From the NCBI GenBank assembly GCA_000934665.2, contig JYFJ02000689.1, positions 1-64,000 on the forward strand: a stretch of 64,000 nucleotides of DNA. Direction: 5' to 3'. Origin of the DNA: Catajapyx aquilonaris. Lineage: Eukaryota. Each line of letters begins with the position of its first letter. The first letter of the stretch is position 1. A program made the translations under genes and the position numbers. Of this stretch, positions 1 to 64,000 are shown piece after piece. A model generated the notes under the pieces. The model did not search any database. It worked only from the letters and a program-made list of their open reading frames with translations, and was not told the origin of the DNA.

Positions 1-31
1 GCAACTGTTTGATTTCTGCACAGGTCGCCAT
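1..31 (-). CDS. 5' end of a gene running off the left edge (MATCAEIKQL...), possibly ABCF3-like
   Basis: Minus strand reads ggcaacATGGCGACCTGTGCAGAAATCAAACAGTTG in a good Kozak context. MATCAEI matches my recollection of the vertebrate ABCF3 N-terminus. Only 10 codons are visible. Confidence 0.3.
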   Translation of the reverse strand, partial: MATCAEIKQL

Positions 32-104
32 GTTGCCAATTTAACCAGCGGAGGGGAGAAGCGAAACGCGCAAACGTCCGACCTTGCCGGACTCTCTTGC
101 CTGT

Positions 105-360
105 CTGATAACTAATATTATCCAACACTTAATAACTAATATTATCCAACACTTAATAACTATTATTATCCAACACTTAACCACTATTAATAACTAATAC
201 TATCCAACACTTAATAACTATTATTATCCAACACTTAACCACTATTAATAACTATTATTATCCAACACTTAACCACTATTAATAACTAATACTATCCAAC
301 ACTTAATAACTATTTAATAACTTAGCCAGTAAATTTAACTTAACAGCTTAATAACTATTA
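105..360. repeat. AT-rich minisatellite (core tattatccaacacttaa)
   Basis: About 7 imperfect tandem copies of atccaacacttaa with taactat spacers. Confidence 0.85.
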
Positions 361-999
361 AAAGTAGCTGGTTAACAAAAACCATTTGACCAAGCATTTA
401 AAATAACCATCAAAAGCAGCCATTTGATATAACTATTCGACCTTTAATAATGGTTATTTTTTAAAAAAATCTAAAATTCATTCCAGTTCACATACTGCCA
501 GGAAGTAAAGTGAATAGCATTGAACTGTCGATCACGATTTGTATGGAGGATATTTTTTTTCAGTTAAAAATGGGGGGGGGGAGAGGGGATCAAATTGGAC
601 GCGTGGGTTTGCCATTTGACGCGAATTCCATGCGAATTAAGCTGCTCCTGCCAACGGGTGGTCGAAATGGTCAGCGAGTGACCCTCCCCTCCCCTGCCGT
701 CCCCCACATCCCAAAAACCATGGGCATTATTAACTGGGTGTGGGGGCCAAAAGTTTATAAATTCTGAATAGAGCTTTATTCGGCGGGACTCATCTAGAAT
801 TAATCTACTTCCTATGATACACACACAACAGTGCCTGCTGTATAAATGGTGGGAGGGGCGGATCATCCGTGGCTCCGATTGGGGGCTCCATCAAACGTTC
901 AGCCTATCCGGACAGATTTCTCCAGCCATTTTAAAACTGCAGTTTAAGTTAAACTCTGGTTAACCACTAAACAGTCAAATTAAATTGGCCACTTACCTA

Positions 1000-1200
1000 G
1001 GTCTCTGCTTGCATGCTTCTTTATCCGCACGGGATAGGATAGGGACGGAAGGAAGCTGCTGTGGCCTATTTTTACGGAAACAACTCCGGAATTCTCCTGG
1101 AGGAACCGTGGGAAACCGTGGGTTAGAGTTGCCGGCAGAGGGATTCAAACCCAGGACCTCCCGATTAGCAGTCGGACGCCCTATCCACTACACCAACTGA
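1000..1200 (-). mobile_element. tRNA-derived SINE copy
   Basis: Minus strand has an A-box-like TGGTGTAGTGG (1185-1195), an anticodon-like stem-loop ccga-CTGCTAA-tcgg and a B-box-like GGTTTGAATCC (1141-1151), followed by a non-tRNA body. No intact acceptor stem is visible. Confidence 0.6.
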
Positions 1201-1943
1201 TTCGGGTTATTAATTAGATATCAATACCAATATTAATTATTTAAACATTATCAAATATCAATGAAAAGTCAATTATTGATTCAATATCATTAAATAAATT
1301 AAATACCAACATTAATGCGAGGGGTAGGTTAAACGTGTAAAATAACTTCGTACTACCCAAGATCTTGATGTTCAAAATAATAAATATGGTTTTTCTCTTT
1401 ATTGGATCGGGAGAGTCACAAGTAATAAAAAAAAAAGAAACCAAAAAAAAAAAAAAAAGCTCTTCCACATTTCACTGTACACAACGAGTAAACAATTATC
1501 AACCCCCCCCACAACTTTGCCCCAAAACACCCCCCCCCTGCTGTACGAAACCACCCCCTAATAATTGTTCATTATTTTGACTTCCAGGGGGCACTTAGTT
1601 TTTCTATATTTTTTTTTTACTTATCACAACCTCCCTTCTGTACATAATATGTTCTGATCTCTCTGGCTAATTCATTTGATAAAAGGGGCAGTAAAAGGAG
1701 GGACACATCTCCGGTTAAGTGGGGTGTGCACCAATCTCGGTTTAAGCACCTCGTTAAGGAAATTAACGATGGTTTTGAACAAGTCTGGTGCATTCCGCAC
1801 TGTACTAATTCTACGTATTTTAAAATAAGAGAGTATTTTTTTTCTGATAAAAATATCTCTCGTAAATTTTTCATATTTTTTGTGTGTGTGTGTGTATAGA
1901 GAGATAGAGTCGGATAGAGTACTATAGAGTTAAGTGTTATGTA

Positions 1944-4900
1944 TCACACCATTATGGCATCTTCCTCGCAGTCCATTTCGGGGAAGGCGAGGGCAGCGTT
2001 TCCAGCTTCTGTCGTAACTGGAAGGCTGCGTCTGGAGGACACGGGCTTCTGACGTGGAAGCCGCCTTGGAGGTGGGGCAACCGAAGCTCGTTTCCTGTTA
2101 GTCGCGTGGCTAGGCGGCCTACGACGCACCTCGGAAGCTGGAAAAATTAAAGTTCGTTATCATCCGGATAGACTCGAACCGGATCAGATTAATTAGCTAC
2201 AAGATTTGGCATGTCACATAAAGACAAATCGTGTGATAACGACCAACAGAAGCCTAGTGTTACGAACTACACTACGCTACATAGTACGCCCTACTGTAAT
2301 TAGTACACAGGCGCGGTTAGAAACTTTGTAATTAACCAACCGATTAGGGTAATTTTTGAGGGGGGGGCAGGGCAATGGAAAAAGGTGCGGAGTTTCAACA
2401 GTGTGATGAGCTCTGACGGACGAATCGCATCATTAGTCGCCCTCCTGGTAAGGCAGGAAGGGACGCCCTCTTCTTGCTCAACATTCGGCGGGTTGGTGCG
2501 TCTGCTTCCACCTGCATTGTACCCACTGCAAAAATAGTAGGTATTTGCGGGGGAGGGTCGCAAGATAGCGCAGGTGTTACAAGAACCATCACCGATGTTG
2601 TGTCAGTTTGCGGATAAAAAAAAGGGGGGGTATATTTTTAAATGGGATAATTACCTGTGTCACTCGGAGGCAACCTTTCTATTGACTCAGCTCCTGCCGC
2701 GTCGCCTTCTCCGTCGACGTCGTCGTTTGCGGATGACGACAGTAGGTCGTCGTCCGATGGTGACCTTGCTAACGAGGGTAGCACCGATGTCAGCAGCGCT
2801 TTTTCGGCCTTCAGTTGCTTTATCTGCTTAGCCAGCGCCACGACCTCTCCCTCGCCTGCTTCGTCCGTTAGCTCCTCTCCAGCCTCTTCTTGCAGCGCCT
2901 GTTCGCCCGACTCTTCCTCGGCCAACCCAGGCGACGGCCTCCGAAGCGAGCTCAGTCTATGGGAAGCGCTTTGGCAGGCAGTGTCCAGGTTGTCGATATC
3001 GGCCAGAGTCGTTTTCACCTGCGGACAAACCACGTAAGCGTCTCCACACACGCAAATCGGTCATTAACCCACCTTCCGAAGCTGCTCGAGAATTATAGTC
3101 TCGATGCAGAGAGTCTGTTTCCCGATATCCATTAGCGAGTCCTGCGCTTGTTTAGCCCTGTCCGTCCTGAGTATGCATGGAGCGAAGACGATAGCCAAAG
3201 CGTTTGCGTTCATCCGGTTTGCGTCTTCATGCTGGGCGACCCTCGCTAAATGGAAGACCAGCCTTTCCATCAGGTCCAAGTTATGTCGAGGAAGCTTCCT
3301 TAGTATGCCGTAGATGGTCGCGACCCGATCTTGCGCTCGAGTAAGTGCCGCGGCTCTTAGGAAGTCCTCGTACTTATCGTGGGTCAACAGCGGTTCGGGC
3401 ATCTCACGGAAAAAGCCTGTAAATTCGTTAAGGGTTAAATAATTGCAGAGAAATTCACGAGGCGGCACGTACCTTTAAGCACTGAGGTTAAGACGTGAAC
3501 CGGATATCCCTCGAGATCCACGCTGTCCAGGTCGTCCTCGATAGCCAGTTTGAGCGCCCTGACCCTTGAACTAACAGCCGATTTGCGGTACAATCCTTCC
3601 GTGTACAGTCCGTACATTTCAATGATTGTAACGAGTCGCTCAACTACGACAGGGATACGGACACTCTCGGACACTAGTGTGGACAGTCGGGCTCCGAAGG
3701 TTCGTCCCATACCAGCACCAGCTTCTGGCGCCATGTTCTCCTTTACATCTTCTTTCCCACATTCGACGCCGACTTTTAAGTGACATTTGCGATGACATGT
3801 CAGCTTGCAGTCTGTCGAAAAGGAAAGTGATAAGTACATGGCCGTTTAACGACCGCAACTATTGCGACTTACTCTGGCAAACGACGCCCCGTTCGATCGG
3901 CCACATGATGAAAGACGAGCACATCTCGCACGCTGTTGGTATGTTGATGATCGTTAGGGCAAACGCATGTCCCATATGTAGGATGACCTCGTCCACCTTC
4001 CGCTTCTTCTCCTTCCGACCTCGCTTTCCGCCTTTGCCCGCGCCCCGCTTCTTTTCCTCCAAGCGATTCGCAGTCATAAACTCATTGAGGAACCCGCGGA
4101 AAGCATTAACGCCCATGGTCACTGGGAAATCCTCGCCGACTTGTTCGGCCTGGCACACCGTATCCATTATCTGCAAAAGTCCGCGTTAAAGAGTGGTCCT
4201 CGACTAAAAAGTGATTGCGACTTACGAAGACAAAGTTGGCGATTAGGTCCTTGTACTTTATGTTGAGCGCCTCTGTACCCTGCTGGTTAGCCACGCTGTA
4301 CGTACTGAGCAGGTTGTCCTTAAACTCACGAAGAGCACGCTCAAACACACGGTCCACTTCGCCCTTGCCTTCCACCTGGTATATCTGCGAAATATTAATT
4401 TCATGCTCATGGGCTCGTAATGACCACAAACAATGCAAGCGTACCTTATTGGTAATGAAATCCTGCATTAACTGCAGCTCCTTCGCGTCCGATATGATCT
4501 TGTCCGCTCGGTCTGTAAACTCGGACGTCCCGGTGAGGCTGAACCGTCCGGGCTTCTCGTACGTCGGTAGCGGCTTAGTCGACTTGCGATACTTGTACCT
4601 CATCTGCGTTTGTGGCGACGTCGCTCTGTGGTTGAGCTTCCCGCTCCCTCCGCTCAACAGCGGCGGAACCTGCATGGCATGGCAAGGCTTTTCGGCAGCC
4701 CCGCCGCTGTGGATGCACTTGGCATGGAATGGCATCTTGCAAGCTGCAAAAATTCGTATTGTAATAACGGCGTTAATTTTACAAGCAGCAAGTACTCACC
4801 ATGGCACTTGAAACCTTGGCTAAAGAAGGCGCTCATATGCTTCTCGCATGCACCGCAGACGTCTCCTTTGGCAAACTTGTTGACTCGGGTGAAGCTATGC

Positions 4901-7900
4901 CGTGGACCCAAAGCTGTCGATGTGGACACGGCTAATCCGCCGACTTCCGGAATTGAACCGGACGCGGACCTCGACCGTCTTCGTTCCTCTTTACCGGACG
5001 GCGACAGTGGCGGACGGCTCATGCCTGCAATTTCCGGTTAGTAAAATATTTTAAGGCTAATCGCAGCGGGTACGTACCTGGCAATATGGAGTCGGACGTA
5101 CTGCTGTCTCTTGAGCTTCCGATTGAGTCGGCAGGTAAGCTCTCTCTTCGTCCGACTTGCATCTGCACCGCTGACTTGGACGTGTAGTAGTGATGGTAGT
5201 AATAATCGCTTGCGTATGAGCTAAGACTCGCTTCTCTGGATCGCGGCGTTTGCGGATTGCTGTCACATCCCCAGCTGTGTGTGCTGTCCCGACTGCCCCG
5301 CCTCGATTCCTCTCCGGAGTGTCCGGACCGGACTGAAATCATCTGCCGTTCTGATATGATTCGTTTCCGCTGCTCACGTCTCTCCTCTCGGGTCAGATCT
5401 TGTAGCGACCTGGGCATGGATCGATCGTGCGAGTGGACAGAGTCGATCGTCACAAGCGAGGCGGATGTGGACGAGTGCACCGTCAGCGTATCTTCAGTGT
5501 CACTCTCCGATTCGAGGCTTGTCTGCCGCTCGGGTTTCAAGTCCGGCCGACGGCTGCCACCTGCAAGACATCAACATTACAAACATGTACGCCACAAACT
5601 TGAACCGCACTTACTTATAAGTGTTTTGATATGCTTTTTGGCCTTATGGAACGGATTTTTGGTCGAACCAGCCGCAACGTCGTCGTACTTCCCTCGAGCG
5701 TCTTCCTCTTTGGCACTGGTTTCCGGCTCGCCGATATCTACTGACGGAAAAGTCGTGCGGGTGAACACACCTGCCGTTAGAATCATACGAGGCACTTACC
5801 TATTGACGTTTGGTCGCTGAAGCTCAGCTTCAGATGTTCGGGTTGAACCGCACCGTCTCTAAACTTCGGCCTGAACCTCTGCACCTCTTGAGCCGCTAAC
5901 CTGCAACACATACATTGGTCAAATGCAGGTCAAATGCGGTTACAAGTAACGCGAATCAAGCAAACGTCACATAAGCTCACAACAAACGCAAACTCACCTC
6001 CTGTTTTTGCCTCGTCCGTCTTTCTTTCCAGGCACGGAATTGACTGACCTGGGTATGGGTTTTGGGGGCGTTTGTTTTGGCGCATGCAGGGGTACTGCAG
6101 GCAACTTTCTACGCAGCGGTACACGCGGTTCTTCCGAGACCGTCACAGGCTCTGACTGCATCGATTCAGACTCGCTGTCCTCCTGAATACCGCTGCTCCT
6201 AAGCAGGGGGGGGTCACAAGCGACAAGCATAGGACTCACAAGCAGTTAGGACAAACATGGCAACATGCGACACACGTACTCATCGGAATCTCGGTGGACC
6301 CAAGCCGCAATGACACGTTCATCCAGATCTTCTTGACTTGACTCCTTCGAAAGGAAAGCTTCGTCCGTGCTTTGAGCTGATTGCGAATCCGCATCTCGTC
6401 GTACGCCCTTAATTAGCGGGAGAGAAAATATTGTGTAATTATTGTCGACACGGATTAAAACGGAGCAAACGGACCTCCTTGGCTTGTTGTCTGGCGATGC
6501 TCGTTGTGCTGCCTGTCTCCTCGGCATGTTGCTGCTGCATCGTTTTGAACCTCTGCCGTGCGAAATTCCCTCGTACCTTCGTCTGGAATTGCACTATTCC
6601 TTGCCTCAGGTTCGTGTACCATTTCCGCACACGGTAGCCTCTCCATACTTTCTGAATGTACACGGCCGCAAGATGTCGCAATCGGATCTGGCTGTACTGC
6701 CGTTGCGCCAGGAAAGTCCGGACGTTCGACTAGACGGGACAGAGCGTGTAATCGATGCGAACGATTAAGTGATTGAACGACCTACCTGAAGCCTAATCAC
6801 CGCGTCTCGCACACGCAGAAAGTTGCGTCGCTCAAGCACGGCTCTGAACCATCGCTGGATTGTGATTATGCTGGCCATTATTTGCTGGTGCAGACGGTAG
6901 TCCAGCTTCAGCTTCTCGGACTCCCGCATGAATATCTTGCTTTGTCCGATCTGGTAGTTGTCACGGTTTAGGTTCAACGACGCTAGGAACTCACGTACAT
7001 CGGCTTGAGAACTGCGGAAAAATATTAAGTAAACATAAAACGGATATGATCCTCGGTAAAAATACCATACCTGAGAAGTCCTTTCGGCAGAAGTATCCTA
7101 TAGTGTTGTATGAACTCCTCGAATGTCAGCCTAACGTTGTAACCAGCTTGTCGTATCCGCACCGTCTCCAACATACCCGTGTACCTGAAAATCAAATGGT
7201 TACTCGTTCGCACTCGCAGTCGACATCCCGCTTAATTACCTCAGCTGCCTTTGCACAATGTCTTCGTCAAACTTGCTGGCTACTTTCTCACTGTTGCTCT
7301 TGATACATCGGATGAAAAATGGGTTCGCTTGGTTCAGCGTGATCATCAGGCTGTGTAGGGAATGATAAAACTGGGCCGTCACTGTCATCGGCTGCTTACG
7401 GCCTCCGTGGCCTTTGCTCGGAATTGATGCGGCTTGGGTGTGTCTTGCTAGTGTCTTCATGGTGCGGAGGTTCTTCAGGCCGTGCTGGCTGCCCACTTGT
7501 GGCGAGAAGGATCGGTTCCTCCTACGAACATATGATGATTAACGAGAGGTACTCGACAGTGAAGCAAAGGCGAAAAGCTGTCCGCACCTTTACGCCTACC
7601 ATGCCACAATTAAACGGCTGAAATGTAGGGCCAAATTCAAATTTTAAAAAGAAGAATCTACGATGAACAAACTACAAAGTGAAACAAATTCGGCACAACA
7701 AATGTGCTCTCAAAAAGTGAATAATACGAAGCTGCGTAAATGAAAATAACATTTACTGTACTTGGAATAATACGAAGCTGCTTTAATTTTAAATAATATT
7801 TCAAACGAAAGCAACGTTCAATAAATTTTACTTGGCGTTTAATATTCACAAGAGTTTCACGTGCGAATTTTAACAACCTTTAATTTTTATTCACTCTAGT

Positions 7901-10900
7901 TATCACTGCGGCAATGAAAATAACAAGTCAACTCATTTTCACCGCCGCTTACGACACACGTAACATAACAGAAACAACACCGCATCCACCAAAAAAAGTT
8001 ACGGAAAAAAACTACTTATTAAAACTGAGCATCACACACACGACACGGATCCAAAAAAAATATGTCAATTTAATTTCAAATGCAATCGCTCGTTAAGTTT
8101 TTTTTTTGATGACGTTTTTTTTCGGATCCGCGTTTCACAACACATGCAGTGAAGTTTCCAGTTGACACATACCTAGAGCAGAGAACTGGACAGTGGTACA
8201 AAAACTGTCATGAAAGCTGAAGACACAGGGAGGTAGACAGTTAATTATATATATATTTTTTTTTCAAAAAGGGTCGTTTAGCACTTGGATAGTTAAAAAA
8301 GTAATTAGCAGTAAAGAGAGAGGACACTTAGCAATTACTCAAAAAAAGCAGCTCAAAAAACAAGTACAACACTTTTTTTTTATATAAATCTCTTTTGCCT
8401 TTGTTTACCACTGAGAAACTTACACGATCCTGTTTACCATCAGATTTACTGCCGACATTGTCACTAGATAGCTACAGAGAGAGAAAAACCGAAGCTGTGG
8501 GTAACCGCTTGTAAAAATTAAAAACATAAGTCCCACTTAATTAAGTCACATTTGTCCATTAATATGCAAAACGTGTGTGGCCGCATCCCACAAAAAAAGA
8601 ATTGTCCGATCCCGCACTAAACCTCGTTAACAAATAAATGAACTTACCGAATCACAGTCTCGTTAGGTGATCTCCGCCTCCACAAGTTGCTGCTGGAATT
8701 TTCACGGTTCTTCATGTTTCCTGAAATTGCAATTGGTCAGTTCACGTACGTCGTTACGAACGTCGCAAAGAACGTACTCCTGTTTTGCCTGTGCCGGATT
8801 CCTGCGTCCATAAAGGCGAAGTAGGCTCGGAAGAAGGCTCGGAGGATTGCCCATCTGAAGACGGCCACAGGATCCATCCCGACCAGTTCCCGCACGAAAG
8901 ACATACTACTGCTTTTCAACACGCTCACAATGTCCTGTCGCATCAGATCCAGGTTCTTCTCACGAAACTCTCCGACCTATCAAATTTTGCAGTCACAACA
9001 CAGTAAAAGTACTAAACAGCAAACAATTACCTGGTACTTGACTTTTCCGGCGTAGTGCTGAACAAGAAACGCAGACTCGCGCTTTTGCGGCACCTCGTAA
9101 AAATCATTTTCCTTATGAACCGAGTTAAACTTTTGAAGCAGCGTCTCGTTCGTGGCGCCCGGAAAGCTGCGGGGGAAAATATTTATTAACTTGGTTTTAA
9201 TTTAATCACAATTAATGCTCGACTCACTTGCACTGGTCGTCTAGTATGCACAGGAGACCGTTTGGTTTTCCTTCGATAAGCTGCAGGCATCCGGTGTTGT
9301 CCTTGAACTCTATGTTAGCCCAGCGGATTCCCTCTCGCTTGTACTCCTCTTGCTCGTACTTGAACACATGTTGGTTAAAGTAGTACTGCAGGTGCTCGTT
9401 CGCGAAGTTGATGCAGAACTGCTCGAATCCATTGCAGTTTCCGAAGTCCTCGAATCCAAATATATCCAGAACCCCGATCGAGTGGCCGAGATGGTCGCGC
9501 GATGCCTCCTTTTTGCTTAACAAAGCGTGGTTCACCTGCAAGTATATATATGTCACGACTGGTACTTGTAATACGCAGCAATGAGAGGGCGCACCTGCAA
9601 TACAATCCAGTCAAAGAGGGCTCCGTAAAGACATTTTGCCATCGCGTCTCTAGCCGCAATTGCCTCTGCCATACGATAGTTGATGACCAGCGTTTCTCCC
9701 GAGGCTCGTGCTCGTTTGGACACCAGTGCGGACAGCAGAGTTTCCTCCTTGACCTTCAGGAGCGACGAAATCACTCTGACGACCTCGGGGTTCTTCACTA
9801 AAACGGACTCGTCGTGATGGTACGTCGACTTCTTCGGTTGGAATTCCACGTTGCCTGCAATTGACGCATTGATAATTGTAATTTATTAATTTACACTCTG
9901 CTAACAATTATTTCACTGCAAATAAACTCACCTAAAAGTAACACTGCTGAAAGAACGGCAAACAGTCTTCTTTGCTTCTCCGGCGAGAATCCGACCATTT
10001 CCATGGACTGCTTCAGTCTGGAGAACTCATACCCTTCGTCAACTCCGTCCACTGTGTAACATCCACTCTGAAAATGCAAACAAAGGTGAGTACTGTCTCT
10101 TATCGCCTGCTCAGTAAGCTCAACTAAATTGACAGCTTATCAGGGTACGTAATCCAAGTGTGTGCAGACCTACTTGGGTTGCATGTCATACGATTTGCAC
10201 AAAGCAGATTATTAAAATTTGGCGAAAAACAGATCGGGTGAAAGGATCATGTTTGCCGCAGGGATCGGGTAGCAGCTAAAGTTTGTCGTAAACTACACGA
10301 CTGCTAGATATGGCGATGACAACGAGGGTCGCATAGCAACAACTCGTTTATCTTACGGCCTACCCTGGACCGCATTCAGGATGTGTCTTATACGTGTCTA
10401 AATACACTCCGAGGCAAAGCATGTGCCATGAAATGTCTGCAGCTGATAAGATCTACAAGTCTGCACACTGTACAGTATTGCCCAAGCATTTTGCCTTTTA
10501 AAAAATTGGGTGTGACATTAATTAGCCTGTTCGTCATGTTTGTCGTTGTTCTGATTTTTCCAGGCGCAATCAGGCAGAAGCATGTTCTCGTTGCGGGTTA
10601 GGCGCATACGCCGCAAAAACACAACTTTTAACCCCCTCCGAACGATCCCCAGGAGCCCTCCCTAAAAAGTCAAGCATTCCTGGGCAAAAAGCCATGCCGC
10701 CCCGACTACCCCTGGAAAGCGGCCAATCACACAAGTATCCCTCACCCCCCCCCCAGCAATTAACTTTCATCTCACCAAGAGGACTCAACAATAGAAGCAA
10801 TTTGTTAACCCCTATACGCTTATTCCCCAATTGTCTGGAGCGTGTGAGGCGCCGAGTTGGTTTTTTTTTAATCGTCTTGGCAGCTCCTCACTTCCAATTT

Positions 10901-13900
10901 ATCTGGATTGGTGTCGTTACAGAGTTCTGCCACATCCAGACAAGGCTTGGGCTAGGCTCGGCCAAGTGGGCAACGACCCACAGATTTTTAATTGTTCATT
11001 GCAACGAGTGTGCACAGTAACGAGCTCACGATCCTTTTAAACTAATTTTAAATCTGTGCTACTAACAGACTTCTTTAATAGTGCTACTAGAGCCTTCTTT
11101 AATAGTGTTACTAAGAGCATTCTTTAATAGTGTCACTAAGAGACTTCTTTAATAGTGTCACTAAGAGACTTCTTTAATAGTGTCACTAAGAGACTTCATT
11201 AATAGTGTCACTAAGAGACTTCTTTAATAGTGCTACTAGAGCCTTCTTTAATAGTGTTACTAAGAGCATTCTTTAATAGTGTCACTAAGAGACTTCTTTA
11301 ATAGTGTTACTAAGAGACTTCTTTAATAGTGCTACTAAGACTTCCTTAATAGTGCTACTAAGAGGCTTCTTTTAGAGTGACACTACAAGCCTTCTTTAAG
11401 AGCTAAACCAAGAGCCTTCTTTAGGACTGACACTAAGAGCTTTCTTTAAGAGTGATACTTAAAGCCTACTTTAAGAGTGATACTAAGCCTTCTATGAGAC
11501 TGATACTAAGATCCTTCCTTAAGAGTGACACTAAAACACTTCATTAAGAGTGATATTAAGAGACTCCTTTAAGAGCAAAATGAAAATCCTAAGAGACTCC
11601 TTTAAGAGCAAAATGAAAATCCTTCATTACTAGTGATACTAGAGCCATCTTTAAGAGTGACACTAAGAGCTTTCATTAAGAGTGACAATAAGACCTTTCT
11701 TTAAGAGTGATACTTAATACCTTTAATAGTGCTATAAAAGCCTTTAATAGTGAGCCTACTAAAAACCTGCTTTAATAGTGCTACTAAAAGCCTTTAATAG
11801 TGACACTAAGAGCATTCTTTAATAGTGCTACTAAAAACCTTAGGTGGAATTTCCATCTCACTGATAGTTACTGCTAACTTAGCAGTACCATTGCCAACAC
11901 TGGTACTGCTAAGTTAGCATTAACTAGCAGTGAAAATTCCACCCCCTTCTTTAAGAGTGGCATTAGACCCTTCTTTAAGAGCGAAATTAAGAGCGATTTC
12001 CACTCATCACTTTCACGCCTCGATGTGAAAATTGATTGCCTTGCAGCTCTACAAAAGGGGTGGAGGATTGCATTGGTCCAGAAACCTCTTTACCTGATTC
12101 AGGTAATGATAGTCGCTGGCTTGAAGGAGATGCAAGGTTTCTCTCTCTGCCTCGGTCGCCCCTGCCATGAGGTAGTAGAACACATGGTAGTTGCGCTCGT
12201 TCTTGGCCTGCGAGCAGATGCGGGACTTCTCCAGCAGGTACTTCTGCACGATTGCGCTGGAAAAAAAAGAGGACGGATCAGTCTCGAGTTGTCGGATGCC
12301 CTGTCATTTTTAGAGAATATTTTGCATACAAACTTTGAGGTTTATTAAAGCATATTCGAATCGCAAGTGTCAAGGGCTATGCTCCGTAGTAAGTTACAAC
12401 AGAAGCTTGAGCGCAAAAAGAGTAAAGGACTGGGAATGAGGAAGGCGTCAGTAGTTGCTTCTCTTATACATATTTTTTAAAGCATATTTCGTCGGGGTCC
12501 AGCTGCAGACTCACCCTTGAACCATCCCATTCTCCTTGTAGTTGACTTGGATGAACTTGCCAAACCGACTGGAATTATTGTTGTGTGCAGTCTTAGCGTT
12601 GCCAAAGGCCTGTAAAAAGCAAAAAAGAGAAAGTCCACATTTTACAAATAATGTTTTGGCACCAGCTCAGATATTGCAGTGTGTTACACCCCCGCCAAAA
12701 AAAACAAAAAAAAAGTGCGGCAAGAACCTGTCTCCAGCTATTACCCAGAAAGTTGTTAAAAAAACGCTTATCAAGTCGGCCACTTGAACAATTTTTGATA
12801 TTAAAACAGGTGCACAGGCTCTCTTGGATTTATTTTCTACATATTTATTTCCGCATGAGGGTATTTCCCTTTCATTCTTTCCGCACTGCTTCTGTACTAG
12901 GTGGCCCGCATTCTTCCAAGGCTTTGACACACATAACCTTGTTCAACAAATAACATCCCCCCCCCCCCCCACCCGCNCTTTTTTTCTTTTCCTAAACTGG
13001 CGGAAATAACCCTCCTTAAATTGAGCTTAATATTTTGTGGGTGTGACTCATCCTCTTCTATCTTTTTTTTTTTAGTGGAAAAGATTGTCAAAGCCATCTT
13101 GGCGTGACCCCTTCTCCTCTAGTTTCAAAGGATGACATTTTTGGCTCCCTGATATCTCCCCATGGTTTAATTTACTCCAAGAGACTAACTCTGCTGGGGA
13201 GAGAGGAAATAATTCACGCTAAGCTGAAGCTTCCTGGGGAGGAAGGTCGTGGACTAGTAAATGAATCAGTAACGGTTGCGGTGGGCTGAGGGTCGAAGCC
13301 TCCAAAAGACAAGAAAATTGGACTCTTAAAAAAAATACCATTCTAATCATGTCTGTGCCTCTGTTTGTCCAGGACACCCTCCCCCCTCCCCCCAAACACA
13401 CACACCCAATTTTACCAAGCCATCCATAACAGAAATTATTTATTAAGTTATTTTTATAACAAATATTGAAGTCGTTTATGTGGCAAATACTTATTTAATA
13501 GTTATTTCTAGAGCGAGTAATTATCAACAGTTATTTCTAGAGCGAGTAATTATTAATAGTTATTTCCAGAGCGAGTAATTATTAATAGTTATTTCCAGAG
13601 CGAGTAATTATTAATAGTTGTTTCCAGAGCGAGTAATTATTAATAGTTGTTTCCAGAGCGAGTAATTATTAATAGTTGTTTCCAGAGCGAGTAATTATTA
13701 AGTTATTTCCAGAGTGAATAATTATTAATAGTTATTTCCAGAGCGAGTAATTATCAATAGTTATTTCCAGAGCGAGTAATTATTAATAGTTATTTCTATT
13801 GCAAATACTTAATAGTTGTTGATATAAGAAAAAAATTAAGTTATTTGTATAAAAATATTAATTCAATAGCTTTTTGTACGGCAAATATTTATTCAATGAT

Positions 13901-16900
13901 TTTTTTTTGTATATAACAAATGTTTATTGACAGTTACTCAACAATCATTTCGTAACTGTTACAAAACTTAATAATTATTCCTTAGAAGTTTCCAGCAAAT
14001 TTCATGGCCAGTTATTTTCTGTAATCTTTAATAGCTAAAATATTTATTACATATCTATCAACAATTGTAATGGTTATTTAACTCTTTTACGTTTTTAACA
14101 ATGAACAGTTGCTTAATAATTATTTATTAGCAGTTATCTGAAATTTAATTAGCTGTTATTTAGCAATTATCTTCATGAGCCAGTTAATTGAAATGTTTGA
14201 TTAATTACTAATTAAGTTATTTTAACGATTATTCAATTTACAAGTATTTAACAAGTGTTATTGGTTATTAATTATGAGATGGTATTATTTTCTGATGAGT
14301 ATTGTGGGTTTTAACGTACCCTTTGCGTCTCAACTGACCAAGCAATTTCACAGATTGAAAAAAATTGGCAAACACCGCCACCCCTCGCCCGACCCTGAGA
14401 GTGGCCGGTGCTGCGCAATCCACGTGAGGGATATGGTGCTAGCTATATACTATAGGGGGCCCGGGCCGGACTTGGCATGCCTGACCCTTTCGTCTGGCTT
14501 GATTGCACATCCCGTTTACTATCCGGTTGCGAGATCAATCATCAGAGACTTGCCATCATCATCTGTGGTGGGTGGGGGGCCCCCATCAGACACTGTCCTT
14601 CAACACCTCAAGCAAAGAACCCATATGGTCTCACTCAGGCCCTTTTACCAGGCTCCAAAGAAAAGCTCCAGCCAAGGATTTTTCAGCTCTAGAGGTATAG
14701 CCTGTGTGTGTAGTAACTTGACCAGAAAAGAAGAAGAAGGAAAAAAAAGTTTATGTGGAAAAGTTGGTGCACTTTCTAGTTGTAACAGTGAAGGTGAGCC
14801 GAGTCCAGGGGGAGTGTGCCAAACTGCATTACACTTTAGGATAACGGTGCACGTGTGTGTGTGTGTATACTATACCATGGGCAGAAAACTTTGAAAAGGT
14901 CAAGACGGCTGCCGGATAAACCCGGAAATCTCGCCCGTCACTTCACTGGCGAAGCTGCAGCAGCATGCGGCTCCAGCTGGACTTATTATAAACAAAAACG
15001 ATATGGAGCCGGGGTGGATAGTGTCAACATTTGACACGCTGCTTCTGACCTTTCACAATATGTCAAACAATCACCTATTAATAGGATTCATCAAACAATT
15101 CTGTTAAGTTAGTTACATAACAACTAGCTCTTATTGAAGGCATTGGTGATTAGCTCACATTCAATCAGTGATAGCTCATATTCAATCAGTAACTAATAAA
15201 TTAAGTAAGTTAACTAATGAACGACTATTAACTAATGAGTAACTAAATGCAATAAGTAACTAATAAGTAACTAAATTCAATAACTAATATTTAATAAATG
15301 GCTAATATTCAATAAGTAACTAAATGCAATAACTAATATTTAATAAATGGCTAATTGTCAATAAGTAACTAAATGCAATAACTAATATTTAATAAATGGC
15401 TAATATTCAATAAGTGACTAAATGCAATAACTAATATTTAATAAATGGCTAATTGTCAATAAGTAACTAAATGCAATAAGTAACTAATATTTAACAGATG
15501 GCTAATTGTCAATAAATAATAATGTTCAATAGCTAATGGTTAAACAACTGTCATTTAGTACATATTTATTTACAGTACATTATTTGTACATTGCACATTT
15601 GTACATTGTACATTATTCAATTAACAGCTATTTAACAAGTGTTATTGGTTATCTATGAAATGGTTATTTTCAGATAAGTATTGTGGGTTTTGACGTACCT
15701 GTTGCGTCTCAATTCGCAGAATTTATTCATTTAATGAGTTACATATTAAATATCAGTTGCTTTTATTAGTTAATATTTAGTTATTAGTTACTGAATATTA
15801 GTTATTAGATGCTGATTGAATATTAGTTATTAATTGCCGGCTTGTTATTAGTTACTCATCAACAATAATAATTATTAATTAGTTTATCCACTAGCAATTA
15901 TTTTAGTTGATCAGTAATAATGATTTATTACTAGATATCAAAGTTCTTTTGAGGGTTGTCTATGATGACCTTCACTGAGGATCTTGACCCAATACCTTTG
16001 CAGAGTTTAAAACCCATCACTCAATTGTGCATCCTCCCATAAACAGTTTTTTTTTGGGGTCTCATTTTTTTTTTTTAAACGGATGTTCGCACGTATATCC
16101 ATCTGGGGGCACTATAGCAGACAGGGTTGTAGCACCATTAATTATGTCGCTCGGTTAAATAAACATGGCGTGTGAAATGAATTCGGTCGCACGTAATACC
16201 CAAATGTATCTGCCAGACTGACTGATATACAGAGAGAGAGAGAGAGAAAACTGGCGATAAAATAATATATTTAAAATATATATATATATATACTGTTGGT
16301 TGTTGGTACAGTTTTCCCGTCGTGCAGCGGAGCAGATTCGCAAAAAAAAAAATTTAATGCTCGAGTTAACTATTAACTAACGGATTTTCACGCTGCCGTG
16401 ATCAAAGCCACTGGCTCCGGCGCGGCGGCACGTATAGGGCCCCCTATTTTGCATACCTCCGGTTTTTTAAGCTGCGAATTGCTTTGGTGAAGTGACGCAA
16501 AAAAAGGAGCAGTAAAACTCACACAGCAAATATAAATCAACAAAAACAAATTTAAGCTACTTAAAAATAATTATTAGTTATCTATTAACAATTATAGCGA
16601 ATTATAGCGAATAATTTATTATTAACAGGTAACTAAAATAATTGTCAATATATAGCCTAACTAATAAGTACCTAATAAGTAATTGCTAATAAGTAACCAA
16701 TAATTGCTAATAAGTAACCAATAATTGCTAATAAGTAACTAATAAGTAATTGTCTATCAATAATAACTAATAAGTAATTGTCTATCAATAATAACTAATA
16801 AGTAATTGTCTATCAATAATAAGTAACTAATAAGTAATTGCCTATCAATAATAAGTAACTAATAAGTAATTGTTTATCGTTTATAAATAATAAGTACGGT

Positions 16901-17108
16901 AACTCTCAGTTCAATCGCCAATAGCTTGGCTACCTTAATGGTTAATATAACTTAAATAATAATTGTTAGGAAAATAAATTCATAAATGATTGGTAAATAA
17001 ATGACCAATAAAGTTACAGATGGCATGTGGGATGTGGGTGGAAGAGGGGGGGGGGGAATAAAAATCGCACATTTTTGCACCGGTTATTTTTTTCATGCCC
17101 TTTCTGTT

Positions 17109-17139
<31 letters not shown>

Positions 17140-20100
17140 TCTAGAAGTTGCAATGGTAGACGGCGCATGGCCTCCTCCGTCACACTTGTTGGGCATGTTG
17201 CGAATTTTAACAGTTGCACATTGCGGTTTGGACTTAACTCTTTCAAATATTTCACCCTTCGCCAATATTGAATCGTGGATTGGCAACACTGTCCTTGTAA
17301 CGAAGAGGTTTTTATTCAACGAGGGCATATGAAATATAGGTACCAAAATGGTGCATATGCGAAGACACTTTTTGCGCAGTTTCCGTTGCCACGGACCCTG
17401 TCCGTTGTCATGTGCATCCCACGCTGGTTATTATCGAGCAGAAAATGTTGACGTGTTGTCGGGACGTACGGAAATAGAACCTTTTTGACGGCCGACGACG
17501 ACGGGTACACGAAAAAAAAAAAGAGAGATTAGGAAGCCATTGAAAATTCGATTCCTCTTCGCCGAACTTGACTCACTTTTTGTTAAAATCTCATCTAGCG
17601 AGAGCCGCTGAACACCACCCCCATGACAACCGGTCCATGGCAACCAGGATATTTTCAAAGCGGACTGTGACGCACTCTACTGGACGAAAATAGTCCGAAA
17701 AAAAAAATCATCTGTAATCACATTTCCCAGCAGTAATCCAGACTATAGCCTTCAAAGATGGTCGAATTCACAATTATTGCAAAAAAAAAAAATCACAAAA
17801 AAAATAATTGGTGGGTCAGATGACGTCACACTGGGCGGAAATGTTAATAACTATTTTTAAACCCATAGTCTATAGATTTTGTATTATTCATATGCCTGAC
17901 TTCCAATGTCCTGGTCATACAGTGAGTACTTAGCAATATGTCAGATGCAGTTTTCTAAAACAGAGGTAGGTCAGTGGGTTAGTCACCCTCCCCCACAAAC
18001 GGGCTGGGGGAAAACCGCGTCACAGCGGTTGGGTTGCCAGGGAGGGAACATGGACACGTTCGAATCTACAGGTGTCACACGCTCTTTACAACCCAGAATT
18101 TATAGCTCATCCCTACGTCACTGGTTCCCAAACTGCTCAATCCTCTTGCGATGTAGGCCCTACCTATAAAGCCCACAATGAGGGGGGTGCCAGGGGCTCC
18201 GCTGTCAAATTTTTCTCACAAAAAGTACTCCATGGGACAAAAAGTTTGGGAACTACTGCCCTATACGTTATACCAGGTTATACGTATGACATTTTTTTGG
18301 TATGTTTTTCGTACGTAGTGTTTGGATGAGAGACTATTACTCTATTCTTTACGAGAGTGAACCAACCTGGCAACACTGCCATGCCCTCTCCCCCGAATTG
18401 TGAAGGTAGTGCCGCATGTCACACACAAATGGCGCACCCTCTCTCTCTGGACGCTACTGATGACTCACCGCGAACAAAGAGGAACAGAACCAAGCCAATT
18501 CTATATGATTATTAGTTAATAATCATGTATTATTTATCAGCTATTAGCTACAGGTGTTAATACTGATCAATATTAGCTGTGCAATGTCTATCAGTTATTA
18601 AATGTGTTATTCGTCAATTATAACCGATAAATAACACATTTAATAACTGATAATTATTGGTTATTAAAATGTGTTATTTATCAGTTGTCAGTTAATAAAA
18701 TATCATTTATCAGTTGTCAGTTAATAAAATATTATTTGTCAGATATCAGCTAATAAAATATACCAGTTATCAATTATTAAATGTTACTTATCAGGTATTA
18801 GTTATCTACTGCTCATCAGGTATTAGTTACACAATTTATTAGTAATTAAAATGCATTATTTATTAGTTGTTATTTATTAATTATTGGTTACACGTAAAAA
18901 TAAGTCATTAAAGTTGTTGTTTATTGGTTATTTATCAGTTATTAGTTATGCATTGATTATTATTAATCAGGCATTAGTTGCATAATTTACTAGAATATGA
19001 AATGTTATTAGTCAGGAGGTAATGTTTATGCGAGTTATTAGTTACGTGTTTATACCAGGTATGGTTTGTTAGTTATTAACCGTGTTGTATTGGCTATTGC
19101 GCATTAGTTATTGATTATGCGTTAAACGTTATTAGCTATCTCGTTGGCAACTTATTTACATTGCATTATTCATGACTTATTATTATCTTTTAATAACGGT
19201 TATTGAGACTAATTGTTATTAATTGTTGGTTGCTACTAATATTGGGTAATATTCGTTGACGTCATTTTGTAGGGCTTCAATACAGGGTGGTCCAAGTTCA
19301 AGTGTCGTTTTATAACGGCGATTAATAGCAGTGATTTTGCGATGACGTAGCAGCGACGCGTAAAATGTCCCACTTCGGCGCAATCGAAGTGGGCAATTTT
19401 ACACGTCGCTGCTACGTCATCGTTAAGCGCTTCTATTAATCGCCGTTATAAAACGACACTTGAACTTGGACCACCCTGTATTTGTCCGGATATGTAGAAG
19501 CAGCACTAGTGATTAGGTTGGGCGCATCCTTTTGTTGACCACAGCTACCTGTTGCTACTGGGTTAGCAGATTGACTTGCAAGTGATGGTTTGAGTAGGTT
19601 GGAGGTGTGAAAAGGGGTCGGCCTGTGTGTATATACTTTATCCGGCCGTAGGTGTGGGAGAAGTGGTTTATATGTGTGGGCCTGCGAAGAGGCGGCGTCG
19701 GTCGTCGTGAACCAGATGGAGCCATCCAGCTTGGCATGAGCCAGGTAAACATGCCACTGCATTTAGCAAAGCGGGCCTTTAGGAACCACTCACACACTGT
19801 CTCTGCGCGTTTTCCTCTCTCTTTTTTCTTTTCTTTTCTTTTTGGACCCCCCTCTTGCTGGACTAGCCCCAACCGATTCCCGACGCCGCCGACGCGGTGC
19901 CCCTCACTCTCTCTTCTCACTTAAACTCATGATAGGCGGCAATTACGCCCACCCACGCGGATAAGCGTCTCTCTTTGCAACGAAAAAAAAAGAGAGACGC
20001 CCGCTCTATTCATCTCAACTTTTTTTTTCTATCTTCTTGTTGTTGACACCCACCACACAGGTCTACCCCCATTTGTCACATATTTTTGGCCCACCTAACG

Positions 20101-22538
20101 CACGTGGGCGCCATTTTGGTAGGCGCTATTGCCTGCCCACCCCTGCCAACCACTCAACGTCGCCATCTTGGACAGCCAATCAGACCAAGTCGTTTTTAAT
20201 TTAACATAAAATAATAGATAAATATAGCTAATGTAAATGAGTCATTTTATTTGGGTCTCGGACTTTTCGCCCCCGCCGTTTCTCCCCGGACTTTTAGCCC
20301 CCGGCATATTGGCCCCGTGACAATTTCGCCCCGGGGGATAAAAGTCCGGGGGCGAAACGGCGGGGGAGAAAAGTCCGGATCCCGTCATATGATAACGCTG
20401 AAGACATTTAGGTACAAAAACAAGTGCAGATATTGCCCAGAGCTTGTAGCCAAACTTAATGAGCCAATGGTAGGGGCCATGCTAAGTACTTCCGGAATGA
20501 CTTCAGCACCATCTGGATGACAAAACACTTTGCTCTTAGCCTTATTGTTTCCGCTGAGTCGTGTACGTTACCAACAACATTCTCCCTTATCGCATTCCTC
20601 CAGCTTGTGCACAAGCCTCAGGGACCCAAATAGGATGTCAAACAATGGTGGAAGCATATTGAAAGAAAAAAAAATAGTATGCCATAAACACCACTCCTCG
20701 TACAACATGGCAGGGGCATTAAGATACCTCCTGGTCCATTGCACTTCAAAGTGCCACACCCCGCACTATTTCCGGTTGGACGAACGACTCATAACTACCA
20801 TGTTAAGTAGCGCACCCGTAGCCAAATTTTCGCAAGGCCTTGTGATTTAGTGCCGTGATCAGAAGGTGGCAGCACTCACCAGGGACCGTTCTCCTTCCGG
20901 AGCGTTCCAGAGGCGACAAAAATAAGGCTATTATTATATAGGGGGAATTATTATAACCATTTCACGGGGTAGTCCATCTCAGGGCACGTGTCCAAGTGTG
21001 GTGTGTGAAACCCCCTATATACCCCCAAGTGTCCTGGAATGAAGCCACGACTAATTTCTTGCCACGTTGACTCTCTTCAGTTTTTAGCAAATGTGCGGGT
21101 GTGGGTTCTTAGGCATGGTTTTCATTAACTCCGCATCTAACGCGTGAGTGTGCCTCTCTTTTTTCGGGCAAGGTCGCCATTCCTTCGGTCCCTCCTAAAG
21201 CTCTGGCCTAGATCCAAGTCAAGAGAAGCTCGAGAAGACGACACATTTTCTCGCCTCCAAACTGTCCGGCTGTGGCCAGCAAGTAGTATTTACAGCAGAG
21301 AGTTTATCCGTCGACTATGACTATCAGGAGGTGAATCATAGCAATTTATAGGCCCTGCTTTAGCTTATTCAAGGGGGATGCTGCGTAATGATCTCACTCG
21401 CCGCGGTTTGGCCAATCACAATGTGAATTACTGTCCTTTGCACGAATAACGCGACACTCGAATTTTAAAAAAACGACTCTAGCAAACTTGCTAGGGAGCT
21501 GGCCTCAAGCCAACTTCAAAATTGCAGGAGCAGTGTTCAGCAATTTGCGATGGCAATTGGCCAATCACAATCGCCCCTATCAAGTTTGCTAGAGAAGACA
21601 AATTCCATTACCGACCAATTATCGCTGATTTTCCATATTCATATCAGACAAAGTTTGTCTGTTTGTTACTCAGAGGTTAGATAATTATAGTGTATGTATG
21701 AGCCATTATTTGGCTACCAGGTGCAGTTAAGGTTAGTACCTCAACATTTTACAGGCTGTTTCCCCATTCCTTGCCTGGTTATAAACCGACGGTTTAGTGC
21801 AACCGGGTGTATATAATTGATGGGCAGGCGGGGGGCTATTTTAATGCGACGGTTAAAATGTCAGTTAGAGTCAATATTTGAACTCGGAAATCGACGGGCA
21901 GTGTAAATAACGCTGCTAGTTAAACAGCTCGTATAATTGTGCTGCTTTTTTTACACACCCAGCGTGGTGCTATAGAAGCCGATTGGAACATGTTACTCGG
22001 GATTGATTCGGACTCTCACTTATATGAAGCAAAAATAAGCGGCGTGAAGTGAAGGTAATTTAGGTCACACACAAAAAAAAACACTATACATCGCAATTTA
22101 TCGAAAATTATACTATATAATTATCACCATACAGTACATCAGAAATGCGACGTCGCACGATCGGTAAGTTGGTTTTCAATTGATAACTCGATTTTTGTTT
22201 AAAAAAATATCGGTCACAAGTTCGATAAATCGATAATATTCAGGTTTCACGTTTCCGTTTCCGGGCATTCCTGTCGAAGCCATTAACTTCCGATAATAAG
22301 ATACCTTTTCACGTTTTATTTAAAATACTATACCGAGCAAAATATCGAAAACACTCATAAGTACATATCGATTCGTAATTTTTCAATGTATTGACGACTC
22401 GATAATAAATAAAATATAAAATATCATAAAATAATATATGTATTCCGTTACGATTTAATACGTAGATAAATATATACAATAAATACTGTATAATATAACA
22501 AATAGTCCGTGTAATACCTCATGTGAGGTCTGCACTAC

Positions 22539-22574
<36 letters not shown>

Positions 22575-25500
22575 TTATTATTTTTATTATTATGCAACAA
22601 ATTAATAAAATATAAATAACAAATTAGGTGGAATTATCGTCCCACTGCTAGTCGCTGCTAAGTTAGCAGTAACTAGCAGTGGGACGAAAAGTCCACCCAC
22701 TAACTACAGATAAAATGCAGAAGAATATAATAGTAAATATAAATAATTTGATTAATATCACGTAATCTAAAAGTACATCGAGTCGTCAATATATTGGAAA
22801 ATTACGAATCCATACAGAGTATTTTCGATATTTTGCTCTCTATAAGTATTTTAAACAATACCTAGTCGTTAATATAATTGAAAAAGAAATACAAATCCAT
22901 AGAGTAGTTTCGATATTTTGCGCGCTCTATAGTATTTTCAGTGATATGGATCGCATTTAATTAATAGCCTACAATATCTGGGTCTCGGACTTTTCGCCCC
23001 CGGCATATTGGCCCCTGTGACAATCCCCCCCGGCGTATTCGCCCCCGTGACAATTTATCCCACGCCGTGTACACCTCAGCAGTATTTTGGACTCCCACAA
23101 TATCCATGTGAAAAGGTCTTTCCAGATTTCAAAAAATCAAAAAAAAAAAAAATCGGTAACGTGATCCGATATAGCGCAAATTGGAGCCAGGGGTTTTCAC
23201 CTTTCCGTTCGCGTTTCCGTTCACGTTTCCAGATATTTCACTGTCGAACCCCATAAACTTCCGGAAAATTCTTTTTCACACTAAACCACTCACATGATTC
23301 CCCCTCCATTTCCCGAAGTGTGTTTATCCCACCCGGTCTCAAGACTTTTGTAAACATACCGGGAAACATTCACTCACACCATACAAGTTTCCCAGCAATC
23401 GCGCTCCGATTTTTTTTTTTTTTCCACCCCCACACACCCCTCCACTTCTCCCTCAGAGCAGGGCCCTGCTCAGAGCCCCCATCGTCACAACCCTGTGATT
23501 CAAGCTGTTTCGTCACACAGCCAAGGAAACATTGCAACGGGAGAACAATATCAACCCTCAGCTAGGAAATACCAAGGTCGGTGAAAACCGCTCCGATTTG
23601 CTTGGCCTATTGCCACGCTGTTTCCTCACAATTATATTATACCAACTGCAAGTGCAAGCAACGACCGATTACTACTTGTCACTAATGTACACCCCCCCCC
23701 CCTTTAAAAAAAATGCAGGACTCTTCAAAATGTAATCAGACACACAACAATTACTTATAAGAAGAGGGACAATGCCCGGATGTGGCTGCCTCACTTTTTT
23801 TTTCCTTCAAATTTCCCAGAGGAACATAAGTGCGTGCCTTCAGGCTACTCAACATATGCGCACACACTCATGCACACACATACAAAAAAATACCGACCAG
23901 GGGTTATTTGCAAACGAGCACGTGAAGAAGAAGAAGAAGGGTGACTGTTCTCCTTTGGATATCAAACCTTGCCACGTGGACAAAGCTTGTACTGTTTTAC
24001 ACGAGGAGAAATGTTCCGGACAATTTGCATCTGAGTCATGCCTGACAAGTGCATGGAATTAATTTCATAATTTGTTTCCATACTCTTTCAGATTGCACGA
24101 TATTTATCATATTCTTTATATATTTAGCTGTTGTTATAGTTTTATTTTTATTTATTCATTTGCTATATTTCATTTATTTTATATATTTATCTGCGTATTA
24201 CATTATAAATGAGTTGACATTCAGCTACTGTAGATCTAGTGTAAAACCAGTTGCAGGTCAGGTTATGCTACAGCCAAGGCAAACACACTGGACTAAGGGA
24301 ATGTCCTTGATATTAATTACTGTGAGTGCAAACTTTGCAAAAATTACAACAAATATAATCATCATAAAAATTGCAATTAAATGCATGTAATTATTTATTA
24401 CAAGGTCACGTCTAAGTCGGTGGCGAATAGTGCACATTATTGAGTGTGGGAGTAAATGAAAAAAATGAGGTGGTTTTAAAGACCAGTAAAAAAGATATGT
24501 AAAATGTATACAAGTCATTAATAAATAATTTTTACGCTTCTCTATAGGTTGTAACTAGTGTGCAGGTAACAACAATCGGAGCAATTGTCCATGTCATTTC
24601 CATTTATGTTTTTTTCATTTATTTGTTCTGCCATACTGTACGTAACTTTCTTCAAGCGATTATACATTTGTTTACGGGTTTTCATCTCTTTATTTTTGCA
24701 AAAAAAAAATATATATTGAAAGTGTATGAAAGCGTGGCGAAAATACGGGAAAAAGTTAAAGATAATTATCCAGACACGTTTTTTGGAGGAAGAACGATCC
24801 AACCGTTAAAAAAAATTGGCCGAGTGGATAAGATTACACAGATTTATCTGACAAACGGTTACACTTTGGGGTCGCGTTTGAGCCGCGGCCAAGTTTTCGC
24901 AAAAAAAAAAAAAATTCGCATCCTGCAAAAATGGTGGCAACACGTTGAGAAGACGGCGGCGACGGCACACAAACAAAGGGCGACAAAATTAAATTTTGTA
25001 ACAAATTGGCATAAAATGTTTTTCATAAAAATATTCACCCACTACCTGTTCAAGTAGGCGGCCATATTGGCGGCACAGAGAGTAGGAATTCGCACATTTA
25101 AAAAAAAACGCGCCAATTCTGACGTCTGACCCACAAGTGGCCATGCCTGTTTTTTTATGAGTGAGAAAAATTGGCGACACAAAAGGACACTTGGCATGTA
25201 TTTTTTTTATTGCGGCTTGGAATGCGACCAAGTGCATGCGTGGGAGGAGGGGGCCCAAAAAAGCCACGCCATTGGACAGTCTCACACACAGGCCCATATG
25301 AGGTTGTTCCCACACGCTTGCCAAGACGTGAATTACTGGATTGGGAAACGGCTGCACTTGACCCCGTGACATTTTGAAGGTGATAATATTAAAACTCTCT
25401 TTGCAGGACTTTACTGTACACCCTGTACATTCCATTCATTTAATTGATCTTTATTCGTTGTATTATAATATTTATTTCACTGCATTTAGATCACGTTTAC

Positions 25501-26367
25501 ATCTAGCAATTGTGTGTTTACGCGTATCTAAATAATTTCATTTGTATAATATAATATATCAATATTAAATAAATAATTATTCTGTAAATAAATAATTACA
25601 TAAGTCATTGTTTATATAAATGAAATAATAATTTAAGCACATTAACATTAATTTAAATATAAATACAGCACAATTACACAAATAGTAATTACCAGAAAAA
25701 TTATGTCAATTACTGTTTAATTGTATTTATATTTGTTGCGTTGTATTTATCTTTTAACTTGATTTTAATGTTAAAATAATTATTTTACTTATACTGTACG
25801 AACAATTACTTATGTAATGATTATTAAATGATTATAAAATTTTATTTATTTTTAATATTTATTGTACTGAATTTATATTTAAATTGGTTGATAACATGTG
25901 TTTATCTAAATATTTATTTTCTTCATCAGAATAATAAATAATTATGCATTTTAATAACTATTTGTGCTTATAATATTTATTGTGGTGTGTTTTTTCGGTG
26001 GATTTTCATTTATGTACTTATAATTCATTTCAATAACTTCATTTTATATTAAACCATTTATTTCTTTACATTGCCTTTATTATAGTTCCATTTATTAATT
26101 TAGACAATAATTTTATTATAAACTATAATTACTGTATTTAACATTGTATTTCCACGTATTCACTTTTAAGTAATAATTTTTACAAACAAAACCATTATGT
26201 TCATATTTATTATAATCATTGTATATAACATTTAATATATTTCATTTATTACGCTTGCTTCATATTATATCTCTATTATTATAAAAGGCAATGTTTGTAT
26301 GTTTGTCCAGGTTCAGATGGCAGTCACTATGTCATAAATTCATATCTGCACATTATTATTATTATTA

Positions 26368-26424
<57 letters not shown>

Positions 26425-29201
26425 CCTGTGATAGGGCCAAGCCCGAAACAATATTATTATTTGGGTGTGCAAATAATTGCTGGTAGTTTATTATATAACA
26501 TTTGTGTTGTTTCATTCATTATCCCATATAACATATTCATGTTATTTATTATATCATTACATGTTCATGTTATTTATTTATTATATCATTACATGTTCAT
26601 GTTAATTTAGTTAAATAATATTACATTTAATTGAGTTAATATATTATATCTACTTGGTATCTGATCTTTTATTTTGTAACATTTAATAGCACACCCTGCA
26701 CATTTACAGTCACAGAAAAATCAGGATTTGAACCAAGGGGGTCTTGGCACATACTTTTCAAACATTATATATGCATTTTTATAAGAGAGAGAAAATGCCT
26801 GCCGTGCCATCCTCCCAGTCTGTCGTGTTGAGATTATGCTAATTCTTTTACGCTCACCGGACCCTGATCCCCATTTTTATGCACCAAAAAGGCCGGCCCA
26901 CCAGGTGAGATTATATGCCCCAATTAATGCGGCCAGCACGGCACCATTTTTCCAACAACGTGTCGCTTGGGCCGCTTGCAACAATGACGCTGTGTGCCTG
27001 TCTGTAGTATGGACAATGTGTGTGTGCACAAGTTGGCCGCTATCAGCTCACTCTGAGTCCTTGCCCTGCGGTTGATATCAAGTGACAGGAAGCGCAGTAC
27101 GTCAAGCCTGAAAAAAAAGTTCCCTGCCCATGTTTCAATCACATTCTCATGATTAGCAAATTATCTGACCCGGAAAGGCCCAATTACACCACTCCGCAGT
27201 GGTGCAATCAGAGTGATTCAACACTAATAGTATTTTGACTGCATGGTATTAAAAAAAACACATGAATGAAGCAGTTGGCAAAACAACTTTAAGAAAGAAA
27301 AAAAAAAGTTGGATCAGTTCCCATCCGCAGCCCTCAATCATCACGTCTGTCGATAGCAAGCCACAGTTCATCACATACACACACACACACTCCAGGCCTC
27401 CCCGTTCGGTCCCTATTACATTGCACGCACACACTTCGACATGCGCCACTTTGGCCCCTTTGGATCGCAGCCACCCAAACCCATTGCGGCTACCGGGGGC
27501 GGCTTTAATTGCAGCAATTTCTCAGCACATGTCAACACTGTAAGCGCACTGGCTTGTGCATTTGTTTGCACTGCCAGGCAACCACACACATCTCTATATA
27601 CACACATATAAAAGGCAAAGTCTGTTTGTTTGTTTGTCCATGCTTGAGGGCCATTGCAGCAAGGTTGCCATGGCATCAACGACTGATCGTTGCCGATTAC
27701 CCCATGGAAGCAAGATCCATTTATAAAAGCAGGCAAAGTTCGTTTGCTTGTCCAGATGTGGGAACCATGGCAATGGATTTACATGGCAACCGGCTGCCAT
27801 GGCATCAACGACTGGTTGTTGATAACAAAACCATGGCAACAGCCGCTGCAGCTAGTAATAAAATATAAATATAAAATATATTTAAAAAAGAAATCTAATA
27901 GAGGCAGTTACGTTCAGGAACCATGGCAACAGATGTCCATTGCAACCGGTTGCCATGGCATCAAAAACAATGGACCGTTGTTGCTGATTCCCAATGGAAC
28001 CTGCCTCTGGCAGTAATAAAATAAGCATCCCAACATATAGAATATAAAAAAACACCGAAATCATATTTAACGACAGTTTGTTCATATTCAGGAACCATGG
28101 CAACCCGTTGCCATGGTACCAATAGGGATTGATTGTTGCTGATTACATTACCATGGGAAACAGGCCCATTAATTCATACCCATTTCTAAAAATATGGCTG
28201 GTTGTCCCATGGCAACAGCTTTGCCATGGCAACCAGTTGCCGTGGCATCAACAACTGATATAAACAGTACCATGGAAACAGCCCCATTTACAAAAATGGT
28301 CAGCTTTTGTTTGTTTGTCCACAGTTGAGAGGCGTGGCAACTGGTTGCCATGATATCAATGGCTGATCGAATTGCGTCTTACCTCGAGTACAGGCCCGGC
28401 ACTGAGTATGGTCTGCTCCACCCCGCTCCCGTGCGTCCCCTTCTGACTGAGGGCCGTCAGATGGTGCAGAAGGAAGTTGGTGCTCTCGGTCTTTCCGCTC
28501 CCACTCTCGCCACTGATCACCACGCACTGGTTCCGCCTCTCCTTGAGCATCGCGTGGTACGCAGCGTCCGCAATTGCAAATATGTGCGGAGGAAGCTCCT
28601 CCAGCCGCCTGCTCTGGTAGAGCTTCACGTACTTGGGGTTGTAGATCGGGTGGAACTTGAAGGGGTTGACGGCGATCAAGATTGAACCGACGTACGTGTA
28701 GATGTGACCTGCGTTGAATCTCGCTCGGAGGTTGCCAAGAAGCGTCTCCTCGTTCAGGTCCGGCAGCTGGCACAAGTCTGGGTATTCCTTGTCTTTTGGT
28801 TGGTACAGGAAGCGGTAGAAGTAATCGCGTATGACCTGCGGGTCCGTCGCGAAGTTTTCCGTCCAGAGCGAGTCAGTCAGGCGCTCTCGGAGGCAGAAGT
28901 GGTAGGCTTCCTCCGTACTCTCGGTACCTTTCGGCCACAGTAGCATGAGCGCAACGGGGCTCTCCGTCGGACCCAGCCGCCTCTCCTTGCACTCCTGCCC
29001 GAAGCTGTTCCCCACCACCTCCGCCAGCTCATACTCCTGCGGCGCACCTAGCCTGAGCTTATCGGTGATGCACGACACTATCTCCTCCGCCTTGGTCGCC
29101 TTCGAGGCCTCCACCGACAGGGCCTCGAAGTGCTGCGACAAAGCACCAACATACACCTGCACCACATACCGAGCACCTTCCGTCGGGGCTATGTCACCCA
29201 T
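1944..29201 (-). CDS. Myo9: Unconventional myosin IX (RA domain, motor with loop-2 insert, IQ motifs, two C1 domains, RhoGAP), ~2108 aa
   Basis: Motifs: P-loop [34 protein letters not shown] motifs (IQRWFR, IQKVWRG), two C1 His/Cys clusters, RhoGAP GLYRKS. Coding exons, all GT-AG: 29201-28383, 12609-12515, 12256-12094, 10067-9932, 9854-9595, 9535-9228, 9166-9031, 8976-8778, 8720-8648, 7521-7240, 7184-7071, 7011-6786, 6729-6475, 6407-6280, 6198-5998, 5900-5800, 5740-5615, 5560-5078, 5024-4800, 4743-4445, 4384-4226, 4170-3873, 3811-3473, 3416-3073, 3018-2655, 2137-1944. Sum is 6327 nt, in frame. A short 5'UTR intron lies at 29245-29316. Confidence 0.96.
2395..2525 (-). CDS. Myo9: Candidate alternative terminal exon of myosin IX ([10 protein letters not shown]...RQSSSHC*)
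   Basis: Acceptor tttttgcag at 2526-2527 is phase 1, in frame with the donor at 2654. The frame is open to a stop at 2395. Confidence 0.5.
11060..11840. repeat. ~25-bp minisatellite (cttctttaatagtgtcactaagaga) in a myosin intron
   Basis: Many tandem copies that diverge towards the right. Confidence 0.9.
11843..11943. mobile_element. Palindromic MITE, family A (GGTGGAATT...TTCCACC)
   Basis: Near-complete hairpin, with related copies at 22627-22697 and ~31026-31113. Confidence 0.7.
13495..13800. repeat. 29-bp tandem repeat (gttatttccagagcgagtaattattaata)
   Basis: About 10 near-identical copies. Confidence 0.9.
15240..15520. repeat. ~44-bp AT-rich tandem repeat
   Basis: The unit taactaaatgcaataactaatatttaataaatggctaat repeats about 5 times. 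Confidence 0.85.
16660..16880. repeat. AT-rich tandem repeat (taataagtaattg...)
   Basis: Visible tandem copies of 20-33 bp. Confidence 0.8.
19283..19478. mobile_element. Tc1/mariner-type MITE, 196-bp palindrome with TA TSD
   Basis: Ends read TA|CAGGGTGGTCCAAGTTCAAG...CTTGAACTTGGACCACCCTG|TA, with a near-perfect inverted repeat throughout. Confidence 0.85.
20251..20385. mobile_element. GC-rich foldback repeat (ggacttttcgccccc units), partial copy at 22979-23056
   Basis: Direct and inverted sub-repeats. The start tgggtctcggacttttcgccccc is identical at 20252 and 22979. Confidence 0.65.
21477..21593. mobile_element. Small inverted-repeat element (CTCTAGCAAACTTG...CAAGTTTGCTAGAG)
   Basis: 14-bp perfect terminal inverted repeats that extend imperfectly inward. 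Confidence 0.5.
22627..22697. mobile_element. Palindromic MITE, family A
   Basis: ggtggaattatcgtcccactgctag...ctagcagtgggacgaaaagtccacc. Confidence 0.7.
27590..28350. repeat. Helitron-like non-autonomous repeat fragments with CCATGGCAAC-rich sub-repeats
   Basis: Starts tctctatata...tataaaaggcaaagtctgtttgtttgtttgtcc. The same signature recurs at ~26280, 30865, 35490-35900, 37140-37260, 38490-39000 and 48100-48960. Confidence 0.55.
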
Positions 29202-29889
29202 TTTGCACCAGGATCACACACTCGCGCACTTAGCACATCACAGCCTGAAAAAAGACAACGCATCGTTAGTTCGTCCATAATGTTCGCTTGGTTGTTTGTC
29301 CATGCTGTGTACTCACCTCCTCCCTCAGTCTCTCTCCACCTCCTGTTATTTTGTTATCAGGTCAGCTCCACCTCTTGACCTCCTGCCGTCTCCTGCTGAC
29401 CCTGTCCATGCTCCACCAGCCCATTTGTTTGTTCGCACACTTCTTGTCCCCTTCCTCTTGTCCTGTCCTCTCTGCCTCTCTCTCCAAGTAGTGTCCCTCT
29501 CTGTCCCCTCTTCTCAGGACCACCTTCACCTGTTCCACCGCCACACAATCTGGAAGCACCACATCCTCCTCTGCTGCCCCCTCCTGCCTTGTCCTCACTT
29601 CTTCTTGTTCTAAAAAAACACCCCCTCTCTCTCCACCACCTCCGCCTTCCACCACACCCGCCCCCGTTTTCAAGACATCTGCGCAACAGACACCTGCGCA
29701 TGCCACACTTCCCCCCAGCCCCCCACCTCCCCCTCCCTCAATGAAAAAGGCAAAATTTAGCACAGCTGCTACAGCCACTTTGGAGGAAGCAGCTTGTGGC
29801 CAAAGCTGCTTGTGGGAAGCTGCTACATTTCGAATCAGTGGGGGTCGTTTTTAGCCCAGCAGTGAACTGTCCCGTTTTTGTGCCGCGGA

Positions 29890-30740
29890 ACGAACGTTAC
29901 TGTGGCTTTGCCATTTCCCTGTTATTATTAACATCGTCATCATATGTACTGGCGCAGTCCAACGAATGTTCCTGTGGCTTTGCCATTTCCCCGTTATTAT
30001 TATCATCGTCATCATATGTACTGGCGCAGTCCAACGAATGTTACTGTGGCTTTGCCATTTCCCTGTTATTATTATCATCGTCAGCATTTAACTATGTACT
30101 GGCTCAGTCCAACGAATGTTACTGTGGCTTTGCCATTTCCCTACTATTATTATCATTATCGTCGTCATCATTTAGCTATGTACTGGCGCAGTCCAACGAA
30201 TGTTACTGTGGCCCATTTGCCTGTTATTATTATCATCGTCATCATATGTACTGGCGCAGTCCAACGAATGTTATTGTGGCTTTGCCATTTCCCTGTTATT
30301 ATTTATCATTATCATCGTCATCATTTAACCAGGGAGCATATACTACATAAGAGGCGCAAACTTCTGTCGGCGCCTTTGATGTTCGCGTCTCTCTGTTTGG
30401 GCCCGTTGCTAAGGCTGGCGGCCATTTTTGAAGTGTGGGGAACGCCAACGAGGTATAAATAGAGTACAGGCAAAAAATAGGGTCCGCCATCTGTGATGGT
30501 CTTTGGCGGCCATGGCAACTACACGGCAAGAACACGCGGGAATCAAAGATGACGGACCCTATTTATACCTCGTTGGCGTTCCCCACACTTCAAAATGGCC
30601 GCCAGCCTTGGCAATGCCCCAAACAGAGATACGCGGAAACCGAATATTTGCGCCTCTTATGTAGTTTATGCTCCCTGATTTAACTATGTACTGCCCGCAG
30701 TCCAACGAATGTTACTGCGGCTTTGCCATTTCCCTTTTAT
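29890..30740. repeat. ~69-78-bp minisatellite (tatgtactggcgcagtccaacgaatgttactgtggctttgccatttccctgttatt), interrupted by a MITE
   Basis: About 6 units to the left of 30330 and 1 unit to the right of 30677. Confidence 0.9.
30330..30677. mobile_element. 348-bp MITE with long TIRs and 7-bp TSD (ATTTAAC)
   Basis: Ends read CAGGGAGCATA..TACATAAGAGGCGCAAA ... TTTGCGCCTCTTATGTA..TATGCTCCCTG. ATTTAAC lies at 30323-30329 and 30678-30684. Confidence 0.85.
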
Positions 30741-31025
30741 TAGCCGTTATTATTTATGACTGTCATCATTATAATAATTATTAAATAGCCTACTGTATTG
30801 TTTCCTGTATTTATAGTAGCAGCAGAGCCAGTTCTTCGCAATGGATGGGCGACCATTGCTACAAATGGCAAAGTTTGTTTGTTTGTCCCACATATGGGTA
30901 TGAAATGGGTATACAACGAAACCTGCTGGACAAACAAACGAACTTGGCTTTTTAGAATAAATGATATGATGAGATGTGTTACTATCAACTATTATTGCTA
31001 TTAACTACCAGTACTATTGCTATTG

Positions 31026-31113
31026 GGTGTAATTTTCGTCCCACTGCTAGTTACTGCTGCTAACTTCGCAGTCTCTCTGGTACTGCTAAGTTAGCAGTAA
31101 CTAGCAGTGGGAC
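31026..31113. mobile_element. Palindromic MITE, family A (right end truncated)
   Basis: gtcccactgctagttactgc...gcagtaactagcagtgggac. Confidence 0.6.
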
Positions 31114-31380
31114 CCCCCTTATTAACTAATTAATAGTGTTAATAACTATCATCATTTTGATTATGATTAGGGCAGGACTACAACATGGTGGGTCAGAATA
31201 AAATAAAACGACGCAAAATGTTGTTGGCTCAATTGTAATATTTTTTGTTCCCAGTAAATGTCCTGCGGAGTACAATACTCTGTGTGTCTAACCTGCAGCC
31301 TGAAAACACTGGCCGTCACTTGCTGACGTACAAGTCTATTATCATCACTTTTCCTGATTAATTACGGAGGGTGTCGGCTG

Positions 31381-34300
31381 TCAGGATGGGGTGTCCGAGG
31401 AGAAGGCTACTTGGTACACGTCCTCGTAGTTCTTGACAAAGTTGACCTCCAGGCCGTCCGTGATGAACTTCTGAAGGTCGTCAAAGTCCTTGCGGTTCTC
31501 CTCGGGAAGGATGATGCAGTTGACACCAGCGCGTTTGGCCTGCAGGTACAAATAGTGTTAATATCACGTAGGACAAATGGGACGAAAGTGTCTCACCGCA
31601 ATTATTTTCTCCTTGATACCGCCAACAGGAAGTATCTTCCCTGTGAGCGACACCTCCCCGGTCATCGCCAGATTCTGTCTGATCGGCTGGTTAGTTGCTA
31701 ACGACAGCAGCGCTGTCACGATGGTACACCCTGCGCTTGGGCCGTCCTTTGGCGTCGCTCCCTGGAAAACAACAGGTTCAAACCATACTAGGTACTTCAA
31801 TCCACGTACTTACCTCCGGGACATGCAGGTGAATCGCAGCCGAATCGAAGAAGCTGTTCTGTTGGTCTATCCTCGCGAGGAATCCTTTCGATACTGTGTA
31901 CGCAATGTGGGCACTTTCCTTCATTACGTCGCCCAGATGTCCGGTCAGCTCCAGCGAACCGCCCGCAGTCGTCCCTTCCCCGACTTGGTTGGCTGGCTCC
32001 CTGCGTACTCCCAGTGCCTTTTTCAAGGTTGTTTCGACGAACAGGGTCGATCCGCCCATGGCCGTCCAAGCCAAACCCATAACGACACCAGGGGGTGTCT
32101 CTTCGTACATGCGATCCTGCGTGAACACCGGCTTTCCGACAAATTCCTGTAGATTGTCACCAGTCACGGTCACTAAGGGTGATTCAGACCGGACTAGGCG
32201 GACAGCCGTCTTCCGCAGGATTTTCTCGACATGCTTCTGCAGGTTGCGGACACCGCTCTCTCGACAGTACGACCTAATGAGCGAGTTGAGCGCATCGTCC
32301 TCGATGACCAGGCTTTCCGGGGTGATCCCAGACAACGTCATGGCCTGCGGGACCAGGTAAATGCGTGCGATGGCCAGCTTTTCCTCCGCGACATACCCGG
32401 ACACTTCAATCATCTCCATTCGGTCTCGCAGCGGCTCCGGAATGTGTTCGGCTACGTTGGCTGTGCAGATGAACAGGACCTTCGAGAGGTCTATAGGGAC
32501 GTCCAGGTAGTGATCCAAAAAGTAGTGGTTCTGCTCCGGATCCAGGAGCTCCAATAATGCGGACGATGGATCGCCCTGGTAGCCCCGTCCCATCTTGTCC
32601 ACCTCATCGATCAACACAAGCGGATTCTCAGTCTTGGTCTTCTTCAGGCACTGGATTATCTTTCCGGGCATTGCGCCGATGTACGTTCTGCGATGTCCCT
32701 TGATCTCCGCCACGTCCGTCATGCCTCCCACGCTGAACCGGAAGTACTCGCGGTTCAGCGCACGTGCTATCGACCGTGCGATTGAAGTCTTACCAACGCC
32801 TGGAGGGCCATGAAAGCACAGGATCTTGCCTTGGGTACTGCCTTTAAGCTGGCTCACCGCAATGAACTCTGTAAGATCGTGCATGTGAGTGTGCAGCCAT
32901 TATCATAATGATGATGATAATAACTATACTAGCAGTGGTATTCATCCTTTACACTCCCAAATACTGTAATAATATGTATTAAACTGAGTAAATAAGAAAA
33001 TTAACCAAATAATTCAAAATTTTAACAAAGTAACAAAAATGCCTAAATAACTAATAAAATGCATAAATAGCTCTTTACACACAAGTAGCTATTAAAATGA
33101 GTAGATAACTATTAATACGAAAATAACTATTACTGATTAGTTAGACAAATACACAAATAACTATTAAAATAAAGTAGCTTTTAATATACAAATAACTATT
33201 AAAATAAAATAGCTATTAATACACAAAAAACTATTAACCCAAGTAGATAACCATTGAAATAAAATAGCTATTAATACACAAATAACTATTAACCTGAGTA
33301 GATAACCATTGAAATAAAATAGCTATTAATACACAAATAACTATTAACCTGAGTAGATAACCATTGAAATAAAATAGCTATTAATACACAAATAACTATT
33401 AACCTGAGTAGATAACCATTGAAATAAAATAGCTCTTACTACGCAAATAACTATTAACCTGAGTAGATAACCATTGAAATAAAATAGCTCTTACTATGCA
33501 AATAACTTAATCTGAGTAGATAACCATTGAAATAAAATAGCTAGTAATACACATATAACTATTTAGCTGTAAAATAGGCCTTTAATACAAATAACTAATA
33601 AATCAAGTAGATAACTAGTATTACACAAGTAACTATTAAACTGAATAGATAACTAGTATTACACAAGTAACTATTAAACTGAATAGATAACTAGTATTAC
33701 ACAAGTAACTATTAAACTGAATAGATAACTAGTATTACACAAGTAACTATTAAACTGAATAGATAACTATTAATACACAAATGAATAGTAAAATAATTTA
33801 CATAAACAACTAGTAAAATTTTAAAATGAATGCATAATATTTAAGAATAACAACAACCTAACACCCGCTTCTTGACTTCGTCCATCCCGTAGTGGTCCTC
33901 GTCCAGTATGCTGCTGGCCCTGTCCAGGTCCAGGTTCTCTGGGCTGAACACGCCCCACGGAAGGGTCGTTAGCCAGTCCAGGTAATTGCGGGTCACGCTG
34001 TAAACCGCCATTAATTAGTAAGGGTCGTCAAGTAAGGGAATTGTAATGATTTACTTGAACTCCGACGAATGGTTGTCCAGGAATCCGAGTTTGCCCAGCT
34101 CCTCCTCGATGACGTCCATGACCGGCTTGGGCACCTGCTTGTCCTTCAGGCGCTCCCTGAACTTCTCCTCGATGGCGTCCTTGTCCTCCTTTTCAATCCC
34201 CAGCTCCTTCTTGATGACCTTCAACTGCTCTTGGAGCATGTACTTGCGATGCTGCTGCTTCACCTTCTCCTCCACCTCGCGTCCGATCTTCTGCTGGAGC

Positions 34301-35914
34301 TTGGACAGCTCATACTCTTTCTTCAGAAGCGACAAGGAAAGCAGGAGCCGCTTTGGGATGTTCGTCTCCTCCAGTATTGTCTGCAGTTCGTGCGGTTCTG
34401 CAACGGTTAACGCGGCGCCGAGATCGGACAGGTAAACGGGGTTGTCCACTACCCGCTGTCCATGTTGGAGCAGCTGCTGGATGCTCTCTCTGTCGACAAA
34501 TCATGGATTACACCCACTCAGTACGAGCATTGACGAGCGTACCTGTACAGCGGATTCAGACTAATAATGTCCCGGATCGTCTTAATAATTTCCTGCATCA
34601 GCGCTTTCACCTCTTCCGACACTCTGAACTTATCGTGTGTCACGTTCTCCACTTGCGCCATCAGAACCGGTTGCGGCTCATTCGAAACCACTTCCGGCGC
34701 TGGCGGCTCGGGTGCCGCATTCTTCTTCTTCCGTCGCCGTCTTCTGCGTCCGTTTGCGCCATCGTCTTCTACAAAGGTGGTAAGCGATGTTTTTAAGTGC
34801 GGGAACTTTATGGTCATGGCTGCAGAAGTGACATGAGCTGAAGGATTCAGTGCGTCCGTAATTACAGCGCTTTACCTTCAATTCCATCCGAGTCGTCCTC
34901 TATGAACTGTCCGGTGATCTTGATCCGTCTGTGGGCCATCACGATCATACGGAGCTTGTCGCCAGAGTCCTGCAGCTCATGGATCTGAACAAATGTTCCG
35001 ACCGAGTAAATGTCGTCCAGATTCTCCACAACTTCACGTTCGTTCCTTCGTTTAAAAAAAAGGGCATGTTACATACCGGTAATTTGCAATGCTCACGTAC
35101 TTACCCTTCATTTTTCTTAAGGAAGACTCCGGCGTACGGTTGGTTCAACCGAACTTTCCGCCTGATCAGGTCCATCAAGCTCTTTTCCGACACCTGAAAA
35201 CAACCGGTCATTAAATTTCCGCTGTACCTGTCATTAACTCTGGGCTTTACCTCGATGATCTTAATGAACCTTGGAAACACCGGATTCCTATTAATCGCAA
35301 TAATCGGCACCTGAGGCCAAATGTCCGGCACAGTCAGAGTCGCCGGAAGCGTGTGCGCCACCGGGTTCGCATCGGAATACGGCTGCGGGTCCGCATCCGG
35401 ATCCTTCGGGTCGCTCGGGTCCTTTAAAATATTAATTATTATTTCATTATTTTATTGCATTACTAGCACGTAGCCTGTTCTCTTCACACATGCTCTTACC
35501 AAACAAACTAATCAAAACAAAAAGTTGCCATGCAGACTCGTGGCCATGGTACAGTTGGCATGGACAAACAAACCAACAAACTTGGCCGTTTACATTTATA
35601 AGTCAAATGGCCATGGACAAACAAACTTGGTCTTTTACATTAGTCAAATTGCCACGGCCATGTTGCCACGGTACAGTTGCCATGGACAAACGAACCAACA
35701 AACTTGGCCGTTTACATTTATAAGTCAAAATGGCCATGGTAATGTTGCCATGGACAAACAAACTTGGCCTTTTACATTAGTCAAATTGCCATGGCACAGT
35801 TGGCACGGACAACCAAACCAACTGACAAACGTTGCATTTTATGTGCAATGGTGACTAAACCTGGACAAACACAAACATTTGCCTTTTTTTCTGCACACTA
35901 AAAATGCAGTTTAC

Positions 35915-35966
<52 letters not shown>

Positions 35967-36192
35967 GGTCTTTAAAGTGTTATACCTTTGGATCGTTTGG
36001 ATCTTTGGGTCCGGATGAGTTGTTGGTGGACATGCATCGCTCCAACCTGTATCGAGCGAGGCCGTTCGTCGGATGTTCCAGAAGCACCACCCTGCTTGTT
36101 GTTGGCACCACCTTTGCTGTGGGTGCCACGGCCACTCGTGGTCGCACGGTGCCGCGTAGTACCAGGCCGGACCTCAACACTCGGCTCAGCAT
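31381..36192 (-). CDS. LONP1: Mitochondrial Lon protease homolog, 938 aa
   Basis: Arg-rich N-terminal presequence, Walker A GPPGVGKT, Walker B LIDEVD, catalytic Ser in PKDGPSAG and Lys in GGIKEK. Exons: 36192-35986, 35421-35251, 35193-35105, 35045-34876, 34768-34543, 34489-34055, 33997-33858, 32868-31814, 31761-31597, 31539-31381 (2817 nt). Confidence 0.96.
33100..33780. repeat. Compound minisatellite (55-bp then 37-bp units) in Lon intron 7
   Basis: About 6 copies of gtagataaccattgaaataaaatagct..., then about 4 copies of ctagtattacacaagtaactattaaactgaatagataa. Confidence 0.9.
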
Positions 36193-37607
36193 GTCGGAGG
36201 CGACTCTTCTTCTTCTTCTTTTCCCTCGTCGTATTACGACATGAGGACACGTCGGGTTCTCATCATCATCATTTCACGTGTAGGCCGCCATCTTGAAATT
36301 GGAACGGTATCTGGCCACTCTGGAATCACCTTCGAATTTTTAATATTCATTTTGTGGTTTCACATACCTCGAAAATTATTGTTCAATATTACACATAATT
36401 ATCCGCAATGGTGTGAAAAACCTGTTTTATTTACTAGATAAACCTGGGTTATTCCGAAAATAAGCGGCTATAAGCAATAAGCATTGAAGGGAGGTTCTAA
36501 AATAGCTGCTAGAAATAACAGCACTTTTTTGTTAATAATGCAGTATATTTATGAGATGATAATAATTATGTACATAATACGAATAAATCATTATTTATTT
36601 TTACTTATTTATTTCTATTATCTGCAGTACGTACATATTATTTATATATTACTTAATTATTAGTATGATCTATATTATTTTTACTTATTTGTATTGCCGT
36701 ATCTATATTAACACTAATCTAATTAAATCAATTAATATAATACAAATAAGTAAAAAATAATATAAATAATACGAATGAATAATAATATAAATAATACGAA
36801 TGAATAATAATATAATACGAATGAATAATAATATAAATAATACGAATGAATAATAATATAAATAATACGAATGAATAATAATATAAGTAACACGCATAAA
36901 AGGTAAAAAAAACATTATATAGATAATATACATAAAAAGTAATAAATGAAATAGATAATACAAATAATAAATGAAATAGATAATATACATTAGAAAAATT
37001 ACAATACAAATTATTTAGATTACACAACTACATTTATATATTACATATTAATTCTTATATTATTTTGCTACGAACTTAACTCGTTCTTTGCAAGATAAGA
37101 AAGAAAATTGTGCAGATCTACTGTATATGAAAACCAAATCTGGACAAACAAACTTTGCATTATATATTAATTCATATTTATCTCTTATTGTAAGCCCCCT
37201 ATTATATTTGTATTATAAAAGTCAAAGTTTGTCTCTGTGTCCGGGGTGAATGTTTGTCCAAGTTTGGTCGCCAAGAGAATATACTGTAGCCTATATTTCG
37301 CATTGCTTTTTAAATTTAAAATTAAAAAAGTCCCTTATTGTGAATAAGCAATGATTTTTCCCTTAACTTGTGTTCACGCAGTTGGACGGATTCGTGTTGC
37401 ATGTTTCATGTCCATGTCTGCACCTTGTGGTTGCTGCATACCGAACTAACAATGCTGACAGGTAAAATAATGCAGTGTCCAACAGGTTGGGATAAATGGA
37501 TCAAAAGTAGGATCCACAATATTTATTGGACATATCTCGCTTTATCCAATATGGAAAAACCAGCATCGCAAACCTCTATGTACACACAAATATGCCCGGC
37601 GAGACCT

Positions 37608-38871
37608 TCACTTGAACTTGAAGAAGTTTCGGAAGAATGACCAGTCCTCCAGGTTTCCCTGTAAGGGAAGGTCGCTCGGGTGTTCTATGTTGACGAAATC
37701 CTCCACACTTTCTGGCTGTCCGGTGCTGTCCTTCTTGAGGGTCAGCGAGTGGGATTGGTCACCACGACTGCGGGTGACGGTTGTCTCCTCTTTACCGGTA
37801 CTGTCACGCACCGTACGACGCTCCTCCACAGTCTGAAATGGACATTAAAGTATGTAATCATGTGGGTATGAACCTGACATAAGCTGCGCTAACCCACTCA
37901 AAAAAAGTAAATTAATAGTAATTAATATTAATGGGATACACACTCCATCAGGCAGCTGAATCCTCTGAATCCTTATGCTGTTGTGAAACGACTTGATCAA
38001 TGGCTGTTCATGCTGGGGCTTCGGGAACAGCTCTTGGATTCTGCATATAAAGAGAGTTGTTACGTACTGTACGCACATTTTAAGTACAAACGCTAGTACC
38101 TGCCATCCAAATCAACGTCCTGCTTGTCTGTGTCCTCCACATAACCCATTGAATCGCCTGGAGTGTCCGGAGTCTTCAGCATCCGATCACGTATGGAGCC
38201 AGGTTCAGAATCGGGCACTAAAACAAGTACGATTTTACCTTCCGTACTTGGCAACAACCACAATCGTTCAATTACCTGCGGATGGCCTCATCATCCCAAA
38301 CTGTTTCATGAACTCGTCCATCTGCTGCTCAAAGTACCGGTGCATCTCAAGCGGGTTGGTGAACACATTGAACCCGAAGAAGTCACGTCCCCAGTCGGAC
38401 CCACCGTACGGATCGTCAGACTCAAATGGCGTGAAAGCATCAGGGAAATCCTGCCTGAAATAATGTCCACATGATAATAAATCAGGCCAGGACAACCATA
38501 CATACAAACACGGACAAACAACCAAACACATCCTTTTATAATGGACAATAATAATGTCGTCGTCATCAATACCTGGACAAACCTAGACACAAATCGACAA
38601 ACAAACAAACTTTGTCCACTATAATAATTATAGATTATTGTTGTTGTCATCATCGTTGTCAATCATCATTATTATTACCTGGACAAACCAACAAACACAC
38701 AAATGGACAAACAAACAAACTTTGCCCACAATAATATAGATTATTGTTGTTGTCGTTGTTGTCGTCATCGTTGTCAATCATCATTATTACCTGGACCGAC
38801 CCGGACAAACCAACAAACACACAAATCGACAAACTTTCCCTTACAAACGATTATTGCTACTACTGTTGCTG

Positions 38872-38925
<54 letters not shown>

Positions 38926-39032
38926 GCAGCAGCAGCAGCACAGCCTGTTGCCATGGTTTGCTTTTTGTCGCAACGGACAAACATGCAAACTTTCTCTTAT
39001 ATATGTATGGTTGTTGTTGTTGCTGCTGCTGC

Positions 39033-39091
<59 letters not shown>

Positions 39092-39277
39092 AGTGTTTTG
39101 CACTGAAGATGATGCAAGGTTTTTGGGTCCTTCCTTTTGCTGTTTTTTTTTTTCTCGTTGTTACCTGTCTGTGTAGTTGTCTTCGTCTCTGTCGTCGACG
39201 CTCTGCGTTGGTTCCTGTGCCGGCGGGAGGCGTCGGTCGGCGCCGAATATCCGTCTAAACGTGCCGAAAAGGTCCAT
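37608..39277 (-). CDS. HAX1: HCLS1-associated protein X-1-like, 243 aa
   Basis: HAX1-type motifs: N-terminal MDLFGTF, IRDRMLK, DVDLDG, PDGTVEERRTVRDSTGKEETTVTR, hydrophobic/basic C-terminus. Exons: 39277-39165, 38454-38276, 38217-38100, 38040-37944, 37832-37608 (732 nt). Confidence 0.85.
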
Positions 39278-40029
39278 TTCTTTTTGAAGAGCAGAACCTT
39301 TCGTCTTTAGAACAGGAAAGTGTTCTACAAAATGTTCTAGAAAAATGTTCTGCTGACAAAAGTTTTCGAATCTGATCGACAGATGGCAGGTGTTGTCAAG
39401 GGCTTTCTAAAATTGCGTCAGATTTCATTTTTTTTTAAATTAATCCTGCGCAATATTTTTAAATAGCAAATAATTAACGCAACAAGTGCTGCATAATTTT
39501 TTAATTGAATTATTGCAAACTGTTTAAATTTTTCCTTCCCCCCCTTTTTTTTTAAAATGCTGACTAGTTCTAAATGTGGCCCATAGATGGCTTCATTGTA
39601 GTTTCGTTAAAGAGCACTAGATGCTAGACTAGATGGCAGGAGGCAATGTAACACTCGCTAAATATTATTGCAATTAAGAATTAAATGCTTCGCTGCATGA
39701 ATTATTTGCGATTAATTACTTCACCGCATGAATTAATTACGATTGTTAATTAAACGCACCTTTTAAAATAAGGGTGCGTTCCAAATAACAGCTACATCAT
39801 GTAGCCACTAACGGCAACTACAGCTACTTTTGCATAATTTGCCACTTCACTTCTCAACGCCATAGTTAACGCCCCCCATTATTACTTCAACCTGCATATA
39901 TTTGAAGTGCGATTTAATTGCACAATTAGATCCTGGCAATTACATTTAATTTCAACCGAAATAACGCCTGCCTCCAACCTAGCCGCTACGTTGTAACAGT
40001 TATTCCCATCCCTTGATCTGTGACATTTC

Positions 40030-40094
40030 CCTGTTGGCAACACTGCTGCGTCTTCGTCGTTTATTATTCGTGGCCGGAAAGAAGTTCGGCAAAG
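40030..40094 (+). promoter_or_regulatory. Putative RpL36 promoter and non-coding first exon
   Basis: The RpL36 ATG directly follows an acceptor (ccgcag|ATG), so an upstream exon is required. This candidate has TGGCAACACTG, a pyrimidine-rich gtcttc start and a donor AAG|gtttgt at 40095. Confidence 0.45.
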
Positions 40095-40549
40095 GTTTGT
40101 TTGGCGAAAATCCGGGTTGATCTCGCTGAAAATGGCATCATCTGGCCTTTAAAACCGCGCAGAATTGATGGTTGAAATTGGCTGGAGCAAACTAGGATTC
40201 GGGGGGTGGTGTCAAGTTTTGGCAATTCATTTTTTGGGGCGAAAATAGAAGTGGAACGCATGGCGGATAAGAAATCCTTGTGAAGAAAATATTATTTTCG
40301 CAATTAATTATTTTAATAAATGTGACAAGTTCGCACAGCATATTTTGTGTGCACGAAAAAAAAAAATGTGGGCCTGTGTTTAGCGTATATTTTTTTGCAA
40401 ATTATTTTTACTTCTGTTCGCAAAATGATTTTTCATACATTTTTTGCACATTATTCTAACGATTTAATTTTACACACTTGATTTTGCTATTCGTATTACT
40501 ATATTTTGCAATATATTGTTACATTTTAGAAATGTACATACTTTTTTCA

Positions 40550-40990
40550 CTCGTGTACGTACTTTTCCACTAATTATTGTACGTACTTTTCAAATTATTT
40601 TACGCGCTTCACTAATTGTACGTACTTTTCAAATTATTTTACATGCTTCACTAATTGGACGTACTTTTAAAATTATTTTACGTACTTCACTAATTGTACG
40701 TACTTATTTCACTCATTGTATGTACTTATTTCACTAATTTATTGTACGTACTTGTTTCACTAATTTATTGTACATACTTGTTTCACTAATTCTAAGTACT
40801 TGCCAAATTATTTTACGTACATTTTCCACTAATTATTGAACGTACTTTACAAATTATTTTAATTTTGCTATGTACTTGTTTTACAAATGATTCTGAGTAC
40901 TTGTTTTACCAAATTATTTTGCGTACTTATTTGAATAATTATTTTACACAATTTATGTGCTTATTTGACCAATTATTTTAAAATTTCTTT
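40550..40990. repeat. Degenerate tandem repeat (cactaattgtacgtacttt...)
   Basis: Repeated units of 27-39 bp. Confidence 0.75.
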
Positions 40991-41211
40991 TACGTCATTT
41001 GCGACTTATTTTACGAATTAATTTACATATTTGCGAATTAATTGCACGAGATTACTCTGAATTTAGGGATATTTTGCAAAGTGTGTGTTAACCTGATTTG
41101 CGTAAAAGCAAGCCTTGTGAGCCGTGTACGAGATTACTTGCTTGTACTTTCGTGGCATGTACATTTAATACGGGTCATTACTTGCGATATTGACGTTACA
41201 CCTTTCCGCAG

Positions 41212-41673
41212 ATGGCGCCTCGGTACGACATGTGCATTGGCCTGAAGAAGGGGTACAAGACCACCAAGAACCCGCAGAAGCCTCGGCCATCCAACTCCAA
41301 GGGGGTGAGAAACCATAGTTGTTGGCAGCATGTTCACGAAGGTTAACGCCACATGTTTGCTTTACAGCGACTGACGAAGCGGGTCAAGTTTGTGCGAGAC
41401 CTGGTCCGCGAGATTGTAGGTCACGCCGCGTATGAGAAGAGAGCCATCGAGTTGCTCAGGGTCTCACGAGACAAGAAGGCCATGAAGTTCCTCAAGAAGA
41501 GGGTAAGTCGTTGTGCCCGCACACAGAACAGTGCCGTTGCAATAACTGAAATTTTGCGGTGCGCTTACTGCTATTGTACTTTACAGCTCGGTACTCACAT
41601 CCGTGCGAAGAGGAAGCGAGAGGAGCTGAACACCATCCTGTTCCAGATGAGGAAGGCGCAGACGCAGAAGTAA
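41212..41673 (+). CDS. RpL36: 60S ribosomal protein L36 (eL36), 104 aa
   Basis: [19 protein letters not shown]...[54 protein letters not shown]. Exons: 41212-41304, 41368-41502, 41587-41673. Confidence 0.97.
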
Positions 41674-42574
41674 AATCGAGTCTGTAATATAAAGACGCAA
41701 AAAATTATAAAAACGATGACGTGAAGCTAAATTTTATTCCTGATTTGTTGACGGACTGTTTGAATGCAAAATAATGCAGGGGGAAGTACACCCAAATAAT
41801 GATAAATGTGCCGTTTTCAGTTGCAGAAAATTTGTGTGTCATGACGTTCGCGTTAATATGCGATTTCATTAGATTATTGGCAAAAAAAAAATTGCCCAAT
41901 GATTTTCTCACATTTTGCATTCATACAACGTTGCTGAAGTGTCACCTTTTCTCTCAAGATTAATTAGCATTAGGTACATAAAATTAAGCCACGTCCCAAC
42001 TGGTCCTAACGAGCTGAAATTTTAATTAGTGCCTGTTCATTGTTGATCTTGGAAAAGCACATGCTCGTGCAGTTAGGTTAGGCGCAATAAATGTGCTGTA
42101 GTAGTTCGGTGCAAACTACTGGATGTTTCAGAATGATTTAGCGTAAAACATGCCGAGTGAATTGTGCAATTTTTGTTAGGCAGGGTCGGATGTGAACTTG
42201 AGAACACGTGACATTTAATCACCAGCCGCGGGGAATGCAGGAAATTAGTCATTGCTGGAATGCGGCAAGTGGAAGCTGCTTTACGATCGTAACGCCCCAG
42301 CTGCCCAGTTCAAGAGTTGGAACTAGCAATTTGCACTGGTAATACTTCAGGGAGTAATTTTGCCAAAACTGATGCCGCTCTTACCAGTGCCGTTCCCTGC
42401 GACGTAATTGCATGTGGAAATGTACGCCATTGTCCAGGTCGAATTGTCACGTCCATTGCAGGTGATGCGACCGAGTAAGCATACACGTGGCCTGCAGGGG
42501 GTACGAACAATTCAATGAAACATATAGTGTCAACATCGCATTTATTAATTTGCATACATGCGCGCGCCAAATTG

Positions 42575-45500
42575 TCATTTATTCCTGGTGAGTGTCCGTT
42601 GCTTCTCGGCAAACTCGACGATCTTATCCTGTACATGCAGACCTTTCCGTCTTCTGACGGCATCCATGTATTTCTTAGCCCGGTTTTCAGAGTCCGCCTT
42701 CTCTCCGTACAGCAAGTACTCCTCCTCCGTTCGTGGAACCCAAAACGGGTCTATGTCCAGTACCTGCGAACCAGAAAAAAATATATATTAACTCGGGGTG
42801 ATTTATGGACATGATCTTTTTCCTGGAATTGGTCGATGGTTTTTTTTTTCAGCTGTTGCTTTTTTTTCTAAGAAGTTGGTTGGAGCGTGGAGATGAGTCA
42901 CTTTGAATTGGGCACCTTTTCGTCCAGTTTTTTTTTTCTTCTCATTATACGCCTGACATAGTTGAGGGCTCGTTACCGCAATACTTGACTCACCCACACA
43001 CATGCAATGTTGGTAATTGTCATTTACTTTCAACTGTCAAAAGCATCCGACGTTAATCCTGCGAACATTCACATTTTAATTCTACACCGCCAAAAATTAA
43101 TTACTAACTAAGCGCAGGCAAGATGCTAATAAAAACAATGTTTTAATAAAGTAATTTTAAACTAATAAATATTTTAAGAAAGGGCTTAGAGGTTACCAAT
43201 TTCTAATATCGTGAGTTTTTAATCATTATTCTTAGTACGTTAGCCGGTAATTTCATACCACCAAAAATTAATAAATAAATAATTAATAGCAAGCAAGGTC
43301 CCAGCTGAAAATAATTGTTTTAATGAAGTAATTTTAAAATAATCAATATTTATAGCAATGCGCTTAAAAGTTACCAGGCTAAATTTTGTATAATTATTTT
43401 AGTACATTAGCAGCTAATTTTATGTATAAAATTAATAGTTAATAATATTGGCAAGATGGTTTTATTAAAGTAATTTTTTAAATAATGAATATTTTTTATG
43501 AAGAAGCTTCGAGGTTACCAACGTTAGCTTCTAATACCTGAATTTTAGGCATAATTTGCAGTACATTAGCAGATAATTTTTATAACACAAAAATTAATAA
43601 TAATTAATAGCAAAAGTTACTGGCTGAAAATAACATTGCAATAAAATATTTTTTTTAGCTTGGAAGACTGCTCATAATCATCTGAATTTTTTGTCATTAT
43701 TTGAGCACATTAGCAGCTAAATTTTCTATGACACCAAAAAAAAAATTACAATAAAAATTAATTGCAAGCAAGATGCCAACTGAAAATTATGTTTTGATAA
43801 AATTATTTTATATCAAATTATTTTTTAGCTTAACAGACAAATTAGCTGCTCATAATCGGCTGAATTTTTTATCGTTATTTGAGCACATTAGCAGCTAATT
43901 TTTATAACACCCCCCCAAAAAAAAATTAATTCAATGCAACCAAGATGCCAACTTGAAGTTTCCAACAACCCTGAATTTCTTGGGACCAATTTTTTTCCAC
44001 CCCCCCTTCCTATTGACACCTTTTGCAATTATTATTACACCACAGCAGCATGTTAACCTCGCTCCATTTGCATTTTTTTATAAACAAATTTTAAACCATG
44101 AATCCAGCAAATTAAAACAGTTAGATGACCTTTTCCATCTTAACACCCTCTGGGGGGCTTCTCCATTCATTTATATAAATATTTTTTTTATATACATTTT
44201 TTCTTTCTTTCTTTCTTCTTCTTCTCTAAAAATTTTCACGCATCATTCTGTTCAAGACAAACACGTGTGCATGGTAGGAATTTTTAGTTTCGTGCAGAAG
44301 CCGTCCCGCAATTACCTTTTTTTTTTTGTATTTTCTTTTTCTTCAGGCTGTAAACCGGCCTCCATCTCCAAAAAATCTCTAACCGCTGTCCCGAACTGCT
44401 AAGTCCAGTAGCCGTAACATTAATCAAGGAGGGAAGAAGACTCGTGAGGGAAAGGTAACTGCCTCAAGGTCCCCACCATTAAAACGCCACAAAAACAAGG
44501 TTTTCAAAAAAAGAGAGAGAAGAGAGAGAGAAAATTCCTTCTCAAAAAAAGGCTATTGGAAACGAAAAAAAAAGGAGGCACGAAAAATTAACAGGCCTAT
44601 AAAACTACTGAATGTCCTTTAGCCCTCTGAAGGAATTTTTGGTGAGCTCCTCAGTAGGATATATGGGAGCGGCTGTGATGCTGTCAGATTTTGGGCGTTG
44701 GTTCCCTCCTCCTCCTCCCCCCCACCCATCTTTGCCACCCCTCAAGCTACCTGATGAGGGACCTTCTTTGTTTGGTAAGGCCGGAAGTTGGATTTGTTTG
44801 AAGTTTCAGTTTGGGAAAAACCCACCTTAAAGAAAAGCCAGTGCTGACAACGAAAGTGTCACTCTTCTTAGCATACAGATGAGCCTAATAATATTATAGG
44901 CTCATCTATTGCTAAGAAGTGACTAAAATTTTTCAGTCATCTACATTAGTTCTTGCTCCAAAAATAAAAATGGGAGAGAAATCATGAAAATTCCGTACAG
45001 TTTGCCCTGGACGTACGTTAGCCTCGACTTACGTACAGCCTGACTTACGTAGAATTGTCCGTCAATCGGCAAGTGTTGCGGTTTGAGAACAATGGCTCCG
45101 ACTTACGTACAGCCTGACTTACGTAGAATTGTCCGTCAATCTGAAAGTGTTGCGGTTTGAGAACAATGGTCTCCGAGTTACGCACAGCCTGACTTACGTA
45201 GAATTGTCCGTCAATCGGAAAGTGTTGCGGTTTGGGAACAATAGCTCCGACTTACGTACAGCCTGACTTACGTAGAATTGTCCGTCAATCGGAAAAAGTG
45301 TTGCGGTTTGGGAACAATAGCTCCGACTTACGTACAGCCTGACTTACGTAGAATTGTCCGTCAATCGGAAAGTGTTGCGGTTTGGGAACAATGGTCTCCG
45401 AGTTACGTAAGACTCGACTTACGTATACGTAAGTCGGGACTGTCTTGAAATTTTTCATTAAATTTTTCAGCGTATATTGTTGCGACTTGCCTCCCAGTGG

Positions 45501-45675
45501 CTGAATAGCAGCTGTGGCGATGCAAGTCCCGACGTTTGTCGTCTTATCTCGTTGGCAAAGTTGAAGCTCTCGACGACTGGTAGGACGGCCGTGACGCTAA
45601 ACGACGAAGAGCCTTCCTCCATGTCGCCGTGCAGGACTCGGCCATGGCGACGACCAAGGACGGCGTACATCTTAC
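42575..45675 (-). CDS. EFL1: Elongation factor-like GTPase 1 (EFL1/Ria1), last two coding exons only
   Basis: Exon 45675-45491 encodes [15 protein letters not shown]...[31 protein letters not shown]. Exon 42763-42575 encodes [42 protein letters not shown]...[11 protein letters not shown]. This C-terminus is diagnostic of EFL1. The intron between them is GC-AG. Confidence 0.93.
45010..45445. repeat. ~75-bp tandem repeat x5 ending in a palindrome, possibly the interior of a MITE
   Basis: Unit gacttacgtacagcctgacttacgtagaattgtccgtcaatcggaaagtgttgcggtttgggaacaat. Terminal palindrome cgacttacgtatacgtaagtcg. Confidence 0.85.
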
Positions 45676-46319
45676 CTGCCAAGGGAGGGAAGAAAAAAAA
45701 AGACACCCAGTTCACCTCTAAGAAGAAGGGTAGGGCGCAAACACTAATCCTTAGACAGCTTCCATTCACACCTTTGACAAAGGAGCATGCCAAGCACGCT
45801 TCGGGTCATAAAGTCAAGAAGGTAGGGTGTGCAAGGAAGCCCTCCCCCCCCCAAAAAAGATTGGCATCAGCCAAAGCTTCTCCCCCATCCAAGAGATGGA
45901 TGAGGCCACTGAAAACCCAGCGGGGTCGCGACTACCAGGGTTACCCGTAGGTCAATCCGTCTTTTCCAACTGTCATGCCCCCCACGGGCCACGCGACCCA
46001 ACCCTTAGTATTTCTCTTCTTCTTTTTTTACACATATATATAGTAGTTGTTGTTAAACCAAAGAAGTTGGTTAGGTTGTTTGTCGCTCTGGGTTGCGTCA
46101 CGGCCTCGGTGTCAGTTGGCGAGATCTGAAAGTGTCCGGCCTTGGATTTTATAAGAGAAGGTGCCCACCCTTACACACTTTTACCTGTTGCAAGCTGCTA
46201 CCTAAAAAATTTCAGGCGCTCTTAAGGAATTACCTATCATTTGTACAGTACCTACTCAAGAGACTTAAATTATTCTAGAATGTACCAACATGGCAACATT
46301 GATCGTTAAATACAGGTTA

Positions 46320-47040
46320 AATGCTCTAACACACGACAAACGGTAGTTAAACGCTCGAACGTACGATCAATGTCAGTTAAATACTTGAACGTACTAACTA
46401 TTGTCATAAATACTTGTAGGTATAGAAACAAGCGTGAAAATTACTCGTATATGTATACATGCAATATTATGATGAACACTCGCACGTACGACCAATGGCT
46501 GGTAAATACTCGAACGTATACGAATAATTGAGAGAAAAACTCGTAGCCTACTTATATGAACAATTATGATAAATACGCGCACGTACGAACAATTGATAGA
46601 AATACTCGTACGAACAGTGTACGATCAATTGAGAGAAATACCCGCACGAACAGTATACGAACAATTGAGAGAAATACTCGTACGAACAGTATACGAACAA
46701 TTGAGAGAAATACTCGTACGTACGACTAAAGACAGGTAAATACTCGTACGTATACGAGTATTCATTGAATACTCGTATACGTATACGAACAACTGTGATG
46801 GATACTCGTACGTATACGAACAATTAATTGTAATAAATAATCGTACGTCCGTCAATTGTTGTTAAATATTCGAACGTATGAACAAAATAATTGAGAGAAA
46901 TACGCGTACGAACGATTATGATAAATACTCGTACGTATATTATATGCGAACGATTATGAGAAATACTCGTGCGTATGACCAATGGCAGTTAAATACTCGA
47001 AAGTACGAACAAGCACAAATCATGGCCGTTAACGTATGTA
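46320..47040. repeat. Degenerate tandem repeat (aaatactcgtacgtatacgaacaatt)
   Basis: Roughly 20 diverged units of about 33-36 bp. Confidence 0.8.
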
Positions 47041-48099
47041 TACAAAAATGGTATGTATACAAAAATACTAAATAATCCGATATTGCTCTGTTTTTTTTAC
47101 ATTCCTCCCCATTTACAAAACCGGTTGGAAGAAAGGCGGTTAAAAATGGCAGAGTCCTTCGGCTAAATCTGTCTCTTGGGTTTGACCAGTGTCCAGCCAC
47201 GCCCTTATGGCTCTGGCTGTTGGGTATACACCTTTTTCTTGTTTACGCTACTCGACCTTACGTCCTTACCACAGCACATTGGCTTTCGATTCACGGATCA
47301 TGCCGAGCCCACATTTTGTGATCAGGAAGCTCAAGGTGGAATATATTGGCTTCCAAATGTTTGTGTGGGGCGTTTGTGTCTTTCAAAGCTTTAAAAGTAT
47401 GACATCCTGTGCGAGATTCATCACGGAAGAGGCGTTTTTAGGACCCACAGATTTTTGTCACCTGTAACACCTGCCACTGAGTCACTTCTCCCCGGTGTAC
47501 GAGGAGGACTCCCCCCAAAATTCTCGGTTGGCACGACAGCAATTCAAAAATCCGGTTTTTCCAGCCCAGGCCAAGAGGAAACCGAAACAGTAGCCGGCTT
47601 CCAATGTACAAATTGCTACTTAGAAAAGTGGAATGGAAGAAGAAGAAGAAAAAAAAGGAACTGGTTCCAACCATAGGACCGCTTCGAACCAATTAGGCTT
47701 CGTAATTTTTTTATATATATAATATATTATATTAAAAGTTGACGCCACGCAACCTGACCTTTCCTGGAAGTAAAAATTTTTATGAAAAGCGACGTCATGC
47801 ATGGTATTGCGTGCAGATTTTTGATGTCATCACTCACCCACCACCTGTATAATCCCCTTAAGGGGGGAGGGGGGGAGGGGCAAAAATCTGGATTCCGGTT
47901 TTTCAAATGGGGCGTGGGGTGTAATCACGACATTATCACCTGGCCGGAAGGAGCCTTCAACATGATTTCTTCGGGGCCACTCATGTTACGTACGCAAAGT
48001 GCGTAATGAGTCTAATGACTCACCCCAAACCATGCAAAGTAATGAGGTAAATGGACGAAAATAACGATTAGGTAGCTTGGGGATGTATACAGTATAATA

Positions 48100-48960
48100 T
48101 AAGAGTGTGTTTGTTTGTCTCAATGAAATTTGTATATGAAATGTGTATATCTTATAGGCCTACCGGTACGTATAGTATAAAAGGCAAAAGTATGTTGGCT
48201 TGTTTGTTAATTGGTCCATTTTCATGCCAATTTCATACCCATTATTACGCATACAAGGCATTGTCCCATTGAAATTTGCATGAATCTATGTATATGTAAA
48301 AGGCAAAGTTTGGTTGTTTGTCTTATTGAAATTGGTATGAATCTATGTAACTATATGTATGTAAAAAAGCAGTTTGTGTGTCCCATTGAAATGGGTATGA
48401 AATGTGTATATCCTCACATATAAAGGGAAAGTTTGTTGGTTTGTGAATTTGTCCCATTTTCATATATGTCAATTTCATACCCATTATCAAGCATGGAAGG
48501 CAAACTCTGTTTGTCTGCCCCACTGAAATTGGTATGAAATGTCTATAAATCAATGGTCTGCACCCTATACATAAAAAAGGAAAGGTTTGTTTGTTTGTTT
48601 GTTTGTTTGTTTGTTTGTTTGTCCCATTTCATGCCCATTTTAATGCATAGAAGGCAGAGTTTGTTTGTTTGTCCCATTGAAATGGGTATGAAATTGTCAT
48701 GAAATGGGACAAACATATAGCCTTTTATACAGCACACATATAGATTAGATCTATATGTGTATAAAAGTCAAATTTGTCTGTTTTGTCCCATTTCATATCA
48801 ATTTAATACCCAGATTGAAGGCAGTTTGTTCGTTTGTCCCAATTGCAATGGATATGAAATTGGCATGAAATTGCCCTTTCATACACATACATGAAAATGT
48901 GTGTATAAAAGGCAAAAAGGTCTGTTTGTTCTGTCCCATTTTCATACCAATTTCATACCC
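48100..48960. repeat. Helitron-like repeat array (aaggcaaagtttgtttgtttgtcccat...) upstream of argos
   Basis: Recurrent gtttgtcccat / gaaattggtatgaa modules and a (TTTG)n tract. Confidence 0.65.
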
Positions 48961-49120
48961 ATCCCACACCAGATTGGAGACAACAAGATGACCACTTTGT
49001 CCAGTGTAGGTGGACACAAATACTCCAAGTGGGCGAGGGATACCAAACGGTTTTTCCCTCTCTTCTTCTCTCTCTCTCTCTCTCTCTCCACCCCCTTGAT
49101 CCTGCGCAGCTCCTCCCCAG

Positions 49121-49195
49121 ACATGAATGGACGCTTCCAGTCATTCATGAGAAAGAGCTATAAAACCTTGTAGTAAGTGCGAAGGTGCGCAGTTG
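49121..49195 (+). promoter_or_regulatory. argos core promoter: TATA, Inr-like element and Capicua site
   Basis: TATAAAA at 49159-49165, GCAGTT with the A at 49191 (32 nt downstream), TGAATGGA at 49124-49131. Confidence 0.6.
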
Positions 49196-49574
49196 GAGGG
49201 TTGGAGATGGTGGGGGTGGGACAGGTGGCAAAGCCCACGTGGTAAAAGTTGGAGGGCTTCTGGACAATCATTTTCTCTTCGCTTACTCAACGCGCCTCAG
49301 GTGTTGTGTAGTGGAGGGACCTGTGGTGGTAAGGGGTGGTTCCCAAAAAAAAAAACGAAAAAAAAAGAAAAACTCAAAACACAAAAAAAAAACACTCAAA
49401 AGTGGTAGGTGGTGTGGGGGTTGGACAAAAACACGAGAGAAGGTGAACCGGGATTTTTGTTCTTCATGCATCACCGGCGAGCTGGGATGCTGTTGGCTGT
49501 TGCTCCGGCTTGTTGCTAGTGCTTGTTTGTGGTTTTTGGTGGGGGAAGGGAGGGGGGGGGAGTGTCCCACAACA

Positions 49575-52500
49575 ATGAGCTGGACTGAGGTGACGTTGTT
49601 GGCCGTGGTGTGGCTCATATGGGCCACCCAGGCACGACCTGCGGCCAGGATGACCCTGCCCTTCGTGGTCCAGCAGTCGCACTACCATCATCCGAGGGTC
49701 TCACACGTCTTCTACCAGGTCGGGGTAAGTTGAGACGCAGTGCCATGGCACCTGCACGTGGACCTTTAGGCAGTGAGAAAAACCTGTTGACTTCCGGTCA
49801 AAACGTTTGCGACAATGCCCTCGAATAACTGCGCCCGAATAACTTCAATATTATTGTAGAGGTACCATGGCCGGTCATGTTGTCAAGATCCTGTGCCGGT
49901 ACACGTGACGAAATACTTATCGCGGACGTTGTAGGAAAGTCACATTGTCGCGGGACACACAATGACGTTACTTCAACTACGTCATAGTCAGGCACTTTCA
50001 TACACAGTGTGTGGCACCTTTATGGCGTCATTGTCAGCATGTGACGTGACGGTGGGACATTTGATGTCACAACCATGGTGGCACCTTGTACGACGTTATT
50101 AATGTGTCATATTTGATGTCACAAAAAGTATAGCACCTTGTATACGTCATTGATGTGACGTGACAGGGGTACCGCCAATACGCCACAAACAAGATGGTAT
50201 CTTGTATGACGTCATTGTCAGTACGTGACGTGACAGTGGTACCTCTGATGACGTCACAAACAAGCTGGCACAGTCCATGACGTTATTGTCAGCATGTGAC
50301 TTGACATCTTTGATGATCCCACAAACATGGTGGCACCTTGCGTGATGTCATTAATGTGACGTGACCATGGTGCCACCGTCGTCTTTCCCGTCATATGCAG
50401 GAACTTTCATACACGATGGCGTGTGTCGTGGCACCTTGTACGACGTCATTAATGTGACAGTGGCACCCAACATGATGGCCATTTGCGGATCTCTCCTGTC
50501 ATATGCAGATTCATTCATACACGATGACATGTGGCACCTTAGATGACATCACAAACGCGGCACTTGTACGACGTCATTAATGTGACGTGGTGGTGGCACA
50601 TTTACAATATGGTACCTTCGCGTCATTGGCAGTACGTGACGTGACAGGTACCACTGATGACGTCATAAATGGCGTCACTGTCAGACTGTGGCACCTTTTA
50701 TGACGTCACAAACATGGTGGCACCTTGTATGACGTCACAAACATGGTGGCACCTTGTATGACGGCATTAATGCGACGTGACCCACCATTAGGGGGTGCCA
50801 CCGTCACCTTTCCTGTTCAACGCTGATTTCACAAGCATATTGTGGCACCTTTTGACTTCTTTAGTGATGCGACGGTGGTACCCAACATGTGAGGGTGTCA
50901 CCGTCGTCTTTCTTTCGACTTGTCATGTTCCCCCTCCAAGTGGACCGAGCCAAGTCAGATGGAACCAAAACCGGGTCCATCTGAAGACCGCAAGTCCCCC
51001 CCCCTCGCTCGACACGTGACAAGAAGAGATTCCTCCCCGATTGTTGTAGTCACGGTGCACTGGTCCTGGGGTTTTGCACACGTGGTCTCCCAAGGATAAA
51101 AACGCGTATTTAATGCCTGGACGTGCTCCATGGGCGGCCTAATGACTCACATCGGGTGCGCTGCCTTAGGTCAGGGTTTTTGGACACCCTGTCCGAAACA
51201 TTTTTAAAAAAACTATTTAAATTTTTTTGGGGGGGAAAAAAGAAAATACGGGGGGTGGCCTCGAGGGCCCATCTTTGGAAACAGGAAATCTGATTGATCA
51301 TAATAATAATGGTGATCAAAGCAAGTTGGCCTCCAGTAAGCCCTATGCTTGGTTGGTACCCCCAGGCCGGGAAGTCATACCACTCTTGGAAGTAGTTGCC
51401 CCCGGAGGACTTTTCCTTTCCTGTTTCATTCAAGACGGTTGAAGTGGTGGTGGTAGGGGGATGGGGGTGGAGGTGGAGGAGGCCGGCTTACCAGTTCATT
51501 CATTGCTCTCTCTCCGATCATTCATGACTGGAGCTCGTTAGTTCACAGGACACGCCGGCTCTCCAAAAAGAAGGTCAACTGCCTCTCTCTTCAAGGGGGT
51601 GGGTTTTGCTTTCTCTACCCCTCCATCCGTTTCGATCCAGGCTTGGAAATGCAACCAATAATTGGCCTGGCCTACTCGTCCGACCAGGTCCAGGAATGCC
51701 ATTTTTTTTTTTGCCACCAACTATTTTTTTTGTTTTTTTTGCAATGTCCACCAGTTGGCACGTCTGGATCACCCTGTAGTTTTGTGCAATGTGCACTCGC
51801 TTCTGGAACAGCATGCAGTTTTTTGTCATATAGTGCACACTTCTGTAGCACCCTGTACTTTTTGTCCAAAGTGTACGAACTTCTAGAACATCATGTACTT
51901 ATTTGTCTACAGTGCACTGCACACTGTCTGGAACACCCCGTATTTTTTCGTCCAAGAGTGTAAATTAAGTGTTGAACTGGTGGCGCCTCGAGCCGATAGC
52001 AGCAAAAGAGAGCACCGAAGCGACGTATTAGTTTCTATTAGATGAATGTTTTTTTTAACGAGCGCAACCGAGTGCGCACCCTCACTCTCGCAGCTCGTCT
52101 GTTGTGAAAACAGCGCTAATTTAATATATTATTGTTGCAATTTATTTAATATTTAGAGTTTATTATTTGTATATTCGTGTTTATTATTTTTACTGTGATT
52201 TATTATTTTTACTACTATTATTTATTTTGACACATGATTATTTATTATTTATTCATTAATGATGTTTATTTTTACCGCTATTATTAATTATTACTCATGA
52301 TTACTTATTATTCATTATTACTCACGATTACTTATTATTACTTATTAATTATTATTAGTTACTAGTTATTACTTATAAGGCTACTTATTAATTATTATTA
52401 GTTACTAGTTATTACTGATAAGGCTACTTATTAATTATTATTAGTTACTAGTTATTACTAACTTATAAGGCTACTTATTCATTTATTGTTTCATTGAATT

Positions 52501-54847
52501 ATAATTCACACCCGTAGCCTCTGAAGGTTCATTCCAGAACCTTGTTAACGTCGCAAACGTCAGCCATTTTGTTTCCCCACGAGCGTAGCGTTGGAAATAC
52601 TGTACTTGCAGAGCTTATATGCACCAGTATACCCACTACACATGGAGCTTACCAGAGATGTATCAATTGATAATGCCAACCGTGCTGGCTGCGTGAACTG
52701 TGGTGCGGATTCGGTTGTGCGCACATTTAAAAAAAAAAATCATATTATATAAAAAAAATTTAATTATTCGTCACTTAGATTCGCTCTTTTCCCGGCAGCA
52801 CCACCAGTACGACACCATTAATGCCGTTCAGCACTGTTACACACTTCCCAGGCTTGTTAATACAGTATTTTTAAAAATATTTTAATTATGGGCGGTGGCC
52901 TCGCTCTGATTCCCACGTGTGTTGTGTGTTGCAGAATTCGGAGGAAGACCTGCCCACATGCTCGCCCTGGAGCGTGTGCAATAAGGTGGACACCTACGAG
53001 AGGCCGTGGATAGAGAGGCAGTGCAGGTGTCCAGGCGAGAAGGAGTGCTCGTCCGACCTGGACGCGTCAGATGGACACACCATCACGGACAGGACGAGGC
53101 ATTTCAAAGTAAGGTTATATTCTCTGGCCATCGGTTTGTCCGAAACATTTTGTGTATAAATGACCCCTACTGACAGATGTGCGAGCCGGTAAAGCGTCTC
53201 CCCAAATGCCGGTTCTTCCACGACGTGACCTGGACGTTGGTCAGCTCACCGAGCAACGTGACCCAGCAGGTCATGCACTGCCATTGCCCCAAGAACTCGG
53301 TGGCCTACCTGCTCAAGAGGTTGGCCTACCAGACGGAGGAGGGGCCAGGCTACCAGTACTCATTCGCCTGTTCACCTCAAAGCGTAAGATTCGCCAAAAT
53401 AATATTCTTTTTTGCAAAAATTATGATAAATAAAAATAATTGCATACTCCGGATAAATGCATTTCGGATAATTGCATACTGCGGATATTTGCATAATATA
53501 GTGATTATAATCGAATCTGCCAAATATTCACCATTTTTGCAAATAAAAAAATATTGCATACTCCGGATAAATGCATTACTGATATTTGCATAACATTGCC
53601 GAATCGTTTGCAAAAATAAAAATAATTGCACACTCCGGATAATCGCATTACGGATAATTGCATGCTCCGGATATTTGCATGATATACGGTAGTGATTATA
53701 GTCGAATCTCCCGAATGTTAACAAAATATTTTTTGCAAAAATAATAAATAAAAATAATTACATATTCAGGATAAATGCATTTCGAATATTTGCATCATAT
53801 TGCCGAATCGTTTGAAAAAATAGAAATAAATAAAACTAGTTGCATACTCTGGATAAATGCATTACGCATAATTGCATACTCCGCGTATTCGCATAATATT
53901 GCCGAATCTGCCGAATAATCACAAAATATCTTTGCCATAATAAAATAATAAATCAATATAATTGCATACTCCAGATAAATGCATTACGGATACTTTCATT
54001 CTCCGGATATTTGCATAATATTGCCGAATAGGTCGAATAATCACACAAAAAATTGCAAATAAATTTCGCAGTTCAAAACATTCATCACTGCACTATGGTC
54101 AGATATCTCCAACTCTTGAGGGTGGACAGGACGTGCTTATCATTCAGGAAGGTGTAGTTAAAAATGCAATTGCGCACATTGCATTTAAGGCAGGACCACA
54201 ACCGGGGGTGGGTATAATGGCGTAAAGGTAATTTAAGAATCATCAATCCGAGTTGAGGCAGCTCTCGAATGGTAAAAGTTGATTGCTTGCCATGGTTGCA
54301 AATTGACATGTTACAAGTGCAGGATATACGTAAGTGGGCGTGAAGCAGACAAAATATAACATAATTATGCCACATACTCTCTTAATCGCATTAGAAATTA
54401 CCACACACTCTAGGTCTAGGAGCATTACGAATAATTTAATTACGAATAACTGCAGACGTCGGATAATGTCATACTTCGGATAATCGCATATTCCGAATAA
54501 ATGCATACTCCGGATAATTTCATACTTCGGATATTTGCATAATCGGTCAAATCCGCCGGATAATCGCAGAATTCTACGAACGGTTATGCAATTAACCGGT
54601 GTGTACTATAGTGAGTCAGACTAATGTTTTCATTTCTTTCCGGCAGAGATTGAGGTGCCAGCGGAAGGAGCCATGTCGGCTGTTCACGGTCAGGAAGCGA
54701 CCAGAGGTGAACGAAGTCAACACAAACACCCTGTGCCAGTGTCCACATAACTTCCATTGTCCGAGGCACCATACCGACGCAGGGGTCATACCTGGGAAGA
54801 CCTTCACTCAAGACTCGGTCCGCACCTACAGCGGTTATTGCATCTGA
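49575..54847 (+). CDS. aos: Argos / giant-lens, secreted EGFR-ligand antagonist, 243 aa
   Basis: Signal peptide, FYQVGNSEEDLPTC..VCNKVDTYERPWIERQCRCP, DGHTITDRTRHFKMCEPV, CHCPKNSVAYL, RLRCQRKEPCRLFTVRKR...YSGYC. Exons: 49575-49724, 52935-53108, 53177-53383, 54647-54847, all phase 0. Confidence 0.95.
50010..50880. repeat. Degenerate repeat rich in TGACGTCA/GTGGCACC in argos intron 1
   Basis: Repeated modules such as atgacgtcacaaacatggtggcaccttgt. Confidence 0.8.
51140..51530. promoter_or_regulatory. Candidate EGFR/MAPK-responsive enhancer in argos intron 1
   Basis: TTCATTCA (Cic octamer TGAATGAA) at 51425-51432 and 51495-51502, near-match at 51517-51524, AP-1 TGACTCA at 51143-51149, several GGAA cores. 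Confidence 0.55.
53400..54590. repeat. Degenerate repeat (ttgcatactccggataaatgcatt...) in argos intron 3
   Basis: Multiple units of about 100 bp at 53400-54060 and 54440-54590. Confidence 0.8.
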
Positions 54848-55429
54848 TTTAGTTGCAATAGTTGTTTTTTTTTTGTCATAAAGAGTTTGCTCATCAAGTC
54901 ATAACATACGAGGGGGTCATACGAGTGTGCCAATCAAAGTGTTGCTTAAAAAAAAGTGTGCAAGACCTTCCCGCACCCCCTAAAAATTTAGTGGGATTAT
55001 TCCCATAACCACAGATAAGCTTTCCCATAGTGCGGACATTTAATTATTTTTTATTGGGAATATATGAGTGGATGACCTACGTCACTCGTTGCGTACCTGA
55101 AGTAATTGACTATACTCAGAGACAGTGAGGACAGTCAACAAAACACTGGCTCAATAGGTGGAAATAAAATGCCATGGCACTCTCAGGTTATGGGTCCTTC
55201 AAAGTTAATCATGTGCAGGAGGACATGCCTTGGTTTCGATTTAACTTAAATGATAACAGAAGATTAGCCTTTTGTTTCCTCAGCAAGGCTCGTTACATCT
55301 ATTTAGACGTGACATGTTACGTCTGAATAGACGTAACATTTTACAAACATGCCACGTCTAAATAGACGTCTAAATCGTCGAGATTAAGTTTGATATAATT
55401 TTTTTAGATGCTGTTTTTTCGACCTTCTA

Positions 55430-56050
55430 CTAACGTTAGTGGCAGCTACTAAAGATAGCAAACGTTACTCCTGGCTTCAAATAGAATATTTAGTACCTTC
55501 AATAAATGCGTTTCTTCGTTTTGATAAAGTTAGTGGCAGTTACTAACTTTAATACAGCAACTTTCTTTAGCTGTTGATGGTGTCTGCTGATGTAAGCAAT
55601 TATGTGTTACTAGCAGCTGCTCAAGTTAGTGACAGTTACTAACTTTAATGAAGGAACGTCACGTCCTTTAGCTAAAGTTAGTGGCCTGTGCCTGTTAGTA
55701 GCAGCTGATAAAGTTAGTGGCCGTTACTAACTTTAATACGGCAACTTTCTCTAGCTGTTGGTGTTGTCTGCTCATGTCAGCAATTATGTGTTGCTAGCAG
55801 CTGCTGCTAAAGTTAGTGACAGTTACTAACGTCAATAGAGCAACTTCCTTTAGCACATCTTTCTGCTAACTGTGGCGTCGTCTTTTACGAATTACGTGTT
55901 AGTAGCAGCTGCTAAAGTTAGTGACAGTTATACTAACGTCAATAGAGCAACTTCCTTTAGCACATCTTTCTGCTAAATGTGGCGGCGTCTTTAAGCAATT
56001 ACGTGTTAGTAGCATCTACTAAAGTTAACAGTTAATGGCAGCCACTAGTG
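55430..56050. repeat. Degenerate repeat (aagttagtggcagttactaac)
   Basis: Repeated units of about 100 bp whose core resembles the family A MITE interior. Confidence 0.7.
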
Positions 56051-56850
56051 TAGTGATAAGTACTAGACATAATCACCTGTTAATAGCTACCTCTGACTTT
56101 AATAGAAGGTCGAAAAACGCTCGTTTCCCATAGATCTTACGTTCTTTTTTAAAAAATAAATAAAAATAAATCTTTAACATACATTACTTCTAGTTTACTG
56201 CATGTTATCGCCATGAATATAAAGCTCAAATTGTCCCGAAAAGCTATGTTTCCCGTTATAAACCGTTATATAACTTTTATAGCAGTTGCAAATCTCACTA
56301 CCAGCAATTATTTACAATCAATGTTCGTGTCATTTTTAAAAATGTACAAATCGGTCAAGTGAGTCCTAAGTGTTTTAAAAAATAGTTTTTTTTGTGTGTT
56401 TCTTTTTTCCTAGCCAGTTATTTTTTACTGATGGCCCTCCCATTAAAGCAGATACGTCACTACCGGTTTTGTGTTCAGTTATTTCATTTGCAGGCAGATG
56501 GCGTGTGAATCAGCTCGAATAATGTTCGAGCCTGCAAAGGTGTCGCCATCTGGTCGGTTCAACCAACTACATGCACCTTTATGTACCCCTCAATTACCCC
56601 CCCGAAGATAGTCGCAAAAAAGGACCCTCATACTTTCATAGTGCACCGTACAGTTTTGTGCAAATCCGGAAGTGGCAATTTGCACACACGAAATTTCGAC
56701 TATAAAATGGCAATAAATCAGCTTTATCTGAGTGCTTCTCGGTTGCACAACTTTCAAACTACCGTAGTTGAAGGGGCGGAAAAAAATATAAAGATTGATA
56801 TCTGCAGGGTCGTCTCGCTTCAATGATTGGCGTAAACAGCTTCCTCAATA

Positions 56851-57000
56851 CAGGGTGGTCCATTGCTACAGTTCAAAAGCCTCTGATCACATTTTTTCCC
56901 CTCAACTATAGTATATTTTTGACTGCTCTTTATAGTACAAGGAGCCCTTGCAATGGACAAAAATGGGTTTAAATTTTTTGATGGCGTGTGGACCACCCTG
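56851..57000. mobile_element. Tc1/mariner-type MITE sharing the CAGGGTGGTCC TIR with the 19283 element
   Basis: Ends read TA|CAGGGTGGTCC...GGACCACCCTG|TG, with a different interior. Confidence 0.6.
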
Positions 57001-57571
57001 TGTAACGTAATAACGGACATTGCCTCGCATGATTTCCGGATGTATCGGACACCGTAAATAGCGACAATTGTACGTCTCCAGGTTGCCCGTCACGACTCCG
57101 TGAGTTTCTCAAGTCATGAAAAATAATAATAAAAAAAAGAGAGAGAGAGAAGTTATAATACGCGTTGCCCGAGACATAACTGGGTATATCATTTTTCTTC
57201 GGTCTAAATACTGGGGCCAAGAGAGGCACGCCCCAGACGAGTCTGGAATTTCGTATGTGCACCATACGTTGTACAAACTTACATAACAATGCTTGCGTAA
57301 CCTAAATAGATAACAGCCCCCCCAAATTATGACAAACCGAAATCTATATACACATGTTGCTCAACTATATCACCTGAAGACACTGGACACATTACCCTCT
57401 CAATAATCACACGTAAATTCCCCGACTTTCGTCACCCCAGTGACAAACACCTGATAAGTGCAAATTGCCCGTGAGTTCAAGGCAGTTGTCTAATTACTGC
57501 ACCTGAGTAGTTATGTATAAAAACGGGGGCATATGTTGGATGACCAGCACATCTCAACAACACAAGCCATC

Positions 57572-58185
57572 ATGAAGGTCCTGCTCCTGGTAAGTTCACT
57601 GTGATTATTTCAATACTTAAATGTCTATTTAGACGTGACATATTTGGAAAATGTTAAAGTCAGTTATTTCCATCAGTTGTCAAATTATTCTGTTAGGACA
57701 CATTGTTACATCCTCGGGTGTGATGTGGTATGTTCCTCCTTAGGTTGTGGTCGTTTTGGTTACGGTGTATGGACAGCCCCTAGTGGGAACGGAGACTAAG
57801 GAGCACCACCAAACAACGGAGGTGGTGATGGATGTCGAGAAGCATCACCACGCAGAGTCTCCTGCCGTCAAGCTGACAGGGCACGTCGTCGAGGGTGACA
57901 AGCACATCGTAGAAGGTGACAAGCACGTCGAGGATCTAAAGACCGAACCTTTCCTGTTCTACGGAGGTTTCGGTGGATACGGAGGATACGGAGGATATGG
58001 CGGATACGGAGGATACGGCGGATATGGCGGATACGGCGGATACGGGTATGGCGGCTATCCATACTACGGCTACGGCTACGGCTACGGGTAAGATACGACT
58101 ACGGCTATGGGTAAGGGTACTTGCATTTTTTGGGAATAAATTTTAATAACAATTGTTTCATTGCAGGTACCCTTATTGGGGCTGA
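57572..58185 (+). CDS. Small secreted His-rich, Gly/Tyr-rich (GGY)n protein, 126 aa (cuticular or neuropeptide-like class)
   Basis: TATAAAA at 57516. Exons: 57572-57589 (MKVLLL), 57744-58087, 58167-58185 (ending YPYWG*). Signal peptide present. AATAAA at ~58218. Confidence 0.85.
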
Positions 58186-58686
58186 TTTATTCTGGCAGTT
58201 TGTAACCCTAAATATGCAATAAAACGCAGTATAGCTCTTGTACTATGAGAACATTTTTCTTCCTCCATATCCAACCCCCACCTTCTCTATAATAGGAACA
58301 AACCGCACCTAAATGGCCGCCTGCTGCGATTGCGAAAACCTCGGTATAAAAGTTGGCCATTCTTCCTCTTTGGGCAACCCTCTTGTAGCTACGTACAAAA
58401 CAAGACCCCAAGATTTCGACCCCGGAGTCGTGATCGTCGTTCCGGGAGAGAGCGACATTTTCCACCAACACTGAAACCAATGCGATTTCCGCACAGACAT
58501 GCGAGACTATCAAGAGATGACTACACACTTTTCAATCACCCGTTATGTCCTCCATGTTTTTTTTTGTAAAGCGAAACAGCCTCAATTGAATCTGCATGTG
58601 CAAAACAAGGGGCGAAAGTCTGTGCCTCTGTTTACAGTGAGTCATCACTAGTCATCTATGTGAGACACATGACACTTGTATACGGA

Positions 58687-58931
58687 CAGGGGTTGCCATT
58701 TCCCAATTATTCTCATTATAATTGCAATTTTCTCATTGCACTATAACCTCCTGAGACCCCTGGTACAGTATACTGTACCTTTGTTTTTTCCAGCACCTTC
58801 TGACTAACTCAAACGCGTAAAAAAAGAGGTACAGTATACTGTACCAGGGGTCTCAGGAGGATAATAGACACAATTGCTATTTTAACATTTATAGTGAGTA
58901 AATGAGAATAATGAGGGAAATGGCCACCCTA
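58687..58931. mobile_element. hAT-like MITE (GGGTTGCCATTTCCC TIR) containing a nested piggyBac-like MITE at 58747-58860
   Basis: Outer imperfect TIRs ggttgccatttccc.attattctcatt / aatgagaataat..gggaaatggccaccct. Inner element CCTCCTGAGACCCC...GGGGTCTCAGGAGG has ATAA on both sides. Confidence 0.7.
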
Positions 58932-59509
58932 TAGGTGACATATGTCCCACACACGTGTGTTCACGAGCCAAAATAATTAACCCACAAAATTATGACACAC
59001 TGATACAATAACGGCGCGCCTTAACTTTTTTTGTTTTTTAAACGGATGGTTTTAATCCACATGGTTGATCAATCGTGATTTTCACCGTTTAGATGGACTG
59101 CCTCACGTAATATTCACAGTCTTATTTGGATGCGTCACGCATTCCGGGCTCGATGGAGCCGAAATTAGTGGGCCAAACTATTGCTCAGCGGAAAAACAAC
59201 AAGTGGCGATCAGTAGACAGCTAGAGAGAGAGAGAAAAAAAAATTATATATAAAGGTTCATATCTCCTGACATCCCGTTATGGGCAACGTAGCGGGCTAA
59301 CAAGGGGGCAGTTATATCAAACAGAGTGCCAACAAAACGGAGACAAACGGTAAAAGAAAAACTAAGGCCACTCGTCAATAACAATTTCTGGGGGAAAAAT
59401 ATAATGATATTGTCTCCAGGACTAAATATAAAAACAGCAATGTTCATCATCACTTCGGACGCTCAAGTCACCTCAGTTCTCATGTTTTCATTTATTATAA
59501 TTTTTATTT

Positions 59510-59810
59510 TATTTACCATAGTTTAAGAAATAATTTACCATAGTTTAATAAATAATTTATCATAGTTTCATTAATAAATAATTTATCATAGTTTCATTAA
59601 TAATTTCATTTATCATAGTTTAATTATTTACTTTATTTATCATAGTTTAAATTATTTACATTATTTATCATAGTTTAAATTATTTACATTATTTATCATA
59701 GTTTAAATTATTTACATTATTTATCATAGTTTAAATTATTTACATTATTTATCATAGTTTAAATTATTTACATTATTTATCAGAGTTTAAATTATTTACA
59801 TTATTTATCA
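59510..59810. repeat. 28-bp AT-rich tandem repeat (atttatcatagtttaaattatttacatt)
   Basis: About 10 copies. Confidence 0.9.
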
Positions 59811-62800
59811 TATTTTGGCCAGGTGGATTGCACTTGTACCTGGTCATCGCTGGTAATCATGAGAAAATACCGTGATTGAAAGTAACTATTTTAATTCTTC
59901 GTTAATTATTTTATTTCATTTATCACATTTTTACTATTACTATATTTTATTCATTTATTCATTAGTTCAATTACTTATTATTTATTTCAATTATCATTAC
60001 ATTTTCATTATTTATTATTGCATTTTCATTATTTATTATTACATTTTAATTGTTTATTATTGCATTTTAATTGTTTATTATTACATTTTAATTATTCATT
60101 ATTTTCATCTATTATTTATTTCGTTATTGTTTAATTTGCCAGTTTGGAAAATTACGAATCGTTCAAATCGAGCACAATTCGGCTCCAAATCGATTATTAT
60201 AAATAACGGCAAAATAAATGTCACCCAAGAATATCGTCACCCACAAATATCGATGTATCGACACATTGCTAAAAAGGAAGTGACATTATTTTTGGTGGTT
60301 TTTTGCTAACTAAAGGCGCTCTTTTCATCCTTTCGCGTGTGCTCAGATCTCTTCCGTTTTATAGGAAGGGGGAAAAAAAGTGTCGCCATGTTATTGGCCA
60401 CACCGCGACAATACACGGGTTTCCTACAAAAATGTCCAGGCCTCAGCCAAGTGTAACAAGTGCAAAAAAAAAATTGAATTACACCCACCAAAAAATCATT
60501 AATGAAGGCACGAGCTTTTTCAGCTACAGGATCGCGGCGGGGGACTCTTCAAAAGGAGGTTCGCAAGAGCGTGGAAATAAGTATAAAATATAATATATAA
60601 AAAATCGTGGAACAAATCCGGAACCTTTTTCGTCATACCACGAACTTCCTCTCCGGTCAGTCCCTCTCTTCATATACCCAAAAGGTGACGGATGAGTGGG
60701 CACAGCAGCATGCCTTTGGAGGAACATATTTTGGAAGTACGATATATATGGTGCGCTCCTTGGTGTTGACTCCAACCCGGAAGGAATAACTTTGAAGCAA
60801 CATTGGTCCTATAATAACGGTGTTGTCGTTTGCCTTGTGAAGGACGGTTTAATTCCAGGTGTCTGTATACGGGTTGTTATGCGCACATGTTAGAATGTGG
60901 CACAAGCTCATTGGCATGCTTGTACGGCATGGGTGCCAACATTATTTCATGTCGGATTACCGGGTCATACTGCATGGATTCGGACTGCTAAGTACGGTGG
61001 AAAAAAAAAAATTGTAGCGTCTAATCTCAACCCAGATCATTTGCTCATGGAAGCATTAATTCCATGGAAGTCAGACGGATTTATTTAAAACCAATTCCAG
61101 CAACAATTAAGCGGCAACATCAATGCATTTTCTTCTATACTTACTGAATAGTTTGCAAAAATATACTCAATTCACACATTTAAAAGTATGTGTAATACAT
61201 TAATAATATAAAATAGTATTAATTTATTTTTTAAAAAAAATTACAATAATTTCAGTCAATAAATATTTTCATACTATAATCACTTTGGAATATAAACCAA
61301 TAATTTTACAAAATAAATTGCATAAATTCCATTCTAGAAATTCATAATTTCATTACATAAATGAATTTCATTCAATAAATTAATTTCATTCTAAAAATTT
61401 AAGCTTTCATTCTAGAAATTAATTTTACAATAAAAAGTCTTATTAATTTAATAATGACACAATATCATTTAATATAACTTCAAAAATTAACATAGTTTAC
61501 AAATAATATTGATATACGAGAAAATCGTACAATATACTGTATAATGATTTATAATATAATTTGATAATACAATAACAGTTTACAATACAACAATATTTTA
61601 TAATATTATCTTATAATCCAATAATTTCAGAATGTAATAGACTAATTTTATAATATAGTAGGTTAATATATTCCTATTAATATAATAATTCGCCACGAGT
61701 GTTAATCGAGACCCATCAGGTAAGACAGGTCGGCTTCAGACGCAAATTAAAATACAAATTATTATATTAATATTAATATAATAATTTGACACGCGTGTGG
61801 TTACATAAGCGAGACCCAGTTAAGACAGGCCAGCTTCAGGCGCAAACTAACCGTACACACACACATCACTCCAATTCGCACATGGCGGCCTTCACACAGA
61901 CACACACTGTCCATCAGCATCCTTCTGCCTGGGATTAAGAGCGACCTCTTGCGAAAGTGCATCGGTCCTCATTTCCACGTGACACTGTCACTATATAGTA
62001 TACACAGTGTATGTGGTGCGTGAAGGAAGACAGATCATCTTCTGAGGGAGAGATCCAAAGAAGGTCGTCCCCACCATGTGATGTCGCTCTTATAAAATGA
62101 CGACACAACGAAACTATAACTGTGAATTCGTCACCCTGCTGCCGGCCCGCTCTAATTTAACGTCTCTCCTGTATAATTAAAGGTAATGACCCCCACAAAG
62201 AGTGTAATAAATAACCAGAATAAAGAAGGTGCATAAAATACGACGCAATTACGGCTGACACCCAGAGTAATTACAATGGGGGTAATTGTTGCGTTTAAAA
62301 ATTATTTCTCGACAGTGACGCACGAAAAAAATGACGAAACGCGAGCTGACTTCTACATATTAATAATAAATCGCAAAAAAAATGTGTCTCACTATATTTA
62401 TATCATCTGGAAATGTAACAATGCGCTTTTTTTTGCACTAAATTTGTGCCATCCTGTTAATGACTAATTGTAAAAAGTTCATTTCGTCGCACTATTTCTA
62501 TCAAGAACGGTTCCTTATCTGTAAATGCAACAATTGCGTATTTTTTGCACATTTTGGCCAACTTCATCTACATATTAATGATAAAAAGTAAAAATGTTTA
62601 TTTAGACCGATTATTTCTCTCAAAAATGCTCCTTGTCTGTAAATGCAACAATTGCGCATTTTCGCCAATTTTGGCCGGGATACCGGAATATTTGAGCAAC
62701 GTTCAGGTTGCTGACCTGCCAACCACAACGTACCTCACCTGTGGTACCTGTTATAACAAGAGATTCACTTCAAGCATAACTGCAATTTTTTTTATTTAAA

Positions 62801-63248
62801 AGCAACACCTTCAAAACGAATCTCAAAATGCCGGAACTGCATATTATTAAATTCCATCCAGTTTCCCCACAGTCAATTAATCAGCGGTTAACAAAAACTC
62901 TTCGTTATAATGTTCGCCCCCCTGCAAAACCAACGCTTTGTGACAAGAGGGTCATATTAGTCTTCAACACATCATCACTCCTCCGTAAACTTCTTAGGGT
63001 GTCGCCAGGGTCCCCCCCCAACAATGGTTGGGTTCATCATCAGAAGCTCAGGATTGGCCACAGCTCGGATGATACCAAGATCCTGGTTGGTCGAAAAGAG
63101 GCAAGTCCAGCAGTGGTGGCAGATGGTGCGGATGACTCCTGCTGCACTCCTTCCGTGCTGGTAACGGTGCAAAGCCCGCCCTTTTCTGGACAAAGCTACC
63201 AGTGCGCCGGAAGCGTTGGCCGCTGGCGGACCACTGTTGCCTTAAACC

Positions 63249-63626
63249 ATGAGCCATCAACTTGTGATAGTGCTGGTGCTGGTGGTGCTGGGTACTGTGG
63301 ACGCAGGTTCCAGACGACAATCCAAACCGATCAAGATGAACGCGACTGAAACTGTGACGCCAAAGAAGACCACTGTTGGGACATCGCAGAGGACAACTGT
63401 TGGGATATCCACGAAGACAACGACATTGAACACCGCATTAAAATCAACTATTATAATCGCAAGGACAACCCCATTCACAACCACAACCACAACAACAGTG
63501 CCTCCAACCACCACCGACATCACTACCCAAACACCATCGTTGGAGAGCCGTACAGGCGAAGAACAAGACGAGTACCTACTGTATCCAAAGGCCGACAGCA
63601 GCCAGGAGCACACACCTCATCTGAAG
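63249..63626 (+). CDS. First coding exon of a secreted or membrane protein with a Thr-rich mucin-like stalk
   Basis: aaaccATG context, signal peptide MSHQLVIVLVLVVLGTVDA, Thr-rich tract, NAT sequon, probable donor AAG|gtaaca at 63627. If unspliced, the ORF stops at 63638. Confidence 0.65.
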
Positions 63627-64000
63627 GTAACACCATGATGTTGACACTTTCCTCCACTAGTGCGACAATCATTTTGCGTCTTATAGTACTAATAATTGTC
63701 GTCAAATATTTATCAACTATGTCATATCCACAGTGATACACATCCTTTATCGTGATTGCTTCACGCCCTGACTCCCACAGTGACCATGCCAGCATGACAT
63801 TTCGCCGTTACGTATACCTCCCAAAAAAAAACGAGGTCCTCCCCTTTGCATAATTTTTATGTTAATATAGTCAGCATTCATGCGAGACACATAAGGACAG
63901 TCCAACATACCATCTATAAAAAGGAGGTTAGCAAAAAAGAAACGCTATGAAAACACCGCAATCCGTACAACTGTAGCATCAAGAGTCACGTCTTAAGAAT

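Follow-up and report, generated by a model that had tools for sequence, protein, structure and literature searches.

EFL1 is an essential 60S-maturation GTPase, and in Catajapyx aquilonaris argos and other secreted-protein genes lie within an intron of its gene, raising the question of how old this arrangement is and what keeps it together. We analyzed the first 64,000 nt of contig JYFJ02000689.1 (the window; contig and window numbering coincide), together with the rest of this 115,646-nt contig. Our analysis showed that one 28-kb EFL1 intron carries argos and a second gene, dsx-c73A, head-to-tail on the opposite strand (Table 1).

The EFL1 host gene and its enlarged introns

The minus-strand exon at 45,675-45,491 matches the Pfam EFG_C domain (E 1e-10), and 102 of 149 candidates matched it, the named full-length matches being EFL1. 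Its 5' edge is a CAG acceptor in phase 1, inside the Gly of 'ML-G-KMY', in agreement with the original prediction of an EFL1 exon that starts mid-protein. A tblastn search with four EFL1 proteins against the whole contig placed residues 1-938 at 77,306-73,933, to the right of the window, whereas from 45,676 to about 73,900 it gave only chance-level matches (E of at least 0.9) and identified no exon of EFL1, as had been anticipated for the part up to 64,000. Exon 12 is single-copy in the assembly (two other matches are 35-38% identical). Since exons 1-11 are located on the same contig, the window exons are not orphans, and an orphan EFL1 fragment was ruled out.

The complete gene comprises 13 exons and encodes a predicted full-length protein of 1,062 aa, without internal stop and 66% identical to cockroach EFL1. 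Intron 11 spans 45,676-73,932 (28,257 nt) and ends 9.9 kb beyond the window; the in-frame junction of exons 11 and 12 predicts that EFL1 would be spliced across it. Introns 1-10 measure 53-60 nt each, and only introns 11 and 12 (2,727 nt) are enlarged. Intron 12 contains a 74-bp tandem repeat (45,025-45,425). In a tree built from a draft EFL1 model still carrying a 57-nt intron, the Catajapyx protein fell among insects, outside the sampled winged-insect groups and on an open fork, a placement that serves as loose context. An Rfam scan over 74 kb returned 0 matches.

Table 1. Features of the EFL1 locus of C. aquilonaris
Feature	Position	Strand	Remarks
EFL1 exon 13 (last)	42575..42763	-	aa 1001-1062 + stop
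EFL1 intron 12	42764..45490	-	GC-AG, enlarged
EFL1 exon 12	45491..45675	-	185 nt, aa 939-1000, EFG_C domain
EFL1 intron 11, in-window part	45676..64000	-	GT-AG, phase 1
argos upstream region + first intron, candidate regulatory region	45676..52934		Capicua-like octamer cluster; putative function
argos	49575..54847	+	exons 49,575-49,724; 52,935-53,108; 53,177-53,383; 54,647-54,847
Gly/Tyr-rich secreted-type peptide gene	57572..58185	+	exons 57,572-57,589; 57,744-58,087; 58,167-58,185
dsx-c73A ortholog ('Thr-rich protein'), exon 1	63249..63626	+	hydrophobic N-terminus + Thr-rich stalk
dsx-c73A exons 2-6	contig 68,606-68,704; 70,906-71,046; 73,126-73,276; 73,331-73,444; 73,501-73,561	+	two Argos-type domains
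EFL1 exons 1-11	contig 77,306-73,933, past window edge	-	aa 1-938

Guest genes and the kinship of dsx-c73A to Argos

The three plus-strand genes predicted for the interval have open frames and GT-AG introns; their coding spans all lie within 45,676-73,932, antisense to EFL1, and the genes cover 57% of intron 11. The first, argos, encodes a 243 aa protein with a hydrophobic N-terminus and the 16-Cys pattern of the three-domain EGF-ligand trap, and has a TATA-like box at 49,159. It matches Pfam Argos twice (E 1e-32 and 2e-20; 113 and 74 bits against a cut-off of 25), and a scan of the whole assembly with this profile reported argos alone, dsx-c73A not being among the matches. The second gene encodes a 126 aa Gly/Tyr-rich peptide ending in -WG, is single copy in the assembly and is flanked by a TATA box (57,516) and an AATAAA signal (58,218). 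This peptide has no Pfam match; two Atlas matches (0.85 and 0.81) are leads only, with no clear homolog.

The third gene was originally described as encoding a Thr-rich protein. The gene itself was confirmed, but it continues past the window to 73,561, with its stop 371 nt from the EFL1 donor, and its identity proved different. The product has 313 aa, with 10 Cys in its two Argos-type domains and a predicted short C-terminal helix. Exon 4 shows 69-80% identity to proteins including many named doublesex cognate 73A, identity over the domain region is 51-66%, and a tree separates the argos and dsx families at 100/100, with chelicerate members in each. By these sequence comparisons the gene is the ortholog of Drosophila dsx-c73A, a match that ruled out a mucin or toxin-like gene.

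Several comparisons connect dsx-c73A to Argos. A profile comparison gave a match probability of 97.5% (E 4.9e-12), Argos (3c9a) was the sole match at E<=1 among PDB sequences (E 0.013), and 18 of 20 family members reached E<=1 against PF11581 (lowest value 0.002; the only member given in detail is below the cut-off). Using AlphaFold models that are both weak (mean pLDDT 54 and 60), Foldseek returned four matches at E<=0.001 for dsx-c73A, every one an Argos chain. Argos was also best in a structure comparison (VIA; Z 7.2, rmsd 3.8, 107 aligned; next Z 3.4), although by the tool's own mark a Z below 8 may mean merely a common arrangement. These results show that dsx-c73A is an Argos paralog with domains 1-2 only, adopting the two-finger (Argos) fold behind a Thr-rich stalk; in the sequence alignment, nothing in it corresponds to the cysteines of domain 3 (10 Cys versus 16). 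As this paralog lies beside argos, the two form an old tandem pair within the intron. The closest introns of the two genes, compared by eye, are six codons apart, and shared intron positions were therefore left out of the evidence.

The two-domain fold of this family is already published, under another name: cluster D of the 2FTX Argos-fold proteins (Khilji 2025, PMC12514838) is a two-domain Argos-fold group like dsx-c73A, and its representative, Battus philenor XP_068622463.1, carries dsx-c73A family motifs. The name dsx-c73A is absent from the main text and four supplements of that paper, and the portions available contain no mention that we found of genomic linkage to argos or EFL1. The same source indicates that Spitz binding by Argos requires domains 2 and 3 (PMC12514838). 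In Drosophila, Dsx-c73A has been described as secreted and apical-matrix-like (PMC4197698), and the gene is listed among shavenbaby-type cuticle genes.

Linkage of argos, dsx-c73A and EFL1 in other arthropods

Outside this contig, we took linkage from the order of accessions and the lengths of scaffolds, and from these we infer strand and true nesting. The mayfly Ephemera carries B566_EDAN009918 (EFL1 C-terminal piece), 009919 (argos) and 009920 (dsx-c73A) on one 552,549-nt scaffold, by gene numbers the same order as in Catajapyx. The tick linkage covers argos with EFL1: HPB49_001255 (EFL1 C-terminal piece) and 001256 (argos) are consecutive in Dermacentor silvarum, where the RefSeq models XP_037563173-175 (EFL1) and 178 (argos) are also near by number, as are XP_049269412-418 and 420 in Rhipicephalus sanguineus. 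In R. appendiculatus, MTO96_022248 matches EFL1 aa 1-938 and then diverges, argos being 022251. The EFL1 models of mayfly and ticks are thus split at intron 11, at the same residue in independent assemblies.

Further pairs include XP_014251313 (EFL1) and 315 (dsx) in Cimex, near by number, and the consecutive XP_026326117 (dsx) and 118 (argos) in Hyposmocoma; in Neocloeon, Nasonia and Oratosquilla, argos and dsx-c73A are found on one and the same scaffold or chromosome. A bee isoform model (P0139) runs by splicing from exons of argos into those of dsx-c73A, which implies an identical strand and order there.

The original prediction also placed Drosophila argos within CG33158, which we take to be the EFL1 ortholog. 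Published coordinates agree, with argos antisense and starting some 64 kb downstream from where CG33158 starts (tables of PMC522868); dsx-c73A is not named in the table of this locus. At 73A, SNPs separated by 20 kb carry the annotation CG33158 intron, and one published table describes dsx-c73A as an elongation factor GTPase associated with the ribosome, apparently by confusion with an overlapping EFL1. Compared with the fly locus, that of Catajapyx is more compact and has the extra Gly/Tyr peptide gene.

The linkage has exceptions. In the cockroach Periplaneta (218.9 versus 181.7 Mb) and the stick insect Bacillus (73.0 versus 380.3 Mb), EFL1 and dsx-c73A are carried by separate chromosomes, and in Sipha and Cinara by sequences of different length. 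In Argiope, the single argos found sits on a chromosome other than that of EFL1. Hypsibius possesses an argos. With argos exon 3 as query, a metagenome scan matched 145 stretches, from which 10 loci (1.2-10.9 kb) were obtained; none contained an EFL1 exon and the six weak dsx matches overlap the argos match itself, making these loci uninformative for synteny.

The split between ticks and insects dates back more than 500 million years, and nested pairs with such deep conservation are considered rare. Gene numbering suggests that the layout is common to ticks and insects, and it would then be a very old nested arrangement, in line with the age originally proposed. We found no paper on EFL1-argos-dsx-c73A linkage, although the nesting may already be on record in some supplements, in FlyBase or in subscription papers. 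A known parallel is TIMP, nested antisense in a synapsin intron: both cases involve a secreted disulfide-rich regulator that keeps to one intron of an unrelated host, on the opposite strand, in very distant animals. Unlike TIMP/synapsin, the present locus has two tandem paralogs in one intron and a ribosome-biogenesis GTPase as host, and the range seen is arthropods.

Topology, enhancers and the persistence of the nest

We consider it probable (roughly 60%) that the nest is ancient and is kept intact chiefly by topology. An argos-type gene in this EFL1 intron would have been tandem-duplicated before the chelicerate/insect split. One copy, argos, would have retained the domain 2+3 EGF-ligand-trapping clamp and, presumably, Capicua feedback control through sites in or near its own first intron, and the domain-3-less copy, dsx-c73A, may serve as an apical matrix or cuticle protein, probably without Spitz-type binding. 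The Gly/Tyr peptide gene would be a later, lineage-specific passenger. The block would persist because an inversion or translocation breakpoint anywhere in the interval would cut the essential EFL1; to escape, a large gene would have to undergo duplicative transposition along with its enhancers, a rare but possible event.

The foremost alternative, possible although we think it rather unlikely, is a true genomic regulatory block, in which enhancers of argos (and dsx-c73A) extend across EFL1 intron 11, past exon 12 into intron 12, and long-range regulation keeps the genes interleaved. The pairing, through hundreds of millions of years, of a developmental regulator with an unrelated housekeeping bystander whose introns are very long corresponds to such blocks and to predictions 1 and 2 of Irimia 2012 (PMC3514665). 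Here, only the EFL1 introns at or upstream of argos are enlarged, and the linkage is deep, though not universal for dsx-c73A. Unlike those blocks, the target argos lies wholly inside the bystander intron and encodes a secreted ligand trap instead of a transcription factor. Among the matches listed in a literature search on genomic regulatory blocks, we found no paper that mentions argos.

Motif content bears on the same alternative. Fly argos has been described as under Capicua/Notch control (PMC3911485), and a study of binding-site clusters predicted modules in the fly argos locus (PMC522868). The argos upstream region and first intron, 7.3 kb in total, contain 8 of the 23 Capicua-like octamers on the contig (scan p 0.005), four upstream (45,761; 46,761; 48,120; 49,124) and four in intron 1 (50,510; 51,425; 51,495; 52,490), and 5 of the 13 of the strict form (binomial p 8e-4). 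However, 7 of 600 permuted control motifs were equally enriched, and 3 of the 8 sites have the relaxed TCAATGAA form, at least some of them within repeats or AT-rich sequence. Neither the argos upstream region nor intron 1 was specifically enriched in ETS, Svb, Su(H) or Grh motifs; ETS counts are raised over much of the contig, partly through repeats. EFL1 intron 12, enlarged as well, contains one TGAATGGA octamer (44,162), an observation that suits regulation across exon 12 and runs against the topological view.

The mapped fly enhancers argos1-3 lie in the argos intron itself (PMC3911485) and would travel with the gene. The original proposal of a lock by argos enhancers is unproven. A topological lock is simpler, nesting in an essential gene being enough to explain persistence.

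A broader scenario seems to us quite unlikely: a pan-arthropod 'argos cluster' in the EFL1 intron would be kept by shared regulation, Dsx-c73A would be a matrix-tethered, domain-3-less Argos partner or decoy shaping the apical range of EGF ligands, and read-through would produce four-domain hybrids in some lineages. Functional coupling, with argos and dsx-c73A sharing enhancers or read-through transcripts, selection acting on their adjacency and EFL1 a mere container, is very doubtful: the two genes are consecutive in Ephemera and Hyposmocoma and syntenic in Neocloeon, Nasonia and Oratosquilla, and the bee model fuses domains 1-2 of each, but that chimera is a single automatic annotation, an unrelated peptide gene separates the pair here, and in the fly the two are described as regulated differently (Capicua/Notch for argos versus the shavenbaby-type listing for dsx-c73A). 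An assembly or annotation artefact, or independent insertion in each lineage, is highly improbable, since despite a fragmented assembly (20,583 contigs) and an intron 11 splice read from sequence, the locus occupies one contig with single-base Ns only, the in-frame junction yields a full-length protein, and independent assemblies repeat the EFL1 split and, in the mayfly, the gene order.

The arrangement has practical and biological consequences. In many arthropods, annotation pipelines split EFL1 at intron 11; at 73A, a variant or an insertion may be assigned to the wrong one among three overlapping genes. Since the nest apparently spans ticks and insects yet is broken in some lineages, it offers a natural test of topology against enhancer sharing. 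Finally, dsx-c73A, an orphan cuticle gene in the fly, finds its origin in tandem paralogy to Argos, and its product, without domain 3, would be predicted to form no Spitz-type clamp.

The EFL1 host gene and its large intron

The original prediction held that the EFL1 exon at 45,675-45,491 borders a giant EFL1 intron, and analysis of the sequence to the right of the window (positions 1-64,000 of a contig of 115,646 nt) bore this out. In tblastn searches of the contig with four EFL1 proteins, the stretch from residue 1 to about residue 957 of the queries mapped to 77,306-73,922, and the C-terminal stretch of about 125 residues to 45,676-45,491 and about 42,784-42,578; between these blocks (73,922 to 45,676) there was no match above chance, and the upstream exons lie neither within 45,676-49,500 nor on another scaffold. 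After curation, the gene model comprises 13 exons and encodes 1,062 amino acids with 0 internal stops, and Periplaneta EFL1 aligns to it over its full length (66% identity). Introns 1-10 measure 53-60 nt each. Exon 12 is present as one copy in the genome, and we infer a splice from exon 11 to exon 12 across intron 11. The position of this intron is widely common, as 23 of 36 partial EFL1 matches (<500 aa) begin at residues 936-942; the query was exon 12, so these matches show position and not intron size.

Features of contig JYFJ02000689.1 of Catajapyx aquilonaris (window and contig numbering are the same)
Feature	Coordinates	Strand	Details
Myosin gene	about 2,000-29,213	-	RA and motor domains; apparent C1/RhoGAP exons from ORFs
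Mitochondrial-type Lon protease gene	31,778-36,000	-	Lon domain matched
RpL36	41,347-41,673	+	Pfam Ribosomal_L36e, E 2e-27
EFL1 intron 12	between exons 12 and 13	-	2,727 nt; non-canonical GC donor at 45,490-45,485
EFL1 intron 11	45,676-73,932	-	28,257 nt, GT-AG, phase 1
argos	intron 11	+	4 exons, 243 aa, 16 Cys
Gly/Tyr-rich peptide gene	57,572-58,185	+	126 aa, TATA box, poly(A) signal
Dispersed repeat family recurring inside intron 11	55,292-56,160; locus L001, about 509-1,944
Further tandem arrays	45,025-45,425; 53,400-54,050; 59,555-59,816
P-loop NTPase gene	about 77,700-81,800	-	just upstream of EFL1; adenylate-kinase-like by eye
Second match to EFL1 residues 24-44 (locus L003)	92,259-92,197		weak, E 0.003-0.05
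LINE-like and gypsy-like retroelement ORFs	about 108,700-115,646		near contig end; read from ORFs

The second EFL1 match is apparently a decayed copy of the 5' end of the gene, and the myosin appears to be myosin IX-like. RpL36 lies tail-to-tail with EFL1, about 0.9 kb from its stop (42,575), so that a gene for a 60S-maturation factor adjoins one for a 60S protein. Loci L002, L005 and L006 cover the P-loop NTPase and retroelement stretches.

Guest genes and the origin of dsx-c73A

Three genes, namely argos, the Gly/Tyr-rich peptide gene and dsx-c73A, lie on the plus strand inside intron 11, antisense to EFL1, and span 57% of it; judged from sequence, this is a nested-gene locus. The donor of intron 11 is 371 nt from the end of dsx-c73A, sequence that recurs elsewhere on the contig makes up 5.5 kb of the intron, and an Rfam search gave no match at the locus. 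argos is the sole Pfam Argos locus detected in the genome. The Gly/Tyr-rich peptide, assigned to no family, has G or Y at 44 of its 52 C-terminal residues and runs from an acidic/His-rich pro-like region through GGY repeats to a terminal WG, which could be amidated; we take it to resemble Gly/Tyr-rich cuticle or antimicrobial peptides.

The third guest had been described as a gene for a Thr-rich protein; it stands as a plus-strand gene, and that stretch proved to be exon 1 of a 6-exon, 313-aa dsx-c73A ortholog. Its exon 4 matches 283 of 287 candidate proteins, and many of the 120 matches listed carry the name doublesex cognate 73A (dsx-c73A). The fly protein is described as a secreted apical-matrix/cuticle protein in parts of PMC4197698 and PMC5569996.

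Our analysis identifies dsx-c73A as a shortened paralog of argos. Profile-profile alignment of 20 dsx-c73A against 18 argos proteins gave 97.5% probability (E 4.9e-12), and Argos was the only PDB sequence match of the dsx-c73A profile. For one mayfly and one crab ortholog, the AlphaFold models are weak (pLDDT 54 and 60). Even so, Foldseek matched them to nothing but Argos at E<=0.001, and VIA ranked Argos first, with Z 7.2 and an rmsd of 3.8 over 107 aligned residues (108-348 of the chain), against Z 3.4 for the second-best match. The match spans Argos domains 1-2, and domain 3, on which Spitz binding depends (Khilji 2025, PMC12514838, in part), is absent from dsx-c73A. The same paper includes a two-domain cluster D among its Argos-fold groups, whose representative carries dsx-c73A motifs; the fold link is already published there, without the gene name. 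The two families split 100/100 in a 31-row tree (bootstrap not fully settled), and because chelicerates occur in both, the duplication would predate the chelicerate-insect split. A three-domain argos is also present in the tardigrade Hypsibius (OQV14694.1, P0343).

Linkage in other arthropods

Linkage outside this genome was judged from accession order and scaffold length, not from genome sequence. The EFL1-argos comparison covered 9 taxa, leaving out Haemaphysalis, whose pair of records seems to stem from separate assemblies. In Ephemera, B566_EDAN009918 (EFL1 C-terminal piece), 009919 (argos) and 009920 (dsx-c73A) are consecutive, in the order found in Catajapyx. By accession order the two genes are neighbours in Dermacentor silvarum (HPB49_001255/001256; RefSeq XP_037563173-175/178) and Rhipicephalus sanguineus (XP_049269412-418/420), and were scored adjacent in R. 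appendiculatus (MTO96_022248, matching EFL1 residues 1-938 and divergent thereafter, near MTO96_022251). In Drosophila, table coordinates in part of PMC522868 imply opposite strands for argos and the EFL1 ortholog CG33158, and argos begins about 64 kb downstream of where CG33158 starts; they give no CG33158 end. For Tachypleus, and for another Dermacentor record (524.9 Mb for each gene), EFL1 and argos agree in chromosome length only. The adjacency is seen in the mayfly and three ticks. The genes are on different sequences in Argiope, judged from a single argos copy, and in Trichonephila clavipes (contigs short).

For taxa without argos data, EFL1 was compared with dsx-c73A, omitting Homalodisca, whose records appear to be from different assemblies. 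The two are adjacent in Cimex (accession order), on the same chromosome in Anabrus and Lycorma, and on different sequences in Periplaneta, Bacillus, Sipha and Cinara. argos and dsx-c73A are consecutive in Hyposmocoma (accession order), fused in one isoform model in Ptiloglossa (P0139), on the same scaffold or chromosome in Neocloeon, Nasonia and Oratosquilla, and on different, short scaffolds in Petrolisthes. Public gene models around the locus are often chimeric: a Uloborus model (P0309) joins argos to an arrestin-domain, a Haemaphysalis model (P0050) joins EFL1 exon 12 to neprilysin, and an Ephemera model (P0005) has about 130 extra residues between EFL1 exons 12 and 13.

No statement on argos/dsx-c73A/EFL1 linkage or its conservation was found in the literature searched, and supplements beyond it may list the linkage. 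The fly nesting is, we assume, very likely visible in FlyBase.

Regulation and persistence of the nesting

Of five features taken here to mark a genomic regulatory block (after part of PMC3514665), the argos/EFL1 locus shares three. We liken it to such a block on these, the other two being enhancer placement and conserved elements, and do not class it as one. Fly argos is repressed by Capicua via TGAATG(A/G)A sites (parts of PMC4287436, PMC4684324 and PMC3911485). The 7.3 kb that covers the argos upstream region and first intron holds 8 of the 23 relaxed and 5 of the 13 strict Capicua-like sites on the contig (scan p 0.005, with equal enrichment for 7 of 600 permuted motifs). The region was picked from fly precedent, but with six motif patterns run over seven regions the cluster is no more than suggestive. 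It fits conserved EGFR feedback on argos.

The original prediction also proposed that argos enhancers lock the two genes together. Such a lock may operate, as EFL1 intron 12, which lies past an EFL1 exon on the upstream side of argos, is likewise expanded and contains one Capicua-like site. However, the fly enhancers mapped so far sit within argos's own intron (PMC3911485, in part), so the Capicua-like sites do not demonstrate a lock; of that proposal, the nested arrangement stands.

The simplest account of the EFL1/argos nesting is topological persistence. EFL1 is essential for 60S maturation. Any breakpoint within the interval would cut EFL1, and argos plus its enhancers would be too big for frequent transposition. 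In the cockroach and the stick insect, EFL1 and dsx-c73A lie apart, which shows that escape does happen.
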